A stretch of 64,000 nucleotides of DNA from a virus, in the IMG/VR virus record IMGVR_UViG_3300002461_000857; one strand, written 5' to 3'. The first letter of the stretch is position 1. Each line of letters begins with the position of its first letter. Shown here in pieces: positions 1-64,000 of the stretch. The notes below the pieces were generated by a model that saw only the letters and a program-made list of their open reading frames with translations, did not search any database and was not told the origin of the DNA. The position numbers were made by a program, and so were the translations under genes.

Positions 1-14
1 GTATACTGGCCTCC

Positions 15-275
15 GTGGACGATCAGCAGCAGGGCTCTGGGAGTGACGAGGGCGAGACTGGCGCACCTGACCCGGGATCGATCGAGGAGAAGCGTCGGGC
101 AGTGTTCGAGAGCCTGCCCCCGGAGATCCAGAACGATCCCAAGGTACGAGCTCGGTTCGGACTCGGCGATCTGGTCGAGGCTGTAGCAGCCCCGTTCGCC
201 AAGGTCCTTGGCGTCCAGGGCTGCTCGTCGTGCCAACGACGCAAGGCGTGGCTCAACAAGCTCGGTCGTCGTTGA
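15..275 (+). CDS. Small phage protein with GLGD..C..C..R..LN motif (true start may differ)
   Basis: C-terminus GLGDLVEAVAAPFAKVLGVQGCSSCQRRKAWLNKL matches a short Cys-pair motif I recognise from phage hypothetical proteins. Confidence 0.6.
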   Translation: MDDQQQGSGSDEGETGAPDPGSIEEKRRAVFESLPPEIQNDPKVRARFGLGDLVEAVAAPFAKVLGVQGCSSCQRRKAWLNKLGRR

Positions 276-586
276 AACGCCTCCCTCATTTTTCGGTACG
301 ATGGGGTAGATGCCGTCCGACAATGAACCGCGCGACTCCTGGAAATACTGCGGCGTCGATCGCACGATCCACGCCTTCCCGGCCGCGCCGGTCCCCCGAG
401 TGTCCCGGTGTGGATCGGTTCAGGATCCAGGACGAAACTTCGCCATGGCGCGCCAGCGTGTACAAAATGCCTCGCTCTCACGAACAACGCTGGCCATGCG
501 CCACGGGGTCCGATGATCTTGGACCGAGCCTGACGTCGCTCCTCGATTTCGACGCACTGCGATCTGGTCTGGCATCGAGATTTTTC

Positions 587-652
587 CTTCCCCGTTCAGC
601 GAGGGCCTGCGGCACTCTCCAGGGGCATCACATCGGGCATGCCCTGCCCTAG
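587..652. repeat. Copy 1 of a duplicated structured non-coding element
   Basis: 610-652 matches 12646-12688 at 42/43 nt; 587-607 matches 12592-12612 at 18/21 nt. Confidence 0.9.
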
Positions 653-673
653 CTCGAACCGAAGATCGGTGCG

Positions 674-1030
674 CTACTCCTTCTTCTTGATCGTTGGCCC
701 GGACGAAGCTGCGGGGCCGCCCTGCATCTCCATCGCTCGCATCGCTTCGGCGAGCTCAGCGGACTGCTTGCGCTGCTCCTCGTTCTGAGGGGCCCGCTGG
801 ATCAGCATGCCTCGGAACGTGACAACGGACTGCATGAGGGGAAAGTCCGCTCCGGTGAATGTGATCGAGAAGTTCTTTCCGTCTCGACGGAGCTGGCTCG
901 TCACACCCTTTCGGAACGCATCCGAGCGGAGCTGTCGAACCACCCCGCTGAGGATTCCCCACTGCGCGTCATCCAGTTCGAAGTGGATCGTCTCGCTCTT
1001 CATTGTCTTCTTCCAGCCCGGGGCGTGCAC
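674..1030 (-). CDS. Hypothetical protein
   Basis: 118-aa ORF with protein-like composition, co-oriented with neighbours. Confidence 0.6.
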   Translation of the reverse strand: MHAPGWKKTMKSETIHFELDDAQWGILSGVVRQLRSDAFRKGVTSQLRRDGKNFSITFTGADFPLMQSVVTFRGMLIQRAPQNEEQRKQSAELAEAMRAMEMQGGPAASSGPTIKKKE

Positions 1031-1608
1031 CGCGGTGTTCGCGTCGTGAGGATGAGTTCTGGGTTTGGATCGATCTCGACCAGTTCAGTTCTCGGAATCC
1101 GAAAGACGTGCCTGATGCAGTAGATGTCGATCGGATCGTAGAACTTGATCAGTTTCAGCATCGTCTTTGCTGCTTCATGGAACGACAGACTACGCTTCTT
1201 ACCTTTGCGTACGCGACTATTGATGTCGTCGATGGTATCGACTGCAACGTTCCCTTCCTGGTCGATCGCCAGGATCATGTTCACGGCAATGTGACCTGAA
1301 GGCGCACTTCTATCGATCGGAAGACAGGATTTTTCTCGGCTCGTATCGAAGATCCGAACAAGTTCTCTCTTTTTGATTGGCAAAGGATCGGTGCCATCCT
1401 TCGGGATCTTCAAGGTCCGAGTGAGGTGATGCACCTCGACTCGACCACTCATGTCTTCGCCGATGTCGACGATGAGTCGGTCGACGTCCTCGCAACGATC
1501 GACGCTGTAGGCAGCCACTTGCCCTGTCTCGTCGACAGCGATGAGAACGTGGGCCGAGACCTCGGTCTTTGAACGAGTGAACCTGAACCTGGTCTTGGAT
1601 CTGCTCAT
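1000..1608 (-). CDS. Hypothetical protein with an internal two-domain duplication
   Basis: ATG at 1608 overlaps the upstream TGA (ATGA); HVLIAVDETGQVAAY and NMILAIDQEGNVAVD are repeated halves. Confidence 0.65.
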   Translation of the reverse strand: MSRSKTRFRFTRSKTEVSAHVLIAVDETGQVAAYSVDRCEDVDRLIVDIGEDMSGRVEVHHLTRTLKIPKDGTDPLPIKKRELVRIFDTSREKSCLPIDRSAPSGHIAVNMILAIDQEGNVAVDTIDDINSRVRKGKKRSLSFHEAAKTMLKLIKFYDPIDIYCIRHVFRIPRTELVEIDPNPELILTTRTPRCTPRAGRRQ

Positions 1609-2294
1609 GGCGTCTCCGAGGCTCCATCGGTCTGCGAGGGCTGCGCCTTGGTCTTCGATGGATCCAGACCTGGACAGATCGTGTCGTCGTCGCTCAGCCA
1701 CACATTCTCTCCGAGGCGAGGCGCATACCATGGAGCGTTCGTCGTCTCGAAGCACGATCGGCACCCTGAACTCCCCATGGCCTTGCTCTCGCCGGGGTGC
1801 GGATCGACGTGCTTTCCGCATCGGGAAGTGGAAAGGTCGTTGGACACGTCCATGATGAAGGCGTGGTAGCGACCGCAGTGATGCTTCCACGAGTCCCGAC
1901 GCTCTCGGATCCCTGCGACGATCACGTGCAGGTGATCGTCGTCGGACGGATCCCTCGTCGAACCCCACGCGACCGGCGTCTGGTACACGTCGGGCCCGAA
2001 ACCAACACAGGTCGTGTTGATCGGAGGAGACGCCTTGGCCTTCCGTGGTAGCGGCTCCGCCTTGGCGATCGAGTCCAAGCGCTCCATCGCGATGACGTGG
2101 ATCTGATCTGGACTTCCGACCCAGCGCGTGTACTCCGACCACATCATCCCGAGCCATGCATGGAGTGTCCACGAAGGATTGATGATGGCGTCGTGCCAAC
2201 GGCTGACTTCGTCGTCGATCGACGACTCGAACGATTCTGGATCGATCTCTCCGTTGACGATCCGATGCATGACGGGGACGTGGCTGAACTTCAT
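1605..2294 (-). CDS. Hypothetical protein
   Basis: 229-aa ORF with stop/start overlaps on both sides. Confidence 0.6.
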   Translation of the reverse strand: MKFSHVPVMHRIVNGEIDPESFESSIDDEVSRWHDAIINPSWTLHAWLGMMWSEYTRWVGSPDQIHVIAMERLDSIAKAEPLPRKAKASPPINTTCVGFGPDVYQTPVAWGSTRDPSDDDHLHVIVAGIRERRDSWKHHCGRYHAFIMDVSNDLSTSRCGKHVDPHPGESKAMGSSGCRSCFETTNAPWYAPRLGENVWLSDDDTICPGLDPSKTKAQPSQTDGASETP

Positions 2295-2587
2295 GACTGT
2301 GATCCTTTCTCGCCTCGACGAGACTTGATGTAGCGTATCGCGTCTTCTTCGCCATCGTCGCGGCCTATCGCTCTCGCGACATCGGTCAGTATGGGCTCTA
2401 GTTTGGACAACGCCTCGCTCAGCGATCGGGCTGAGGCACGGACGTCACGTACCGCTTGAGCCTCTTCCGAGAGGCCCTTCTCGTCCAGCCACTGCTCCGC
2501 TTCGTAGATTCCGCCATCGTCGCGCGACAGCACATCCAGGTCGTCGATGTGGATGAAGACTTTCCACCGTGAGGATGATGCGCTCAT
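2291..2587 (-). CDS. Hypothetical protein
   Basis: 98-aa helical ORF coupled to neighbours. Confidence 0.6.
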   Translation of the reverse strand: MSASSSRWKVFIHIDDLDVLSRDDGGIYEAEQWLDEKGLSEEAQAVRDVRASARSLSEALSKLEPILTDVARAIGRDDGEEDAIRYIKSRRGEKGSQS

Positions 2588-2601
2588 GGGTTCACCGATT
2601 C

Positions 2602-2796
2602 TCAGAGGTCTCGGATGCCCTCGTACTCTCGCATCAATGAGAGAGCTGTGTTCTTCTCTTCAGGCTTCGGGAGCCTGGACATGATGTGTCGGATCGAACG
2701 AAGGAGGAGAAGGCTCAGCCGGTCGTCGATCTGAGGAAGGGTCAAGTAGTGGTCGATCTCCTGCTTGATCCGTTCGGCCTCGGCGTCGAGTTTCAT
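2602..2796 (-). CDS. Hypothetical protein
   Basis: 64-aa ORF with ATGA overlap to the upstream gene. Confidence 0.6.
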   Translation of the reverse strand: MKLDAEAERIKQEIDHYLTLPQIDDRLSLLLLRSIRHIMSRLPKPEEKNTALSLMREYEGIRDL

Positions 2797-3320
2797 CTCT
2801 CACCTCGCTTCATCGCTTCAATGTGCGCGACGAAGTCCATCGCCTTCGTAGCTGCGCGTTGCGTACGGATCCTTTCACGCTCGACTTGCTGCATGAGGTC
2901 CGCCCAGAGTTCGCGGAGACTCTCGGCGGCCTTCACACGTAGCTCGCGTTTCGCCTTCAGGATCGGTCGCGTGTCCCAACTCTCAGACACGCAGTCGACT
3001 CCAGATTCGATGAACAGCCCCCACTCCCCCTCGTAGTTCGAGTACGAAAGGACTATGAGTTTATCGTGTCCATCCCCTATGCCTTCGACGTCAAGGCAAG
3101 CAGACGCGCGTAGCTTGATGCCCGTGGCACGAAGAGCCTTCTCCACTGCGATCAGGGCGGAGTTTAGAGATTCGTAGCCAGCGTTCAGATTTGCCAGAGC
3201 ACGCGACAGTTCGTCGTGATCCTCAGATTCCGTTGCGACCTCCGGATCTGTGATGTTGGCGTCTCGGGCATGCATCGTCAGGGGTAGTTCCTCGGTGAGC
3301 GTTGACTCTCCGTATTTCAC
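2793..3320 (-). CDS. Hypothetical coiled-coil protein
   Basis: 175-aa ORF with 4-nt overlaps on both sides. Confidence 0.65.
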   Translation of the reverse strand: MKYGESTLTEELPLTMHARDANITDPEVATESEDHDELSRALANLNAGYESLNSALIAVEKALRATGIKLRASACLDVEGIGDGHDKLIVLSYSNYEGEWGLFIESGVDCVSESWDTRPILKAKRELRVKAAESLRELWADLMQQVERERIRTQRAATKAMDFVAHIEAMKRGER

Positions 3321-3715
3321 ACCGGTGTCTCCAGGAGGTCGGCCGCGAGCTCGTACCCGGCGGCGAGTCGGAATCGATCAGTGTTCTCCAGATGGTCGAC
3401 GTAGGGCATCTTGCGGAGCTTTCCGGCCTCCGTACGCAGGTCTTTGATGCACTTCGAACGTTCGTCGCTCTTCACCTTCTCCTTGGCGATGCGCTCCTTC
3501 ACGTCGGCGAGCTTATCGCACTCATTCTCCTTCACGTCAGCTTTCGGTTCGGCTCCGAACTCCTTCGCGAGCAGAACGTCCACCTCCCGGCGAAGTTCGG
3601 CGAGTGATGAGGACGCGAACCTGGCGACGCTTGTTGCCAGACGGATCGATTCGAACGTCACGTCGACGCATGCGTGGAACAGATCGATGGACGCTGGCTT
3701 GATGTCTGCGATCAT
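3317..3715 (-). CDS. Hypothetical protein (MIADIKP...)
   Basis: AGGAG RBS; ATG at 3715 overlaps the tnpB stop codon (ATGA). Confidence 0.65.
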   Translation of the reverse strand: MIADIKPASIDLFHACVDVTFESIRLATSVARFASSSLAELRREVDVLLAKEFGAEPKADVKENECDKLADVKERIAKEKVKSDERSKCIKDLRTEAGKLRKMPYVDHLENTDRFRLAAGYELAADLLETPV

Positions 3716-5004
3716 GGAGATGCTCCTTGCTCTGCACTGTCTCGCCCGGACTGGAGTTGAAGCATCGCGGTATTGATCTGCCTCGTCGTCGTAATCTTGC
3801 ACGACTCACACCTGAACCGCGACGACGGATGCTCCTCGGGCTCGTTCACGTGACCGCACTTATGGCACTGAAGGTTGGTCGGGGCATGCGAATCAGTAAC
3901 GATGAGATTCGATCCGTACCACTTCGACTTGTACTCGAGCTGCAAGCGGAGCTGGCCCCATGCGGCGTCGTGGATCCTCCGTCGTGATTCCCGACGCATC
4001 TGCGATCGTGTCGATCTTCGGGGCGTAGAGTCTTCCGAGACGGTGGTCTTCCTCTTCACCAGGCTGGCGATGTTGAATCCTTCGACGACGACATGTGACG
4101 CCGTCGTGGCGAGACGCTTGCTGATCTTGTGGATCGCGTCAGTCCTCTGATCTGCGATCTCCGCGTGGAGCTTCGCGATCTTCATGCGCAGCTTCTCGCG
4201 GTTCTTGCCCTCGCCCTTGTTCTTCCCGTTCAGCTTCCTCTGGAAGAGACGCTGAAGGTGCTCGAGCTTCCGAAGCTTGGACTCGAGGTGGCGTCCGGGT
4301 TCCTCTTCGATGACCGAGCCATCACTTCCCACACACGTGAGTCGATGGTTCAGGCCCAGGTCGACGCCGATGATCGGCCCCTTAATCGGCTCGGGATCTG
4401 GACGCTCCCTTCGCACCATGATCGTGGCGTACCAATGATCTGCACGACGACAGATCGAGATCCTGAGGATCTTTCCGTCGAGGTAGCGGCCCTTGCCTGA
4501 CGCGAGTCTCTCTGCCCCCTTCGCGTCTGGAGTCGGACTCACGTACTCCGAGACGCGGACCATGCCGATCTTCCCCAGCTTGATCGATCGTGGCGTCGAC
4601 CGGAAGCTCTGGTCCTGGATCGTGAAGGCGTCCCTGGACTTCCCCTTCGCCTTGAACCGAGGATGACCAGCCTTGACGTCCGATCCTCCACGCTTCTCCT
4701 TCACGCGTCGGAAGAAGTGCTTGTACGCGTCGTCCATCGCCGTGATCGCGTAGCTCGCAACGTTGGCGATCAGCTCGCGAGACCACTCGGGCTTCTCCTG
4801 CGTCCAGTGCCGAGAGATGTCGAAGGCCGAGAGCCGAGGCTCCTTCTCTTCCTTCGGAAGATCCTTGTTCTTCTCCCACCACGCTATCCGCTTCGCGAGG
4901 GCCCAGTTGAAAATGAACCTCGCCATGCCGGCGTGCTTCCGGAACAAGACCTCTTGCTCCGGGTTGAGCTCGAGCCGATACCGGAACGCCTCGTGGACTT
5001 CCAT
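3712..5004 (-). CDS. tnpB: TnpB/Cas12f-like protein with substituted RuvC-III residue (probably nuclease-dead, TldR-like)
   Basis: N-terminal AFRYRLELNPEQ...ARFIFNWAL (OrfB HTH), RuvC-I IGVDLG, RuvC-II VVVEGF, Zn finger CHKC...CESC, RuvC-III region TRQINTA instead of DRDxNAA; alternative GTG start at 5022. Confidence 0.9.
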   Translation of the reverse strand: MEVHEAFRYRLELNPEQEVLFRKHAGMARFIFNWALAKRIAWWEKNKDLPKEEKEPRLSAFDISRHWTQEKPEWSRELIANVASYAITAMDDAYKHFFRRVKEKRGGSDVKAGHPRFKAKGKSRDAFTIQDQSFRSTPRSIKLGKIGMVRVSEYVSPTPDAKGAERLASGKGRYLDGKILRISICRRADHWYATIMVRRERPDPEPIKGPIIGVDLGLNHRLTCVGSDGSVIEEEPGRHLESKLRKLEHLQRLFQRKLNGKNKGEGKNREKLRMKIAKLHAEIADQRTDAIHKISKRLATTASHVVVEGFNIASLVKRKTTVSEDSTPRRSTRSQMRRESRRRIHDAAWGQLRLQLEYKSKWYGSNLIVTDSHAPTNLQCHKCGHVNEPEEHPSSRFRCESCKITTTRQINTAMLQLQSGRDSAEQGASP

Positions 5005-5035
5005 GGCCCCGGACCTTGTCACGGACCGTCGCTTG

Positions 5036-5064
5036 GCGCAAGGATTACTGTACGGGTAGGGAAA
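5036..5064. promoter_or_regulatory. Repeated operator-like motif upstream of tnpB
   Basis: GCGCAAGGATTACTGTACGGGTAGGGAAA is nearly identical to 18784-18813 and related to 9184-9211. Confidence 0.55.
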
Positions 5065-5415
5065 CTAGGACCTAGAGGCGGCGTCAACCGCCTTCTCAAC
5101 CGCGTCATGCATCGGATCTCCGCCCCACATCCACCACGCCTGGATCGCAGGCTCCTGCATCGCTGACTTGAGGCTGCTCCCAGATCGCTTGACGGCCTTC
5201 TGGTAGTAGCCGTGATGACGCCGGAACCAGGCTCGCAGGAGCACGGCGTCCTGCTGCTGGCCATCGACGAGCTCGTGGGCGCGACGGATCCCGGTGACCG
5301 TGCAACATCGCTTCGACGGTGTCGCGAGTCGCCTCGCCTCGATCCCCTTCGCCGCCAACGCGGACGCTTGACGAGGAACGTCGATCCAGACCTCTCCGAG
5401 TCGCGGCTTTGCCAT
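5065..5415 (-). CDS. Hypothetical protein
   Basis: 116-aa ORF with protein-like composition. Confidence 0.55.
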   Translation of the reverse strand: MAKPRLGEVWIDVPRQASALAAKGIEARRLATPSKRCCTVTGIRRAHELVDGQQQDAVLLRAWFRRHHGYYQKAVKRSGSSLKSAMQEPAIQAWWMWGGDPMHDAVEKAVDAASRS

Positions 5416-5706
5416 GGCTGCTCCAGTGTGCCAGATCGGCTACGATCCAGGTCATGTACGTCGGATCGTTCTACCCGGCCTCGAGCTACCCCCAGACCGG
5501 CCACTACAGGATCCATGGGCGGAGCGGGGTCCGGGTCTTCTCGGTCGATCCGGAGGGTCGATGCGCGACGATGAGCGAGGAGAACGCGAAGACGATTCGC
5601 GAGGCTTCGCTTCGGCGATCCTCACAGCGTCGAGTCTCAAGCGTTGCTCGATCGTCGCGTCACGAGCCGCACTGGTTGCTGGCTGCCTGCCGCTGGTGAT
5701 CCGTGT

Positions 5707-6204
5707 CTACGTGTCGAGCGACGTGATCCGGATCATCCTCGAGTCGTACTTGCCGTTGTCGTCGAGCGGACGGCATTGGAAGTAGATAGGCGCACACGTC
5801 CTGAAGTTTCCGATCGAAGAGGCCTTGTCCCGCAAGTACTGCGGACTGCACCACTGACTGAACCATTCCTCTTCCTCTCCTGCGGGCCACGGGTTCACCG
5901 GACCCGTCTTCTGCTGTCGAAGCAATGGTCCGTTGAACAGAGCGTCACGCTGCGCCTCGAAAGAGTCGTTCGCTTCCTTGATGGCTGCATCTCGACGCTC
6001 CTCGTATTGCTTGAGGAGGATGGAGAGTCGACGTCCGGTCGCCACGTCTGTGACGTGCACAGGCCTGAACATGTATCCGGGGTGGTATCCTTCCACAGAC
6101 ACAAATCCATAATCCGAAGATCCTGTGACCACCCCTGACAAGTACGTGGTCGTCGGCAGACCTGTGTACTTCCAGAAGGCGTAGCTTCCGACTTCGTATT
6201 TCAT
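5707..6204 (-). CDS. Hypothetical protein (MKYEVGSY...)
   Basis: GGAG RBS upstream of ATG 6204; coiled-coil middle and C-terminal Cys pair. Confidence 0.6.
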   Translation of the reverse strand: MKYEVGSYAFWKYTGLPTTTYLSGVVTGSSDYGFVSVEGYHPGYMFRPVHVTDVATGRRLSILLKQYEERRDAAIKEANDSFEAQRDALFNGPLLRQQKTGPVNPWPAGEEEEWFSQWCSPQYLRDKASSIGNFRTCAPIYFQCRPLDDNGKYDSRMIRITSLDT

Positions 6205-6215
6205 GATCGATCTCC

Positions 6216-7133
6216 TCAAGTGTCCCAGTGTGCCGTGGGATCGTTGTAGTTGGGGTAGTGCTTCTCGAGCCACGCGCAGCACACCTTACGTTGCTCCCCT
6301 TCGACGATCTGCCGAGCACGCACGTGTTCCGGGTCCCAGACGCTTCTGCTGCAGGGAAGGTCGACTGGCTCGGCGGAGAAGACCTCGACTCCAGCGTCCA
6401 GGACGCGCGTTCGGATCACGTAATCCTTGTCGTAGTCGCGCATCACGGAGAACCTGCGCACGAACCTCACCCATGCTTCAGAGGCGAAGACCGTGGTCTT
6501 GTAGAACATGGACAGGCGCTTGCGACCTCTCTCGTCGACGAAGTCCGAGTACATCGGATGATCGGTGGACTTCTGCTTCCAGCCCACCGGGAATCTCACC
6601 TGACGGAAGACGCCGTCCACCGCGGTCCCGAACTCGAACCCCATCGCCTTCCACACGCGAGCACACTCGATGTCCTCGGAGAGCTCCTCGATCTGGAAGG
6701 TCACGCGCCCGACATCCTCGGGCGGGAGCTCGGGATCCACGAGCCACGCCTTGAGGATCTTCAGGCGGTCCTCCGCTCCCTCGAGGACGACGGGCTCCAT
6801 GCGGCCCCTTCGCTCACGGTATCCGGGGCTCCCGTTGATCGGGAGCTGACCTCTCGCGCTGACGGAACTGCTCCCGATCTCGCACTGATCGTCGACGATC
6901 TTATCGATCGGAACCCCGTACATCGCCTCTCCCAGCATGATGGTCGCGACGAGAAACGGATCCTCGGACCTCGCCTGGGGGTGACCTGGAGTCGTGGTCC
7001 GTTTCCGAACCGACGGATCGCGCCTTCGCATCCACTCAGCCTCTTCGTCATCGTCCTCCAAATGTCCGGTGAGCACGTCGAAGGGTCGACCGGTGAACGG
7101 GTCGATCGCGAGGATCCGATTCTTTGATCTCAT
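6216..7133 (-). CDS. Hypothetical phage protein
   Basis: ~305-aa ORF with AGAGGA RBS; mixed alpha/beta composition. Confidence 0.6.
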   Translation of the reverse strand: MRSKNRILAIDPFTGRPFDVLTGHLEDDDEEAEWMRRRDPSVRKRTTTPGHPQARSEDPFLVATIMLGEAMYGVPIDKIVDDQCEIGSSSVSARGQLPINGSPGYRERRGRMEPVVLEGAEDRLKILKAWLVDPELPPEDVGRVTFQIEELSEDIECARVWKAMGFEFGTAVDGVFRQVRFPVGWKQKSTDHPMYSDFVDERGRKRLSMFYKTTVFASEAWVRFVRRFSVMRDYDKDYVIRTRVLDAGVEVFSAEPVDLPCSRSVWDPEHVRARQIVEGEQRKVCCAWLEKHYPNYNDPTAHWDT

Positions 7134-7167
7134 GACACTCAATCCTCTCGTCAGTGTGGGGTAGGCG

Positions 7168-7347
7168 CTAGAGTCGCTCGCCGTCGTTGATCGCGGCGAT
7201 GTCCAGGTAGAGATCGCCGATCCGAAGCTCGAGCTTTCGCCGACGCTCGTCGGTCTCAGGAAGGGCTTCCATGCGGGCGGTCAGCTTGATGATCTCGTCG
7301 GAGATCTGTGCCTCGGATCTCCGAGGCATGGGTTGCTTTCGTGGCAT
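7168..7347 (-). CDS. Small helical hypothetical protein
   Basis: MPRKQPMPRRSEAQIS...LYLDIAAIND amphipathic helices. Confidence 0.45.
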   Translation of the reverse strand: MPRKQPMPRRSEAQISDEIIKLTARMEALPETDERRRKLELRIGDLYLDIAAINDGERL

Positions 7348-7358
7348 GGATCCACCGA

Positions 7359-7811
7359 TCAGAGGTCGACGACCAAGTCCTGGAGGTTGACCGGAGTCTC
7401 GATCGGGACGTCGACCTTTCGACGAAGATCGACGATGATCTCCAGGCCGGACGAGGCGATCCAGTTCTCGAACATCGAGTCCCACATCGGATCGAAGGAC
7501 CCCGCCTTGGTTCTCCGGCACACGGTTCCGCTGGGGGTGACCGAGGTCTCGAACGGATCCACGGGACGTGCCGGGCCCCGCCCGCGGACGATGACGACCT
7601 CACGATCGGTCTTCACCGTCTCCTTGAAGGTGCGCTTGCGTGGCTCGAGCATGGAGACGTGGATCGCGTCGTTGTACTGCGCCCACTTGCCCTCGCGAAC
7701 CTTGGCGGTCCGGCAGTAGGTCCCGATCCACCCGAACGATCCGGAGAGGTAGACGGTGACGTCGGTGTAGAGGGTGGGCTCAGCGTCGTGGATCGGGACA
7801 GCGGTGGTCAT
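7359..7811 (-). CDS. Hypothetical protein
   Basis: 150-aa ORF with AAGGA RBS. Confidence 0.65.
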   Translation of the reverse strand: MTTAVPIHDAEPTLYTDVTVYLSGSFGWIGTYCRTAKVREGKWAQYNDAIHVSMLEPRKRTFKETVKTDREVVIVRGRGPARPVDPFETSVTPSGTVCRRTKAGSFDPMWDSMFENWIASSGLEIIVDLRRKVDVPIETPVNLQDLVVDL

Positions 7812-7829
7812 GGTGCTTTCCTTGAAGTC

Positions 7830-9089
7830 TCAGACAGCCTCGGCCTTCGCCTTGGCCTTGCGGGTCTTGCGGGGCGCGACCCAGTGGAGCGGGACGCTGC
7901 AGCGGGTCACGATGGTCTGACGGTAGCCATTGTAGGTGTCCAGTTTCTTGACGGTGGCCGCGATCTGGACCCGCTCACCCTCGACCAAGTCGTCGGTATT
8001 CCCTGACGCCCACCACACGATCTGTGCACCGGTCGCGACCTCGGTCATGACGACCTGGGTGGTCACGCCGAAATCCCCGTCGAAGTAGCGCTTGCGCACG
8101 ACCTCGACGTAGGTCGCGATCTTCTGACCGGCCGCGCCAACGACGGCGTCGGGGTTGACGACGATCCGCCGCGCGCGCTCCAGCAGCTCGCCGCGATGGC
8201 GCTGCCAGGCCGCGACCATCGAGCAGGCCAGACCGACGTGCTTGAAGGAGCACCAGCCAGCATTCGCGATCACGGCGAGGTTGTCGATGTAGTCCGAACC
8301 GGACTGCTCCTTCGCCCAGTGCATCGTTCGCTTCGCGACCGCGAAGTCACGACGCTCCATGGTGGCCTCGGGGAAGTGCTTCCGGCGGTCCTCCTGCTCC
8401 ATGTCGATCCAGAAGTTGGCACTTTCCGAAGTGCTAGGCCTGTCCTCCGACTCCGCTCGCTTGCGCGAGCACCAGCCGTAGGTGCGGATCATCATCGCGG
8501 TCACGGACAGCAGCTTGCCGAGGTCGTGGCCGCGGAAACGGCCCCCGCCTCCGCCCTCTGCGTCCGGATCGTCCGACTGCATCAGATCCACGGCGACGAA
8601 GCCGAGTTCGACGACGGACTGCGCGTTGCGACCCAGGCCGGTGAAGTCGGGAAGGCAGGTCGACCCGACCACCTTGCGCGCGCCGGTGCTGACGTTCTGG
8701 ACGAGATAGGAGACCGATCGGCGCCGCTCGGTGCGGCAGTGGTCGCAGCGAGTCGAGCGGATCTCTCGATCCACTTCGAGGCTCTCGCACCCCGGCGACT
8801 TGCTGACGATCACGCCACTCTCGCCCATGAAGTCGTACTTCGCGACGAGGGTCCATCCCGCGACGCACACCGGGGCGCCGGTCAGGACGACGTCGACCAT
8901 GACCCCGACCAGGACCTTGGTCCCGTCGCGCTTCTCCTTGTACACGGGACTCTCCGCGCCGAAGGTGAGGACGTAGGGCGCAACGCCGAGGCGGGCCGCG
9001 CGACGATTGAGGCGCTCGATGTCAGCGGCGAGCTTCTCGCGCCGCCAGATCCAGATCTTCGCTGTCCCGACCATCTTGGAGTCGCCCAT
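7830..9089 (-). CDS. Conserved phage protein with Zn-binding CDHC...C motif and probable C-terminal OB fold
   Basis: LNRRAARLG, GWTLVAK, CDHCRTERRR, VGSTCLPDFTG, and a C-terminal beta-rich segment ending TIVTRC. Confidence 0.7.
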   Translation of the reverse strand: MGDSKMVGTAKIWIWRREKLAADIERLNRRAARLGVAPYVLTFGAESPVYKEKRDGTKVLVGVMVDVVLTGAPVCVAGWTLVAKYDFMGESGVIVSKSPGCESLEVDREIRSTRCDHCRTERRRSVSYLVQNVSTGARKVVGSTCLPDFTGLGRNAQSVVELGFVAVDLMQSDDPDAEGGGGGRFRGHDLGKLLSVTAMMIRTYGWCSRKRAESEDRPSTSESANFWIDMEQEDRRKHFPEATMERRDFAVAKRTMHWAKEQSGSDYIDNLAVIANAGWCSFKHVGLACSMVAAWQRHRGELLERARRIVVNPDAVVGAAGQKIATYVEVVRKRYFDGDFGVTTQVVMTEVATGAQIVWWASGNTDDLVEGERVQIAATVKKLDTYNGYRQTIVTRCSVPLHWVAPRKTRKAKAKAEAV

Positions 9090-9098
9090 CGTTCCCTC

Positions 9099-9299
9099 GT
9101 CTCACCCGTTCGACGCGGGGGGACGCCCCGTTCTTCCACTCCCCATGCGCTGCACCGCCCGAGGAGCTCTTTGCCTTGCCGGAACCCTACCGGAAGGGTA
9201 ACTTTTCTTGCCCCCTCCTGGCAATCTCGAGCTCCCCTTGCGCCCGTGCGCATGGGGAGTGGAAGTTGGGGTGGTCCGGGGGCGTCGAACGGGTGAGAC
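9099..9299. repeat. ~70-bp imperfect inverted repeat flanking a divergent promoter region
   Basis: Arms 9099-9169 and 9229-9299 share two perfect 18-nt blocks (GTCTCACCCGTTCGACGC; CTTCCACTCCCCATGCGC). Confidence 0.9.
9176..9204 (+). promoter_or_regulatory. Sigma70-like promoter
   Basis: TTGCCG-N17-TAACTT upstream of the gene at 9300. Confidence 0.5.
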
Positions 9300-9884
9300 A
9301 TGATGGCCTCCCTTTCCAGCCCCTCTTCCTCCAAGCCGGTCGTCAAGGCGCTCGGCCGCGAGCACTTCTCGGTCCGTTTTCCCTGCGGAGGGTACGCGGA
9401 AGTCTACCGCGTCTACGATGGTGGGGTGCCGGTCGGGTACTCCTTCGAGGGCGAGAAGGCGAACGGAAAGCGCGTGGTGCGATACGGTCCGAGGTTTGAT
9501 ACCGATCATGAGGCCTTCCGTCGCGCGTGGTGCGAGGTGGTCGCGACTCCGGCCCCGCTCCCGATGAACGTCAGCGATCTCTACGAACTCGCGGCTCGAT
9601 GCGAGAACGATCGCACGCTCTTCAACAAGACCGTCAAGCGGCTCCTGTTCGAGCGTACCGGCTACCGCTTCACCGTCCGCAGCGGCCAGCGATCGTCCTA
9701 CTCCAGGATCGAGAACGACGAGAGCATCGAGCAGAGGGTCGCCATGGCGTCGGTATTCGGGGCCTCCCACGCGACCTCGATGTCCGTGAGCCCCCGCAAG
9801 AACGACCGGTTCTGGACCGTCTGCGTCGCGGCTGGGTTCCCGATGCCGGAAGGCATGCAGGTCGAAGAGCCCAACTACGACTGA
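9300..9884 (+). CDS. Hypothetical protein (putative early gene)
   Basis: 194-aa ORF, first gene of the rightward unit. Confidence 0.7.
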   Translation: MMASLSSPSSSKPVVKALGREHFSVRFPCGGYAEVYRVYDGGVPVGYSFEGEKANGKRVVRYGPRFDTDHEAFRRAWCEVVATPAPLPMNVSDLYELAARCENDRTLFNKTVKRLLFERTGYRFTVRSGQRSSYSRIENDESIEQRVAMASVFGASHATSMSVSPRKNDRFWTVCVAAGFPMPEGMQVEEPNYD

Positions 9885-9908
9885 ACGAAGGACCAGGAGA
9901 CCACGACG

Positions 9909-10136
9909 ATGCCCACGAAAAAGCCAGATCGTCGCCTGCTCCCTTTCTGTCGTCATGGAGGAGAGCACGTGATCACTTCGTCGGCGGAGCAGCGCTCTTC
10001 TTGGCGATGTGCGTGCGGGAGATCCTTGCTGCTGATACCGCAGAGGGGGACGACGTGGAGGGCGATGGTCCCAAGGCACAAGATCTCTGCGACTGCCGAA
10101 CCGATCCTTCACGCCGCCCCTACGCGCGGGCGATAG
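9909..10136 (+). CDS. Small Cys-containing hypothetical protein (starts MPTK)
   Basis: CCAGGAG RBS; FCRH...CACG. Confidence 0.55.
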   Translation: MPTKKPDRRLLPFCRHGGEHVITSSAEQRSSWRCACGRSLLLIPQRGTTWRAMVPRHKISATAEPILHAAPTRGR

Positions 10137-10156
10137 TCACCCAGGAGACCACGACG

Positions 10157-10363
10157 ATGCCCACCGAGAAATGCCCAGGATGCGACCAGGATCGGCCCAA
10201 CGTTGGGCCGTGGGATGGAAGCGGCCCCGGCGGCCATCGCCGCCTCTGCGGACCATGCAAGATCAAGATCTTTTGCGCCGGCCCCGGACCCGCTCGTATC
10301 AAGGCCGAGTTCGAGTCGCCCGAGGTTGCCGCATGGTTCGAGGGCCGCAACGAGCCGAGCTGA
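10157..10363 (+). CDS. Small Zn-finger protein (starts MPTE)
   Basis: CPGC...CGPC; RBS/start block identical to that of the preceding gene. Confidence 0.6.
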   Translation: MPTEKCPGCDQDRPNVGPWDGSGPGGHRRLCGPCKIKIFCAGPGPARIKAEFESPEVAAWFEGRNEPS

Positions 10364-10401
10364 CCGACACTTCACGAACCGATCCAGAGGAGTTCATCAA
10401 C

Positions 10402-10824
10402 ATGCCCACTGACACGCACGACTCATTCTTTGCGGCTGTCGCCGCACATCTCCCTCCCGACATCCGGGAGAACATCCGCCGCGATTCTTGGTGGAACGGT
10501 GACGACTACCTTCGTCGACTCGAATCCTATGGCCTCGCGGCGAGCTTCTTCGACGGGAAGGGTACGAAGACGATCATCACCGACTTCGCGAAGTCCGTGG
10601 CTCGGGTCCTCAGAGATCCTGGCAAGGATCCTCGCCTCGCGCCGCTGTCCAGCGCAGCTCGGTCCCTCTACCTGTCCGGCGCATACGAGCCGGTCGCTGG
10701 GGGGCAGAGAGAGCACGATGAGCTGTGTCGAGCTGGGCTGGTCTCTCGTCAGTGGGTCACACTCGATCCGAACGTGCACGGCAACGACGCTCCTGCTGGA
10801 CATTGGGTGTGGCAACCCACCTGA
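10402..10824 (+). CDS. Hypothetical protein (starts MPTD)
   Basis: GAGGAG RBS, 140 aa. Confidence 0.65.
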   Translation: MPTDTHDSFFAAVAAHLPPDIRENIRRDSWWNGDDYLRRLESYGLAASFFDGKGTKTIITDFAKSVARVLRDPGKDPRLAPLSSAARSLYLSGAYEPVAGGQREHDELCRAGLVSRQWVTLDPNVHGNDAPAGHWVWQPT

Positions 10825-10900
10825 TCGACACTCTTCGAGCCCGCCCGTAACGCAGACCCTTGGGTCTGAGCGTGCGGGCTCGAAGACGTGAAGAGACCCG

Positions 10901-11218
10901 ATGCCCACCACCAAGCTCACTTCCGACGTCTTCGTAACCGCAATGCACCCCAACGCTCACCGTGACGTCGAGACCGGCACGCTTTCCGCCGGCTCGCTTG
11001 TCCGTTGCGTCCGCATCATCCGGGGCGGGGTCGACGAGAACGGCGATCCGTGCACCTTGACACACTTCGAGGCAAGCACTGACGGCGGTGTGCACTGGTA
11101 CCCTCACCGCTGCACCGGCGAGCTTCCAACGGACGCGTTCGAGTGGGACGGACGCACGACGATGGAGGGCACAGACCCGCCCGCCAGCGCTGCGAGAAGC
11201 ACCCTCGACGATGGGTGA
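10901..11218 (+). CDS. Hypothetical beta-rich protein (starts MPTT)
   Basis: 105-aa ORF following a hairpin-like spacer. Confidence 0.6.
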   Translation: MPTTKLTSDVFVTAMHPNAHRDVETGTLSAGSLVRCVRIIRGGVDENGDPCTLTHFEASTDGGVHWYPHRCTGELPTDAFEWDGRTTMEGTDPPASAARSTLDDG

Positions 11219-11337
11219 TTTTCGAGTGGGTCTGGAGAGAAGGCTCATCCGAAGAAGACTCCGATGCACGCCTTGTCCGAGGGTGCAAGCTTTGCAACGA
11301 GGAGGTCGAAGAAGACGATCTCCTCAAAGAGTGAACC

Positions 11338-11580
11338 ATGACACGCTACAGCATCGATCAGGTCACCGCGATCTGTGCCTCTTCCCGACCCAAGGATCAC
11401 GAGAAGATCCTCGAGCAGGCGGAGTCGATCGTTCCGATCCAGGCAAGCTTCGCGATGTGGTACCTTGGAGAGCACCTCCGGGCTCGCTTCGAGAAGGATG
11501 ACGAGCTCGCCGAGTTCTACGCAGCCAACCTGCAGCAGACCCTCGAGCAGTGGGACGAGCGTCCATGGGACAGCAACTAG
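11338..11580 (+). CDS. Hypothetical protein
   Basis: 80-aa helical ORF. Confidence 0.6.
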   Translation: MTRYSIDQVTAICASSRPKDHEKILEQAESIVPIQASFAMWYLGEHLRARFEKDDELAEFYAANLQQTLEQWDERPWDSN

Positions 11581-11813
11581 ACATCGAGCCGATCTACGTG
11601 GCGCTGATGCGTCTCCACGAGCAGCGTGGATCGTTCGAGGAGGCCCGGGCCGACCTGCTCGAGTTCGTCCTGTACGCGCTTCCGAACGATCGTCGGATCC
11701 CGATCAACATCGAGGCTGCCAGGCTACTTCTCGCGTGGAAGGAGTATGAGAAGGAGCTCGTCTCCTCCCCGGACATCGACGACGATCGATCGACGTCTAT
11801 CCGATCCAGATGA
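11565..11813 (+). CDS. Hypothetical protein
   Basis: Overlaps the end of the previous ORF; helical composition. Confidence 0.55.
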   Translation: MGQQLDIEPIYVALMRLHEQRGSFEEARADLLEFVLYALPNDRRIPINIEAARLLLAWKEYEKELVSSPDIDDDRSTSIRSR

Positions 11814-11957
11814 GGACACGGACCACCGCCTCGATCGCGTATCCGATCCCTCCGAGGATCCCCACGATGAAGGCCGAGATGACGAAGATCTCCCACTTGC
11901 TCCTGAGCGGATGTTCGTGAGGTCTTGGTCCATCCGTCTTGACTGATCCATCCACAG

Positions 11958-12452
11958 CTGGCACCTGATCCTGCTCTTCCGACCCGATACGAGTGTATTC
12001 CGCGACGACCCGTGGCACTGGGTTCTGCTCTTCCGACCCGATGCGAGCGTGTGGTTCCGATTCACATCGTCGACTAAACCCCTTCTGGCACCGTGTCCTG
12101 CTCTTCTGATCCGGTGCGAGAACACCGCTCGATCGACCTCCGCGCGGGATTGAAGGACCCTGGCACTGGGGCGACAGCTTCCGAGCGCGAGCGGCACTCT
12201 CGGTCTGGCACCTGATCCTGATCTTCCGACCCGGTACGATGCGCGCCGCACCCGAAGTGCAAGCGATCGGGGACCCTGGCACCGGGTCCTGCTCTTCCGA
12301 CCCGGTACGAGGACGATGCCGGCGCTCGACCTCGAGCGACTTGAGCCTGGCACTGGGTCCTGCTCTTCCGACCCGGTGCGAGGGGGTGCTGGGAGGGGAC
12401 CGTGAACCTGCAACTCCTGGCACTGGGTCCTGCTCTTCCGACCCGGTGCGAG
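11958..12452. CRISPR. Orphan CRISPR-like array: 8 x 36-bp hairpin repeats, no cas genes in the window
   Basis: Consensus CTGGCACTGGGTCCTGCTCTTCCGACCCGGTGCGAG; repeats start at 11958, 12012, 12085, 12160 (degenerate), 12205, 12276, 12347, 12417; spacers 18, 37, 39, 13, 35, 35, 34 nt; the two rightmost repeats are identical and degeneracy increases leftwards. Confidence 0.65.
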
Positions 12453-12591
12453 GGTCACGTTTGGGCTCGGATCACGGTACCGCATGGTCAAGTTCGAGGT
12501 CAGGATCTCGCACGCACCTCGGCGCGTGGACGATCCCCGGTCTTGCGTGCGTTGCTCCATTCGTCTCGCGTCGGATCGGAAGTTCAGGACA

Positions 12592-12688
12592 CTTCCCCGT
12601 TCGTAGAGGGCCACCTCGATCCGAAAGACTCGGGTCGAGGTTTGACGGCACTCTCCGGGGGCATCACATCGGGCATGCCCTGCCCTAG
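12592..12688. repeat. Copy 2 of the duplicated structured element, with an extra 29-nt hairpin
   Basis: Matches 587-652; insertion 12613-12641 ACCTCGATCCGA-AAGAC-TCGGGTCGAGGT folds on itself. Confidence 0.9.
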
Positions 12689-12788
12689 ACCAGCTCAATG
12701 CCGGCGACGTCGACCCTGCCACGGATCGGCATCTCTCGGCAAGGGAAAAGTTTCCGGACCGGCACCGTGATCGGGTTATCCTAGATCG

Positions 12789-13322
12789 ATGCGAATCTCC
12801 GCCATCAGCCCCGAACTTCTCCCTCCTCTCGATGCCAGGCTCATGGAGCTCGGCCTCGTTCCGATCCAGGCCGTGGTGACACCCAACTGCGGGGATTACG
12901 GTCATCCCCTTGATCTCGAACTGAAACCCGATCGGGAGCTTCGACTGATCGGAATCTCGAGTCATGCCGATCCGAACATCTACTGGATCAATCAGATCTG
13001 CGTGAACGACAGAGTCATTCTCAAGGAGATCGATCTGTCAACCTTCTGCTGCAATCACATCGTTCCGTTTGCATTCGGAGACAACTCCGTCGTCGCTCCT
13101 TGCGATCGACCCGCTCCGATCACTTTCCGAATCTCTTTCATGTGCCACCCGTCCGCGCCTCCGACGTTCAGCTTGACGCTCTGGGGATGTGTCGAAGGCG
13201 ACGAGACCAAGAAGGTCGATCCTCGGCTCGTTCGGGTGCTTCGGGAACTGAAGGCGTCCTCGTACAAGGTCACCGATCCGCAGATCCTTGCGATGTTCGA
13301 CAAGTACGCGGAGTGGATCTAG
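12789..13322 (+). CDS. Hypothetical beta-sandwich-like protein
   Basis: 177-aa ORF with alternating hydrophobic strands ending FSLTLWG. Confidence 0.6.
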   Translation: MRISAISPELLPPLDARLMELGLVPIQAVVTPNCGDYGHPLDLELKPDRELRLIGISSHADPNIYWINQICVNDRVILKEIDLSTFCCNHIVPFAFGDNSVVAPCDRPAPITFRISFMCHPSAPPTFSLTLWGCVEGDETKKVDPRLVRVLRELKASSYKVTDPQILAMFDKYAEWI

Positions 13323-13717
13323 TCGAGCGTCGAACCAGACATCTTCGGATCTTCGGAGGTGTCTGGTTCGAGCGCGACTGCGAAGTTGGCTAGTGTCTTG
13401 GCGGACGTCTCCCATTCTTTCGATTTGGCGACAGCGATCGCGATCCATTCGCGGAGCTCTCCGTCCCAGATCTTCTCTGCGGATTCGCCGTTGTTCGCAG
13501 TCCTGTAGACCTCCTCTGCCCACGCACGCCACTGTTCGTGGTGTTTTTCGCGACGAAGGATCGGCACGAGGTCTGGTGGTTGAAGACCGAGTGATTCGGA
13601 GACCTCGATACACCACGCGCTCAGATCTAGGCGAGGACTCGTGCTCTCGTCATGGTCCTTGGTGCGGCTCACGAGCTTTCTGAACATGTGACGGATGGTG
13701 AGGAGAAGGTTCTTCAT
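13319..13717 (-). CDS. Hypothetical protein
   Basis: ATG 13717 overlaps the HNH stop (ATGA). Confidence 0.6.
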   Translation of the reverse strand: MKNLLLTIRHMFRKLVSRTKDHDESTSPRLDLSAWCIEVSESLGLQPPDLVPILRREKHHEQWRAWAEEVYRTANNGESAEKIWDGELREWIAIAVAKSKEWETSAKTLANFAVALEPDTSEDPKMSGSTLD

Positions 13718-14043
13718 CTTGTCAGTCCTTCGGACAGGATCATCGATCGTCTCGACACCAGTACGTGCCAACACGTACTGCGTCGGTTGTTCTCGCTCTT
13801 GGTCACCGGCTCGAGGTGGTCCGGGTTGACGCAGCACCTGGTTCGGCACAGGTGGTCGAGGTCCTTCTTTCTAGGGATCTTGCGGCGCATGAGCTCGAAG
13901 ATGACCCTGTGGGCCATCCTTGCCTTGCCCTTGACGCGGATCGATCCGTAGCCCTGGCTGGATGTGGCCCCGATCCACAACCAGCACCCGCTGTTGGGTT
14001 CGATCGAGATCCTTCCCTCGTAGCGATGGATCGGCGACGTCAC
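13714..14043 (-). CDS. HNH endonuclease (HNH_3 type)
   Basis: GCWLWIG...GYG...AHRV...DHLCRTRCCVNPDHLEPVTKSEN; GTG start overlaps the upstream TGA. Confidence 0.85.
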   Translation of the reverse strand: MTSPIHRYEGRISIEPNSGCWLWIGATSSQGYGSIRVKGKARMAHRVIFELMRRKIPRKKDLDHLCRTRCCVNPDHLEPVTKSENNRRSTCWHVLVSRRSMILSEGLTR

Positions 14044-15107
14044 GGAATAACATCTCCCTGCATCGCAGCGATCCACGGGTTCATCGACCGACCGTCGGGC
14101 CCGGGCGACGATTGCAGCGACACGCACCGCAGGCCGTCCATCGACTCCGCAGCCTTCTGCGTGATCCCGGACTCGTAGAGCAGGTAGATGAGTCGATCCG
14201 ACCACTTATCCCGAGACGCGATCCCTCGAATCGTTCGAAGCAGTTCGATCGCGTACTCCGACCACAGCTCTGGATCCTTGCCGTCGAAGATCTTCGTGAT
14301 CCGATCGTACCCTTCGCTTCCGACGTCGTAACCTGCCCTCACCTGCTCCCAGTTCGCGCGATCGTTGTACGGTTCCGCCCACACCGTCACGCACCGACGG
14401 GGACGAATCGCCTCGATCAGATCCGCGACGCCGCTTCCGTCCATGCTCATGGCGTCGGGGAAGATCGGGCAGAGCATGCCGTAGGTCAGGATGCCGGCGT
14501 CCTGAAGCCGATGCAGTGCCTTGATCCTCTGAGAGGGTGGCGATGTGTTGATCTCGACCCGCTTCGCCCACGCGTCGTCCAGGGTGCCCGTGCTCAGGCC
14601 GACCAAGAACCGATCTCTGTGGTAGCCGAAGAAGTCCAACCACTCCGAGCTCAGTCCGACGCATGCATTCTTGGTCAAGACTCGGATCTTGAACCTGGTC
14701 CGCTTCAAGACCATCTCCAGGATCCTCCGCGTTATTCCTCTCGCAATCATGCCAGGCGAGAATCCGTCCGTCAGCATCGAGAAGACCAAGATCTTCCCCT
14801 CTCCCCACCTGGCGTCGTGCTTGTCCAGTTCCGAGCCTAGTCTGGTCTCGATGTCGGACCAGTGGAACGTCAGCTCCGGGCTGGTGGTCGGATAGACCCG
14901 CTCGCCGAGCTGCTGCTCAGTTGCATCCGCGAACTTCTCCCGGTTGATCCGCAGGAAGTTCCCGGAGTTGCTCGAGCAGTAGCGGCATCCGTACTCGCAC
15001 AGACCCATGATGTCGAGGGCGTGCGTGCTCAGGCCCTTCTTCTCGAACCCTGGAGACCTTCGAAGCGGAGACTGGATCGCGGGTAGGTTGACGACGCGGA
15101 GCTTCAT
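14040..15107 (-). CDS. Radical SAM protein, spore photoproduct lyase-like family
   Basis: CEYGCRYC (CxxxCxxC), followed by FSMLTDGF, VLTKN, VGLSTGT, SQRIKALHRL and LCPIFP segments typical of SPL-like enzymes. Confidence 0.8.
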   Translation of the reverse strand: MKLRVVNLPAIQSPLRRSPGFEKKGLSTHALDIMGLCEYGCRYCSSNSGNFLRINREKFADATEQQLGERVYPTTSPELTFHWSDIETRLGSELDKHDARWGEGKILVFSMLTDGFSPGMIARGITRRILEMVLKRTRFKIRVLTKNACVGLSSEWLDFFGYHRDRFLVGLSTGTLDDAWAKRVEINTSPPSQRIKALHRLQDAGILTYGMLCPIFPDAMSMDGSGVADLIEAIRPRRCVTVWAEPYNDRANWEQVRAGYDVGSEGYDRITKIFDGKDPELWSEYAIELLRTIRGIASRDKWSDRLIYLLYESGITQKAAESMDGLRCVSLQSSPGPDGRSMNPWIAAMQGDVIP

Positions 15108-15949
15108 GGTTTTGCTTTCGGAAAGAGGAACAGCTTCCCACTGACTTTTCTCGTCTCACACCCTGGGATCAGGTCCTTCTTCATCGCTGCGACCAGGCCC
15201 GGCTTGAGGTAGGCGTCCCGGCTGTAGTGGTGGTTGGCGCCGATCTTCTTGGCCACGTCGGAGATCGAGATCCCATCGGGGTGTTCCGAGACGATCGAAA
15301 CGACTTTCCAGACCGTGCTCTTGAAGGGCGTCCAGTGGCCACCCCTTGCGGATCCAGCCTTCGCTGCCACCTTCTGCTCCGGTCGGAGCCATGTCCCGAG
15401 ATGTCCCCAGACGAGGGTGCGGAATAGCCTCGCCGAGATGTCTGGACGACCAATCGATGCATACGTTCCATCCTCGAACTCGACGTCGGAGATATCCTGA
15501 CGCCGGTCGTGGAAGTTGATCGTGATCAGTCCGATCCCGAGATAGGAGAAGATGTCTCGGATCAGTTCGATCCTTCGCTCCCCGCTCGACTGGACGACGA
15601 CCCACGATCGGTTGGCTCTCCCCCTCCAGTGCCTTGCCTGAGCGATCACGTCGAAGCTCAACGACCTCTTCACCTCGAACGACCAGATCTCCGAGTGGAC
15701 CCGAGCGACGATGTCCGCCCTTGGGTTCGTTGGACCCGTGAACACTTCTTGGTACACGTCAGCCTCGAGGTCATCGAGCCACGCGACGACGACAGAGGCA
15801 AGATCTGACTCGGTTCGGTTCGTCTTCTTGGATCGTGTCTTGGGCACGGGTGCACTGATCAGTGTCTCGAGCGCGTGCGCCCGCAGCGATTCGCTTCTCA
15901 GTCGAAGCGACTCTGCTCTGGCCACCACACCCTTTGGTCGATTCACCAT
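15104..15949 (-). CDS. PD-(D/E)xK nuclease-fold protein with a C-terminal wHTH-like region
   Basis: YQEV...RADIVA...SFEVKRSLSFDVIAQA motif. Confidence 0.7.
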   Translation of the reverse strand: MVNRPKGVVARAESLRLRSESLRAHALETLISAPVPKTRSKKTNRTESDLASVVVAWLDDLEADVYQEVFTGPTNPRADIVARVHSEIWSFEVKRSLSFDVIAQARHWRGRANRSWVVVQSSGERRIELIRDIFSYLGIGLITINFHDRRQDISDVEFEDGTYASIGRPDISARLFRTLVWGHLGTWLRPEQKVAAKAGSARGGHWTPFKSTVWKVVSIVSEHPDGISISDVAKKIGANHHYSRDAYLKPGLVAAMKKDLIPGCETRKVSGKLFLFPKAKP

Positions 15950-16170
15950 GCGTGTCTGGATCTTCTATCAGCCAGGGACCTGGATGCGATATCGATCTCT
16001 CGTCGGAGTTCGACGATGGCCTTGATCTCCTCACCGAGTCGATCGGTTGCGTTGTTCCCCTGCTCGATCAGCTTGTCGGCGAAGTCGATCGATGCCGACT
16101 CGAACCTTCGCTTCAGTTCGATGAGCCTGGCCTGGAGGTCCACCTCTGCTTGACGGGAGAAGTTCTTCAT
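15943..16170 (-). CDS. Small coiled-coil protein
   Basis: MKNFSRQAEV...; ATGA overlap. Confidence 0.55.
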   Translation of the reverse strand: MKNFSRQAEVDLQARLIELKRRFESASIDFADKLIEQGNNATDRLGEEIKAIVELRREIDIASRSLADRRSRHAW

Positions 16171-16994
16171 CGGGACGACTCGTCGATGGCATCGGCAAGT
16201 ACGCGGAGGATCGGGTCGTTCTTCAGATCCGCAGACGCTCGGATATTCGACGCGATCGCGGCGGTGATGTTCCGGAGCTTTGCTTCCAGACGCTGGCGCT
16301 CTTCTCTTTCCTTCTTCAGCATCGTCGCTGCGTCCGACCATCGGTTTCTCTCGATTTCGGATCGACGAAACAGGTCGAGACAGTACCTCGAGAGCGCCTG
16401 GTTCTTGACCTTCGTCTCGTCTCTCTGATCGGACAGCGTCCGGATCGTGTCTCCGTAGTAGCGCTCGTCGTCCGGGAGTTCGAGGCCAGAATCGACGATC
16501 GCGCCAGAGACGTTGGACAGCGCAACTCTTGCCTCGTCGAACAGGCGGTCCTCGAGCTGCCTGGTCTCACTCCCGAACCAGTCGTCGGACTTCCTCTCGT
16601 CGAACTCGGAGGAAGGAATACGATAGGCGATCATCCTAGATCCGTCGGGCTCCGAATCCTGAACCCCTCTCTCGCAGATCCAAGCCGTGAGGAACAGGTC
16701 ACTCCCTGCCTGACTCTGAACAGCGCTGACCACGATCGTTGTGTTCTTCGAGAATATTCGGTTGATGATGAGACCATCGGTCACCGGACACTTTTGGAAC
16801 TCAACCGATGTTCCTCCTCCGGACTCCAAGGCATCGATCGACTTGACGGTCCATTCGCTGTGCACCGAGACCTCCATCAGGCGACACGCTGGGATCTCGA
16901 AGCTCAGATGGATCAACTCTTCTTGGCTCTCCGCCGATGGATAGCAGACTTCAATGGGCTTGATGGTGGACATGAGTTGGATCCTCGGGCTCAT
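16167..16994 (-). CDS. Hypothetical protein (beta-rich N-terminal half, coiled-coil C-terminal half)
   Basis: 275-aa ORF coupled to neighbours. Confidence 0.6.
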   Translation of the reverse strand: MSPRIQLMSTIKPIEVCYPSAESQEELIHLSFEIPACRLMEVSVHSEWTVKSIDALESGGGTSVEFQKCPVTDGLIINRIFSKNTTIVVSAVQSQAGSDLFLTAWICERGVQDSEPDGSRMIAYRIPSSEFDERKSDDWFGSETRQLEDRLFDEARVALSNVSGAIVDSGLELPDDERYYGDTIRTLSDQRDETKVKNQALSRYCLDLFRRSEIERNRWSDAATMLKKEREERQRLEAKLRNITAAIASNIRASADLKNDPILRVLADAIDESSR

Positions 16995-17440
16995 CGGGTG
17001 GTGTCAGCGTCGAGTGCTGCCTGGATCCTCAAGATCAGATCCTCTGCTCCGTCGCGAGTCATGGCACGTTCTTCTCCTCCGATCGGGACGACGATCGTAT
17101 GACGGTTTCCGTCGTCGACGTCGGCTGGGGCAGATCGTGGACCTGTCATCTCCTCGAGCGGAGGAAGAGGGTTCCAGTTGTTCCTTGTCCTCCACGCCGC
17201 GATCGCGTCGTACATCACCTTCATGTGACGTTCACAGAACGACACCGCGGATGCTCCATCCTCATCCATGATGATCGCGGTCATCCTGAGCGGTGATCGG
17301 CACGGCCCAAGACCGGCATCGAACCGGCAGGAAGAGTCGCTGTGGACGATTGCGACGCACTTCAGTGGCCCGAAGTTACTCGCAAGAAGGATCATCGCGT
17401 GCTCGAGATCAGGAGTGCTCATGGCTCCTCCGGTCTTCAC
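16991..17440 (-). CDS. Hypothetical protein
   Basis: 149-aa ORF with GTGA/ATGA overlaps. Confidence 0.55.
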   Translation of the reverse strand: MKTGGAMSTPDLEHAMILLASNFGPLKCVAIVHSDSSCRFDAGLGPCRSPLRMTAIIMDEDGASAVSFCERHMKVMYDAIAAWRTRNNWNPLPPLEEMTGPRSAPADVDDGNRHTIVVPIGGEERAMTRDGAEDLILRIQAALDADTTR

Positions 17441-18279
17441 ACCGCGATTTCGCCCTTGAGCGCGGGGTGGTGGTCGTAGTCGACGATCGTTGCCTTCTCG
17501 AAGGTGAAGTCGTCGATCTCGTGCAGGTCATCGGCAAGCTCGAGGGTTGGGAGTTTTCGAGGGACTCGAAGCAGCTGCTCCCTGACCTGGTCGACGTGGT
17601 TCACGTAGATGTGAGCATCACCCGCGTTGACCACGAGCCTGTGCGGAACCAGACCCGAGACCTTGGCGAGGATGTGGGTCAGCAGCGCGTACTGGGCGAT
17701 GTTGAACGGGGCGCCGAGGAACAGATCCCAGCTCCGGATCGACATGATGCAGGTGAGGCCGTCGCTGTTGTCGACGAGGAACTGGGCCGCGTAGTGACAC
17801 GGAGGGAGCTTCATCTCCTCGATCTGGGCCACGTTCCAAGCCGACAGGATGATCCTGCGGTCGTCGCGGTGATGCCGGAGCTTGTCGACGATCATCGCGA
17901 TCTGGTCGATCCATCCGCTCCAGGTATTCCAGTGGCGCCACTGTACGCCGTAGATCGGACCGAGATCCCCTTCGGGAAGACCCATCTCGGGTCGGTAGCT
18001 GGCTCGCGACCAAGCGTCCCAGATCTTGACCCCGTGCTGCTGCAGGTACGCGACGTTGTTGCTGCCCTTCAACATCCAGTCGAGTTCGACCGCGACCCCC
18101 TTGAACCACACCCTCTTGGTCGTCATGAGAGGGAAGCCGGATCGGAGATCGATGCTGAGCTGTGGTCCGAACAGCGAGATCGTATCCGTCCCGGTTCGGT
18201 TCGTCCGACGCTCTCCGTGCTTCAGGACTTCCGAGAGAAGGTGGAGGTACTTGTACTCGGTCTGGATCGGCATGGGCAT
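17437..18279 (-). CDS. thyA: Thymidylate synthase
   Basis: RTNRTGTDT, FPLMTTKRV, LGPIYGVQWR, RRIILSAWN, LPPCH, RSWDLFLGAPFNIAQY, GDAHIYVNH. Confidence 0.97.
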   Translation of the reverse strand: MPMPIQTEYKYLHLLSEVLKHGERRTNRTGTDTISLFGPQLSIDLRSGFPLMTTKRVWFKGVAVELDWMLKGSNNVAYLQQHGVKIWDAWSRASYRPEMGLPEGDLGPIYGVQWRHWNTWSGWIDQIAMIVDKLRHHRDDRRIILSAWNVAQIEEMKLPPCHYAAQFLVDNSDGLTCIMSIRSWDLFLGAPFNIAQYALLTHILAKVSGLVPHRLVVNAGDAHIYVNHVDQVREQLLRVPRKLPTLELADDLHEIDDFTFEKATIVDYDHHPALKGEIAV

Positions 18280-18770
18280 TGGTCTTTCTTTTGGGGATCG
18301 GCGTGGAGTTTGGCGTGATCAAGGACGAGGAGAGACGCTAGGAGGCCCGTGATCCAGAACATGGCTGATCCGTCGCGACTCTCGTCTAGATCCTGAAGCG
18401 CAAGATCGGATGAGCCGACGACGTTGAAGATCGCTATCGCGAGAGCGATCACGACGGGTGCCGAAGGTCGCGTCGTCAGGACGAGGATCGCTCCGCCCAG
18501 GACGAGGTTCCACTCCACGATCGGCCACGCCATGATCGCGGTCGCGAGCACGACCAGGCGGCTCGCTTCATCCCTCGAGAGCATGAGCTTCACGAGCGCG
18601 AGGGAGATCACTGAAGCGGTGGCGAGGAACGCAAAGAGGGACCCTACGAAGAGCAGGGTCGGGTGGTACACGGCGCTGCGGATCGCGACCGTCACGAACA
18701 CGAGCAGCATTACGCGGAGCATGGACAGGCGCATCGTCTCGGGGAGCCTCAGGACTCGGGACTGTGCCAC
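18222..18770 (-). CDS. Multi-pass membrane protein
   Basis: Several long hydrophobic segments. Confidence 0.6.
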   Translation of the reverse strand: MAQSRVLRLPETMRLSMLRVMLLVFVTVAIRSAVYHPTLLFVGSLFAFLATASVISLALVKLMLSRDEASRLVVLATAIMAWPIVEWNLVLGGAILVLTTRPSAPVVIALAIAIFNVVGSSDLALQDLDESRDGSAMFWITGLLASLLVLDHAKLHADPQKKDQCPCRSRPSTSTSTFSRKS

Positions 18771-18783
18771 AGCGGCACTGCTC

Positions 18784-18813
18784 GCGCAAGGTTACTGTTC
18801 CGGTAGGGTAAAA
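18784..18813. promoter_or_regulatory. Repeated operator-like motif at a divergent junction
   Basis: GCGCAAGGTTACTGTTCCGGTAGGGTAAA, nearly identical to 5036-5064. Confidence 0.55.
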
Positions 18814-18906
18814 CGACCCAGGCGCGTCGCTTGGGCTCTAGGTTGACTTGCGGACGGAGCAGGTCCACCCTCCCGGTCGACGCAGCGGTACCCATGGAAG
18901 ATCCAG

Positions 18907-19233
18907 ATGAGCAAGGTCTACTCCGAGGCGACGAAGAAAAAAGCGATCGCGCTGTACTGCAACAAGAAGAAGCCGATGCCGATCGAGCAGATCATCAAGG
19001 TGCCCGGCATGCCCAACGCGAAGACGCTTCGGAAGTGGCTCGCGGACGCCAAGGTTCCGATGCGTCCGCATCATCAGCAGGTCTATCCGCGGGCGGAGAT
19101 CCTCGAGATCCTCAAGAAGAAGAGCATGACCAGGGCGCAGATCCAGGAGAAGTACGGGTGCTCCAAGAAGTACCTCTCCGACCTCGCGAGCGGAAAGATC
19201 GCCCCGCTCAAGAAGAAGACGAGTCGATCGTGA
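18907..19233 (+). CDS. Tandem helix-turn-helix DNA-binding protein
   Basis: YSEATKKKAIALY...IEQI...KTLRKWL and MTRAQIQEKYGCSKKYLSDL. Confidence 0.7.
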   Translation: MSKVYSEATKKKAIALYCNKKKPMPIEQIIKVPGMPNAKTLRKWLADAKVPMRPHHQQVYPRAEILEILKKKSMTRAQIQEKYGCSKKYLSDLASGKIAPLKKKTSRS

Positions 19234-19430
19234 AGTCGGCGGCAAGGGTCACAGCGGCCATCGCCGCTGTGACGAACGAGCTGGCTGTACTCACCAGCGC
19301 GCTCGTCGATGAGCTCAACAAGGAGATCGGACCGATGGCTGGAGCGATCTTCCGAGAGCGATCGCGTCCGGTGCTGGACAGGTTCCGTGAGTGCATGGAC
19401 GAGGCAAGGCTTCTTGGACTGATCCCGTAG
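19230..19430 (+). CDS. Small helical protein
   Basis: GTG start overlaps the upstream TGA. Confidence 0.5.
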   Translation: MKSAARVTAAIAAVTNELAVLTSALVDELNKEIGPMAGAIFRERSRPVLDRFRECMDEARLLGLIP

Positions 19431-19440
19431 GAGGCTCACG

Positions 19441-21120
19441 ATGAAAGATGTCATCACGCTTGGACCTGGTGTTTCGATTCGTCTCAGCGGCGTCCTCGAG
19501 GACAAGCTGCTCATCGTTGGAAACAGCAACAGCGGCAAGTCGAGACTGATCAGGGGCATTGCGGAGCAGGCAGGGGAGAGGCTGCCGATCTTCGTGTTTG
19601 ATCTCGAAGGAGAGTTCAGCTCCCTGCGGGAGTATCTCTCGATCTTGATCGTGGGCGACGACGGCGAGATTCCTCTGAGGGTCGACACTGCGGCGAAGTT
19701 GTCGAGGAGGCTTGTCGAACTTGGTGCCAGTGCAGTGCTGGACATGTCGAGCCTGCCCAAGATGAGCAAGCGCCTGTTCCTGAAGAACTTCCTTCAGGCC
19801 ATGATGGTGCTGCCTCGGAAGCTCTGGGGTCCACGTCTCACCTTCATCGACGAACTCCACGAGTTCTGCCCTCAGTCAGGAAGCGACGCTGAGGCACGGG
19901 AGACCGTGAACGAGTTCATGGCCCTGGGTCGCAAGCGTGGGTTCGGTCTTGCTGCTGCAACGCAGCGGATCGCGAAGATCCACAAGGACTCGGCGGCGGA
20001 GTTCAACAACGACTGCATTGGTCGTTGCCGTCTCGATCTCGACGTTGCTCGAGCCTGTGAACGTCTCGACTTTGGTCGTGACCGCCGAGGTGAGCTGCCT
20101 CGACTGAAGCCTGGACAGTTCTTCGCCCAGGGCCCGTCGTTCGAGCACGAGGACGTAGTCCTGTTTCGCAGCGGTCCGGTTCGGACCACGCACGTCAAGG
20201 CAGGTGGCGAGCGGCGGACGATGAAGCCGCCTCCGCCGAATCGCCAGGTCTTGAAGCTGGCGAAGGATCTCCAGGACCTGGACGTGCAGAAGGTCCAGGA
20301 GCAGACCGAGATCGAGCGCCTGAAAGCAGAGATCGAGCGCCTGAAGTCGAAGCCATCGGCAAAGTCGACCCCTGTCGTCGCTCCCAAGGTCGTCGAGAAG
20401 ATCGTCGTCGATCATAAGCTGATCGATGCCGCTCATCGTCGAGGAACCATCGAGGGATCGATCGGAATGGCGAAGCTTCTCATCGCGGCGATCGAGGAGA
20501 TTCGTGTCCCTCTCGACGCTGCGCTCAAGGTCGCTCGATCCAAGGCGAAGGAGGCGCCGCCAGCTGCGCCAAGGCTTCCGAATCCGATCGCGTCTCGCGA
20601 ACCCAATCCGTCGAAGATGACGAAGTCGACCGTGGCCCCCACCTCTGGATCCGACCTAGGCTCGGGGGCGCCCTACAAGGTCCTGATGGCCTTGCTGATG
20701 TACGACGGTGCCGTGAACCGATCGAGGATCGCGATCCTTGCCGGCGTATCTCCGAAGGGTTCGACGTTCCGAAACGCCATCAGCTTCCTTCGAGTGAGAG
20801 GCCTCATCGAGGATGCGGGATCGGACATCCAGGCGTCGGCACTGGCGAGAACGACATATCCTGATGCACCTCGCCTTCCCACCGGCGACGCCCTTCTCGA
20901 GTACTGGCTATCCGAGCTTGGGACGTCCAGTGCCGAGAGAAGGATCTTCGCCATCCTCGCCGAGGCGAAATCTCCCCTCGACGAGAAGATAGTCGCCGAC
21001 CGTGCTCTCGTGAACTTCGGAAGCACGTGGAGAAATGCCAAGAGCCGACTCACGACGATCGGTCTGCTCGGGAAGTACGGGAAGGGCAAGATCGGTCTCG
21101 CTTCCGAACTCTTCGAGTAG
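19441..21120 (+). CDS. HerA/FtsK-superfamily ATPase with C-terminal wHTH-like domains
   Basis: Walker A VGNSNSGKS, Walker B TFIDELHEF, GRKRGFGLAAATQR motif. Confidence 0.85.
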   Translation: MKDVITLGPGVSIRLSGVLEDKLLIVGNSNSGKSRLIRGIAEQAGERLPIFVFDLEGEFSSLREYLSILIVGDDGEIPLRVDTAAKLSRRLVELGASAVLDMSSLPKMSKRLFLKNFLQAMMVLPRKLWGPRLTFIDELHEFCPQSGSDAEARETVNEFMALGRKRGFGLAAATQRIAKIHKDSAAEFNNDCIGRCRLDLDVARACERLDFGRDRRGELPRLKPGQFFAQGPSFEHEDVVLFRSGPVRTTHVKAGGERRTMKPPPPNRQVLKLAKDLQDLDVQKVQEQTEIERLKAEIERLKSKPSAKSTPVVAPKVVEKIVVDHKLIDAAHRRGTIEGSIGMAKLLIAAIEEIRVPLDAALKVARSKAKEAPPAAPRLPNPIASREPNPSKMTKSTVAPTSGSDLGSGAPYKVLMALLMYDGAVNRSRIAILAGVSPKGSTFRNAISFLRVRGLIEDAGSDIQASALARTTYPDAPRLPTGDALLEYWLSELGTSSAERRIFAILAEAKSPLDEKIVADRALVNFGSTWRNAKSRLTTIGLLGKYGKGKIGLASELFE

Positions 21121-21124
21121 ATCG

Positions 21125-22006
21125 ATGCCGATCGTCGCCAACAGGTATCACTACCTCCCTGTTCCGGGATGGGGTCCTGAACAAAAACCTCTCACCGGCA
21201 GAGAGCGTCGTCCGTCCATGCCGAAGGATGCGATCTACATCGGCAGGGGTACGCCTCTGGGAAATCCGTACCGAAGAGATCAGTACGGACCGATGGCGCT
21301 TCATCGCTACAGGGACTGGTTGTTCGGGAAGATCAAGAGACGGGACCCCGATGTAATGGCTGCGTTTCGTCAGATCGGGCCCGAAACGCTCCTCGTATGC
21401 AGCTGCAAGGCGGCATCCGGGGACTTCGTGTCGCTTCGGGCGATGCCCATCATCGTCTTCTACGACAACACGGCATGCCTCGACATGGTCCTCGACGGAT
21501 CGGAGGGGGACATCCCGGACCAGGCAGACGCTGGCACCGGTGCTCCTCAGGATCCTTCCATCACCCCGGTGTGGAAGATCCGACTCGGATCAGGGATCGA
21601 TGCGTTTGCCTTCATCCCGCTCGTCCACTTGTCGAAGAAGGTCGCGGACAAGGTCCGAGGCGCCCTCGCTCCTTTCACCTTGCCTCCCAAGAGGATCATC
21701 CATCCGATCCTCGATCGACTCATTCCATCCCGAACGTCTGAGGTCTTGGAACGTCTCCGATCTTGTCGAGCCTCGAACTCTACCGGTCTCGGTGAGTCTG
21801 CTGAGATCTCGGCTCGAGCGATCGGGACGCAGCCCGGTCTACTAGGATCATCGTCGCCCGAGAGAAACGCCCTCTCGGACGAGCTCGGACTTCCACTTGT
21901 CGACCTTCGTGTCCACAGCTTGGGTCTGAAGGCCCGATACAACGCGTGCCATGGCGACATCGCCTTGTCGGCATGGCACTGGCTCAAATCGATCGGAGAA
22001 ATATGA
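21125..22006 (+). CDS. DUF4326-like protein with a large internal insertion
   Basis: IYIGRGTPLGNPY, YRDWL, LVCSC...(180 aa)...CHGDI. Confidence 0.7.
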   Translation: MPIVANRYHYLPVPGWGPEQKPLTGRERRPSMPKDAIYIGRGTPLGNPYRRDQYGPMALHRYRDWLFGKIKRRDPDVMAAFRQIGPETLLVCSCKAASGDFVSLRAMPIIVFYDNTACLDMVLDGSEGDIPDQADAGTGAPQDPSITPVWKIRLGSGIDAFAFIPLVHLSKKVADKVRGALAPFTLPPKRIIHPILDRLIPSRTSEVLERLRSCRASNSTGLGESAEISARAIGTQPGLLGSSSPERNALSDELGLPLVDLRVHSLGLKARYNACHGDIALSAWHWLKSIGEI

Positions 22007-22632
22007 AACGCGGAAAGTTCATCGTCATCGACGGGATCGATGGTTCTGGAACCACAACAGCGACCGAAGGGCTCATCGCGGCTCTCGGCGATCTGGGCAT
22101 CTATGCCATTGGCACGTTCCAACCGAGTAGTCGCCCTATCGGGGCTTCGATCCGGGGCTACCTTCGTCAGGTCGAGGACCCGATCGATCCGAAGGCGCTC
22201 GCTCTCCTCTTCGCCTCAGATCGCCTTGACCACGTTCACTCGGTCATCGAGCCGGCACTCAAATCGGGGACATGGGTGATCTGCGATCGATACCTGATGT
22301 CGTCCTGGGCCTACCAGGGAGAGTCGTGCTCTTCGTCATGGATCCGAGAGATCAACCGATTCGCCCCTTGGCCCGACATGACGTTCGTCCTGCTCATCGA
22401 TGCCGATCTTGCAGCTCAGCGCATCGATGCTCGAAAGCGATCGGGAAGCTCTTCCGAATCCGAGATCTTCGATGCCGTCGAACTACAGCGGCGCCTCGCC
22501 GAGAGGTACTCGTCCTACACGAAGGACGTTTACGCGTCGGGAATCGTCGCCATTGATGCGACGCTTCCGCCGGAATCGATCGTCGTGTCAATCCTCGAGT
22601 CGATGCGAGCGAGAAGGCTCATGGATCCTTAG
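22003..22632 (+). CDS. tmk: Thymidylate kinase
   Basis: FIVIDGIDGSGTTT, LLFASDRLDH, VICDRYLMSSWAYQG, PDMTFVL. Confidence 0.9.
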   Translation: MKRGKFIVIDGIDGSGTTTATEGLIAALGDLGIYAIGTFQPSSRPIGASIRGYLRQVEDPIDPKALALLFASDRLDHVHSVIEPALKSGTWVICDRYLMSSWAYQGESCSSSWIREINRFAPWPDMTFVLLIDADLAAQRIDARKRSGSSSESEIFDAVELQRRLAERYSSYTKDVYASGIVAIDATLPPESIVVSILESMRARRLMDP

Positions 22633-22697
22633 GACACAACTCGCGCTGCTCTCGCTCGTGGATCCGATGTTCCAGATCTTCTAGGATCAAGGTCATC

Positions 22698-23171
22698 TTG
22701 AAACGCTCCATAAACCCGACGCGCGCGTCTCGGACCGACGTCAACATCGGAAAGCTCCTCTATCCAGAACACGTCGATCGACCTCCTCCACGTTCGGAGT
22801 GCAGAGGTGGTCATCGTCCGTGTCCTCTCGTCTCGTGCCGGTGGAACCTCTACCTCGACGTCAACGAGTCGACAGGTTCGATCCTCTACAACTTCCCCGG
22901 GATCGAACCGTGGGAAATGGAAGTGAGCTGCGCGTTGGACGTCGCAGAGTCAGGGGAGATGACCCTCGAGGAGGTCGGAGCGCTGATGAACCTCACCAGG
23001 GAGAGGATCCGGCAGATAGAGAAATCTGCGCTTCGGAAGCTGTTCCGACTCGATCAGATCCTCCGTCTACGAAACGACGCCAGGGACTCAGAGGGTCGAT
23101 CGACTGGCCATGAGATCGCGGAGATTCAAGAGGTTGATCGGTTCGATGATCCTGTTGGTGATATGCTCTGA
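22698..23171 (+). CDS. Cys-rich sigma70 region-4 HTH protein
   Basis: CRGGHRPCPLVSCRWNLY...SCALDVA...MTLEEVGALMNLTRERIRQIEKSALRKL. Confidence 0.85.
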   Translation: MKRSINPTRASRTDVNIGKLLYPEHVDRPPPRSECRGGHRPCPLVSCRWNLYLDVNESTGSILYNFPGIEPWEMEVSCALDVAESGEMTLEEVGALMNLTRERIRQIEKSALRKLFRLDQILRLRNDARDSEGRSTGHEIAEIQEVDRFDDPVGDML

Positions 23172-23174
23172 GGC

Positions 23175-23618
23175 ATGTCCCAGATCATCATCGCGAGGCG
23201 AAGGTCGGAGCAGAACCAGGCGTGGATCGACCCGTACACGGCAGTCCACACCGCGGTGGGTCTCGCGTTTGGTCTGGTCGGAATCCGATTCGGGCCCAGC
23301 ATCATCACCGCGATCGTCTACGACGGGCTCGAGCAACTTCTCGAGCGCAGCGAGGTCGGCCAGAAGTTCTTCAAGACCTCCGGGCCAGAGACGATCGGAA
23401 ACGTGGTCGTGGACATCCTCTCCTTCGCCGTAGGGTGGAAGCTCGGACAGCTCTGGAACTCGACCGGAGATGCAGTGACTGAGACGGCCGAGGCGCGCCA
23501 AGAGAACCCGCCGACGAGACAAGCTCGAGCCCCGAAGAGGAAGGTCGCCAAGCGAACAGCGCCCTCCTCGAGGCCTGCTACGAAGCGACGGCCCCTGCAT
23601 CCGGATGCTTCGCTTTGA
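23175..23618 (+). CDS. Membrane protein with a basic C-terminal tail
   Basis: DPYTAVHTAVG, hydrophobic helices, PETIGNVVVDIL. Confidence 0.7.
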   Translation: MSQIIIARRRSEQNQAWIDPYTAVHTAVGLAFGLVGIRFGPSIITAIVYDGLEQLLERSEVGQKFFKTSGPETIGNVVVDILSFAVGWKLGQLWNSTGDAVTETAEARQENPPTRQARAPKRKVAKRTAPSSRPATKRRPLHPDASL

Positions 23619-23926
23619 CGCTCGAGGCCGCTCCGTCGAGCTGCTTTCGTCGAGCGAGTTCCTCGCGAACCGATGCCATCGCGAGGGTTCGACTCCTGAA
23701 CCCGATCATCGTCGTGATGTGAAGCGGGTCATCGCTCGGTTTGTTCTCCCGCCACTTCCAGACTCTTCTGTGGCGGCAGAACGCGACCGTGAATCCGGAT
23801 ACGCCTTCGCCCTCTTTTCGACTGTCTGATCCTGAGATCATGGTCCACCTCTTTGTTTCGGATCCTTCGATCCGAGAAAACGGGGATCAGCGAGCGATCG
23901 TCATTCGATCGCTCGCTGATCGATGT

Positions 23927-24346
23927 TCAACGCCAGCCGATTCCGGGCCCGTAGTAGTTGTAGCCGTACCCCGGACCTGCGCTCCAACCGGGCCAGAGGT
24001 AGCCGGGGTAGTAGGGCGCCGTGTAGGTGGGATAGGCGGCCCAGGGGTAGCCCCATCCCGCCCATCCGTTGCCCCATCCCCATCCGCCCCAGCCCGGCCA
24101 CCAGCCCCCGCGTCCTCCGACGACAACACGGGTCCCTGGGGCCGACCCAGCTCCGTGGACGGTTCCGCCTCCACCGATGACGCGGGTCCCATTCTCCACC
24201 CTCTGCGGCGCGGGGGTCGGAGCCGAGCGGATCCTGGGAGCCGGATTGCTCTGCGCCATGGCCCTCTGGACATCGCGAAGACGGACCGCCCTGCGAGCGG
24301 CCGGTTTGAGAGAGGAGTACCTGGGGACGGCGACGAGTTCGGACAT
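23927..24346 (-). CDS. G/W/Y/P-rich low-complexity protein
   Basis: GGWWPGWGGWGWGNGWAGWGYPW... tail; AQSNP motif. Confidence 0.6.
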   Translation of the reverse strand: MSELVAVPRYSSLKPAARRAVRLRDVQRAMAQSNPAPRIRSAPTPAPQRVENGTRVIGGGGTVHGAGSAPGTRVVVGGRGGWWPGWGGWGWGNGWAGWGYPWAAYPTYTAPYYPGYLWPGWSAGPGYGYNYYGPGIGWR

Positions 24347-24364
24347 GACGATTCCCTTTCAGCT

Positions 24365-24793
24365 TCAGCGTAGCAGCTTGGCTTGCAGCCTCTTCTCTCG
24401 ACCCCATCGCTTCTCGGCGAGTCTACGAGCGGCCTCTGCTGCTTCGGCCGCTGCCTCGGGGCTATCCGGAGCCGTTGCCCACTTTCCCAACGCGTAAGCG
24501 TCAGGATCAGGTGGGGCACACTCTCGAGGTGGATTCGAGTTTCGACCCGAGACAACGCCTTGGACGACGGGTCGGATCTGCTCGAGGACTTGCTCTTTGA
24601 CCTCGGAAGGATAGGCACCCCAAGGATGCGAACCTGTCGAGGTGCTGTCGACGATCACGACTCCGTTCTGATAGACGTAGGCGTGGATGGCGTCCGCGTA
24701 GAACTTTGGTACGGAGATCCCGTAGAAGGTCCCGTACCACCACGTCTCTCCGCGGTTCCAGGTCTCTGAGATCTGTCTCCACTTGACGGTCAT
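24365..24793 (-). CDS. Hypothetical protein
   Basis: 142-aa ORF, ATGA coupled. Confidence 0.65.
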   Translation of the reverse strand: MTVKWRQISETWNRGETWWYGTFYGISVPKFYADAIHAYVYQNGVVIVDSTSTGSHPWGAYPSEVKEQVLEQIRPVVQGVVSGRNSNPPRECAPPDPDAYALGKWATAPDSPEAAAEAAEAARRLAEKRWGREKRLQAKLLR

Positions 24794-25278
24794 GATCGCC
24801 TCATCGTCGAAGGATTGACTTTCCGACGCGTCGACTTCTCTTTCGCATCAGATCCGAACTTCCAGATCTCCACTCCGATCGATCCGATCGACACCACGGT
24901 GAGTGCGGTCAGGAGCTTCTGGCCGACCGTCTTCCCTGTGAAGTAGGTGACCATGAAGAGCGCCATGTACCACGCCACGTCCCATCCGTAGTAGTTCAGG
25001 TACTGGTAGAACCAGAACTTGTGATCGGAGAGGGATTCGCGATGCGCGTCGAGCCACTTCTGCGTGTAGAAGTATCCGACGTCTGTGGGGATCGGGACTG
25101 CGTCCAAGACACCGAAGAGAAGGAACGCAGCTGGGACAGCGGTCGCCCCTTGCTCGAGTCGAAGGATCTCCTTGATCCCATCGATCCCAGACTTCAGGTT
25201 CCTTGGAGGATTCTGAGATCGCGAGGACGCATAGGCGGATGTCAGCCTCTTCGCCAGCTCTGTTTCATGAGCCGGCAC
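24790..25278 (-). CDS. Membrane protein
   Basis: Three hydrophobic segments; RSQNP motif. Confidence 0.7.
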   Translation of the reverse strand: MPAHETELAKRLTSAYASSRSQNPPRNLKSGIDGIKEILRLEQGATAVPAAFLLFGVLDAVPIPTDVGYFYTQKWLDAHRESLSDHKFWFYQYLNYYGWDVAWYMALFMVTYFTGKTVGQKLLTALTVVSIGSIGVEIWKFGSDAKEKSTRRKVNPSTMRRS

Positions 25279-25623
25279 TCACCGAGTCTCCCCACGCGAA
25301 AGCCTCTTCGCGAGGCTCTGAGGATTCGGAAGGATTGAGATCGCGCTCGATCCGATCTCATTCGGATCGCGGTAGCGCTTGGAAACACGCCGCGCGACTT
25401 CATCGAACCCTCTGGGCTTCTTTCCTACCGAGGCGACCCATACCTGGGTAGGGAACACGACCCTTGACGCAAGGCTCTCCGCCGCCGCCTCGATCTCTTC
25501 CAGAGAGGAGATCGTGACCGTCTCGTTCACCTCTTCCTTCGAGAAGAGAGCGACTTGGACTCCTCCGTCGGTGAGGTAGGCGGGCTTGGCAGAGAGTCGG
25601 ATCTGGGTCGTCTTCATGATCAT
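25279..25623 (-). CDS. Protein with the shared C-terminal tag (LAKRLSRGETR)
   Basis: 114-aa ORF; tag at the extreme C-terminus. Confidence 0.7.
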   Translation of the reverse strand: MIMKTTQIRLSAKPAYLTDGGVQVALFSKEEVNETVTISSLEEIEAAAESLASRVVFPTQVWVASVGKKPRGFDEVARRVSKRYRDPNEIGSSAISILPNPQSLAKRLSRGETR

Positions 25624-25647
25624 GCCCTCCTCGAGGGTCGATTCGGA

Positions 25648-25854
25648 TCAGCGACGGACCGACACGGGGAGGCGAGCGTAGGATCGCGCGGTCATGGGCT
25701 CGAACCCGGACTGCGACGCCCTGCTGACGGCGCGAGCACCGATCGCGGCGACGACACCTACGATGACGAGCGGCATGCCGATCGCGACTGCACCCACGAT
25801 GAGAGCGACCTTCGCACCATCGCTCATGTTCTTCTTTCGTCTGTTCTTCTTCAT
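25648..25854 (-). CDS. Small single-pass membrane protein
   Basis: Basic N-terminus followed by VALIVGAVAIGMPLVIVGVVAAIG. Confidence 0.65.
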   Translation of the reverse strand: MKKNRRKKNMSDGAKVALIVGAVAIGMPLVIVGVVAAIGARAVSRASQSGFEPMTARSYARLPVSVRR

Positions 25855-25875
25855 GATCGTTCTCTCTTCCGTTGG

Positions 25876-27348
25876 TTACTCGGCCGACGTTCCGGTGTAC
25901 TGGATCTTGATCTTGCACTGCAGGCCGGGGCTGACGTCCAGACTCGCCCGAGCCTCGTCGCCGTCCTTCTTGAATCTCGGAAGTCCGGAGTACTCGATCT
26001 CGGCATAGAGCGCGTCTCCGACCGCCTTGACTCGCTTGAGGCGAGGAAGCGGGTTCCACATCCTCTCGTCATCGTCCTGTCCGACGACGAAGTAGTAGTA
26101 GTTCGGAGACAGCGGCCAGTGCTCTTGCTTCTGAGGACACGGGTCGATGCTCGGGTCCTGGATCGTCGAGAGCGGAGCTCCGGGATTGAGGATCGAGACC
26201 TTGCCGTTGACGAACCGGATCCGAAGCTTGTACTTCGCCTTCCACCAGATCGGAACACGGAATCCCTGCCACTGGTCGTAGTCGATCGGCTGGAGTTCGT
26301 CTGCGTTTCGGATCTTGAAGCTGACCTCTCCGACGTCGTCGGGAGGGTTTCCGCTGACGTACGGATCCAGATCGCCGAAGCTCGCCGAGTCCGTTCCGAT
26401 GCAGATCCCGAATCGGACCTCGAACTCGTCACATCCTGGTTCGCCAGACATGAGCTTGATCGATGCGGTCTTCCGCTCGTACCAAGTCGCCTGAGGAAGG
26501 TACTGCGTCGATGTCTTGACGATGGGGTTGTCGAGACAGGTCGGAACCCATCCACCGGCATCCGGCTGTTCTGGGCTTCCGGCTGGTCCGACTGGCCCAT
26601 CGCCGAGATCGATCAGTCCACCTTGGGGAGGCTCTGGCTCGTCGAAGTCGATGCCTCCGATCCCCGGAAGCTCGATCTCTGGAACGATCGACGGATCGTA
26701 GTCGTCCAGGCCCATGTCCTCGATCTGCGACACGACGAGCTCGTCGACCGACTGAGCGTCGGAGGTTCCGAAGACTTTTCCTCCACCGAGGACGATCCGC
26801 CTCCCGATGAGCAAGGCCAGGCTGATGAACAGCTGCTGGATCCGAGACGAAGCATCCGGAGATGGAGGCCACTGGCAATCGGGCCACTGCATCGAGAGGA
26901 ACTTCGTCGCGATCTCGATCGGGTCGGTGAGGACCTTCGTCGTGGCAAAACCGCCGATCCCTGGCGCGAGCCCTGGACCTTGGGGTTCGTCGGGGAGCGA
27001 CTTGCTGCGATTGATCGCAGCGGTGATCATCCGGCTCAGTTGCTTCGCCTGGTTGCTCTTCGAACCGGGAACGAACGCGAAATCCTGGCAGTCGTCCAGG
27101 ACGTAGATCCCGGGTGGGGTCTCTGGAGTTGGTACGATCCCGGAGTCCGTCGACTCGAAACCCGGGTATCGAGGATCGGAGACAGAGGCACCCTCCGGAG
27201 GAGGAGGAAGGATGCTCTTGCCCTTCTTCGCAGGTCGGCGGCTGACCGCCTCGGAGATCCCGTAGCCAACGACGAGCGCGCCCAGGCCCACCGCGGCAGC
27301 GATCGCGATCTGCCGATTCGTGGGATTGTTCCGGCGTTTCCGGCTCAT
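25876..27348 (-). CDS. N-terminally anchored virion-like protein, paralog of 44013-45635
   Basis: MSRKRRNNP then a TM segment; C-terminal beta-rich domain sharing IRNAD, PR(L/F)K and YSG(L/F)P with 44013-45635. Confidence 0.75.
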   Translation of the reverse strand: MSRKRRNNPTNRQIAIAAAVGLGALVVGYGISEAVSRRPAKKGKSILPPPPEGASVSDPRYPGFESTDSGIVPTPETPPGIYVLDDCQDFAFVPGSKSNQAKQLSRMITAAINRSKSLPDEPQGPGLAPGIGGFATTKVLTDPIEIATKFLSMQWPDCQWPPSPDASSRIQQLFISLALLIGRRIVLGGGKVFGTSDAQSVDELVVSQIEDMGLDDYDPSIVPEIELPGIGGIDFDEPEPPQGGLIDLGDGPVGPAGSPEQPDAGGWVPTCLDNPIVKTSTQYLPQATWYERKTASIKLMSGEPGCDEFEVRFGICIGTDSASFGDLDPYVSGNPPDDVGEVSFKIRNADELQPIDYDQWQGFRVPIWWKAKYKLRIRFVNGKVSILNPGAPLSTIQDPSIDPCPQKQEHWPLSPNYYYFVVGQDDDERMWNPLPRLKRVKAVGDALYAEIEYSGLPRFKKDGDEARASLDVSPGLQCKIKIQYTGTSAE

Positions 27349-27402
27349 GCTTCGTCTTCGTCGTGGCACGGGCATCTCCTTGGGGATCGTTCGACCAGAG
27401 TC

Positions 27403-28272
27403 CTACGGGTTCGCGAGTCTCTTGTAGAGCTCGCGATCCCGCTCGGGGTTCGACTGGCGCGGCGGGTTCTGATGCACCGGACCGTAGTCCGGGTTCGAGG
27501 TGCGCGGTCGATTCGCGGCGAGGTACGCCGCGTTGCTTCTGCCGCCGAGGCTCGCGAACTGACCGACGTCGCGATCGCTGGCTCCGCAGTCCTTCCTCGC
27601 CTGCCTCGAGGTCTTCGTCTTCGAAGCACCGGCCACGCAGGCACCGCGCTCCGCCGACCTGGTCACCCGCGGAAGCTTCTTCGGCGCCTTGCGGTACTTC
27701 GGCTTCGGCGTCGCCTTCGGCGCAGGCTTGGTCTTCGGAGCCTTTCGCTTCGGAGCCATGGCCTTCGGGGACTTCTTGGCCTTGCGCTTCTTGCCCTTGC
27801 GCTTCGTCGCGGCCATGGCCTTCGGGGCCTTCTTGGCCTTTCGCTTCTTGCCCTTGCGCTTGGCCTTCTTCGGAGCCGGAGCCTCGGCCGTCGCCTCGGT
27901 CTCCCCGGCGAGACGCTTCTCGTAGGCCTCGTTGGTCTCGCCGACGCGACGACCCGGAACGCCGGACTTCGCCGCTGCCGACTTCGCCGACTTCTTGCCG
28001 CGCTTCTTCGACGACTTCTTCTTGGCGCGCTTCTTCTTGGCCTTCTTGGCGACCTTCTTCACCGCCTTCGCGACCTTCTTCTTGGCGCGCTTCTTCTTCG
28101 CCTTCTTGGCGACCTTCTTCACCGCCTTCGCGACCTTCTTCTTGGCGCGCTTCTTCTTCGCCTTCTTGGCGACCTTCTTCGCCGCCTTGGCGACCTTCTT
28201 CGACGACTTCTTCTTGCCGCGCTTCTTCTTGCCGCCCGCGGCCTTGGCGGAAGTCTTCTTTGCTCGTGCCAT
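27403..28272 (-). CDS. Histone H1-like K/A-rich protein (putative genome-condensing core protein)
   Basis: KKVAKAVKKVAKKAKKKR repeats; four NP motifs near the C-terminus. Confidence 0.85.
   Translation of the reverse strand: MARAKKTSAKAAGGKKKRGKKKSSKKVAKAAKKVAKKAKKKRAKKKVAKAVKKVAKKAKKKRAKKKVAKAVKKVAKKAKKKRAKKKSSKKRGKKSAKSAAAKSGVPGRRVGETNEAYEKRLAGETEATAEAPAPKKAKRKGKKRKAKKAPKAMAATKRKGKKRKAKKSPKAMAPKRKAPKTKPAPKATPKPKYRKAPKKLPRVTRSAERGACVAGASKTKTSRQARKDCGASDRDVGQFASLGGRSNAAYLAANRPRTSNPDYGPVHQNPPRQSNPERDRELYKRLANP
28018..28200. repeat. ~3 x 60-bp tandem repeat coding a 20-aa Lys/Ala unit
   Basis: The 60-nt blocks beginning at 28021, 28081 and 28141 are nearly identical. Confidence 0.9.
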
Positions 28273-28376
28273 GGTTGTCTCGTTTCTCGGTTTCCCCGCG
28301 GACGGGGTTGTCTGTGGCTTACCCTACCAAAATGTGATCCGGATGGAATCTAACCGGTGTTTTTCTTGACACCGGA

Positions 28377-28649
28377 CTAGCGGCTCTCGCCTCTGGAGAG
28401 CCGTCGGGCCAGGATCACCATCTCTGGGGCCTTCTGGCTGGCTCTCGCGATCGCGGCTGCCTTCGTCGGGAAGCTCCTCGTCTCCCCGATATCGATCCAG
28501 GCTTCCGGGTCGACGGCGTTGGCGACCTCCCGGATCGCCTCGCGCTGGGACTTGCTGCGGGCGATGTAGACCGTCTCGTTGGTTCCGTCTCCGTCCGCGT
28601 CGACAGGGATCGCGGAGTACCGGTACTGGGGGTTTCTGGACCTGGCCAT
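28377..28649 (-). CDS. Protein with the shared C-terminal tag (LARRLSRGESR)
   Basis: MARSRNP start, GAGGAG RBS, tag at the C-terminus. Confidence 0.7.
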   Translation of the reverse strand: MARSRNPQYRYSAIPVDADGDGTNETVYIARSKSQREAIREVANAVDPEAWIDIGETRSFPTKAAAIARASQKAPEMVILARRLSRGESR

Positions 28650-28653
28650 CTCC

Positions 28654-28950
28654 TCAGTCCTCCTCTTCTTCAAGAACTTCGGCAAGGCCTTCTCGCATCA
28701 GATCGAGCATCTCCTTGGTCTCTCCAAGCGCGATCTGGGCCTCCTCGACCTGGCCGGGGCTCATCATCGCCGCGTAGTGCAGGTGGGTCGCGGCTTGGCC
28801 GATGAAGAAGTGAGCTGCCATCCCTGCGGCAACCCTCTCGCATCGATCCTCGAGCATCATGGCTCTCGAGATCTGCCCTCGGGCCAAATCGATCGACTCC
28901 CTCGCCAGGCTGACGGACTCCGATGGGTCGTGAGTGTTTTTTCTCCTCAT
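28654..28950 (-). CDS. Small helical hypothetical protein
   Basis: MRRKNTHDP...; ATG overlaps the upstream TGA. Confidence 0.6.
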   Translation of the reverse strand: MRRKNTHDPSESVSLARESIDLARGQISRAMMLEDRCERVAAGMAAHFFIGQAATHLHYAAMMSPGQVEEAQIALGETKEMLDLMREGLAEVLEEEED

Positions 28951-29915
28951 CGGGATTCTCCTCGGGCGAGTCGTCTCGCGGTCGCACACTTGATAGTGTC
29001 GACGCCTTGGATCCTCCTCAGGATGCACAGCGTGGTCTCGACACATGATCGATCCTGAACCTGCTCGAGGAACAAGATCGCGTCGATGTCCGTCGTTCCA
29101 TCCGTGGACATCATGCGCTCGATGTCCTTTCGGAGAGCCAGATCATCTGTGCTGTCCCTGAGCTCCTCGATCGCCGCGTAGGTCCTCTGATCCATCGACC
29201 CCGGATTGTCGCGATGCATCTTCTTGAGCTTGTCGTAGTACTTCCGATCCTCTGCGAGGTGATCCATGGCGATCTCCATCGCGATCAGAGGATCGGTCGT
29301 GTGCTCGAGCTCGACGACGATCCCATCGATCAGTGACGATGGGCAGAAGTCTCTCGGAAACATGCCATGGGCAACTCCACCTCGGATCCTCTGCCTCCAG
29401 GTCGATCGATTTCCGTACTTTCGAACCGTATCCTCAGCGATTCGAAGACGCTTGGCGTGGCTGAGTTCCTCGCGTTCAGGGTTGGACTTCTTCTTCGACT
29501 TCTTCTTCTCTAGCTTCGCATTCCAACCATCCGTGTATCCCCACCACCACTCGTCGATATGCGATGGGTGCTTCTTCCCTGGATCCTTGGGCTTTCGCTT
29601 CTCATCGATCGCGGTTACGAATCCTCGGAAGTTCTCGTTCGAGCGAGACGTAGGCTGCCACAAGATTTTCGCCTCTAGCAGCTGCGTGTCTCGGTACGGG
29701 TCTCCGATGATCAACCGGTCCCCATCGATCGATCCGATCCCTTCGTAGTTGAGAGACGTTGGGGCTCCGTCGGTCGAGAAGATCTGATACTCGAGGTTCG
29801 GAGAGTCGTACTCATTCCCGTCCGGCCCAGTGATCGTGCGAGACACGAGGAGGTAGCCGCGGTTGATGAACAAACGCTGCGTGGTACCGGACGGGTTTTT
29901 CTTCGAAGCGTTCAT
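28947..29915 (-). CDS. Multidomain protein with a DUF5661-like domain and the shared C-terminal tag (TARRLARGESR)
   Basis: LIDGIVVELEHTTDPLIAMEIAMDHLAEDRKYYDKL; domains separated by KKNP, KSNP and RDNP. Confidence 0.7.
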   Translation of the reverse strand: MNASKKNPSGTTQRLFINRGYLLVSRTITGPDGNEYDSPNLEYQIFSTDGAPTSLNYEGIGSIDGDRLIIGDPYRDTQLLEAKILWQPTSRSNENFRGFVTAIDEKRKPKDPGKKHPSHIDEWWWGYTDGWNAKLEKKKSKKKSNPEREELSHAKRLRIAEDTVRKYGNRSTWRQRIRGGVAHGMFPRDFCPSSLIDGIVVELEHTTDPLIAMEIAMDHLAEDRKYYDKLKKMHRDNPGSMDQRTYAAIEELRDSTDDLALRKDIERMMSTDGTTDIDAILFLEQVQDRSCVETTLCILRRIQGVDTIKCATARRLARGESR

Positions 29916-29961
29916 GGACGGGGCCTTCTCGTTCCCCGTTCTACGGGGGAGGCGATCACGT

Positions 29962-30834
29962 CTATCGGCTCTGACCCGACGCGAGACGACGAGCGACGCT
30001 GTTCGACGTGGGAACGTGGCCTGGGTTCGAGATCCGGATCTCTTGAGCGATCGCATCTCCAGCGATCGATCCGATCGTCTCCTCGAGACCGTCGATGAAA
30101 CCGTCCTTGTTGCGCCGGATCTGGTCTCCCGACGCGAGCATCGCTGCTCGGACATACTTCCTGATCTCCTCCTTGAGCATCCTGGCACGCTCCTGGAGGC
30201 GCATGCTGTATGCCTCGGACTGCGAGATCTCGTCGGGATACAAAGGGTTGCGCTTGTACATCCCGTCGGACTCTTCGTAGCGATCGGATCTCTTCACAGA
30301 TCCTGATCCTGCGTGAGACGACACTGCCGTGGCGCGGCCCTTGTCCATCGTCCCATCGGAGTCCTCATACCGATCGGTACGCTTGACTCTCTGACGACCC
30401 TCGAACTGGACCGCTGGCTTCGTGTTTCGCTTCCTCATGACGTTCTTCTCCTTGGTGGCGTTTTGTTCCGATGCGCAGACGACCTGGAGGCCTTTTCCGG
30501 GCCAGTCGTGGTCGTAGCAGATCTGTGTTCCGAGAACTTCTCTAGCCGCACGATCAGCTCCATCCTCGCTCAGATCATTCCACCGCTGGTATGCGATGAC
30601 GTGGCCGACCTCATGGGCGACCAGAGCGCGGAGATGTTCTTCGTTCAGGTCAGATGTTGCTCGAGCAAATCCGAAGTCGAGATCTTCAACTCCGACAGAT
30701 GCGTATCGCCTCCGGCTGTTCCGGTGATCCTCATCCTCTCGTTCCGACCACGACACGCTGGCAGGAGACGGATCGATGCCTGCTCTGCGCAGGGCGGAGC
30801 GGATCATCCTGTCGATCTTGGCCAGCGATGCCAC
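29962..30834 (-). CDS. Zincin-like (HExxH) domain protein with the shared C-terminal tag (VARRLASGQSR)
   Basis: LRALVAHEVGHVIA...EDGADRAA. Confidence 0.7.
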   Translation of the reverse strand: MASLAKIDRMIRSALRRAGIDPSPASVSWSEREDEDHRNSRRRYASVGVEDLDFGFARATSDLNEEHLRALVAHEVGHVIAYQRWNDLSEDGADRAAREVLGTQICYDHDWPGKGLQVVCASEQNATKEKNVMRKRNTKPAVQFEGRQRVKRTDRYEDSDGTMDKGRATAVSSHAGSGSVKRSDRYEESDGMYKRNPLYPDEISQSEAYSMRLQERARMLKEEIRKYVRAAMLASGDQIRRNKDGFIDGLEETIGSIAGDAIAQEIRISNPGHVPTSNSVARRLASGQSR

Positions 30835-30837
30835 AAG

Positions 30838-31803
30838 TCACCGACTTCTGCCCTGGGATAGCCTTCGCGCGAGCTCGACGGGGTTGGATGCTCTCGTCGG
30901 AGCCACGCGAGATGGGTTCGAGTCCCGGGTGTAGTCGAACTCCGAGAGGTCATAGCCTCGCATCATCCCGAACTCGTACGGATCGATGAGCTTGAGCATG
31001 CCTCGGCCGTGGACGTTCCTTGCCTCGTCCTTGTCCAAGTTGTTCTCGATCCACTCATCCGCTCTCCAGTCCTCGAGGAAGACCTCCGAGCCTCTCTCTC
31101 CGAACATGGCCAGGTGCTCCTCGATCCTGCGGCGGATCTCGGCATCGGTCGGTCGGATCGTGAGAGCCCCGGTCGGATCCATCTTGATCTCGACCTCGAT
31201 CAGATCTTCCGGGTTCTTGCGCTTCGCCTGAGCGGTCACGGGGTACTTTGGAACCTTTCCAGTCGTCAGGTAGGCGTCGATCGACTTGATCGTCTTCTTC
31301 GCCGGTGGGAACTCCGGATCGAAACCATTCTTGATCGCCGACTTCAGGGCTTCGATGTTCTCCCTCCCTGAAGAGTCGAGCTTGCTCGACATGGAATCTT
31401 CGATCTTCTGCGCCGCTCCGAGCAGGTGGCCGAGCCGGTAGTAGTTGATCGAACCTCGCTTGGCCTCTCCGGCGCTCACACGCATGTCGTACTGCGTCAG
31501 GTTCGCAGTGAGGATGGTGAGAAATCCTCGGACGGTGGGCTCGACTGGATTGACGTTCATCGACTCTCTCCCTGCGGTCCGGATCTTCTCACGCTTGAGC
31601 GACACGATCGAGATCGGCGCAGATCCGCCACCGAAGGCGACCGATCCGGTCCGGGATAGCCCCTCGACGACCTCCGTGGAGATGTCGTCGTTCTCGTCGA
31701 GAAACTCGCCGAGCGGGCCTTCCCACTCGATTTTCCCGTCGCCGTCCTCGAGCTGGACCATCGTGCTCATGTCGAGGATCGTTCCGACCTGCGATCTCTT
31801 CAT
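30838..31803 (-). CDS. Multidomain protein with the shared C-terminal tag (LARRLSQGRSR)
   Basis: ATGA coupled; modules separated by VNP, KNP and SNP. Confidence 0.7.
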   Translation of the reverse strand: MKRSQVGTILDMSTMVQLEDGDGKIEWEGPLGEFLDENDDISTEVVEGLSRTGSVAFGGGSAPISIVSLKREKIRTAGRESMNVNPVEPTVRGFLTILTANLTQYDMRVSAGEAKRGSINYYRLGHLLGAAQKIEDSMSSKLDSSGRENIEALKSAIKNGFDPEFPPAKKTIKSIDAYLTTGKVPKYPVTAQAKRKNPEDLIEVEIKMDPTGALTIRPTDAEIRRRIEEHLAMFGERGSEVFLEDWRADEWIENNLDKDEARNVHGRGMLKLIDPYEFGMMRGYDLSEFDYTRDSNPSRVAPTRASNPVELARRLSQGRSR

Positions 31804-33218
31804 CGGGAGGCTCCTCGAGCGAGTCGGCTCGCCAGGACGTGTGGGTTCGCAGCGGCTCGGATCTGGGACTCGTCCATGGACTCGGAGTCCTCTGTGTCCG
31901 GCTGGTCTCGAGGGACGAGAGCTGCGACCAGGTGGCCGTCGAGCTCGTGGACCGGGACCACGAAGAGGTTGTCGGTCTTCGACACCTTCTCGGCTCCTCG
32001 TTGGCGAGGTGCCTTGTAGGCGAGGCCCACCACCACCTGCTGAGGATCCAGTGGCCTCGCGTCGCTGAGATCTCCGTCGACGACAGGGACGCCGAGGAAC
32101 TCGGAGGGAAGGCGATGCCTCTGCGTCAAGAAGACGACCGCGACGCGTCGACCCCTGTCGAGCTCGTCGTTGACATCTTCGAGGTTCCGACCGCTGTACG
32201 AGAAGGTCAGATCGTAGTTGGCTGGGTTGTCCCGGTGAGGAACCTTCGTGTAGTCGTAGTACTGACCACTGGCCATCTCGAACAGCTCCGGGAACACCTT
32301 CTCCCATGGGACGTCGGAGAAGACATTCAAGCGGACCATGCGAAGGTTCTCGCTTCTGGCTTGAAGGTGACGACGGCAGGATTCCAGGAGGATCCTCCCG
32401 AAGGCATCAGGCTCCTCGATGAGCGCAGAGAGCTTCGCGGTCTTGATCACCGTGTTGTACGGATCCGCCTCGTTCCTTCCGCTGTAGACGAGACACGACT
32501 CTGCACACTCTCGGCTCGCGCCGACGCAGGTGTTGAACCCGATCGTTCCTGTGATCTTCGACCACACCACGTTCGTAAGCATGGTCAGGCCTTGGACATC
32601 GATCCCGGTCCGACCGTACTTCGCCGCGAGAAGTCGCTTCTGGCCTTCGGAGATCGTCGTCTTCGACGTCTTGTAGTTCTGCCCCAGAAGACTCTGGATC
32701 ATCGACGACGGTGTCGCCCACGCCTTGAGCGGTGCTCCACCCTTCGATGACGGGAAGATCCTAGAGACTCGATCGAAGGCTTCCTGGATCGACATCGCCT
32801 CAACCGCCGAGGCGTTGACGCGGAGCTTCTTCATCGCGCGCCAAGAGACCTCCGGACCGCGTCGACCCAACGGGTTCTGAGCGATGATCTCCCCGAGGTC
32901 GATGCTCCGATCGACGATCACGCGCTCGGAGATTCCAGAAGCGAGTCGAACCGCGTCCGTCTCCGATCGTTTCGTGTCGATGATCGATCCAGAGCTGTCG
33001 ACGACGGCGAAGATCTGCGACTGAGGATTCGCGAAGTTTCGCTTCCGCCCTCTTCCCGATCCGCTCAGCTTTCCACCGCCGTCTTGACGGTTGACCGTCG
33101 CCCAGGCTCGGCCCGCGGCCTCCTCGGCCGGAACACCGGCATCTCGGTAGCTCTGCTCGATGTGCTGAGCTTTCCGTTTCTGCTTGTCGGTGTAAGCGTC
33201 CTTGGAACCTCGCGCCAT
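31800..33218 (-). CDS. Gp88-like domain protein with an N-terminal YTDKQKR domain and the shared C-terminal tag (LASRLARGASR)
   Basis: CVGASRECAESCL, VRLNVFSDVPWE, YYDYTK, YDLTFSYSG (Gp88-like); N-terminus AYTDKQKRKAQHIEQSY...AWATVN resembles a small bacterial protein family. Confidence 0.75.
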   Translation of the reverse strand: MARGSKDAYTDKQKRKAQHIEQSYRDAGVPAEEAAGRAWATVNRQDGGGKLSGSGRGRKRNFANPQSQIFAVVDSSGSIIDTKRSETDAVRLASGISERVIVDRSIDLGEIIAQNPLGRRGPEVSWRAMKKLRVNASAVEAMSIQEAFDRVSRIFPSSKGGAPLKAWATPSSMIQSLLGQNYKTSKTTISEGQKRLLAAKYGRTGIDVQGLTMLTNVVWSKITGTIGFNTCVGASRECAESCLVYSGRNEADPYNTVIKTAKLSALIEEPDAFGRILLESCRRHLQARSENLRMVRLNVFSDVPWEKVFPELFEMASGQYYDYTKVPHRDNPANYDLTFSYSGRNLEDVNDELDRGRRVAVVFLTQRHRLPSEFLGVPVVDGDLSDARPLDPQQVVVGLAYKAPRQRGAEKVSKTDNLFVVPVHELDGHLVAALVPRDQPDTEDSESMDESQIRAAANPHVLASRLARGASR

Positions 33219-33221
33219 GAT

Positions 33222-34040
33222 CTACCTCGACGATCCGCTCGCGAGTCGTCTCGCAGCGCTGCTCGGGTTCGCGGAGCGTTGGTTCCACTCCGCGGTCCGT
33301 TGCTCCCACCACGGCTTGTAGGCATACGGGATGTCGAACCACTTCTTCCCGTCTCGTCCCGTGAACACGTCCGGCTTCGACACGTGGCCGCGATGGACCG
33401 CGTACCAATCCTTCACGATCTTCTTCGTGGTCTCGTTGTACGGAACGTAGAGATCCGATTCGCGGTTTTCGATCGGGACTCCGGCCTCGAGCATCTTCTC
33501 GTAGATGTCGAACTCCTTCCCCGTCGTCTCCACGTTCCTCTTCCTCGATCCTCTCCTTGGGTTCTCCAGGACGAGGTCGTCGAGGGCGACGAGGCTATGG
33601 CTCTGCCCGTTGACGGGATCCTCGAGCTCGATGTGCGCCGCGTCGATCCCCTTGACCACGACGATCTCCACGATCTCGCCGCAGATGCTGTGGCCGGGGT
33701 AGCCCTCGGCGTTGATCCTCACCCGCTGCCCGGGCCCGAGGTTCGATCGTCTTCGTCGGCCCGGGTTGTTCCGCCTCGACCTGGCCTCGTCGGGCTTCCG
33801 ATCTCCGACGTACCCGCCCACCGCAGATCCGAGCGGACCGAGGATGACTGAGCCCACGCCGGCCCCGATCGCGCCCCGACGCTTCCGATCCGCAGGGGCC
33901 CCGACCTGTCCGCCGATGGTTCCGCCGACCACGCTGCCGATGTAGCCGCCGGCCGGGCCCGCGATGCTTCCCAGCAAGAGTCCGATCATCGAGCCGAGGA
34001 ATCCGCCGAGGCCGGCGCCGTTTCTCTTTCTTCGTGCCAT
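33222..34040 (-). CDS. Membrane-anchored multidomain protein with the shared C-terminal tag (AARRLASGSSR)
   Basis: Gly-zipper hydrophobic N-terminal half; ENRESDLYVP...WFDIPYAYKPWW domain. Confidence 0.7.
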   Translation of the reverse strand: MARRKRNGAGLGGFLGSMIGLLLGSIAGPAGGYIGSVVGGTIGGQVGAPADRKRRGAIGAGVGSVILGPLGSAVGGYVGDRKPDEARSRRNNPGRRRRSNLGPGQRVRINAEGYPGHSICGEIVEIVVVKGIDAAHIELEDPVNGQSHSLVALDDLVLENPRRGSRKRNVETTGKEFDIYEKMLEAGVPIENRESDLYVPYNETTKKIVKDWYAVHRGHVSKPDVFTGRDGKKWFDIPYAYKPWWEQRTAEWNQRSANPSSAARRLASGSSR

Positions 34041-34048
34041 AGATCACC

Positions 34049-34540
34049 TCAGAGTGTTTCGAGATCGACGCCCTGGGCCGCGGCCCAGGTCCACATCATG
34101 GAGTTCCAGGTCGTGCCCTGCTGGCCGCTGATCAGGTTCTGCGAGTTCGCGGCGTTGACGACGGCCATGAACGTCTGGGCGTAGAACTTCGCCTCGCCGG
34201 GGTTTCGCGTGTCGGCGGGATACACCGTGCAGGTGGTGGCCTGGGATCGGATTAAGGCGGAGGTCGTCTCGAACGGATCGAAGGTCCCCAGGGCCGCGGC
34301 CTGGCGGACGCCGACACGGATCCGCTCGAGCCACGCCGGGTTGTCGGTGATCGACGGCATCGAACAGGAGGCATCGGCTTGGACCAGGCGTCGCGGCGGA
34401 GTCTTCTTGCTCGAAGCCGAGACCACCGCCGCCGTGGTGAGCAGCACGACGATCCCTCCGATCCCGTAGAGGATGTACTTCTGACCCTGTGTGATCGGCA
34501 GATCCAGGGGGTTCTTCCGGCGATGTCGACTTCGTGCCAC
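34049..34540 (-). CDS. N-terminally anchored virion-like protein
   Basis: MARSRHRRKNP followed by a TM segment. Confidence 0.7.
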   Translation of the reverse strand: MARSRHRRKNPLDLPITQGQKYILYGIGGIVVLLTTAAVVSASSKKTPPRRLVQADASCSMPSITDNPAWLERIRVGVRQAAALGTFDPFETTSALIRSQATTCTVYPADTRNPGEAKFYAQTFMAVVNAANSQNLISGQQGTTWNSMMWTWAAAQGVDLETL

Positions 34541-34567
34541 TTGGAGATTCCTCTTCGAGGTGAGAGA

Positions 34568-34717
34568 TCAGGATTCGGCGGCCCGCCGCTGCTGGGCCTT
34601 GATGCGTCGCTCTTGGAACCGCTTGGCTTCACGATAATCGACGATCCTCCAGCCAGCGTAGGCGACGACCATGGTGGCCCCGAGCGTGATGAGGATCTTG
34701 GTGGATGGGTGCATCAT
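34568..34717 (-). CDS. 49-aa single-pass membrane protein (below the ORF-track cutoff)
   Basis: MMHPSTKILITLGATMVVAYAGWRIVDYREAKRFQERR...; fills the intergenic gap, AAGGA RBS. Confidence 0.55.
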   Translation of the reverse strand: MMHPSTKILITLGATMVVAYAGWRIVDYREAKRFQERRIKAQQRRAAES

Positions 34718-34730
34718 CTGGTCCGTCCTT

Positions 34731-36599
34731 TCATCGGCTCGAGCCGCGGGCGAGCCTTGCTGCGATGCTTCTCGGATCTCGGGATGGGTTCGCGGCGATG
34801 TCTGCGGTGGCCGCGTCCCGGAGCTTCAGGGTTCCGACGATCTTGCGGATCTTGCGGAACCCGTCGGCGCACCGCGCCATGTTGTTGGTCATGGCCGCCG
34901 CGAAGCTCTCATCATGGTAGTCGATTCCGTCCGCGAGGTGGGTGCACTCGTGGATCGCCAGCGCGTAGAGTCTCTTCAGGTCGGTCTGGTCGGTGGGGGT
35001 GAAGGTGTCGTCTCGTCTCCGGGGCGACGTGTAGGGGTTCAGGAGGAGCCACTTGTCCTCCTCCTCCTCGAGGAACGCCGCCTGGAAGTCCGAGGAGAAG
35101 ACCCATCCAACGCCGAAGGGTCGGAAGTTTCCGAGCTGCATCAGCACGAACCTGCAGAGCTCCGTCCACGTCCGGGCCAGCTTCATCGGCTGCGGCTTCA
35201 TCGTCTCCGGCATGAACTTCGACGGGACCTTGAAACCTTCGATCTCGTTGACGACGAAGAAGTCCGGCGACCAAGCGAGCTGACGGACGCTCTCCTCGAC
35301 ATGGTGAGCACCTGCGAAGTCGATGCTTCGAAGCAGCTCCGATGCCAGATCAGCATCGGGGAGCTCGGAGATCCGACCAGACTCGGTAACCCTCGACTGA
35401 GAGAGGAGAGACATGACCCTGGAGATCGCCAGGATGTCCGAGTCGGATATCTCGGTCCGACCATCTCGAGTCGGAGGGATCGACGTGATCTGCGAAAGGA
35501 GGTCGGCCTGGTCTCGACGAGCCTGGAACTTTCCGGCCCCGCTGTACTTCTTTCGAATCAGGCCCTTCTTGCTCCGAAGCGCGGACAGGACGTCCTTCGC
35601 CATGCGGCTGGTGAGATCGCTGATCGCACGACGGATCTCGTAGCTCCTGAATCCGTCACGGTTCGCCGTGAGCACCTGGATCGATGGTGCGATGATCTCG
35701 GCGAGGACCTGCTTCTTCTCGAGAGAGGAGACCCACTCCGAGAACATGAACAGGCCGTTCACACGCACATAGATGTGATTCGAGTCGTAGTCCACGTTGG
35801 CCGTGTAGACCTGAACCGATCCTTCCACCTCTTCGATCAGCGTGTCTCCACGAAGGATCGCCTTAGGATTTGCGATCCTCGTCGTTCCATCAGACGACCG
35901 CTTCGTGACGCGGAAGTTGATGTTGGGAAGGTAGCACTTCGAGATGAACGAGATCGCTGCAGCGTCGCTCGTCGCCTCATCGGCGGGCATCACGACCTCG
36001 AGCCTTGTTCCGTTCAAGTACGGCGCATCTCTGGTCTCGTATCCGACGCCGACGCCATCCACCCTCTTGTTTCGCGTGTGGACGGACCATGAGAGCCAGG
36101 GAAGGATCAGGAGTTCCTTCGCCTTTCCGAACCCTCCAGAGGCTCCGCTTCCCAGCGTCTTGGTCGATCCACCGAGCATCAGGAACTTGTTGATCAGGAC
36201 GTCCTCGGACATCCCGCCGCCGTTGTCTTGCATCGATACCGTGAAGGTCCCATCCTCGTTCTGGGCAACCTCGCAGAGGATCTCTGTGGCCCCTGCGTCG
36301 GCGCTGTTCTGGATCGCCTCCCTCCACCACTTCTCTTTCCAGTCGACGTAGTCCTTGAGTACCGTGGTGAAGAACTCACGACTGATCCCGATCGACGGGT
36401 TCATTCGTCGACCCTTGGGACCGACGAATGCCGCAACCATCTTCACACCGTCCTCATCGATGTGCTCGCCGAGGTAACGAGCACGATCGATGGAGATCGC
36501 AGCGAGGAGGTCTCCGTACGCGTCTGTAAGAGACGACGCTACGTAGACGCCGTCTCGAAGAGATTCGGGGCGGAACGAGTCGATCAGTTCGGTCGCCAT
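34731..36599 (-). CDS. GHKL (Hsp90/MutL/MORC-type) ATPase with a C-terminal HExxH segment and the shared tag (IAARLARGSSR)
   Basis: REAIQNSADA, DNGGGM, GGFGKAK; AIHECTHL...YHDESF. Confidence 0.85.
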   Translation of the reverse strand: MATELIDSFRPESLRDGVYVASSLTDAYGDLLAAISIDRARYLGEHIDEDGVKMVAAFVGPKGRRMNPSIGISREFFTTVLKDYVDWKEKWWREAIQNSADAGATEILCEVAQNEDGTFTVSMQDNGGGMSEDVLINKFLMLGGSTKTLGSGASGGFGKAKELLILPWLSWSVHTRNKRVDGVGVGYETRDAPYLNGTRLEVVMPADEATSDAAAISFISKCYLPNINFRVTKRSSDGTTRIANPKAILRGDTLIEEVEGSVQVYTANVDYDSNHIYVRVNGLFMFSEWVSSLEKKQVLAEIIAPSIQVLTANRDGFRSYEIRRAISDLTSRMAKDVLSALRSKKGLIRKKYSGAGKFQARRDQADLLSQITSIPPTRDGRTEISDSDILAISRVMSLLSQSRVTESGRISELPDADLASELLRSIDFAGAHHVEESVRQLAWSPDFFVVNEIEGFKVPSKFMPETMKPQPMKLARTWTELCRFVLMQLGNFRPFGVGWVFSSDFQAAFLEEEEDKWLLLNPYTSPRRRDDTFTPTDQTDLKRLYALAIHECTHLADGIDYHDESFAAAMTNNMARCADGFRKIRKIVGTLKLRDAATADIAANPSRDPRSIAARLARGSSR

Positions 36600-36603
36600 G
36601 GGT

Positions 36604-37443
36604 CTACCGACGCATCTGGATCGGCTGCGGAACGGGGACGTTCAAGGCCTTCTTGTTCCAGTACGACTGGGCCGCGACGGTTCCCAGAAGGTCCACGGCA
36701 TCCCACAGGATCGCGACTGGATCGTCCGCGGCGGCGGTGAGCGGCTTCGTGGACTTCCAGTCGACCTCGGGGGCGAGCCCGGCCAGGATCTTGTAGATCG
36801 CGGCGGTTCTCTCGACCTCATCGTTCCATCTCGTACCGTTCGCGACTCGGTACAAGGCGTCCTCGGAGATCTGCCGAGCCGTCTCGCCGCTGACGTTCAA
36901 GACCAGAGCTCCAGCTGCCTTGCCGTCAGCGACGGTGGACGACTGGAACGTGGTCAGTCCCTCGTTCGCAGCCCCGATCATCGAATCCGACGAGTTCGCC
37001 AGGCCTTGCCCGCCCACGCTGAACTTGGCCCCGAGGATGAGCAGGTCTGGCCGGGTCGGGATGTTCGGGCTCGAGACATCGAGGCGGTTCACGTAGTCGA
37101 AGACGAGCGGAGTTGCCGGCGGCTCAGGGGTACTGCGCAGAAGGATCGGCTGCATGATGTCCGACAGCACGTCGGGGGAGTCGGCGAGCGTCGCACCCAT
37201 GTCGAGGTAGCTGGACAGATCCAGCTTCGCGTCGGTCAACGCCTTCTTCTCCTTGCGGCTCCGGACGATCTTGCGGATCCCGAGGCCGCCCGCGATCCCG
37301 ACCGCTGCCAACGCCACCGCGCCGAAGATCGTGGACGCGGCGGGGTTGCCTCGGAACGGGTTCAGCTTCCGGATCATCCCGATCGGGTTCATGCTTCTGC
37401 GGCCCTTGGCCTTCTTGCTCTTCGACTTCTTGTTCTTCGCCAT
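36604..37443 (-). CDS. N-terminally anchored virion-like protein
   Basis: Basic leader with three NP motifs, then a TM segment. Confidence 0.75.
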   Translation of the reverse strand: MAKNKKSKSKKAKGRRSMNPIGMIRKLNPFRGNPAASTIFGAVALAAVGIAGGLGIRKIVRSRKEKKALTDAKLDLSSYLDMGATLADSPDVLSDIMQPILLRSTPEPPATPLVFDYVNRLDVSSPNIPTRPDLLILGAKFSVGGQGLANSSDSMIGAANEGLTTFQSSTVADGKAAGALVLNVSGETARQISEDALYRVANGTRWNDEVERTAAIYKILAGLAPEVDWKSTKPLTAAADDPVAILWDAVDLLGTVAAQSYWNKKALNVPVPQPIQMRR

Positions 37444-37485
37444 GGTCTTGCCTGTTCTTCGTTGAGGAGTGATGGATGTCGCAGA

Positions 37486-37845
37486 TCAGTAGATGCTTCT
37501 GATCACCCAGGGCTTGTGCGATCGCTTTCCGGTCGCTGCAGGGTTCATCGACTTTGGCTTCCCGAGCCTTGGGGTTCCGTTCCGATCCAGGATCTCTTTC
37601 TCCGCCAAGAAGAGTGCTCCCTGCTCGGTGATGGTGCTGTTGAGCTCGTAGATCTCACCGGTCGATGCGTCCTGGATCATCGGGATCCAAGAACCGCTGC
37701 TCTCCTCAGCCCAGTAGTTGTAGATCTTGTTCAACACAAGATCCCGTTTCATGGCTGCGGTCGCGATCGCCCCACCGACAAGAAATCCTCCGATGCCGAT
37801 CAGAGATGCGACGATCCAGGACGGGTTGCTCTTTCTTCGACTCAT
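37486..37845 (-). CDS. N-terminally anchored virion-like protein
   Basis: MSRRKSNP followed by WIVASLIGIGGFLVGGAIA. Confidence 0.7.
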   Translation of the reverse strand: MSRRKSNPSWIVASLIGIGGFLVGGAIATAAMKRDLVLNKIYNYWAEESSGSWIPMIQDASTGEIYELNSTITEQGALFLAEKEILDRNGTPRLGKPKSMNPAATGKRSHKPWVIRSIY

Positions 37846-39194
37846 GACATCTCCTCTTCGAGGCTTGGAAGCGTGAACGCGAGATCGATCCAGTCCGCAG
37901 CGTCGCGGCTCGCCAGCTGTGCGGCGGAAGGGATGACCCATTCTTCGACCAGTGCCTTGAACGGACCGGCCTTGATCCGACCCTCCGAGTCGAGTGTGTC
38001 CTCGAAGGCTGCAGCGCAGCCTCCAAACCCACCAGGGATGAACCATGTCGCCTTGTTCTCGGTACACTCGATCGTGACGGATCGATCCATCACGCCCTGT
38101 GCGATGTAGGTGTGGTTCGCGACGACGATCGTCCATCGGAACTGGTTCGGAGAGACCGTAATCGATGCTGCCGAGTCCATGTTGGATCCGAACACATCAT
38201 CGTGTCGCTTCAGGCTCTCGATCGTGCCTCCGGGTCCCGCGGTGTATCCCTTCCAGTCGACACGGATCCACATCTTCTGTGGGGCAGCGCCTGTGTAGCT
38301 GTACCAGCCGTAGAACTTCCACGGATCCGCAGGAGGCGTCGGGATGACGACCTGCTTGACCTCGCTCGGAACCGTCGCAGGCTTGATCGGGGCCGGGGAA
38401 GGCTTGTTGTCCGCGCGTGGTGGAAGCCCAGCTCTGCGCTTGGTGGAGAAGTAGTAGAAGCCGCCGATGAGGAAGACGATCGATGCGATCCCCAGCGCGA
38501 TGGCCGGAAGTCCAAATACGGCACGAATGTTGGACGCCTCTTCAGAGGTCGGATTGGCCATTCGCTTGGCCTTCGATCGAGCCTTGGACTTCTTCTTTGG
38601 AACGCCCTTGTTCTTGTGACCGTGGTTCATGGCGACCTCGACGTACTTGGTCTTCGCTCTCGGGCCTGATGCATCCACGACGACGATCTTCCCTGATCGG
38701 ATCAGATCCTGGACATCTTCCCACTCCGGATCGGAGTCGTAGTAGACACGAGTCGCGTCGATGTCTCCGGCATCGAGCTGTGCCGACTCGATCGACTCGA
38801 TCACACCAATCCGTACTCTCTTGGGAGGATTGGTTGCCTTGACCCTGGAAGGACCCTGTCCTCCGCTCTTGTGAAGGATGACTCGGCCTTCATCCGTCAT
38901 GAAGGTGATGCCGTTCAGCCACAGCTCTGCGGCTTTCTTCGCTTCGCTTTCGAGAAGCGGTGACCCGGAGATCGTCGCGTGGTTCGCGTACTTGTCGGTG
39001 GCGACAAACATTACGGTGTACGCCTGCTTCTTTCCGAATCGAACCGGCTTGGTCTTTCCCCTCGGCGTCGTTTCATGGGCCGGGGACAGGCGGATCACGC
39101 CGTCTCCGCGAACGACGCTGATCGGATCACTCTCGACGTATCTGGATCCGAGCACCGTTGACTCGTTCCAGTTCAGCGTTGGCGTCATGTTCAT
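37842..39194 (-). CDS. Multidomain membrane-anchored protein (possibly two in-frame products)
   Basis: Internal basic-ANP-TM block after about residue 190. Confidence 0.65.
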   Translation of the reverse strand: MNMTPTLNWNESTVLGSRYVESDPISVVRGDGVIRLSPAHETTPRGKTKPVRFGKKQAYTVMFVATDKYANHATISGSPLLESEAKKAAELWLNGITFMTDEGRVILHKSGGQGPSRVKATNPPKRVRIGVIESIESAQLDAGDIDATRVYYDSDPEWEDVQDLIRSGKIVVVDASGPRAKTKYVEVAMNHGHKNKGVPKKKSKARSKAKRMANPTSEEASNIRAVFGLPAIALGIASIVFLIGGFYYFSTKRRAGLPPRADNKPSPAPIKPATVPSEVKQVVIPTPPADPWKFYGWYSYTGAAPQKMWIRVDWKGYTAGPGGTIESLKRHDDVFGSNMDSAASITVSPNQFRWTIVVANHTYIAQGVMDRSVTIECTENKATWFIPGGFGGCAAAFEDTLDSEGRIKAGPFKALVEEWVIPSAAQLASRDAADWIDLAFTLPSLEEEMS

Positions 39195-39207
39195 CGTTCG
39201 AGTCTTT

Positions 39208-40017
39208 CTAGTGGATCAGGCCCTTGGCGTGCATGTCGAGACGACCACCATGGATCATGATCACCTGAGGAAGACCGTCGTCAGGATCGTCGTCCTGCCA
39301 CGTCCACACCTTGGGACCATGATCGTGGATGTAGGTCGCGCCGTCGATCATGCCCTTGGAGTTGCTTCGCTTCTCCCACTTGTCGCTCCGGTACGTGATC
39401 GAGTCGGACATTCCGACCGGAACGATGAGGAGATTGTCCGGAATCTCGATCTCGTCGTAGCACTTCGCCTCTCGCTTCGACCATGTCTTGTAGTGCTCTG
39501 CGGCTCCGCGAAGCTCATTCGGAATCCTGCTGCAGGAGGTCTGTCGGAGATGAGGGAAGCAGTAGATCCTCTTGTTCTTGTGATCCCAGTAGACCTCAGG
39601 GGGATCGTCGTCCGATGCGAAGCTCCTGATCTGCAGGTTGCCGATCGAGTCGATGAACGCGTATTCGATCATTCGACCGAGTCCGATGCATGGACCTGGC
39701 TCTGGCAACATCTGGTCTTCGGGCCAATCCGACTCCAGCGCGTCGAGGCTTCTCCACGCCGATCGCCTCGAGACCTCGTCGAGGTTCGGGATGGTGTCTC
39801 CGACGCCGCCGTACATGGACTTCGCCCGGCGGTACCCGTAGTCCCACTGCTTCCTCGCGTTGCCTTCCAGGGAGTCAGGGCTCTTCGGACGCGGCTCGTA
39901 CAGCGAGGAGTTGAAGAAGTTCGGCTGACGACGTACGGACGTCGGTCCAGCGACTGGCATCGAGAGACGAAGCGATCCGTGCGTGGTCCGGATCGGAAGT
40001 GTTCTACCTCTGGACAT
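39208..40017 (-). CDS. Hypothetical protein
   Basis: 269-aa ORF within the operon. Confidence 0.7.
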   Translation of the reverse strand: MSRGRTLPIRTTHGSLRLSMPVAGPTSVRRQPNFFNSSLYEPRPKSPDSLEGNARKQWDYGYRRAKSMYGGVGDTIPNLDEVSRRSAWRSLDALESDWPEDQMLPEPGPCIGLGRMIEYAFIDSIGNLQIRSFASDDDPPEVYWDHKNKRIYCFPHLRQTSCSRIPNELRGAAEHYKTWSKREAKCYDEIEIPDNLLIVPVGMSDSITYRSDKWEKRSNSKGMIDGATYIHDHGPKVWTWQDDDPDDGLPQVIMIHGGRLDMHAKGLIH

Positions 40018-40020
40018 GGC

Positions 40021-40539
40021 TCAGTCGTCCTCCTCGTCCTCGTCTTCGTCCTCGTCTTCGTCCTCGTCTTCGTCCTCGTCTTCGTCCTCGTCTTCGTCCA
40101 TCTTCTCGACCCTCTTCTTGAGGCTGCCCAGATCGCTGATCATGGACTTCTGAGCACGATCGTACTTGGCGAACCATGCCGGCGGCTTGGAGTCGTCGAC
40201 AACCTTCGGTGCCCTCGAGCGAGTCTCGTGCTCCATCAGCATGGGATGCGGCATGGTTGGGATGAACCCAGTCGGGACTGGAACCGGATCAGGAGTGGAG
40301 GGACTCGGCTGGACAACGAACACTGGCTGAGGTGGAGGAAGCGCTTGCTGAGGATTCACCTTCGCGGCAGCCTTCGACCACATCGCCTCGACGACCTTCG
40401 TCAGAATGATGCCGACGCCGGTCATGATGATCGACGTCATCGCAACAGCGCCGTAGGGGAACCCCTTCTCCTTGACCTCAGGTTTCGAAGGGTTGTCTTT
40501 CACGACGCTCAGGTTTCCTCTTCGTTGGGTAGGTCTCAT
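40021..40539 (-). CDS. Membrane-anchored protein with a poly-(ED) tail
   Basis: KDNP, TM segment, Pro-rich linker, EDEDED... C-terminus encoded by a 12-bp repeat at ~40024-40100. Confidence 0.7.
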   Translation of the reverse strand: MRPTQRRGNLSVVKDNPSKPEVKEKGFPYGAVAMTSIIMTGVGIILTKVVEAMWSKAAAKVNPQQALPPPQPVFVVQPSPSTPDPVPVPTGFIPTMPHPMLMEHETRSRAPKVVDDSKPPAWFAKYDRAQKSMISDLGSLKKRVEKMDEDEDEDEDEDEDEDEDEDEDEEDD

Positions 40540-40545
40540 GGATCC

Positions 40546-41340
40546 TCATGCGGCGATCGATCTTCGCCGAACAGAGATGAGCCTTGGGGCTCTTCGTGAT
40601 GGATTGGAGAAGATCGATCCGAGTGACTTTCTCACCGCAATCGCTCCGGGGTAGTCGCCCACCGATGGAGTCGCATACATGATGCTCGGATCATCGCCGT
40701 TGCTGACGAGATCTTCCTCGAGGCGAACCCGAACGGCGCCAGCTCTGTCTCCCTCTTCCTTCCAGTCGAACATCGTCTTCAGGCTCGCCATCGATCTTCG
40801 GATCGAGAGCCAGTTGCGAGCTTGAGGTGGAAGATCGGGGAAGTAGTTGCGAACGATCCTGACCACATAGTCAGCGAACATCGCGGTGGCATCAGGAGCG
40901 CTGAAGATCAGGTAGGGATCGGCGTTGTGGTACCCGTCGGCCTTGAGCGCAGTTGCGGGAAGGAAACCGTACAATCCTCCTGATCCGAAACAGAAACGAC
41001 TGGCTCCGTAAGGATTGTTCTTCAGGTACGTCGACCTGGCGGAGTTGTAGAGCGAGCATGCCGCTTCCGCCTCCGACGGATCATTGTTGGACGCCTGGGA
41101 ATCCCACTTCGACTCTCGTCTCGCAACGGCCATGCCGATGATCGGAAATCCTCCGCCGATCTGTGCCGTCGTCGCCGCAGTGCTGAGCATCGATCCGACC
41201 CGACACGCCTGATCACTCAGGTGGTCGGGGCATCGATACCCTCCGTCGCTCGATGCGGCGACGACGATCATCGACACCGCCGCGGCCACCGACACGGCGA
41301 CGAGCGATGCCGGAAGCACCCATGGCGGAGCATCCCGCAT
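40546..41340 (-). CDS. Membrane-anchored lytic transglycosylase (SLT-like)
   Basis: TM N-terminus; VARRESKWDSQA (catalytic ES motif) and GLYGF (GLMQ-like motif). Confidence 0.6.
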   Translation of the reverse strand: MRDAPPWVLPASLVAVSVAAAVSMIVVAASSDGGYRCPDHLSDQACRVGSMLSTAATTAQIGGGFPIIGMAVARRESKWDSQASNNDPSEAEAACSLYNSARSTYLKNNPYGASRFCFGSGGLYGFLPATALKADGYHNADPYLIFSAPDATAMFADYVVRIVRNYFPDLPPQARNWLSIRRSMASLKTMFDWKEEGDRAGAVRVRLEEDLVSNGDDPSIMYATPSVGDYPGAIAVRKSLGSIFSNPSRRAPRLISVRRRSIAA

Positions 41341-41891
41341 CAGCCATGGCCCCCGGCGAAGCGAAGGGACTGAGCTCGTGGTCGCTTCGGAGAAGCCTGG
41401 CGTGCTGCAGGTGCTGGGTTCGACGCTGGTCGAGGAGGTACTGGGTCCTTCGCCGACGACTGTGGGGAAGACGATCCGCTGCTCGCGTCCGTGTCGACCT
41501 TGGGCTTGGCCGAGGCGGACGGGTTCTTCCGACTCGGACGCTTCGCTTGCTTCTTCGCGAGTTTCTCGAAGAAGTTCCAGCCCTTCTTCCCGACCTCGGC
41601 GATCCCCTCTGCTGCCATGCGACCGATCGCCGGAGCGTAGTCCTTCATGTGCTCGGGAACGAGACGCTCCGTGACGAGATGGATCGTGGCCTGCTCGAGC
41701 GCGGAGAATGCTCCGTCCTCGGTCTTGTAGGCGGGGATGTCCTCGTCCTGGGTCAGTCTCTCGATCGTCGATCCGAGATCAACGGCGTCGTGGGCGTAGT
41801 GGGTTCTCCCGAGCGCGTCGAGTACGATGAACCCGCCAGTTTCACGACGGCTGACGATCACACCGATCTTGTGAGATGCATCCATTGGCAT
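41340..41891 (-). CDS. Hypothetical protein with a basic Pro/Ser-rich tail
   Basis: TGATG coupling on both ends; SRKNP and ASNP motifs. Confidence 0.6.
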   Translation of the reverse strand: MPMDASHKIGVIVSRRETGGFIVLDALGRTHYAHDAVDLGSTIERLTQDEDIPAYKTEDGAFSALEQATIHLVTERLVPEHMKDYAPAIGRMAAEGIAEVGKKGWNFFEKLAKKQAKRPSRKNPSASAKPKVDTDASSGSSSPQSSAKDPVPPRPASNPAPAARQASPKRPRAQSLRFAGGHG

Positions 41892-42370
41892 CACCACCAG
41901 ATCGACTTGGATGACGATCTCCGTCGGACCGAAGGCATGGTCAGTCCGAGCTGGAGTCGGACGAGTGAGGGCTGGCAGGTGGTCGTTCCGTTGATCGTCA
42001 CGCACTTCGGGAACGACTTCTTCTTGCGTGCCGATCCTCTTCCGGCACCCGTGATCGAGAGCGGGCCGACCGGTGCCATGCCTGGCTGGCAGGTGGTCAC
42101 GCCGTTGATCGTCACGCACTTCGGGAACGACTTCTTCTTGCGCGTCACTCGTGGACTCGAGACCATGCTCGGGTTGACGGCACGAAGCATCGGAGGCGAA
42201 TACGCCATCCCGATCGAACCCATCGCCCTAGACCACCACGAAGGCTTCGGGTTCAGTTCTGCCTGGACGACTCGGCACCACTTGCCGGTGCAGTTCTTCG
42301 GATTTCGAACCGGACCATTCCACCGTCGGGTGCTCGAGTCAGGCGACTCGTTTGATTCTTGCTGTCTCAT
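41891..42370 (-). CDS. Small basic protein with a duplicated RKKKSFPKCVTING(V/T)TTCQP motif
   Basis: 59-bp direct repeat at 41970-42028 and 42084-42142. Confidence 0.65.
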   Translation of the reverse strand: MRQQESNESPDSSTRRWNGPVRNPKNCTGKWCRVVQAELNPKPSWWSRAMGSIGMAYSPPMLRAVNPSMVSSPRVTRKKKSFPKCVTINGVTTCQPGMAPVGPLSITGAGRGSARKKKSFPKCVTINGTTTCQPSLVRLQLGLTMPSVRRRSSSKSIWW

Positions 42371-42413
42371 GGATCCTTGCTCCGGATTCTGATCTTACCG
42401 CGTTGTTGAGGAT

Positions 42414-42839
42414 CTAGGCCCATCCCAGTGTCAGGGCCCGGATCCATGGGGTCTGTCGCCTCGGCCACGGACGGGGCCGGGGCGTCGCAGGGTGGGGTGG
42501 GTACGGGGTCGGGATTCCTTCGGCGTTGAGGAGGACCGAGGTGGCGAGATCGATCCTTCGCCGAAGCTCCTGCTCTGCCGCCAGCTTGGGGGCGCCGAGG
42601 CTCGAGGTTGGCCTGAGCTCGAGCATCAGCTCGGATGCGATGGCGGGAGCGTTGCCTCCCCATCGGGCCCGAGCTCGACGATACGCAGGCATGAAGCAGA
42701 CGATCGCCCACTTCGCCGAGACCATCAGTCGGCCGTCGTCGCTCACGGGAGCTCGACACTTCTCGGTACGAAGACGTGGCGACTGCACCACGACGTATCC
42801 GTAGCGACTCAGCCGGACAGGGATGGGATTGATGTTCAC
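42414..42839 (-). CDS. Hypothetical protein
   Basis: GTG start overlaps the upstream TGA; begins MNINP. Confidence 0.55.
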   Translation of the reverse strand: MNINPIPVRLSRYGYVVVQSPRLRTEKCRAPVSDDGRLMVSAKWAIVCFMPAYRRARARWGGNAPAIASELMLELRPTSSLGAPKLAAEQELRRRIDLATSVLLNAEGIPTPYPPHPATPRPRPWPRRQTPWIRALTLGWA

Positions 42840-44011
42840 CCGACTCCTGGAAGCGAGACGCCGTTCATGTCATAGCCCAGGGCCTGAACGGCGGGAGGGG
42901 GATTGATCGTGGACGACCCATCGGACCACAGCATGGTCTGGATCTCTGGGACCGTCTTGGCGAGCGGATTGAGGTCGAACGCCGGTGCGTAGATCAACAT
43001 CTGACTCGAGGCTCCGGTCTGACCCTGGATCCGGTTCCCCCTCAGCGTTGTCGTTCTCAGGATCGGGAGCCCGGACTGGATCCGGCTGACCATGTCGGCG
43101 TGCCTTGGGTACCAGTTCAACCCACGTCCCTCCGAGTTCAGGATGTAGAGCGGGCCCTTCGCCTTGTTCGGATTTCCACCCGGCTCATCGGGATCGTTGC
43201 CACCGGCGAAGTTCAGGTTGGTCTGCCCGTACATCAGGTCGTTGAATCCTCCGGGAGCGATGACGGCCTGACGGACCGACTTGCGAAGCGAGCGTCCGAG
43301 AGAAGCGTTCGGATCTTGACCAGACGCCGAAGCGATCTTCGGATCTTGTCCGGCCATCGACAGCGCCGATGCGAGCAACGCGATGATGAACGCATCGAAT
43401 CCGCTCGCTGGATTGAACGACACGTTCTTGTTCCCGTCGAAGAACATCCCTGGCGTGGGATAGTTCTGCGCGTGAAGTGTGGGCTCCTCCCACGGGTAGC
43501 CCGGATCGCTCGCGGTATGCACGACCCAGTCCGTGGAGATCTCGTCTTCCGGATCGGACGGTATGCCTCTCTCCGCGAAGACTTCGTTCACGATTCTCAC
43601 CGTCGTCGACCAGACGCAGTCCACGCCGCTGATGTCGAGATCGAAGAAAGGAAATGTGATACTACCACCCTTCGGATACTTTCCGAACAGAGTGTTTGCG
43701 ACCTGCGCCGATACGCTCTCTGGATCGTCATCTCCGGCATCGATGATAATCTCTGCAGCGGATCGGATCAGCTGAGGATCGATCGGTGGATAGGGACTTG
43801 GATCGCAGTCCGTGACGCTGGGAACGTCGATGACGTTGTCGTCGGAAGGCTTCTTCTTCTTGGGCTTGTTCCGACTCGCAGCCCATGCCGCAGTTCCGAT
43901 CCCGAGTGTCAGCGCAGCAGCTCCGGCAGCAAGCGCCCACGTCGTCGCGGTCGGGTTTCTTCTGCGCCCCGGTCGGCCATCTCTGAATGGGTTGATGATG
44001 CGAAGTTTCAT
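42836..44011 (-). CDS. N-terminally anchored virion-like protein
   Basis: MKLRIINP...RRRNP followed by a TM segment. Confidence 0.75.
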   Translation of the reverse strand: MKLRIINPFRDGRPGRRRNPTATTWALAAGAAALTLGIGTAAWAASRNKPKKKKPSDDNVIDVPSVTDCDPSPYPPIDPQLIRSAAEIIIDAGDDDPESVSAQVANTLFGKYPKGGSITFPFFDLDISGVDCVWSTTVRIVNEVFAERGIPSDPEDEISTDWVVHTASDPGYPWEEPTLHAQNYPTPGMFFDGNKNVSFNPASGFDAFIIALLASALSMAGQDPKIASASGQDPNASLGRSLRKSVRQAVIAPGGFNDLMYGQTNLNFAGGNDPDEPGGNPNKAKGPLYILNSEGRGLNWYPRHADMVSRIQSGLPILRTTTLRGNRIQGQTGASSQMLIYAPAFDLNPLAKTVPEIQTMLWSDGSSTINPPPAVQALGYDMNGVSLPGVG

Positions 44012-44012
44012 G

Positions 44013-45635
44013 TCACGTGCCTGTGCCGATCGCTTCCACCTTGACGTGGAGCTTGAACTGGGCCTCGGTGTTCCTGGCGTAGAACCTGTCGTCCTCGCCG
44101 CGAACGAAGATCGGAAAACCGGAGTAGGTGATCCTCAGCAAGATCTGGGAGCCGTTGTGGATCAACTTGAAGCGAGGGACCGAGTCCCACTTCCTCCACA
44201 GGTCGGGTTGGGTCTCGGATGCGACAAGGAATCCCGCGGTCGTCCTTGGCGTCGGCCAACGGTTCTCGAGGTCTGGACACACGTCGAAGTCGGGAGTGAG
44301 AAGATTCTCGGAGAGCTGCTTGGTGATCTTCGTCGTGACGTGACGCTCGAACTCCCCCTTGAACTCCCCCTTGAACGCGAGGGGAGTGACGAAGGTGTCG
44401 AAGTTCATCGGCGCCTGATCTGCGTTCCGGATCATGATCCGCATCGTCACGTCCTCGAACTGATCCTCTGGGATTCCCCAGTTTCCAGTGTTGATCCCAT
44501 TGGACAGGGCTCCGAACGGTGTGTTTCCGGGTGGCGCCTTCAAGCAGAGACCAATCCTGATCGTCCAGTCCTTTCGCAGTCGGTTCTGGCCGGTCTTGAA
44601 GTCGAACACGACGATGTCTTGCTTCGACCGTTCCGCGAACGTTCCGGTAATCGAGTACACCTTCGTTTTTGGAGCGTAGATGATCGGATCAGGATTCCAA
44701 TCCGGGATCGCGACCGAACTATCGCCTCCCGTCCCTGCGATGTCTCCAACGCTTGGAGGAGGAACGACGGACAGCTTGGTCTTCGCCTTCGCGATCGTCG
44801 ATGCGATCGTTGCTCCCGAAGGCATCAGGTAACGGTGCAACGCATGGTCGTCGTAGCCTCTCATGGCTCCGTTCCAGATCAGGTACTCCATCCTCGAGCT
44901 CAGGTCAGGAGCGAGGCCACCTTGCTGTCCGGACACGATCGCGGGACGTGCGAGGATGACGTGTCCCTTGTAGGCAAGGAACTCGCTGTCGTCAGGAATG
45001 AGATCTTGCCCGACCAGGATCGCGGCGATCCTCGAGTCGGGCGAAGCTGCGGCCAGGTACGTCTTGTTGCGAACCCGATCGATGAACGCCTGAACCTTGG
45101 TCCTGACGTCGGACAAGGTCTTTCCGTTCAGCTTGATCGAAGGAGGAAGGTCTCCCGGAAGAACTTCGATCATGACCTCCGAAGCACTCGCATCCGAGCC
45201 TTCGACCATCTCCTTGACTTTCGGAGATGCGTAGACGATCCACTTCTTGAGATCGTTGGTGACGATCTTGCTTCCGAAGTTGATCACGCCCGGTGCGGAC
45301 TCGTGCTTGACGATCGACCCTCCTACCGTGGGATCCAAGGATGGTGGATCCTTCGGCGGGATCGGAGCAGGGGGTTCGATCGGAGGACGAACCGGAGGAA
45401 TCGATCCTCCCGACGATCCGGTGAGTGGATCCCAGATCGAAGAGCCTCCAAGCCCCGTCGACTTGGCCTTCTCGATCCTCTCCTTGATCTTCTTCGCTTC
45501 GACGACAGCGATGACGGTTCCGATCGCGGCGAGTCCGATCCCAACGATCCATGCCGTATGGACCGGATTCGATTTCCTACGCTTGGCCTTGGCTCGTCGA
45601 CGAGGCGCAGGGTTGATGACTCGAAGCTTTCCCAT
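44013..45635 (-). CDS. N-terminally anchored virion-like protein, paralog of 25876-27348
   Basis: MGKLRVINP...RRKSNP followed by a TM segment; beta-rich C-terminal domain. Confidence 0.75.
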   Translation of the reverse strand: MGKLRVINPAPRRRAKAKRRKSNPVHTAWIVGIGLAAIGTVIAVVEAKKIKERIEKAKSTGLGGSSIWDPLTGSSGGSIPPVRPPIEPPAPIPPKDPPSLDPTVGGSIVKHESAPGVINFGSKIVTNDLKKWIVYASPKVKEMVEGSDASASEVMIEVLPGDLPPSIKLNGKTLSDVRTKVQAFIDRVRNKTYLAAASPDSRIAAILVGQDLIPDDSEFLAYKGHVILARPAIVSGQQGGLAPDLSSRMEYLIWNGAMRGYDDHALHRYLMPSGATIASTIAKAKTKLSVVPPPSVGDIAGTGGDSSVAIPDWNPDPIIYAPKTKVYSITGTFAERSKQDIVVFDFKTGQNRLRKDWTIRIGLCLKAPPGNTPFGALSNGINTGNWGIPEDQFEDVTMRIMIRNADQAPMNFDTFVTPLAFKGEFKGEFERHVTTKITKQLSENLLTPDFDVCPDLENRWPTPRTTAGFLVASETQPDLWRKWDSVPRFKLIHNGSQILLRITYSGFPIFVRGEDDRFYARNTEAQFKLHVKVEAIGTGT

Positions 45636-45641
45636 GGTCTG

Positions 45642-46115
45642 TCACCTTCGACGTACCGAGTTGATTCGAAGCGCCTTGCGACCCTGTCGATACATCGACA
45701 CCGGAACCTTCACCGGGCATCCGTTGGTCGTGATCGACCGGCTTGCTTGATACCCAAGGATCGTCCACAGCGTGGATACCGACGGATGATCGCCGGAGAT
45801 CGGAGGCCATGGAAAATCCGGAAACAGCTTCTTCGCCGCGCAGAGCTGAGTCTCTTCGACGATCGTCTCCGGAGTCGCACCGGTGATCATGGAGACGCAC
45901 TCGCACACGATCTGATCGATGATCTCGTAGTCCTCTGGTTCCTCAGGAAGCTTCATCGCGAAGTCAGGCTGAGGAAGACGGAGATCCGTGATCTGCGAAG
46001 GCAGCTGCTTCATGGCAGCGCTCGTGAGCTCGCGTATCTTACGATTCTGGATGACGCCGTAGCCGACGATAGCTCCGGCGACGAGGCCTCCGGCGATCCA
46101 TAGGATGGGAATCAT
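45642..46115 (-). CDS. N-terminally anchored virion-like protein
   Basis: MIPILWIAGGLVAGAIVGYG...; FPDFPWPP resembles WPDCQWPP in 25876-27348. Confidence 0.7.
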   Translation of the reverse strand: MIPILWIAGGLVAGAIVGYGVIQNRKIRELTSAAMKQLPSQITDLRLPQPDFAMKLPEEPEDYEIIDQIVCECVSMITGATPETIVEETQLCAAKKLFPDFPWPPISGDHPSVSTLWTILGYQASRSITTNGCPVKVPVSMYRQGRKALRINSVRRR

Positions 46116-46807
46116 CGACGAACTCCTCTTGATCGGAGGCAAACAGGAACAGCAGCTCCGTTGATCGTTCGGGCCCAGGACCCGTGGCGAGAACGATGGA
46201 TCGGACCTAAGATCTGCTCTCTCACGCCGTGAAGACTAGGAACCGATGGGCAGTGCCATCTTCCACTCTGATCGATGCAGCAACGATCGTCCTCGTCGTC
46301 GCAGAGGACACGACCGTCTTGGATCCTGCAGGATCGGCCCTCGACCCTCGACCTTGGATTCGCCCGAAGGCTGGGTCCACCCTTCGCGCCAAGGTATCTC
46401 GCGACAGGATCGACAGCTCCTTGCGGGGCGACGTAGATCCCGTGGTAGTCGCCGGTCATGTCACCCTCGCCCTGATCGACGCCGAGGCACTCCGTGGGGA
46501 TTCCGTACTTCTCCGTCTGCACCGCAGCCTCGTACGAGCATGCGTCTCCGCAGCTGAACGTTCCTCGATCGAGCATGGCTCGGAGTCCATACATCGAGAT
46601 CGTTGGCTCTCCGGAAGGATCGACGCGATGCCACTCGGGGACGTATTGAAGTCCAAGGTCCTCGACACGATCCGCGACCTCGAGGCCTTCGCGGAGCATC
46701 GCCGCGATCACCATGCGATTGTCTTCGCGGACGAGCTGGCACAGCCTCGTCCACTCGTCACGCATCGGTTCGCCCTCGGGCATGCACAGGTGGAGTACGA
46801 CGATCAT
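46112..46807 (-). CDS. Transglutaminase/papain-like Cys-His-Asp protein
   Basis: GTFSCGDACSY...DYHGIYV...AVDP spacing resembles transglutaminase-like triads; ATGA coupled. Confidence 0.55.
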   Translation of the reverse strand: MIVVLHLCMPEGEPMRDEWTRLCQLVREDNRMVIAAMLREGLEVADRVEDLGLQYVPEWHRVDPSGEPTISMYGLRAMLDRGTFSCGDACSYEAAVQTEKYGIPTECLGVDQGEGDMTGDYHGIYVAPQGAVDPVARYLGAKGGPSLRANPRSRVEGRSCRIQDGRVLCDDEDDRCCIDQSGRWHCPSVPSLHGVREQILGPIHRSRHGSWARTINGAAVPVCLRSRGVRR

Positions 46808-47709
46808 GTCTGAAGCATCTGGATGATGGAGATCGCGCCCTGTTGCCCGTTGTTGTTGAACGTGAATGCGTTCGCAGCACCAGGGATGGGCGTCCACGTC
46901 GTCTGCGTCCGCCCTGACGTCGTCTCCACGGTTCCAACGTTGATCGCTGGGAGTGGAAGCGCGTACTGGGCAGCGAATGGCCTCGCCATGACGTTCTGAT
47001 AAGAAGCTGATGCTGCAGCGTCGAACGGGGTCTCCGAGATGACGAACAGCTCCTTCGCACTTGCAACGATCGGAACCGAGATCGAGCTCTGGCTCTCCAA
47101 GGCGGAGAGGTAAACCGTGTCGGTCCAGTAGAGGGGCTCGAGCGGGGTGCACGATGCGACCTCACAGTGGATCCACGCGTTGATCTCGGTCGATACCTGC
47201 TGCGTTCTCGACATCCCCTCTGGAAGATCGGTGGGGATCGTCGTTATGTCAGGAACCAGAACCTGGACCGAGTTCACGTACCTCGCGGACAGGAAGGTGT
47301 TGATCCCTGCGCCGATGTCGAGATCGATGGTTCTCGTCCTGCTGTAACCGAGCGAAAGTTCGAGGCGGAGCTTCAAGATCGACGATGGAAGGCCCTGGCT
47401 CTTGGTCAGGATCTTGAGCTCGTCGAGCGTCGGGTTCACGACCGCCGGATCGTAGGTGTACTCGCGTGCCTGGACGACGAGTTGGTACCATCCTGTGGGG
47501 CTGATCCTTCCGCTATTTGGGCTGTTACCTCCGTGGATCTGACCGTGAACCCGAGGTCGATCGTTTCCCTGCGTCAGGTTGTACACCACCGACGCAGGGA
47601 CCCATCGCGTCACGAACGGAACACCCGACGCGATGACCAGGCTTCCCTGGGCGTCTGGATTCGGGTTGAACGCCGACGGATCAATCTGCGGTCGGATCGG
47701 AGGAGACAT
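46804..47709 (-). CDS. Beta-rich protein, candidate second/minor capsid protein
   Basis: 301 aa, strand-like composition, no TM, close to the capsid candidate. Confidence 0.5.
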   Translation of the reverse strand: MSPPIRPQIDPSAFNPNPDAQGSLVIASGVPFVTRWVPASVVYNLTQGNDRPRVHGQIHGGNSPNSGRISPTGWYQLVVQAREYTYDPAVVNPTLDELKILTKSQGLPSSILKLRLELSLGYSRTRTIDLDIGAGINTFLSARYVNSVQVLVPDITTIPTDLPEGMSRTQQVSTEINAWIHCEVASCTPLEPLYWTDTVYLSALESQSSISVPIVASAKELFVISETPFDAAASASYQNVMARPFAAQYALPLPAINVGTVETTSGRTQTTWTPIPGAANAFTFNNNGQQGAISIIQMLQT

Positions 47710-47712
47710 GGA

Positions 47713-49131
47713 TCAGCGCACCGCCCTGACCGAGATCGGACGACGACGACGACGAGCCTGCTGACCCGGCTGCGACGTCACGACGACTGGGGTGCAGTTG
47801 ATCGCGCCCTGCGGGTCGACGCAGCACAGGTGACTGCCGGTTCCCCAGCAGATGTAGTCGCCGATCGCTCGCGGAGCCGTGGAGATGCGACCCATGCCTC
47901 GAAGGCCCATGGCTTGGGCTCCAGCACGAAGCTGGGGTCCGACCGGAGACCAGGCGGGGTTCTCGCGGTACGACTCCATTCTCGGGACGACCGCGCGTGC
48001 CGGGTACCCCGAGCATCTTGGAATCCAGCGGTCGATCCCTTGGGGCGCGTTCGCCTGTGGAGACGCGACCACGTGGCAGAGCATAGAGCCGCCCTTCTGG
48101 TTCTTGCACTCGACGACCTTGACGGGGATCACGTTGGGCTTGACCTGATTCGCGCTCTTCCAGAAGAGCATCACGGTCTGACCATCGATCGTGGCGACGC
48201 AGTCCTGTCGAACGACACGCGTCGGATTCGATCGAGTTTTACCGCAGCATGGCGTCGCGCTCGGATCGTTCGCCATCGCCTGCGCGCACTCGTCACAGCA
48301 TGGCTCGGGGTTGGCTCGGGCCCCGCCGCATGGCGTCGCGCTCGGGTTCGCCATCATGGCGATCGCGCACTCGTCGCAGCACGGGTCGGGCTCGCAGTCG
48401 TCGCCTGGAGGTGGAGGTGGAGGTGGAGGCGGGATGCACTCGCCGGTCGCGTCGACGAGATAGCCTGGCGGACACGGGGTCTTGCTCGGAGGATCGTCGC
48501 ACAGCGGGACCGTCAGCTGCGTCGAGTCCGGAAGGGCCACGATCACCAGCTCTCCGGCCTGCGTCGGCGCCGAACCGATCAAGACGGCCGTCATGCCGTC
48601 TCTCGGATCTCCCGGGCATACCAAGACGCCGGAGATCGCGTCGTAGCAGCAGTTCTGAGGAACACCGTCTGGGCAGAGCGGAAGTCTCGTGTTCTTCTCG
48701 AACCCGTCGTTCGGATCGATGAAGCTGATCGTCACCAGGCCTCCGGCGTGGATCTCCATGATCTCGGTGACCTCAGCGTCGTGCAGCGATGACGTGGTGT
48801 CGCTGCACACCAGTCGCATGCTCTGAGCGTCGACGCAGCACTGAACTGTTCCGAGATCGGCGACGAGCGTGTCGTCTCCTGCGGTCGGACCCGGATTGGA
48901 GAACGCGATCGGACCTGCCCCGATCTTGACCAGCGTTCCCGATACGCCGCCGGGCTGTGTCGCAACGATCGAGACCAGGCGAGGAACTCCTTCGCCGTAG
49001 AGCCATCCGGACCCTGATCCTGTCGCGACCACGTATCTCGTCGTCCCGGGCGGGGCGACGTTGAAGGTCACGAGAGGAATCCACGGAGTTCGCGACGTGA
49101 TCGAGCCTTGGAAGACGGGGTTGGCGAGCAT
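47713..49131 (-). CDS. Cys/Pro-rich multidomain virion-like protein
   Basis: Many CC pairs, poly-Pro, duplicated PCCDECA.AM.AN(D)PSATPC unit, five NP motifs. Confidence 0.7.
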   Translation of the reverse strand: MLANPVFQGSITSRTPWIPLVTFNVAPPGTTRYVVATGSGSGWLYGEGVPRLVSIVATQPGGVSGTLVKIGAGPIAFSNPGPTAGDDTLVADLGTVQCCVDAQSMRLVCSDTTSSLHDAEVTEIMEIHAGGLVTISFIDPNDGFEKNTRLPLCPDGVPQNCCYDAISGVLVCPGDPRDGMTAVLIGSAPTQAGELVIVALPDSTQLTVPLCDDPPSKTPCPPGYLVDATGECIPPPPPPPPPGDDCEPDPCCDECAIAMMANPSATPCGGARANPEPCCDECAQAMANDPSATPCCGKTRSNPTRVVRQDCVATIDGQTVMLFWKSANQVKPNVIPVKVVECKNQKGGSMLCHVVASPQANAPQGIDRWIPRCSGYPARAVVPRMESYRENPAWSPVGPQLRAGAQAMGLRGMGRISTAPRAIGDYICWGTGSHLCCVDPQGAINCTPVVVTSQPGQQARRRRRPISVRAVR

Positions 49132-49165
49132 GATCGATTCCTCAGCGATGGAACTTGGGTTCTCG

Positions 49166-49205
49166 AAACAAGAGAAGGGGGCCGGGGCGTGGCCCAGCCC
49201 CCTTC
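49166..49205 (-). terminator. Rho-independent terminator downstream of the capsid candidate
   Basis: Minus strand GAAGGGGGCTGGG-CCACGC-CCCGGCCCCCTTC followed by TCTTGTTT. Confidence 0.7.
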
Positions 49206-49237
49206 GGCTCTGGCAGCTCGGTGTCCGAGCTTCTACG

Positions 49238-49972
49238 TCAGCCGACCGGGATGTTCGAGGGCGGCGGCGTCCCCGGGCCGAAGAACGGCGGGGGGAAGCA
49301 GGCGTTGGTCTCGTACTTCATGCCGACGATGATGAAGTTGAACACCGGGATCGTGCTCGCCGTGGTGATCGGCGAGAAGGTCAAGATCAGCGGCGCCCCG
49401 GTCCAGAAGCAGCCGAAGTCGAACGGGCAGAAGCACTGGTCGGTGCGGAAGAACGCCACGTCGACCGTGCTGTCCGGGCAGACGAGGTTCAGCGAGTTGA
49501 AGCCCGAGGTGATCGAGTTGAACCCGTACTCGCCCTCCTGGTTGAAGCTCCGACCGCCGATGCCCTGGTAGATCGAGCCGCCGCAGGCGACCTCGAGGGT
49601 CGTCGAACCGGTGGTCGTCGGCGTCACCACGACGCCGAGCAGCGAGCACTGCTGGACCCAGCTCCACAGGTTGTTGGTGGACGACATCGCCATCATCGGC
49701 TGGATCGGGCCGCACGAGCCCGGCATCGAGGGCCAGTTGCCGCCGCACCCGGCGAGCGCGCCCTGATCGGCACCCTGGGGCACCGGGGCGTAGCCCTGCT
49801 GCGGCACCGCCGGGGCGTAGCCGTAGCCCTGCGCGGCGAGGGCCGCCGCACCTGCGATCGCACCCGAGGGCGCGCCGCGGGGGACGAGCGCCTGGGCCTG
49901 CTGCTGCTGCTGCTGGCGGAACTGGGCGTTCACTCGCGCCTGGGCCGCACGGAGTTGCTGTGAGTTGCTCAT
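49238..49972 (-). CDS. Candidate major capsid protein (single jelly-roll-like)
   Basis: GAAGGA RBS, strongly C/G-ending codons, own terminator; ~90-aa low-complexity N-terminal arm plus ~150-aa beta-strand domain ending FNFIIVG; fold is inferred, not shown. Confidence 0.5.
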   Translation of the reverse strand: MSNSQQLRAAQARVNAQFRQQQQQQAQALVPRGAPSGAIAGAAALAAQGYGYAPAVPQQGYAPVPQGADQGALAGCGGNWPSMPGSCGPIQPMMAMSSTNNLWSWVQQCSLLGVVVTPTTTGSTTLEVACGGSIYQGIGGRSFNQEGEYGFNSITSGFNSLNLVCPDSTVDVAFFRTDQCFCPFDFGCFWTGAPLILTFSPITTASTIPVFNFIIVGMKYETNACFPPPFFGPGTPPPSNIPVG

Positions 49973-50135
49973 GGTGTTGTCCTTCGAACGGGCTCGTGTA
50001 GAGCCCACGTCTCATCTCTTCTCGTGCCCAGATCGGATCCCTCGATGCTTCTTGGGTCGATCGTACGCCGCGTCCGCTACTCGGAATCCTTCGGCGATTG
50101 CCGTCGGTGCCGCGACGTCAGGGCTGGGAACTCGA

Positions 50136-50729
50136 TCACGCCGCGGCTTCGTCGATCGCGGCCTGCTCCATCTTCTTGCGCGCGCGAGCTCGGCCCATGT
50201 TGGCGCCGATGTTCGCAAGGAACACGCCGACGTTCAGGAACGCGGCGTCGCGGAGAAGGCGGTAGCCGAAGTTGTCGGTGCCGGTCTTGGCGATCATGCC
50301 GACGGCGCCGGCCAGGATCGCGAATCCGACGGTCGTGGCGAGCGGCTTGGGGATGATCTTCAGGATCTTGCGGGGATCCTTCACGCCCTCGGGATGATCC
50401 CAAGGCGCTGGGTACTGCTCGATGTCGGCGCCGATGCTCGCCGCACCGCTCATCTCCCAGTCGGTGATCATCGCCTGGGCCTTCTCCTCGTCGCTGCCGA
50501 TCCAGTTGCCGACGCCGAGCATCATGACCGAGGCGAGGGTGCCGCTGATGATGCCCATCGTCGCCTCCTGACCGTCGCTCAGCTCTCCCTCGGCCGCGTT
50601 CTTGGTCCGCGCCAGCTTCGTCATGGCGTCCGCGGCGAGTTCCGGGTTCGAGCGCATGAGCTCGAGGGCGTCCGTCTTGTACTCCTTGGGGTTGAAGCGA
50701 CGTGCGAGGGCTGCTTTTCCGGACGACAT
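50136..50729 (-). CDS. Membrane protein immediately upstream of the capsid candidate
   Basis: RRFNP and RSNP motifs, three hydrophobic segments. Confidence 0.7.
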   Translation of the reverse strand: MSSGKAALARRFNPKEYKTDALELMRSNPELAADAMTKLARTKNAAEGELSDGQEATMGIISGTLASVMMLGVGNWIGSDEEKAQAMITDWEMSGAASIGADIEQYPAPWDHPEGVKDPRKILKIIPKPLATTVGFAILAGAVGMIAKTGTDNFGYRLLRDAAFLNVGVFLANIGANMGRARARKKMEQAAIDEAAA

Positions 50730-50880
50730 GGTGATCTTGAATCCTGGGTTGGGGTTCGGCTCGTTCTTCGGTTGACCCGTTCGAACCGTTGCCCGTTGAC
50801 CCAACCAAAAAAAAATGGGTTCCGCAAGTCGCTTGCATTTCATCGCCTTGCTAGCCCGTCCGTGGCTTTACCGAGGAGAT

Positions 50881-51027
50881 GTGCAAGATGTGATCATCGA
50901 GCGTGAACAACTCGATCGTGTTCCGAGTATGGCGTTCGATCTCGGGTGTGAACCCAAAAATCGTGGCGTTGTCATCGACGTGATCAGACCGCCTGGTCTC
51001 GGTGCGTCCTGTCTTCGGTTTCTATGA
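50881..51027 (+). CDS. Small hypothetical protein
   Basis: GAGGAG RBS before GTG 50881; ends in an ATGA overlap. Confidence 0.4.
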   Translation: MQDVIIEREQLDRVPSMAFDLGCEPKNRGVVIDVIRPPGLGASCLRFL

Positions 51028-51142
51028 AACTGAAGTGGTTTCAAGAATGTTCGATGTGCAACGAAGGTCTATCCTGGCCCCACGTCAACCGGTATTGCAC
51101 AGATCTGTGCAAGACCGGTCGACTTCGTAGACACTGCTGTGC

Positions 51143-52825
51143 ATGGGCAAGTCCTTCCCCGAAATCACATCCGACCCGGTCTACGACATCCCATCTGGAG
51201 AGCTCCTCAGTTCGATTCCGGTCATGGTGGATCTGAGGTCGAAGATCGAAGACGACTGCATGGTCGGACTGAAGTCGTTCTGGATCGACGCGAAGTACAA
51301 AAACTCGGATGGCGAGTTGATCAAGGACAGTGGCTTCCAGAAGTGGCATGTCCGCAACGGTGGAAGAGGAATGGTCCCGTCGACATCGCCTGAAGATCTC
51401 ACCAAGATCGTCTGGCTCCGTTGTCGTTCCTACGCAAACGAGAAGAGACTGAGAGTGTCGTTTCGCGTGTGGTTCTACGTCGAGGATGCGAACGAGACAC
51501 CCGATCGTCCATCGAAGAGCTTCACGTTGGATGGAGAACCAGACCAGATCCCGGAGTCAAAAATGACCATCGAACCACCTCCACGGATCGACACGACGGG
51601 GCTTCGTCAAATCAGTGCTGGTCCGATTCTTCCGAACCCGGACGACGAAAGGCCTCGAGATCGAGCTGCGGCTGATCTGATGCCGATGTCGAGCCCTGCT
51701 GTGATGCTCGACTCATCCACGCCTCCATGGGTGGTCACCCTCGTTCAACAGGCGATGGGTTCGATGTCGGCGGTGTCCGAGCGGATTGCGATTCAGGCAT
51801 CGGCCCTGCTCGAGCAGTCGCGTAACAACCACGGCAAGGAGATCCATGACACCTCCGCGTTGGCCCGAGATGTCGTAGAGAGGACCGGCGTCGCGATGTC
51901 TGGAGTGATGTCCGCCAATGCTGCGGCGATGCAGGCCATCATGGACGCTTCGACCAGGAATACCCAGATCTTGATCGCTGGAATGCAGGGCGTGATCTCC
52001 GATCAGGGAAAGGCTTCGGATCGTCGTGTGGATACGACCATGGATGTCATAAGCCTTCTTAGCGAAGAGCTTCGTGCGTCCAACAAGAGGGCAGCTCTGG
52101 CAGAGACGAGGAACTCAGAGAACCGCCAGGATGAGTCCGAAGGATCTCGTCGCACCGCATGGGCGGCCTTCGAGCACAGCATGAAGATGAGGCTCGAGAC
52201 CGAAGAGATCGTTCGTCAGCGTCTTGCCGAAGAGATGGCCGCTGCTGCGCTCGACGCTCCTCCTCCTACGGAGGAGCCAAAGAAAAAATCGATCGGACAT
52301 AAGATCTACGAAGATCTCAAGCCTCTGATCCCGATCGGACTCAGTCACCTCATGCAGTCGCTCGGGAACCGAGATGCTGCCCAGGCGTCGATCAGACATG
52401 CGGAGAGCCTGTCTTCGCAAGAAGAAGGCGACGGTGGTGACGAAGACGATGAAGATGATCATGAGGAGGATGAGGAGGAGATCCCGCAACCAGATCTCTC
52501 CACGATCCACGGCAAGCTCTTCGCGATGGTGCAGATCCTGTCCAAGGATCAGGTGTCGAGGCTCGTGCAGACGATCGGTCAGTCATCCTGGGATGGGATC
52601 GTCGCCGCATCGCAAGCCTCGAGCGATGATGACGCGATCCCGTCTCTTCTTCCGTTGGCGATGCAGCTGAGGATGAAGCCTGACCTCGAGGTCCAGGTGA
52701 AACAGATCTTGGATCCTCGTCAGCGCACGCTTCTTGGAGGCGTCGTCGCGTCGTTGAAGGCGAAGTTCGGTGGAGGCGATGCCAAGAAGGCTCCATCGCG
52801 TCCTCCGTCTCAACCGAAGGGCTGA
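51143..52825 (+). CDS. Large hypothetical protein with coiled-coil and acidic linker
   Basis: 560-aa ORF with protein-like composition. Confidence 0.75.
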   Translation: MGKSFPEITSDPVYDIPSGELLSSIPVMVDLRSKIEDDCMVGLKSFWIDAKYKNSDGELIKDSGFQKWHVRNGGRGMVPSTSPEDLTKIVWLRCRSYANEKRLRVSFRVWFYVEDANETPDRPSKSFTLDGEPDQIPESKMTIEPPPRIDTTGLRQISAGPILPNPDDERPRDRAAADLMPMSSPAVMLDSSTPPWVVTLVQQAMGSMSAVSERIAIQASALLEQSRNNHGKEIHDTSALARDVVERTGVAMSGVMSANAAAMQAIMDASTRNTQILIAGMQGVISDQGKASDRRVDTTMDVISLLSEELRASNKRAALAETRNSENRQDESEGSRRTAWAAFEHSMKMRLETEEIVRQRLAEEMAAAALDAPPPTEEPKKKSIGHKIYEDLKPLIPIGLSHLMQSLGNRDAAQASIRHAESLSSQEEGDGGDEDDEDDHEEDEEEIPQPDLSTIHGKLFAMVQILSKDQVSRLVQTIGQSSWDGIVAASQASSDDDAIPSLLPLAMQLRMKPDLEVQVKQILDPRQRTLLGGVVASLKAKFGGGDAKKAPSRPPSQPKG

Positions 52826-53134
52826 GGATCCGTCCGTGACGCTGGGCCTCGGGGATCGAGGCCCAGCGTCACCGTACCGTGATCCAGGTGAGCGTCGTCG
52901 CTCCGTCGACGACGGCCATGAAGTGGGGTGTTGGCCACCATGGAGTCGCGAGTTCGGTTGCGAGCTCGGGTAGAGTTGCGAGCTCGACGACGGTGCGCTT
53001 CGAGGAACGACCCCGGATCTGGCTCTCGTCGCGTCGTAGGAACGCCCCTGGCGTGGGCTTCTGCGCCGTGGGCAACCGCAGCATCGTGACGAGCCTAGCC
53101 GATCCTGAACCTACGCCTGCGACGCAGCGAGATG

Positions 53135-53435
53135 GTGACTTTTGTCATGCTTATTTCACGGTATTAGGACGTAAAAATATCGGGCGATGACGCTGGCTCG
53201 TCCCCGGTCGCCCCCGGTCCGACCCCGGTCATCCCCGGTCGAGCCCGGGGTCGGACCGGGGGCGAGGATGCAGCGTCTCTCAGAACCATTGGAGTTTTCT
53301 TGGAGATCTCCAAGGCTCAGACCTTTCAGCAAGCATCGAGCCAGAAAAGAAAACCCTGTCGCCCCCTATGAATCCCACTTTTAAGATCCACTTCTCATTA
53401 AGAGAGAGAGAGAGCCGCGCTCTCCCTCTCCGGCC
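53135..53435. other. Putative replication origin
   Basis: Perfect 21-bp inverted repeat (53208-53228 / 53245-53265), CCCCGGTC iterons, AT-rich flanks and an (AG)n tract in a long non-coding gap. Confidence 0.45.
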
Positions 53436-53647
53436 TATGGGTAGGGTCTTCAGGACTGGGGTTCAGCGGGGGCAACTTCACTTTTAGACTTGGCATGATC
53501 CATGTAGTGTCCAAGTGCTCCCCGGGAAGAGATCTCCTCATGGAGCGTCGAGCCTCAGGTCCCCTGAGTCATGGCCGCGGACGCGTCCGTAGGGCTCCCC
53601 TTCCCCGGAGGTTGCGAACCCCTCGGAGCCGATGCGAGGATGTGGGC

Positions 53648-53723
53648 AAGCCGCTAGCTCAGCAGGTAGAGCATCGGACTCCAACTCCGGTGGTCGGCGG
53701 TTCGACTCCGCCGCGGCTTGCCA
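53648..53723 (+). tRNA. tRNA-Trp (CCA)
   Basis: Acceptor AAGCCGC/GCGGCTT, D-arm GCTC/GAGC, anticodon loop CT-CCA-AC, T-loop TTCGACT, encoded 3' CCA. Confidence 0.92.
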
Positions 53724-53731
53724 AGGGGCCC

Positions 53732-54157
53732 ATGCCCTCCCATGCTGGTCACGTGCCGTACAAGAGCATCCAGTTGATCTACGCTCGCGCTGCAAGGTGC
53801 AAGTGCGGCGCGGGCCTTGCCTATCCGAACGACGGTGATATCCGCGGCGCTTGGTCGTGCTCCGCGGTCCTCCGCGGCGACTCCTCGCCCGACGCTGTAC
53901 ACGACGAGCCCTTGCCGTTCGCCTTCTACGAAGTGAAGTCGGAGCACTCGACACCGGGCATGACGGAGACGACCCGTCCGGAGGGATTCGTCCCACTGGA
54001 CGCCGTCGAGTACGTCGGCCCCGAGAGGGTCGAGCGACCATGTCCGAACTGCAACGGCACGGGGAAGTTGACCTCGGCGCCCATATGCGGACGTGATAGT
54101 GTGGTGAACGATCTGCCTCCAACCCCAGGCGCATCCCCGGAGTGGGACCGGGCGTAA
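53732..54157 (+). CDS. Zn-binding hypothetical protein
   Basis: CKCGAGLAY...WSCS and CPNCNGTG motifs; starts just after the tRNA. Confidence 0.65.
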   Translation: MPSHAGHVPYKSIQLIYARAARCKCGAGLAYPNDGDIRGAWSCSAVLRGDSSPDAVHDEPLPFAFYEVKSEHSTPGMTETTRPEGFVPLDAVEYVGPERVERPCPNCNGTGKLTSAPICGRDSVVNDLPPTPGASPEWDRA

Positions 54158-54160
54158 CCC

Positions 54161-54193
54161 ATAGAGCCCGCGGGCATCGTCCGCGGGCTCTAT
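54161..54193. terminator. Strong hairpin, probable terminator
   Basis: ATAGAGCCCGCGG-GCATCGT-CCGCGGGCTCTAT, 13-bp stem directly after the stop codon. Confidence 0.65.
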
Positions 54194-54515
54194 CTTGCCT
54201 CCGTCTCGTGGTACCCTCCTGAATAGGCGGGCGCACACGAGGAACGCTGTTCATCACCGATCCCAAGGTCGGTTTCCTCGTGTGCGCAACGCCACTTCAA
54301 GGGTCGCCGTGCTATAGTCCCGATGGGCACGCGGTTCCCTGTGCACGAGGGTCCGCATAAGCGCACGCGAGGAGCTCTTCGCGTGCGCCCAACGCCCCTT
54401 CCTGGATCTCAAGGGTTCCAGGGTCTCTACTCCCCCAGAGTCTGATCTTCCGAGGTCACACGCTGGGGTTTTTCTTTGGACAGAAGAGCGATCGGAGAAG
54501 TAGCCTGTCCTCCTC

Positions 54516-55154
54516 ATGGGAAGACTCGCCAACAAAATCTCCGACATGTTCAACGCGATCCGAGACGTCACGACCGACATCGTCGAACGCTTCGAAGATC
54601 CTTCTCCATCTCCTTCCCCTTCCGATCTGAGCTGCTCGTCGTATGACGACACTCGGTTCTACATCGAACCGGTCATCTTCCCCTTGAACAATGAAACCGG
54701 AGAGGTCGAGTTCAAAACACGTGATGACAGCTCACGTGGTCCGAGGGTGCTCGTCGGAGCCTTGAGTCGTGTAGATGAGAACGTTGTCATGTTGACGTCG
54801 ATCCAATCGAAAGGCCCGCGCGAGCGCCTCGACGAACTCGGATCATCAGGTAGCTATCAGGATCTCATCTGTCCCGGGAGAGAGATCGATCTCGCCTTCT
54901 TCAAGGACGAGTCTCAACTCTACGTTCCCTTCTACTTCGGCGAAGGATCGGTCAAGTTCTCCTTCAGAGTCGTCAACCCGGGCCGAGACTTGCTTCCGAT
55001 CTCCATGGATATGGTCTCCGTGGATCGCTCGAAGTGCCCACGAGGATCGGGTCAGTTCAACCTCGATCGCATCGTCAAAGCGTCCGAAGGATGGGCGTCC
55101 TTCGAGCACAGCATGGAGAAGCGACGCGAGACCCTCAACGTCGACAACAGCTGA
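54516..55154 (+). CDS. Hypothetical protein
   Basis: 212-aa ORF; alternative start at 54546. Confidence 0.6.
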   Translation: MGRLANKISDMFNAIRDVTTDIVERFEDPSPSPSPSDLSCSSYDDTRFYIEPVIFPLNNETGEVEFKTRDDSSRGPRVLVGALSRVDENVVMLTSIQSKGPRERLDELGSSGSYQDLICPGREIDLAFFKDESQLYVPFYFGEGSVKFSFRVVNPGRDLLPISMDMVSVDRSKCPRGSGQFNLDRIVKASEGWASFEHSMEKRRETLNVDNS

Positions 55155-55584
55155 AAGTGATCAGGCATGAGCAACGAGCGATTCGTGCGCATAGCGTTCG
55201 AAGGGGCATCTGGAGGGGCGACGACTCGGATCTTGTCGTCGCCCTAGACATCTCCCCTCGCGATCGTTTTTTTCAGTTGCGCATGCGGCGCTGTCGATGC
55301 TATGGTCCTCTTCGTGAGGATCTCGCCGTGCCGAACGATCGACGAAGTACCGAGCCGACCCCTGTCGGCGCCAGCCTCCGCGTTCGAGGCGTGATCTGGC
55401 CGATCCGGATTCCTGCGATCGCTGGACTTTGCGCGTGCGAGTTCTCCGCTGGAGCGGTCAGCAGTTGCGGTCGTTTGCTGTGCCTCTCGTGCGGCCAGGA
55501 GATGAGCACGGATCCGCGTGCGATCCCTGCGATCGGTTGACCTCGTCTTGACCACTCGAGCTCGACCAGGGTAGCTTCGACGGC

Positions 55585-55658
<74 letters not shown>

Positions 55659-55833
55659 TATCAATCAACCCAGGCGGCCTCTCTCGCAATGGCGAGGCGG
55701 AAAAATAGGGGGCCCTGCACGGACATCCCGGCAGGGCCCCCTGCTTCTTTCACCTACTCGAAGGTTGCGAAAACGCGACGTCATTTTGGCCATGGAGCGC
55801 TCCTTGTTAGGATGCGGTCTCGAAAGGATCTCC

Positions 55834-56955
55834 ATGAGACACATCCTGCGTCTTCTGTCGAACCCGGTGCTGTGGTTCGTCGTCGCGATCATGATCGCGA
55901 TCAGTCTTCTCCTGTCCTGCGACGGTGAAACGATCCACGACGATGTCGAGGATCGCATCAACATCGGCGTACCCACGCCCGGACCTTCCGGATGGGGCGT
56001 CAATGATGAGCGTGGCAACGGCAACACGCAGAGCTACGGAACTCGTCTTCGATGTGCGGTCCACCTCGCAGATCCGAGTGCGAAGGTCTACGAGCTGAGC
56101 CACGAGTTCAGCTCGAGCATGCCTCAGAACATCTTCGCCGCAGCTCCGGTGTCGGTCAGCCCATTCCCGACGTTCGGTCTTCCCTTCGTGTCCCAGATCG
56201 GAAACGGAGAGGTGGTGTCCGGAGAGATCGGTCAGCAGGGCACCCAGATGGATGCCCTCGGGCACTTCGGGATCCTTCCATCTCCGTGGATCCCTGGCGT
56301 CGACGCTTACCCACCTGTGGATCTTGCGACCTACTACAACGGCTACACGCAGCAGCAGGTCAAGCCGGATCCTTCGGGCGCGCTGCAGCTCCTGGGGATC
56401 GAGAATGCTCCGCCGATCATCACGACCGCGGTCGTCCTCGACGCGCAGGAGCTACTCGGATCTCCGATGGAAGCTGGCGATCTCGTGACGGCGGAGATGA
56501 TCGACGACATGCTCGATGCGAGGTCGTCGACGAGATGGAGAGGGATCCTCCCAGGCGACGCTGTCTACATCCGGACCGGATGGGGCGAGCGATGGACCGA
56601 TCCGCAGACGGATCCTTCGTACTACGTAGGAAGCCCTGGCCTCTCCGCCGACGCCGTCGAAAGGCTCGCCGAGGACTATCCGGTCCTGGTCGCGCTGGAC
56701 AACGCGTTCACGGATGCGTTCGAAGGACCATGCGAGCTCGACGGCAGCTGTGCCGTTCCAGACAGCTCGATCCCTGGTATTCCTCTCCCGGCCCACCATC
56801 TCGATCTCGTCGTCCACGGGATCCATCAGGTACAGAACGCTGCCCTCAAGAAGGCCGCAGACGACAACGTGGCGCTCGGATGCACCATGGTGCTTCCGCT
56901 GAAGGTCCGCGGAGGTTCGGGATCACCGGTCCGGATCGTTCTCGTCGGCCGCTAG
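55834..56955 (+). CDS. Cyclase-family (kynurenine formamidase-like) metal hydrolase, probable lipoprotein
   Basis: Signal peptide ending LLLSC; GTQMDALGHF, PPIITTAVVLD, PGDAVYIRTGW, PGLS, DN motifs. Confidence 0.85.
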   Translation: MRHILRLLSNPVLWFVVAIMIAISLLLSCDGETIHDDVEDRINIGVPTPGPSGWGVNDERGNGNTQSYGTRLRCAVHLADPSAKVYELSHEFSSSMPQNIFAAAPVSVSPFPTFGLPFVSQIGNGEVVSGEIGQQGTQMDALGHFGILPSPWIPGVDAYPPVDLATYYNGYTQQQVKPDPSGALQLLGIENAPPIITTAVVLDAQELLGSPMEAGDLVTAEMIDDMLDARSSTRWRGILPGDAVYIRTGWGERWTDPQTDPSYYVGSPGLSADAVERLAEDYPVLVALDNAFTDAFEGPCELDGSCAVPDSSIPGIPLPAHHLDLVVHGIHQVQNAALKKAADDNVALGCTMVLPLKVRGGSGSPVRIVLVGR

Positions 56956-57165
56956 CAGCCTCTGAGCCGCATCGCCCAGCGCTCGGGCCTCGTCGATCAT
57001 CGAATCGGCGAGCGTCCCGATCCGCTGGGCTTCAGCGTTTTTCTCTACCGCTTCGATGAGAAGCAGAGACGCCATCGAGAGGAGCATCTCCGCCTTCTGC
57101 TTCCGAGTCATCTTGGAACGATGAATCCGATCAGTGGTTCCATGCCCCATCGTCTTCTCCGACAT
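56923..57165 (-). CDS. Small helical hypothetical protein
   Basis: Follows the helicase gene; start uncertain. Confidence 0.4.
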   Translation of the reverse strand: MSEKTMGHGTTDRIHRSKMTRKQKAEMLLSMASLLLIEAVEKNAEAQRIGTLADSMIDEARALGDAAQRLLAADENDPDR

Positions 57166-59191
57166 CGTTCCAGATCGTCCCAGTCATCTTGACCACGCAC
57201 ATCCTCGGACCGTTCTGAGTTCCATCGCAGCGAGGCTTCGTGGTGAGACGACCCTTCTCTGCGCACAGAACGCCCTTGTCTCTCCACGTGCGCATGATGG
57301 CGTCCGCGGGATAGCCGAGGTCCTGAAGCGCTTTCTTGAGATGGTGTGGGAACCAGGCGAGAACCTGGCATCCAAGCGCGAACTTGTCCCCTACCTCAGG
57401 GTCAGCGATCCTCCTCCATCCGAGGTAACCGCCGTACCCATCAGCGCCTGACTTCAGCACGTTTCCCCAGACGCACCACCGAGACGGCTGAGACTCCGCG
57501 AATCCGAGCACATCCTCCCAGGCCTTCTTCGCCTTGTTCGAGTTGTTCTCCGACTCTCCGATCGCATCCTCGAGGCTTGCGATCAGGGATCGATCGGCGA
57601 TCAGGGACTTGTGGGCCCATGGAAGGTTGAAGATCTTGTGGGCGAGACGAGACGCGATCTCGAGCAACGCAATCGCAGGGGCGAGTCGAACACCGGGCGC
57701 TGTGTGACTGAGTTGGCGAACAACCGCGGTGCACTCTTGGTATTGCCTGCGAAGCTCATCCCACTGCTCACGGTTCGCACACAGCCACTCGATGAGTGCA
57801 GGGCCAGCCACGCCGTAGTTGTCACGAAGCTTGTCGAACACTGTTGCGAGGAGCTTGGCTTTCTCATCCGAGTACTCGCCGAGAGGAGCTCCCCAGAAGG
57901 TCAGGACGCGAGCCGCAGCACCGCCGGTTCCAGCGTAGTCGGAGAGGGTGTACTCACCGGTCGATAGGACGATGGTCCGCCATTGCTTCGACGCGGCTTG
58001 GGTGAGGCTCTTGTTGCTTCTCGTTCGCGAGTGACCAGACTCGAGCATGTACACCGCAGCCGTCAGAAGATCAGCTCGCTTGTGCTCGGGGATCTCTGCC
58101 GTGTCATCGATGATCATGGGAAAGTCGTTGAGCACCTGGGCCTTGGCTTCAAGGCCAGTGATCGTCGTGTTCCATGTCGGAAGCCGATCTTCGGCGCTCT
58201 TCCACACCGTGTTGGCAAAGATCAGGGCGGTCGACTTTCCCTTCGTCGTCTCACCGCACCACTCCACGATGACGTTTGGCGCTCGGAGAACGGCGATGAG
58301 CGGCGAGCACAAGCTGGCGTAGATCGCGACGCGAACCATGGGGAACTGATCGAGAGGAGCGATCGCATCGCACCACCCCTGGATAGTTCCTCGACTTGAG
58401 ATCTCTCGGATCGATCGGTCTTCTCCTCCGTCGCCATAGAAGACCTCGATCGATTTTCCATTACCGCCGATCTGTCGATGCCCACAGAGGAACCCGTGAG
58501 CTGTAGGATCGGTATCGCTTCCGTGCCAACCCATCGTTGACGTGACGAAGCCCCTTTTGATCACGGATCGGTTGGCGTGCTCGTAGGACTCGAGATAGTG
58601 GACGAGGTCCTCAGCGTTGATGCTGGACACCGGAAGATCCTGAGCCGAGCACGCAACGATCTTCTGCTTGGACATGATCGTCGAGCGTTCGTAGATCTCC
58701 TTCTGCCACGCGCCGCAGTTCTTGTGCGCGATCTCGAGGAGCACCGTGCTTCGATCCAAGTATTGAAGTCGCCTCGTGATCAGGATCGGGTCTCGGCAGA
58801 TCAGCTTTCGGTTGTCGATCTTGCCCTCGCTCGACGGGAGCTTGCGATACACAGCGGCTCGAGGATCTCCGATCCCGTAATGGGTGGGGACCGTCGCCTC
58901 TTCGCTGACCTCTTCAGGAGCATCATCCCAGACGCTTCGGACGGACTGCGCCGATGCGTCCATGTCGCCGATCGATGGAACCTCCCTGAGACGATGCGCA
59001 GTCTTCTTGACCTCTTTCTCTACGAGCTGAGAGACGCCTGCAGCAACGAGGAGCTCGTGAACCTGAAGCCATACGCGAGAATCGAAGTTGTAGACATCGG
59101 CAAGATCCTTCAGCCAGGAGTCTGTCATCACGGCGGACTTGTCGCCGAGGAGAGCTGCTTGCAGCCGAGTGATCAGTTCGTTCTTGGCCAT
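57131..59191 (-). CDS. DUF927-family replicative helicase/ATPase
   Basis: KRGFVTSTMGWH, GTIQGW, Walker A GETTKGKST, IIDD, GHSRTR, LSTGE, NYGVAG. Confidence 0.85.
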   Translation of the reverse strand: MAKNELITRLQAALLGDKSAVMTDSWLKDLADVYNFDSRVWLQVHELLVAAGVSQLVEKEVKKTAHRLREVPSIGDMDASAQSVRSVWDDAPEEVSEEATVPTHYGIGDPRAAVYRKLPSSEGKIDNRKLICRDPILITRRLQYLDRSTVLLEIAHKNCGAWQKEIYERSTIMSKQKIVACSAQDLPVSSINAEDLVHYLESYEHANRSVIKRGFVTSTMGWHGSDTDPTAHGFLCGHRQIGGNGKSIEVFYGDGGEDRSIREISSRGTIQGWCDAIAPLDQFPMVRVAIYASLCSPLIAVLRAPNVIVEWCGETTKGKSTALIFANTVWKSAEDRLPTWNTTITGLEAKAQVLNDFPMIIDDTAEIPEHKRADLLTAAVYMLESGHSRTRSNKSLTQAASKQWRTIVLSTGEYTLSDYAGTGGAAARVLTFWGAPLGEYSDEKAKLLATVFDKLRDNYGVAGPALIEWLCANREQWDELRRQYQECTAVVRQLSHTAPGVRLAPAIALLEIASRLAHKIFNLPWAHKSLIADRSLIASLEDAIGESENNSNKAKKAWEDVLGFAESQPSRWCVWGNVLKSGADGYGGYLGWRRIADPEVGDKFALGCQVLAWFPHHLKKALQDLGYPADAIMRTWRDKGVLCAEKGRLTTKPRCDGTQNGPRMCVVKMTGTIWNDVGEDDGAWNH

Positions 59192-59194
59192 GGG

Positions 59195-60121
59195 TTACCC
59201 GAAAAGGTCCGCAGGATCTCGGGCGCCAGGCCGTGGCAGTGGAACGATGCTGATCTTGATGTCAGGCCGGGTCTGTTCGACCCGTGCGTTGAGGCGATAC
59301 AACGCCTTCCTTCCTGGGTCGTCTCGATCGTAGGCGACGAGCAACCTCTTGACAGTCTTGGGTATGGCGACGTCTCCGAGGCCCTTCGCGTTCAGGCAGC
59401 TCCACGCCGGCTCTTGAACCTGATGCGACGCCGCGAGTGCACTCTCGATCCCTTCGGCAAGCACCAAGGTGCTGTGGACCTCACCAAGCCAGACCGCGTT
59501 GCCCGAGAGAACACCGATCGACATCCTCGGCTGGTTCACAGGGGCTTTGCCCCCGGGAGGGATCGGCCTTCCTGATTCGTCGAGCTGGATCCCGCCAGGA
59601 TCGAGGTAGGTCCGGTGGGCAGCGACGATGGATCCGGAGATGTCCCGGACCACCGCGATCATGCAGGGCCATGGGGCCCCGCGATGAGTTCGAGGATCCG
59701 TCGTCTCAGGATGTTGGAGGCTGGTGAACCGGAGGTCGGTTGGCCACTCGGATCCGACAGGCTCGAGGCGCCGTCCGCGGAGGTACCGATCTACGATGTC
59801 GCCTCGGCGAAGGAACCGAGCTTGGTCGATCAGAGACGCTGCGTACTGGCGCCTCCGCTCCTCATCACGCATCTCGGCAGCTGGGTCTCGAGGTTTGAAC
59901 TCGGCCTTGGCGTCGCCCTTGTGGGTCTTCTGTGCTTCGCACCGGAAGCACCCCCAGCCCTTGGGGCTGCCCCAGAGCGTAGGGTTCCGGCTCTTGCGAC
60001 CCTGAGGGTCACAGTAGGGACACACCGCGTGAACGTACGCACCACGCTGCCGCCCAGAGCGGAGCGCTTCGACGACGACAGGTGGGGCGGTCCAGCTAGA
60101 ATACTGGGTCGTCGCACCCAT
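59195..60121 (-). CDS. Zn-finger plus TOPRIM primase
   Basis: CPYC...CFRC; YLRGRRL; AAHRTYL; LAEGIESAL; AYDRDDPG. Confidence 0.88.
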   Translation of the reverse strand: MGATTQYSSWTAPPVVVEALRSGRQRGAYVHAVCPYCDPQGRKSRNPTLWGSPKGWGCFRCEAQKTHKGDAKAEFKPRDPAAEMRDEERRRQYAASLIDQARFLRRGDIVDRYLRGRRLEPVGSEWPTDLRFTSLQHPETTDPRTHRGAPWPCMIAVVRDISGSIVAAHRTYLDPGGIQLDESGRPIPPGGKAPVNQPRMSIGVLSGNAVWLGEVHSTLVLAEGIESALAASHQVQEPAWSCLNAKGLGDVAIPKTVKRLLVAYDRDDPGRKALYRLNARVEQTRPDIKISIVPLPRPGARDPADLFG

Positions 60122-60487
60122 ACGATCTCCAGGATCGGGGTTTCACGGGGAGGGGACGTCGGTTGTAGGCCCTGGGTCGGTTCAGGGTCAAGGCCCAAGC
60201 ACTTGCGTGTCGCCAAGGATCTGGAGTAGCTTCGAAGCGCCGGCCGCCCCGGTTCATGCTTCGACAGTCGATCCTAGGATCGGTTTTCGCGGCGAGGGGG
60301 CGGGGGCCGTGGGCGGCCACGGCTCCCGCAATCAACATGGACCCCCTCCGCCTCTTCGATGCACAACATCTAGTGATGCGCAGCTCGCTGCACTTGGACC
60401 TGAGTCGTGGCACGATGAGATGCGCGACTCGACTCCGAACGGAACCGAGCGCGATGCAGACGACCTCGACGAAGGAGATCTGAGACG

Positions 60488-60757
60488 ATGCCGATCTACG
60501 TCTACCGGTGTTCACGATGCAGCCGAGAGGTTGAGGAGCTTCAGAAGTTCAGCGACCCCGCGCCGATCACGGAAGATCCGTGCGGAGAAGACCCAGCACA
60601 GACCTGCGACCTCCACCGAGCTCCCACGACGTTCACGCAGCGATGGGTCGGCGACTATTCGAGCGAGGGTCGAGGTGGATGGCAGCGCCAGGGAGAGGCG
60701 ATGGTGCGTCAGGTGCCCGGGGCCAACACGACGACCTACGGCGACGGATCGGTGTGA
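60488..60757 (+). CDS. FmdB-family zinc-ribbon protein
   Basis: MPIYVYRCSRC...EELQKFSD...C motif; AAGGAG RBS. Confidence 0.8.
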   Translation: MPIYVYRCSRCSREVEELQKFSDPAPITEDPCGEDPAQTCDLHRAPTTFTQRWVGDYSSEGRGGWQRQGEAMVRQVPGANTTTYGDGSV

Positions 60758-60758
60758 C

Positions 60759-61172
60759 ATGCTCTCGCGAGGACCACTCGATACAGTCCTGTGCTTCTAC
60801 GGTACGGATTCGAGATCCGCAGCGATCCGACACCTCAAGGAAGGATTCCCTGAGCGTTCGTCCTTCGCGAGACATCTCGAGGTTGCTCTCACGCAAGGAC
60901 CCATGGTCTTCAGCGTGATCCTCCCGCAGAAGTACGACGAGGTCTTCGATCGAAGGCCCGCCGACGAACGAAGCATCTTCGTTGTCGACGAAGCCGTTCC
61001 AGCAGCGCACATCCTCGATCTCGCGACCTACTCGAGGAACGCCCTGTACTCGAATCAGGCACTTGGAGAGGAGCTCCAGCGTCGGTTCGAGGAGTGGAAG
61101 AAGCGGTACGACGACCGCATGGAACGTCGCAGCCTCAACCCGTCCACGAGAGGCCCGAGGCCGTCGGAGTAG
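60759..61172 (+). CDS. Hypothetical protein
   Basis: ATG 2 nt after the FmdB stop; helical composition. Confidence 0.55.
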   Translation: MLSRGPLDTVLCFYGTDSRSAAIRHLKEGFPERSSFARHLEVALTQGPMVFSVILPQKYDEVFDRRPADERSIFVVDEAVPAAHILDLATYSRNALYSNQALGEELQRRFEEWKKRYDDRMERRSLNPSTRGPRPSE

Positions 61173-61291
61173 ATCTGGATCGGCAGAGGCTGGGCCCGAG
61201 GAAGAGAAACCGCCCACCCCCTGAGCGCAAGGGCGCGCCCGCCGGGCGCATCGGCACCATGTCTTCGCGCTCAGCCTCTGCCGAGTCCAGA

Positions 61292-63931
<2,640 letters not shown>

Positions 63932-64000
63932 CGTCCTACTCCCCTTCCATGTCGCCAGATCCACGAGTTCGACGAGTTCCCCACGGCGCCGCCGAGGTCC

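Follow-up and report, generated by a model that had tools for sequence, protein, structure and literature searches.

A lineage-specific C-terminal tag on unrelated proteins of a large virus, a candidate docking label for loading enzymes into the particle

Results

Eight unrelated proteins end in the same peptide

The window examined here is a 64-kb stretch of a 175-kb metagenomic virus contig. Eight of its minus-strand genes end in RL[AS]xGx[ST]R directly followed by the stop codon (stop codons at 25279, 28377, 28947, 29962, 30838, 31800, 33222, and 34731). The peptides, all present exactly as a sequence-only reading of this DNA had given them, follow the consensus A-x-R-L-[AS]-x-G-x-[ST]-R and occupy the extreme C-terminus, behind a linker predicted to be flexible.

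The carrier at 34731..36599 is an Hsp90/HtpG-like GHKL ATPase of 622 aa (Pfam HATPase_c_3) with more than 300 homologues. It has a C-terminal HExxH region (HExxH at residue 550) and a disordered linker containing an Asn-Pro (NP) dipeptide, followed by the tag IAARLARGSSR. Its AlphaFold model (pLDDT 87) matched Hsp90, TRAP1, and HtpG in Foldseek over residues 88-577 (E 1e-11 to 1e-12); in this model residues 595-607, which hold the NP, are disordered, and residues 609-617 are helical. The next gene, 33222..34040, encodes a 272-aa protein that has a glycine-zipper membrane region at its N-terminus and ANPSS ahead of the tag AARRLASGSSR. It is followed by a 472-aa GP88-domain protein (31800..33218; Pfam GP88, E 2e-24; phrog_1617, E 3e-40) with ANPHV and LASRLARGASR, and by an acidic 310-aa protein whose family was not recognised (30838..31770), with SNPVE and LARRLSQGRSR. 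The 290-aa protein at 29962..30834 has an HExxH motif (HEVGH) at residue 74 and the tag VARRLASGQSR, and the 322-aa protein at 28947..29915 contains DUF5661 (Pfam, E 2.6e-8) and ends in TARRLARGESR. The last two carriers are a basic protein of about 90 aa with a MARSRNP leader (28377..28649; LARRLSRGESR) and a 114-aa protein (25279..25623; PNPQS, then LAKRLSRGETR). A later start than that of the longest ORF was taken for two of these genes (28947..29915 and 30838..31770).

Pfam thus confirmed the GHKL ATPase, Gp88-like, and DUF5661-like calls made earlier from the sequence, and the HExxH call held for two of the carriers; no peptidase family was assigned to either by Pfam. By the same measure the carriers are separate proteins of one or two domains. 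Their bodies are mutually unrelated, as had been claimed, the best BLASTP result between any two being a single 35-residue match at E 0.001.

The tag is strictly C-terminal and conserved as a peptide

When all six frames of the 64-kb window were scanned, R[LIVM][AST]xGx[ST]R matched eight times flush to a stop codon and only twice elsewhere, both times in non-coding frames, so that the motif is not equally common internally. Unbiased clustering of all C-termini from 121 sequences, with the cut-off set at the 99.9th percentile of the between-locus null, recovered the same eight. Over the 11 codons of the tag, mean pairwise identity is 67% for amino acids versus 56% for nucleotides, and identical residues are encoded by different codons in 147 of 205 pairs (72%). 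Glycine appears as GGG, GGC, GGA, or GGT, arginine as five codons, and nearly every position varies. Selection therefore acts at the protein level, in agreement with the earlier claim.

The same figures bear on the idea that the repeat is a nucleic-acid element (a Shine-Dalgarno sequence, coupling signal, terminator, or recombination site) with the peptide incidental. In some copies a GGAG-like string does precede the following start codon by a few bases, and there are also GCGAG...CTCGC palindromes. However, nucleotide identity lies below amino-acid identity with codons varying almost everywhere, no consistent RNA fold was found across the tag copies (z -1.9 to +1.4), several tags are distant from the next start codon, and the peptide found at this position in related viruses is quite different. 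This idea is effectively refuted, and the tag stands, as first proposed, as a portable signal carried by unrelated proteins.

Further carriers and the Asn-Pro dipeptide

The eight carriers first counted belong to a larger set. A 252-aa RelA/SpoT enzyme (RelA_SpoT domain, E 4.5e-15), encoded on the same contig 5 kb beyond the left edge of the window and about 30 kb from the tagged cluster, bears a tag identical to that of the GP88 protein at 11 of 11 residues, with five synonymous differences. Inside the window, a lysine-rich histone-H1-like protein of 289 aa (27403..28272, minus strand; pI 11.6) ends in three NP sites and a variant of the tag core, LYKRLANP; the KRLANP ending recurs on a 434-aa protein outside the window, to its left. 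The 142-aa protein at 24365..24793 (minus strand) has the C-terminus AARRLAEKRWGREKRLQAKLLR, containing a KRLQAKLLR ending. It may be a divergent tag, similar to the KLKxKLLR type found in the relative L001 described below, but the case is weak, and the unbiased clustering missed it.

Six of the eight window carriers have an NP no more than 13 residues upstream of the tag; its placement had been noted correctly, with a count of five that proved one too low. It falls nearly always between protein body and tag, and also closes many basic N-terminal leaders, including those of neighbouring structural and membrane proteins. In the module that holds the carriers, 68 NP dipeptides were seen against 19.8 expected (19 against 13.4 elsewhere), clustered near the protein termini (within 40 residues), and the nearest relatives show a 5.5- to 6-fold enrichment. 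Its position between body and tag and at the close of leaders suggests a hinge or a maturation cleavage site; that the chain is actually cut at NP is a tentative proposal, with the odds leaning slightly against it.

Related viruses carry their own versions of the tag

Relatives were located by means of the Hsp90-like GHKL protein. In each tagged relative, several neighbouring proteins, some of them orthologous, carry a version of the tag peculiar to that virus; the versions are KLKxKLLR, RxGxRI, KxRLxx[YW], ARLARGES, and a non-basic [LI][IM]PWW. Orthologues of the GHKL, GP88, DUF5661, HExxH, and glycine-zipper proteins bear the version of their own genome; the GP88 orthologue in L001 ends in KLKSKLLR, and a ferritin-like protein is also tagged there. 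Five proteins of L041 end in NP-x(1-3)-[LI][IM]PWW (type E), with zero to two extra residues after PWW. The window type (A) has [ST]R as its last two residues; types B and C combine basic residues with a hydrophobic end. Positive charge is found in types A to D, and tags of types B and E are not always flush with the C-terminus.

For tags picked by eye, similarity was 2.37 within genomes versus -0.44 between them, a result reached by none of 5000 label permutations, and in an unbiased check no type-specific pattern occurred anywhere but at C-termini of its own genome. Unbiased clustering gave tag clusters in the window and in five of the seven tagged relatives (L001, L003, L042, L085, and L041); the only other clusters were a noise cluster of weak window ORFs and membrane-protein paralogues of L047. 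The tree built from the GHKL core has one clade of 22 sequences (aLRT 99) that is tailed throughout and a sister clade of 40 with no tails; outside these two, tails are found on P0037 (PWW) and on P0067 and P0118 (acidic NP tails). The tags thus covary within genomes across a viral clade. Agreement within a genome and difference between genomes argue for a shared, co-evolving partner encoded by the virus, and, given the PWW version, generic charge-based attachment to DNA cannot be what the versions have in common. Found on orthologous and non-orthologous proteins alike, lineage-specific tags would be the pattern expected of a docking peptide with such a partner, which strongly extends the earlier proposal.

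Two general functions of C-terminal peptides were weighed against this pattern. The tails might be peripheral membrane anchors (amphipathic basic helices or Trp-rich interface motifs) that bind the internal membrane of the virus or the inner membrane of the host with no specific protein receptor, as the C-terminal amphipathic helices of MinD and FtsA anchor those proteins. The module encodes many small membrane proteins, the tag is predicted to be helical with hydrophobic residues at i and i+4, and the PWW type resembles an interfacial anchor, so that PWW and basic amphipathic versions could both sit at an interface. However, lipid binding requires amphipathicity, the property conserved in MinD and FtsA, and not sequence, whereas the eight or nine tags of a genome are near-identical (fixed Gly, [ST]R end) despite codon drift and differ sharply between genomes. 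Type A is moreover poor in hydrophobic residues (two Leu, one Ala). We consider membrane anchoring unlikely, although the best placed of the alternatives.

Alternatively, the tags could be signals for an AAA+ unfoldase or protease, either ClpX-like from the host or encoded by the virus, that would either keep dangerous enzymes short-lived or unfold them so that they can be translocated. Basic C-terminal MuA-type signals (RRKKAI) are a known ClpX class, which types B and C resemble; the RelA/SpoT carrier is potentially toxic, and a HerA/AAA-like ATPase is encoded at 19441..21120. Signals of the ssrA and MuA class are LAA-like or RRKKAI-like and flush with the free C-terminus; type A ends in [ST]R, and type E is PWW with up to two residues after it. 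On the other side, tags of types B and E are not always flush, a conserved host machine would not explain fast lineage-specific change, including the switch to PWW, and structural-looking proteins such as the lysine-rich protein carry the core too. This makes a degradation or unfolding signal improbable.

In every relative, the tagged genes have the GHKL gene as a conserved neighbour. Where the tag is absent, relatives have a GHKL protein with extra domains covalently fused to it, in some of them DUF5661 (P0081, P0086, and L012), and in L003 the homologue of the HExxH protein at 29962..30834 is fused to its N-terminus. These Rosetta-stone fusions, the conserved neighbourhood, and the Hsp90-like fold favour a further idea, namely that the tags build a non-covalent "polyvalent" complex around the GHKL-HExxH protein, as EEVD tails do on TPR co-chaperones, the complex and not the capsid being the immediate destination. 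Yet the GHKL protein is itself tagged like any client, and the tagged RelA/SpoT gene lies far from the cluster. We give such a complex a similarly poor chance.

Genomic context and the search for virion genes

The carriers belong to a 27-kb module whose genes all point one way and which also encodes many small membrane proteins, the histone-H1-like protein, and fibre-like proteins. Pfam and PHROGs recognised no capsid, portal, terminase, or scaffold protein in the window, where remote homologues could escape these searches, and none in four near-complete tagless relatives; Phage_capsid was absent from five relatives. A 540-aa "capsid candidate" of the sequence-only reading has a tailspike-like C-terminal domain and not a capsid fold. 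No candidate for the tag receptor was recognised.

The P-loop ATPase at 19441..21120 is HerA/FtsK-like (DUF87, phrog_2666), and could be imagined as a coupling ATPase that reads the tags as translocation signals for a type IV secretion-like channel of viral or element origin. Substrates of VirB/D4 systems typically have Arg-rich C-terminal signals, tag types A to D share a positive C-terminus with them, and carriers in relatives include PcfJ-like and ArdC-style domains of the kind found in conjugative elements. But apart from this ATPase, itself with no counterpart detected in five relatives, no type IV secretion component of the VirB/VirD4 families was found among the window proteins, and the PWW type is not basic. 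Translocation of this kind is highly improbable.

RelA/SpoT- and HExxH-type domains are found in other phages fused to MuF or portal/polyvalent proteins that are predicted to be packaged in the head (PMC5512222). The same paper makes no mention of GHKL/Hsp90-like domains. GP88 is tied to this repertoire only through its fusion to InPase in phage Tunturi_5, beside an ART-PolyVal/NUDIX/GNAT polyvalent protein; on the P0008 contig, too, the GHKL gene has an ART-PolyVal gene close by. Because domains of the carriers (RelA/SpoT, HExxH, and GP88 by way of InPase) are fused elsewhere into proteins predicted to be head-packaged, and because the module also encodes small membrane, histone-H1-like, and fibre-like proteins, loading into the virion is favoured. 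The earlier suggestion of virion loading gains indirect support from the domains and the module, and is held back by the lack of a recognised capsid, portal, terminase, or receptor.

Discussion

We found no published description of this tag in the searchable literature, as the sequence-only reading had supposed, and compared it with known sorting peptides. The HK97 maturation protease, the herpesvirus scaffold and protease, and the scaffolds of P22 and 80alpha have C-terminal capsid-docking tails, in which a short peptide on a flexible linker docks the protein inside the forming shell. In herpesviruses the tail is common to two different proteins and is removed by cleavage at a maturation site close by. 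Such tails are found on one or two assembly proteins and bind the shell protein, whereas the tag described here is on nine or more unrelated enzymes, no shell protein was recognised for it, and cleavage at NP would be putative. Encapsulin cargo-loading peptides are likewise short, C-terminal, portable, and carried by unrelated proteins, and are co-adapted to their shell; in L001 a ferritin-like protein is among the carriers. Family 1 peptides are, however, extended and rich in Gly, Ser, and Leu, which the tag consensus does not match. Their HK97-fold shell gene lies in the same cellular operon, whereas the tag belongs to a 175-kb virus and no capsid family (Pfam, PHROGs) was found in the module.

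The T4 capsid-targeting sequence and the propeptides of giant phages (SPN3US, phiKZ) serve as short address peptides common to internal and ejected proteins and are removed by the prohead protease at LxE or AxE, many head proteins being processed (PMC10052503). Those peptides are N-terminal, whereas the window tag is C-terminal with a putative site at Asn-Pro, and separate basic N-terminal leaders ending in NP exist beside it. Polyvalent and MuF-fused effectors share the RelA/SpoT and metallopeptidase-like HExxH repertoire and are predicted to be delivered with the DNA, a single polypeptide joining two to fifteen effector domains (Iyer et al. 2017, PMC5512222); in the virus studied here the proteins are separate and have the same tail. 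Among these viruses, fused effector forms occur only in tagless relatives.

Taken together, the results favour a C-terminal address tag consisting of a flexible NP-containing linker and a short helix, a shape predicted from the GHKL model, with a helix sequence that is constant within one virus genome and different between related viruses. A single virus-encoded partner would recognise the tag and so gather a changing set of unrelated accessory enzymes. Their most likely destination would be the assembling particle, whether inside the procapsid or at an internal membrane or core; delivery together with the DNA would follow from there, and NP would most likely be the point at which the tag hinges or is cut off by a maturation protease. 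To this account as a whole, with tag, shared partner, and virion destination, we assign a probability of roughly 0.5. That the tag docks to one shared partner is very probable from its covariation; for the virion as destination the balance is even.

A bolder version would make NP and the variable tail a new two-part sorting signal, whose receptor or protease docks the tail and then cuts or transfers the protein at NP, so that effectors, histone-like, and structural proteins are released or covalently fixed in a very large membrane-containing virion without recognisable Caudoviricetes hallmark genes. We regard it as speculative and probably wrong. If it were true, client transfer at NP would resemble the action of asparaginyl ligases and sortases, and the N-terminal basic NP leaders and C-terminal NP-tags would be two orientations of one system.

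With or without such transfer, the tag is most plausibly an undescribed docking label that loads enzymes into the virus particle. A tail shared by separate proteins would then offer these viruses a non-covalent alternative to domain fusion.

Conservation of the C-terminal tag at the protein level

All eight C-termini quoted in the sequence-only reading are present on the minus strand of the window, each flush with its stop codon. The six-frame scan of the 64-kb window with the pattern R[LIVM][AST]xGx[ST]R gave eight C-terminal matches against two elsewhere, both in non-coding frames, showing that the tag is not equally common internally. The proposal that the carriers are otherwise unrelated held as well, as the eight protein bodies have no kinship to one another. 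Pfam supports the GHKL ATPase (34731..36599, minus strand), the GP88 domain (31800..33218, minus) and DUF5661 (28947..29915, minus), and HExxH motifs were confirmed in the 29962 gene (29962..30834, minus) and found also in the GHKL gene. Two genes, 28947..29915 and 30838..31770, start later than their longest open reading frame. The Asn-Pro (NP) dipeptide upstream of the tag, previously counted in five cases, is present in six of these eight carriers, as a rule with exactly two residues between it and the first hydrophobic residue (NP-x-x-L-A-R-R-L).

Pairwise identity across the 11 tag codons averages 67% at the amino-acid and 56% at the nucleotide level, and differing codons were found at 147 of 205 identical-residue pairs (72%), which bears out the earlier statement that conservation is at the protein level. 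The 60 nt around the tags displayed no consistent RNA fold (z-scores −1.9 to +1.4). A nucleic-acid element such as a repeat, SD site or hairpin was rejected because of this codon diversity and the lack of a common fold. At three of seven junctions (25279/25278, 30838/30834 and 33222/33218) the next gene follows in frame, with only the stop codon and zero or one codon between; this number is within chance for frame, and read-through would yield fusion proteins.

Further carriers on the contig

The window is part of a contig of 175,068 bp (ENA ERZ922818, k127_126615) that comes from an activated-carbon metagenome. The 8.4 kb beyond the window's left edge encode a RelA_SpoT protein of 252 aa (Pfam E 4.5e-15) with the end NPEQIRLASRLARGASR; its tag is identical to that of the GP88 protein in 11 of 11 residues, with five synonymous sites different. 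The tagged set therefore exceeds the eight in the window. A 434-aa protein from the same 8.4 kb ends in LAKRLANP, and the lysine-rich, histone-H1-like protein at 27403..28272 (minus) ends in LYKRLANP, where the tag core is closed by NP. The latter, with 289 aa, a pI of 11.6, KKVAKKAKKKRAKKK-type repeats and an end made up of three NP sites and KRLANP, is probably a DNA-condensing core protein. The gene at 24365..24793 (minus) ends in KRLQAKLLR. Untagged M23 peptidases adjoin tagged genes on the window's own contig and in relatives (L122, 14368-15354; L001, 1120-2001 and 6114-7106).

Each related genome carries its own tail

Scans of phage records, IMG/VR and species genomes by DNA or by single proteins revealed no close relatives. 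Metagenomic homologues of the GHKL protein numbered more than 300, on contigs of up to 273 kb. Long contigs of tagged relatives are those of P0007 (168 kb), P0017 (159 kb) and P0027 (109 kb). The distant homologues stop after a conserved ...IRMRG and a short acidic end, or run into extra fused domains. In the closest group the protein is extended by a few residues, NP, a spacer and a tail, and the tail varies between lineages. When DNA around several of these GHKL genes was fetched, several neighbouring genes per genome were found to bear that genome's own tail: KLKxKLLR on eight proteins in L001; R[LM]GxRI... or ISRRV... on seven in L003, with tails of the same kind on three in L004; KxRL..[YW] on three and four proteins in L002 and L005; ARLARGE[SNI] on three or four in L042 and L085; and the non-basic NP-x(1-3)-[LI][IM]PWW on five in L041. 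Orthologues of the GHKL, GP88, DUF5661, HExxH and glycine-zipper (33222..34040, minus) proteins bear the version of their own genome, and the type-specific patterns occur only at C-termini of their own genome.

Tags picked by eye scored 2.37 BLOSUM units per residue within genomes versus −0.44 between genomes, and none of 5000 label permutations was as extreme. Unbiased clustering of all C-termini in 121 sequences recovered tag clusters in the window and in five of seven tagged relatives (L001, L003, L042, L085 and L041); the remaining clusters were a noise cluster of weak window ORFs and one set of membrane-protein paralogues in L047. In a tree computed from the GHKL core with the tails left out, 22 sequences, all tailed, fell into one clade (aLRT 99), and the 40 sequences of its sister clade are tailless. 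Beyond these two clades, tails were seen in P0037 (PWW) and in P0067 and P0118 (acidic NP tails), the acidic tail of P0118 being on the GHKL protein only. No tags were found in the tagless relatives (L006, L010, L012 and others).

Asn-Pro as a boundary motif

NP is the best-conserved part of the GHKL extension. In the 27-kb one-directional module that holds the tagged genes (23887-50843, minus), it was counted 68 times where composition predicts 19.8 (3.4-fold), and in the rest of the window 19 times where 13.4 are predicted. The enrichment is 5.5- to 6-fold in the nearest relatives (L003, L004 and L085) and about 1- to 1.5-fold in tagless relatives. The dipeptide clusters in the 40 residues next to protein ends, often after basic residues, and many neighbouring membrane and fibre-like proteins have basic or RLA-like N-terminal leaders closed by it (for example MGKLRVINP, MLANP, MAKRRRKRPRNP and SRLANPLR). 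Since both the C-terminal tags and the N-terminal leaders are bounded by NP, the motif marks the border of protein body and terminal peptide at the N- as well as the C-terminus, and it resembles a processing or hinge motif used across the whole module. Its simplest reading, judged from sequence, would be a hinge or a maturation cleavage site; we infer the cleavage. The herpesvirus scaffold tail is freed by cleavage at a site, which the putative NP cleavage would resemble. It would likewise be comparable to the LxE sites of T4 and AxE sites of SPN3US, where propeptides target proteins and are then removed (PMC10052503).

Such leaders are found on two fibre-like paralogues of the module and on a neighbouring protein. 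The 540-aa paralogue at 44013-45635 (minus) and its 391-aa neighbour at 42836-44011 (minus) begin with KLR[VI]INP, and the 499-aa protein at 25876-27375 (minus) has a basic leader ending in RRNNP. The 540- and 499-aa proteins are paralogues that match the same L003 protein (E 1e-12 to 1e-61), and only 35 homologues exist among 1.8 billion representative proteins. A second common C-terminal motif, [LIP]-x-SVRR, was seen in four minus-strand genes (40546-41340, 45642-46142, 47713-49131 and 25648-25854), as RLISVRRRSIAA, RINSVRRR, RPISVRAVR and LPVSVRR; the L085 orthologue of the 40546-41340 protein ends in IRSVMRRISVGA.

A probable docking peptide and its possible partner

The pattern is that expected of a docking peptide read by a single co-evolving, virus-encoded partner, as the tag is fixed across unrelated proteins in each genome, is under purifying selection despite codon drift, and is replaced set-wise in relatives. 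Recognition by a conserved host machine is disfavoured, because it would not account for the set-wise replacement. Generic charge binding to DNA is ruled out as a common principle by the non-basic PWW version. Simple lipid binding needs amphipathicity only, whereas the tags within a genome are near-identical, which argues against it.

In the AlphaFold prediction for the GHKL protein (pLDDT 87), which is consistent with the docking-peptide reading, NP falls in a disordered linker (residues 595-607) and the tag forms a short helix (609-617), so that the modelled tail is shaped like a docking element on a tether. Residues 88-577 of the model were matched by Foldseek to Hsp90, TRAP1 and HtpG (E 1e-11 to 1e-12), and an invariant HExxH...HDE cluster lies in its C-terminal helices. 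Wherever tagged genes occur, the GHKL gene is their conserved neighbour, and its product is the anchor of the fusions. This protein may be a hub or chaperone of the tag system, and it bears the tag itself, like the other clients. A complex prediction of GHKL residues 1-603 with the C-terminal 45 residues of the GP88 protein scored 0.00, which counts neither way. A 172-aa membrane protein (40021-40539, minus), which combines a leader of the basic-NP kind with a C-terminal stretch of some 25 alternating Asp/Glu residues, might pair electrostatically with basic tails or leaders.

Proposed destination of the tagged proteins

The tag had been proposed to load accessory effectors into the virion. 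This destination is plausible though unproven: the cargo-type domains and the gene context speak for it, and the failure to find a capsid, portal, terminase or scaffold speaks against it. In other phages, RelA/SpoT and metallopeptidase domains are among those fused into 'polyvalent' or MuF proteins that are predicted to be head-packaged (PMC5512222). Phage Tunturi_5 has a gene, annotated as minor head protein, that joins a GP88 to an InPase domain and adjoins a gene for an ART-PolyVal/NUDIX/GNAT polyvalent protein. On the contig of another relative, P0008, the GHKL gene has an ART-PolyVal gene in its vicinity. In tagless relatives (L011-L018, P0081 and P0086), the GHKL protein reaches 780-1170 aa by covalent fusion of domains, DUF5661 included; the tag could thus take the place of such fusion by non-covalent means. 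The tagged genes themselves sit in the long one-directional module together with many small membrane proteins, the histone-like protein and fibre-like proteins. The module is flanked by genes for thymidylate synthase (E 1e-99), thymidylate kinase (E 6e-39), a sigma-70 region-4 protein and a radical-SAM-like protein (17437-18279, minus; 21946-22632, plus; 22698-23171, plus; and 14040-15107, minus).

Pfam and PHROGs searches with about 40 window proteins identified no capsid, portal, terminase or scaffold. Five IMG/VR relatives of 110-179 kb (those of L008, L009, L010, L012 and L019), four of them at least 90% complete, had no match to Terminase_6N, TerL_ATPase, Phage_capsid or Phage_portal, and the window's HerA/FtsK-like ATPase (19441-21120, phrog_2666) was not found in these five. 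The 540-aa protein at 44013..45635 had been put forward as a capsid candidate, but its model (pLDDT 80), an alpha/beta domain followed by a C-terminal beta-sandwich, has no double jelly roll. The C-terminal domain is nearer to tailspike/fibre C-terminal domains (Z 7-9) than to capsid jelly rolls (Z about 5-6), the best match being a Klebsiella jumbo-phage baseplate protein (Z 9.0), and the protein was rejected as a capsid. A transglutaminase-like protease at 46112..46807 had no Pfam support and was likewise set aside.

Comparison with known systems and significance

The tag would work like the C-terminal docking tails of the HK97 protease, of herpesvirus scaffold and protease, and of the P22 and 80alpha scaffolds, or like encapsulin cargo-loading peptides, and its purpose would resemble that of the T4 capsid-targeting sequence and of polyvalent/MuF effector fusions. 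It belongs to none of these systems, given its different consensus, its C- rather than N-terminal position, the failure to find an HK97-fold shell, its nine or more unrelated carriers as opposed to one or two, and its set-wise diversification across genomes. In accord with the earlier statement that no description was known, none of the motif was found in the searchable literature, and searches on DUF5661, PF17338 and phage Hsp90 gave nothing relevant. The observation of one tag on eight proteins was confirmed and considerably strengthened, and its interpretation as a virion-loading signal is partly supported. The tag is best grouped with terminal address tags, and comes from an unstudied clade of large viruses.

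Should the tag prove to be a loading signal, sequence alone would suffice to list the proteins brought into the host by viruses of an uncultivated clade, among them an alarmone synthetase, an Hsp90-like ATPase and metallopeptidase-like proteins. Tag-receptor pairs, if real, would be natural, minimal (about 11 residues) and orthogonal, and could package foreign proteins; at least five tag types exist. The covariation across genomes provides a handle for a receptor search by co-evolution analysis, and may help to show how particles are built in 100-270-kb viruses without recognisable capsid, portal or terminase genes. Where other phages use giant 'polyvalent' effector proteins, the tag system also points to an alternative that needs no covalent linkage.
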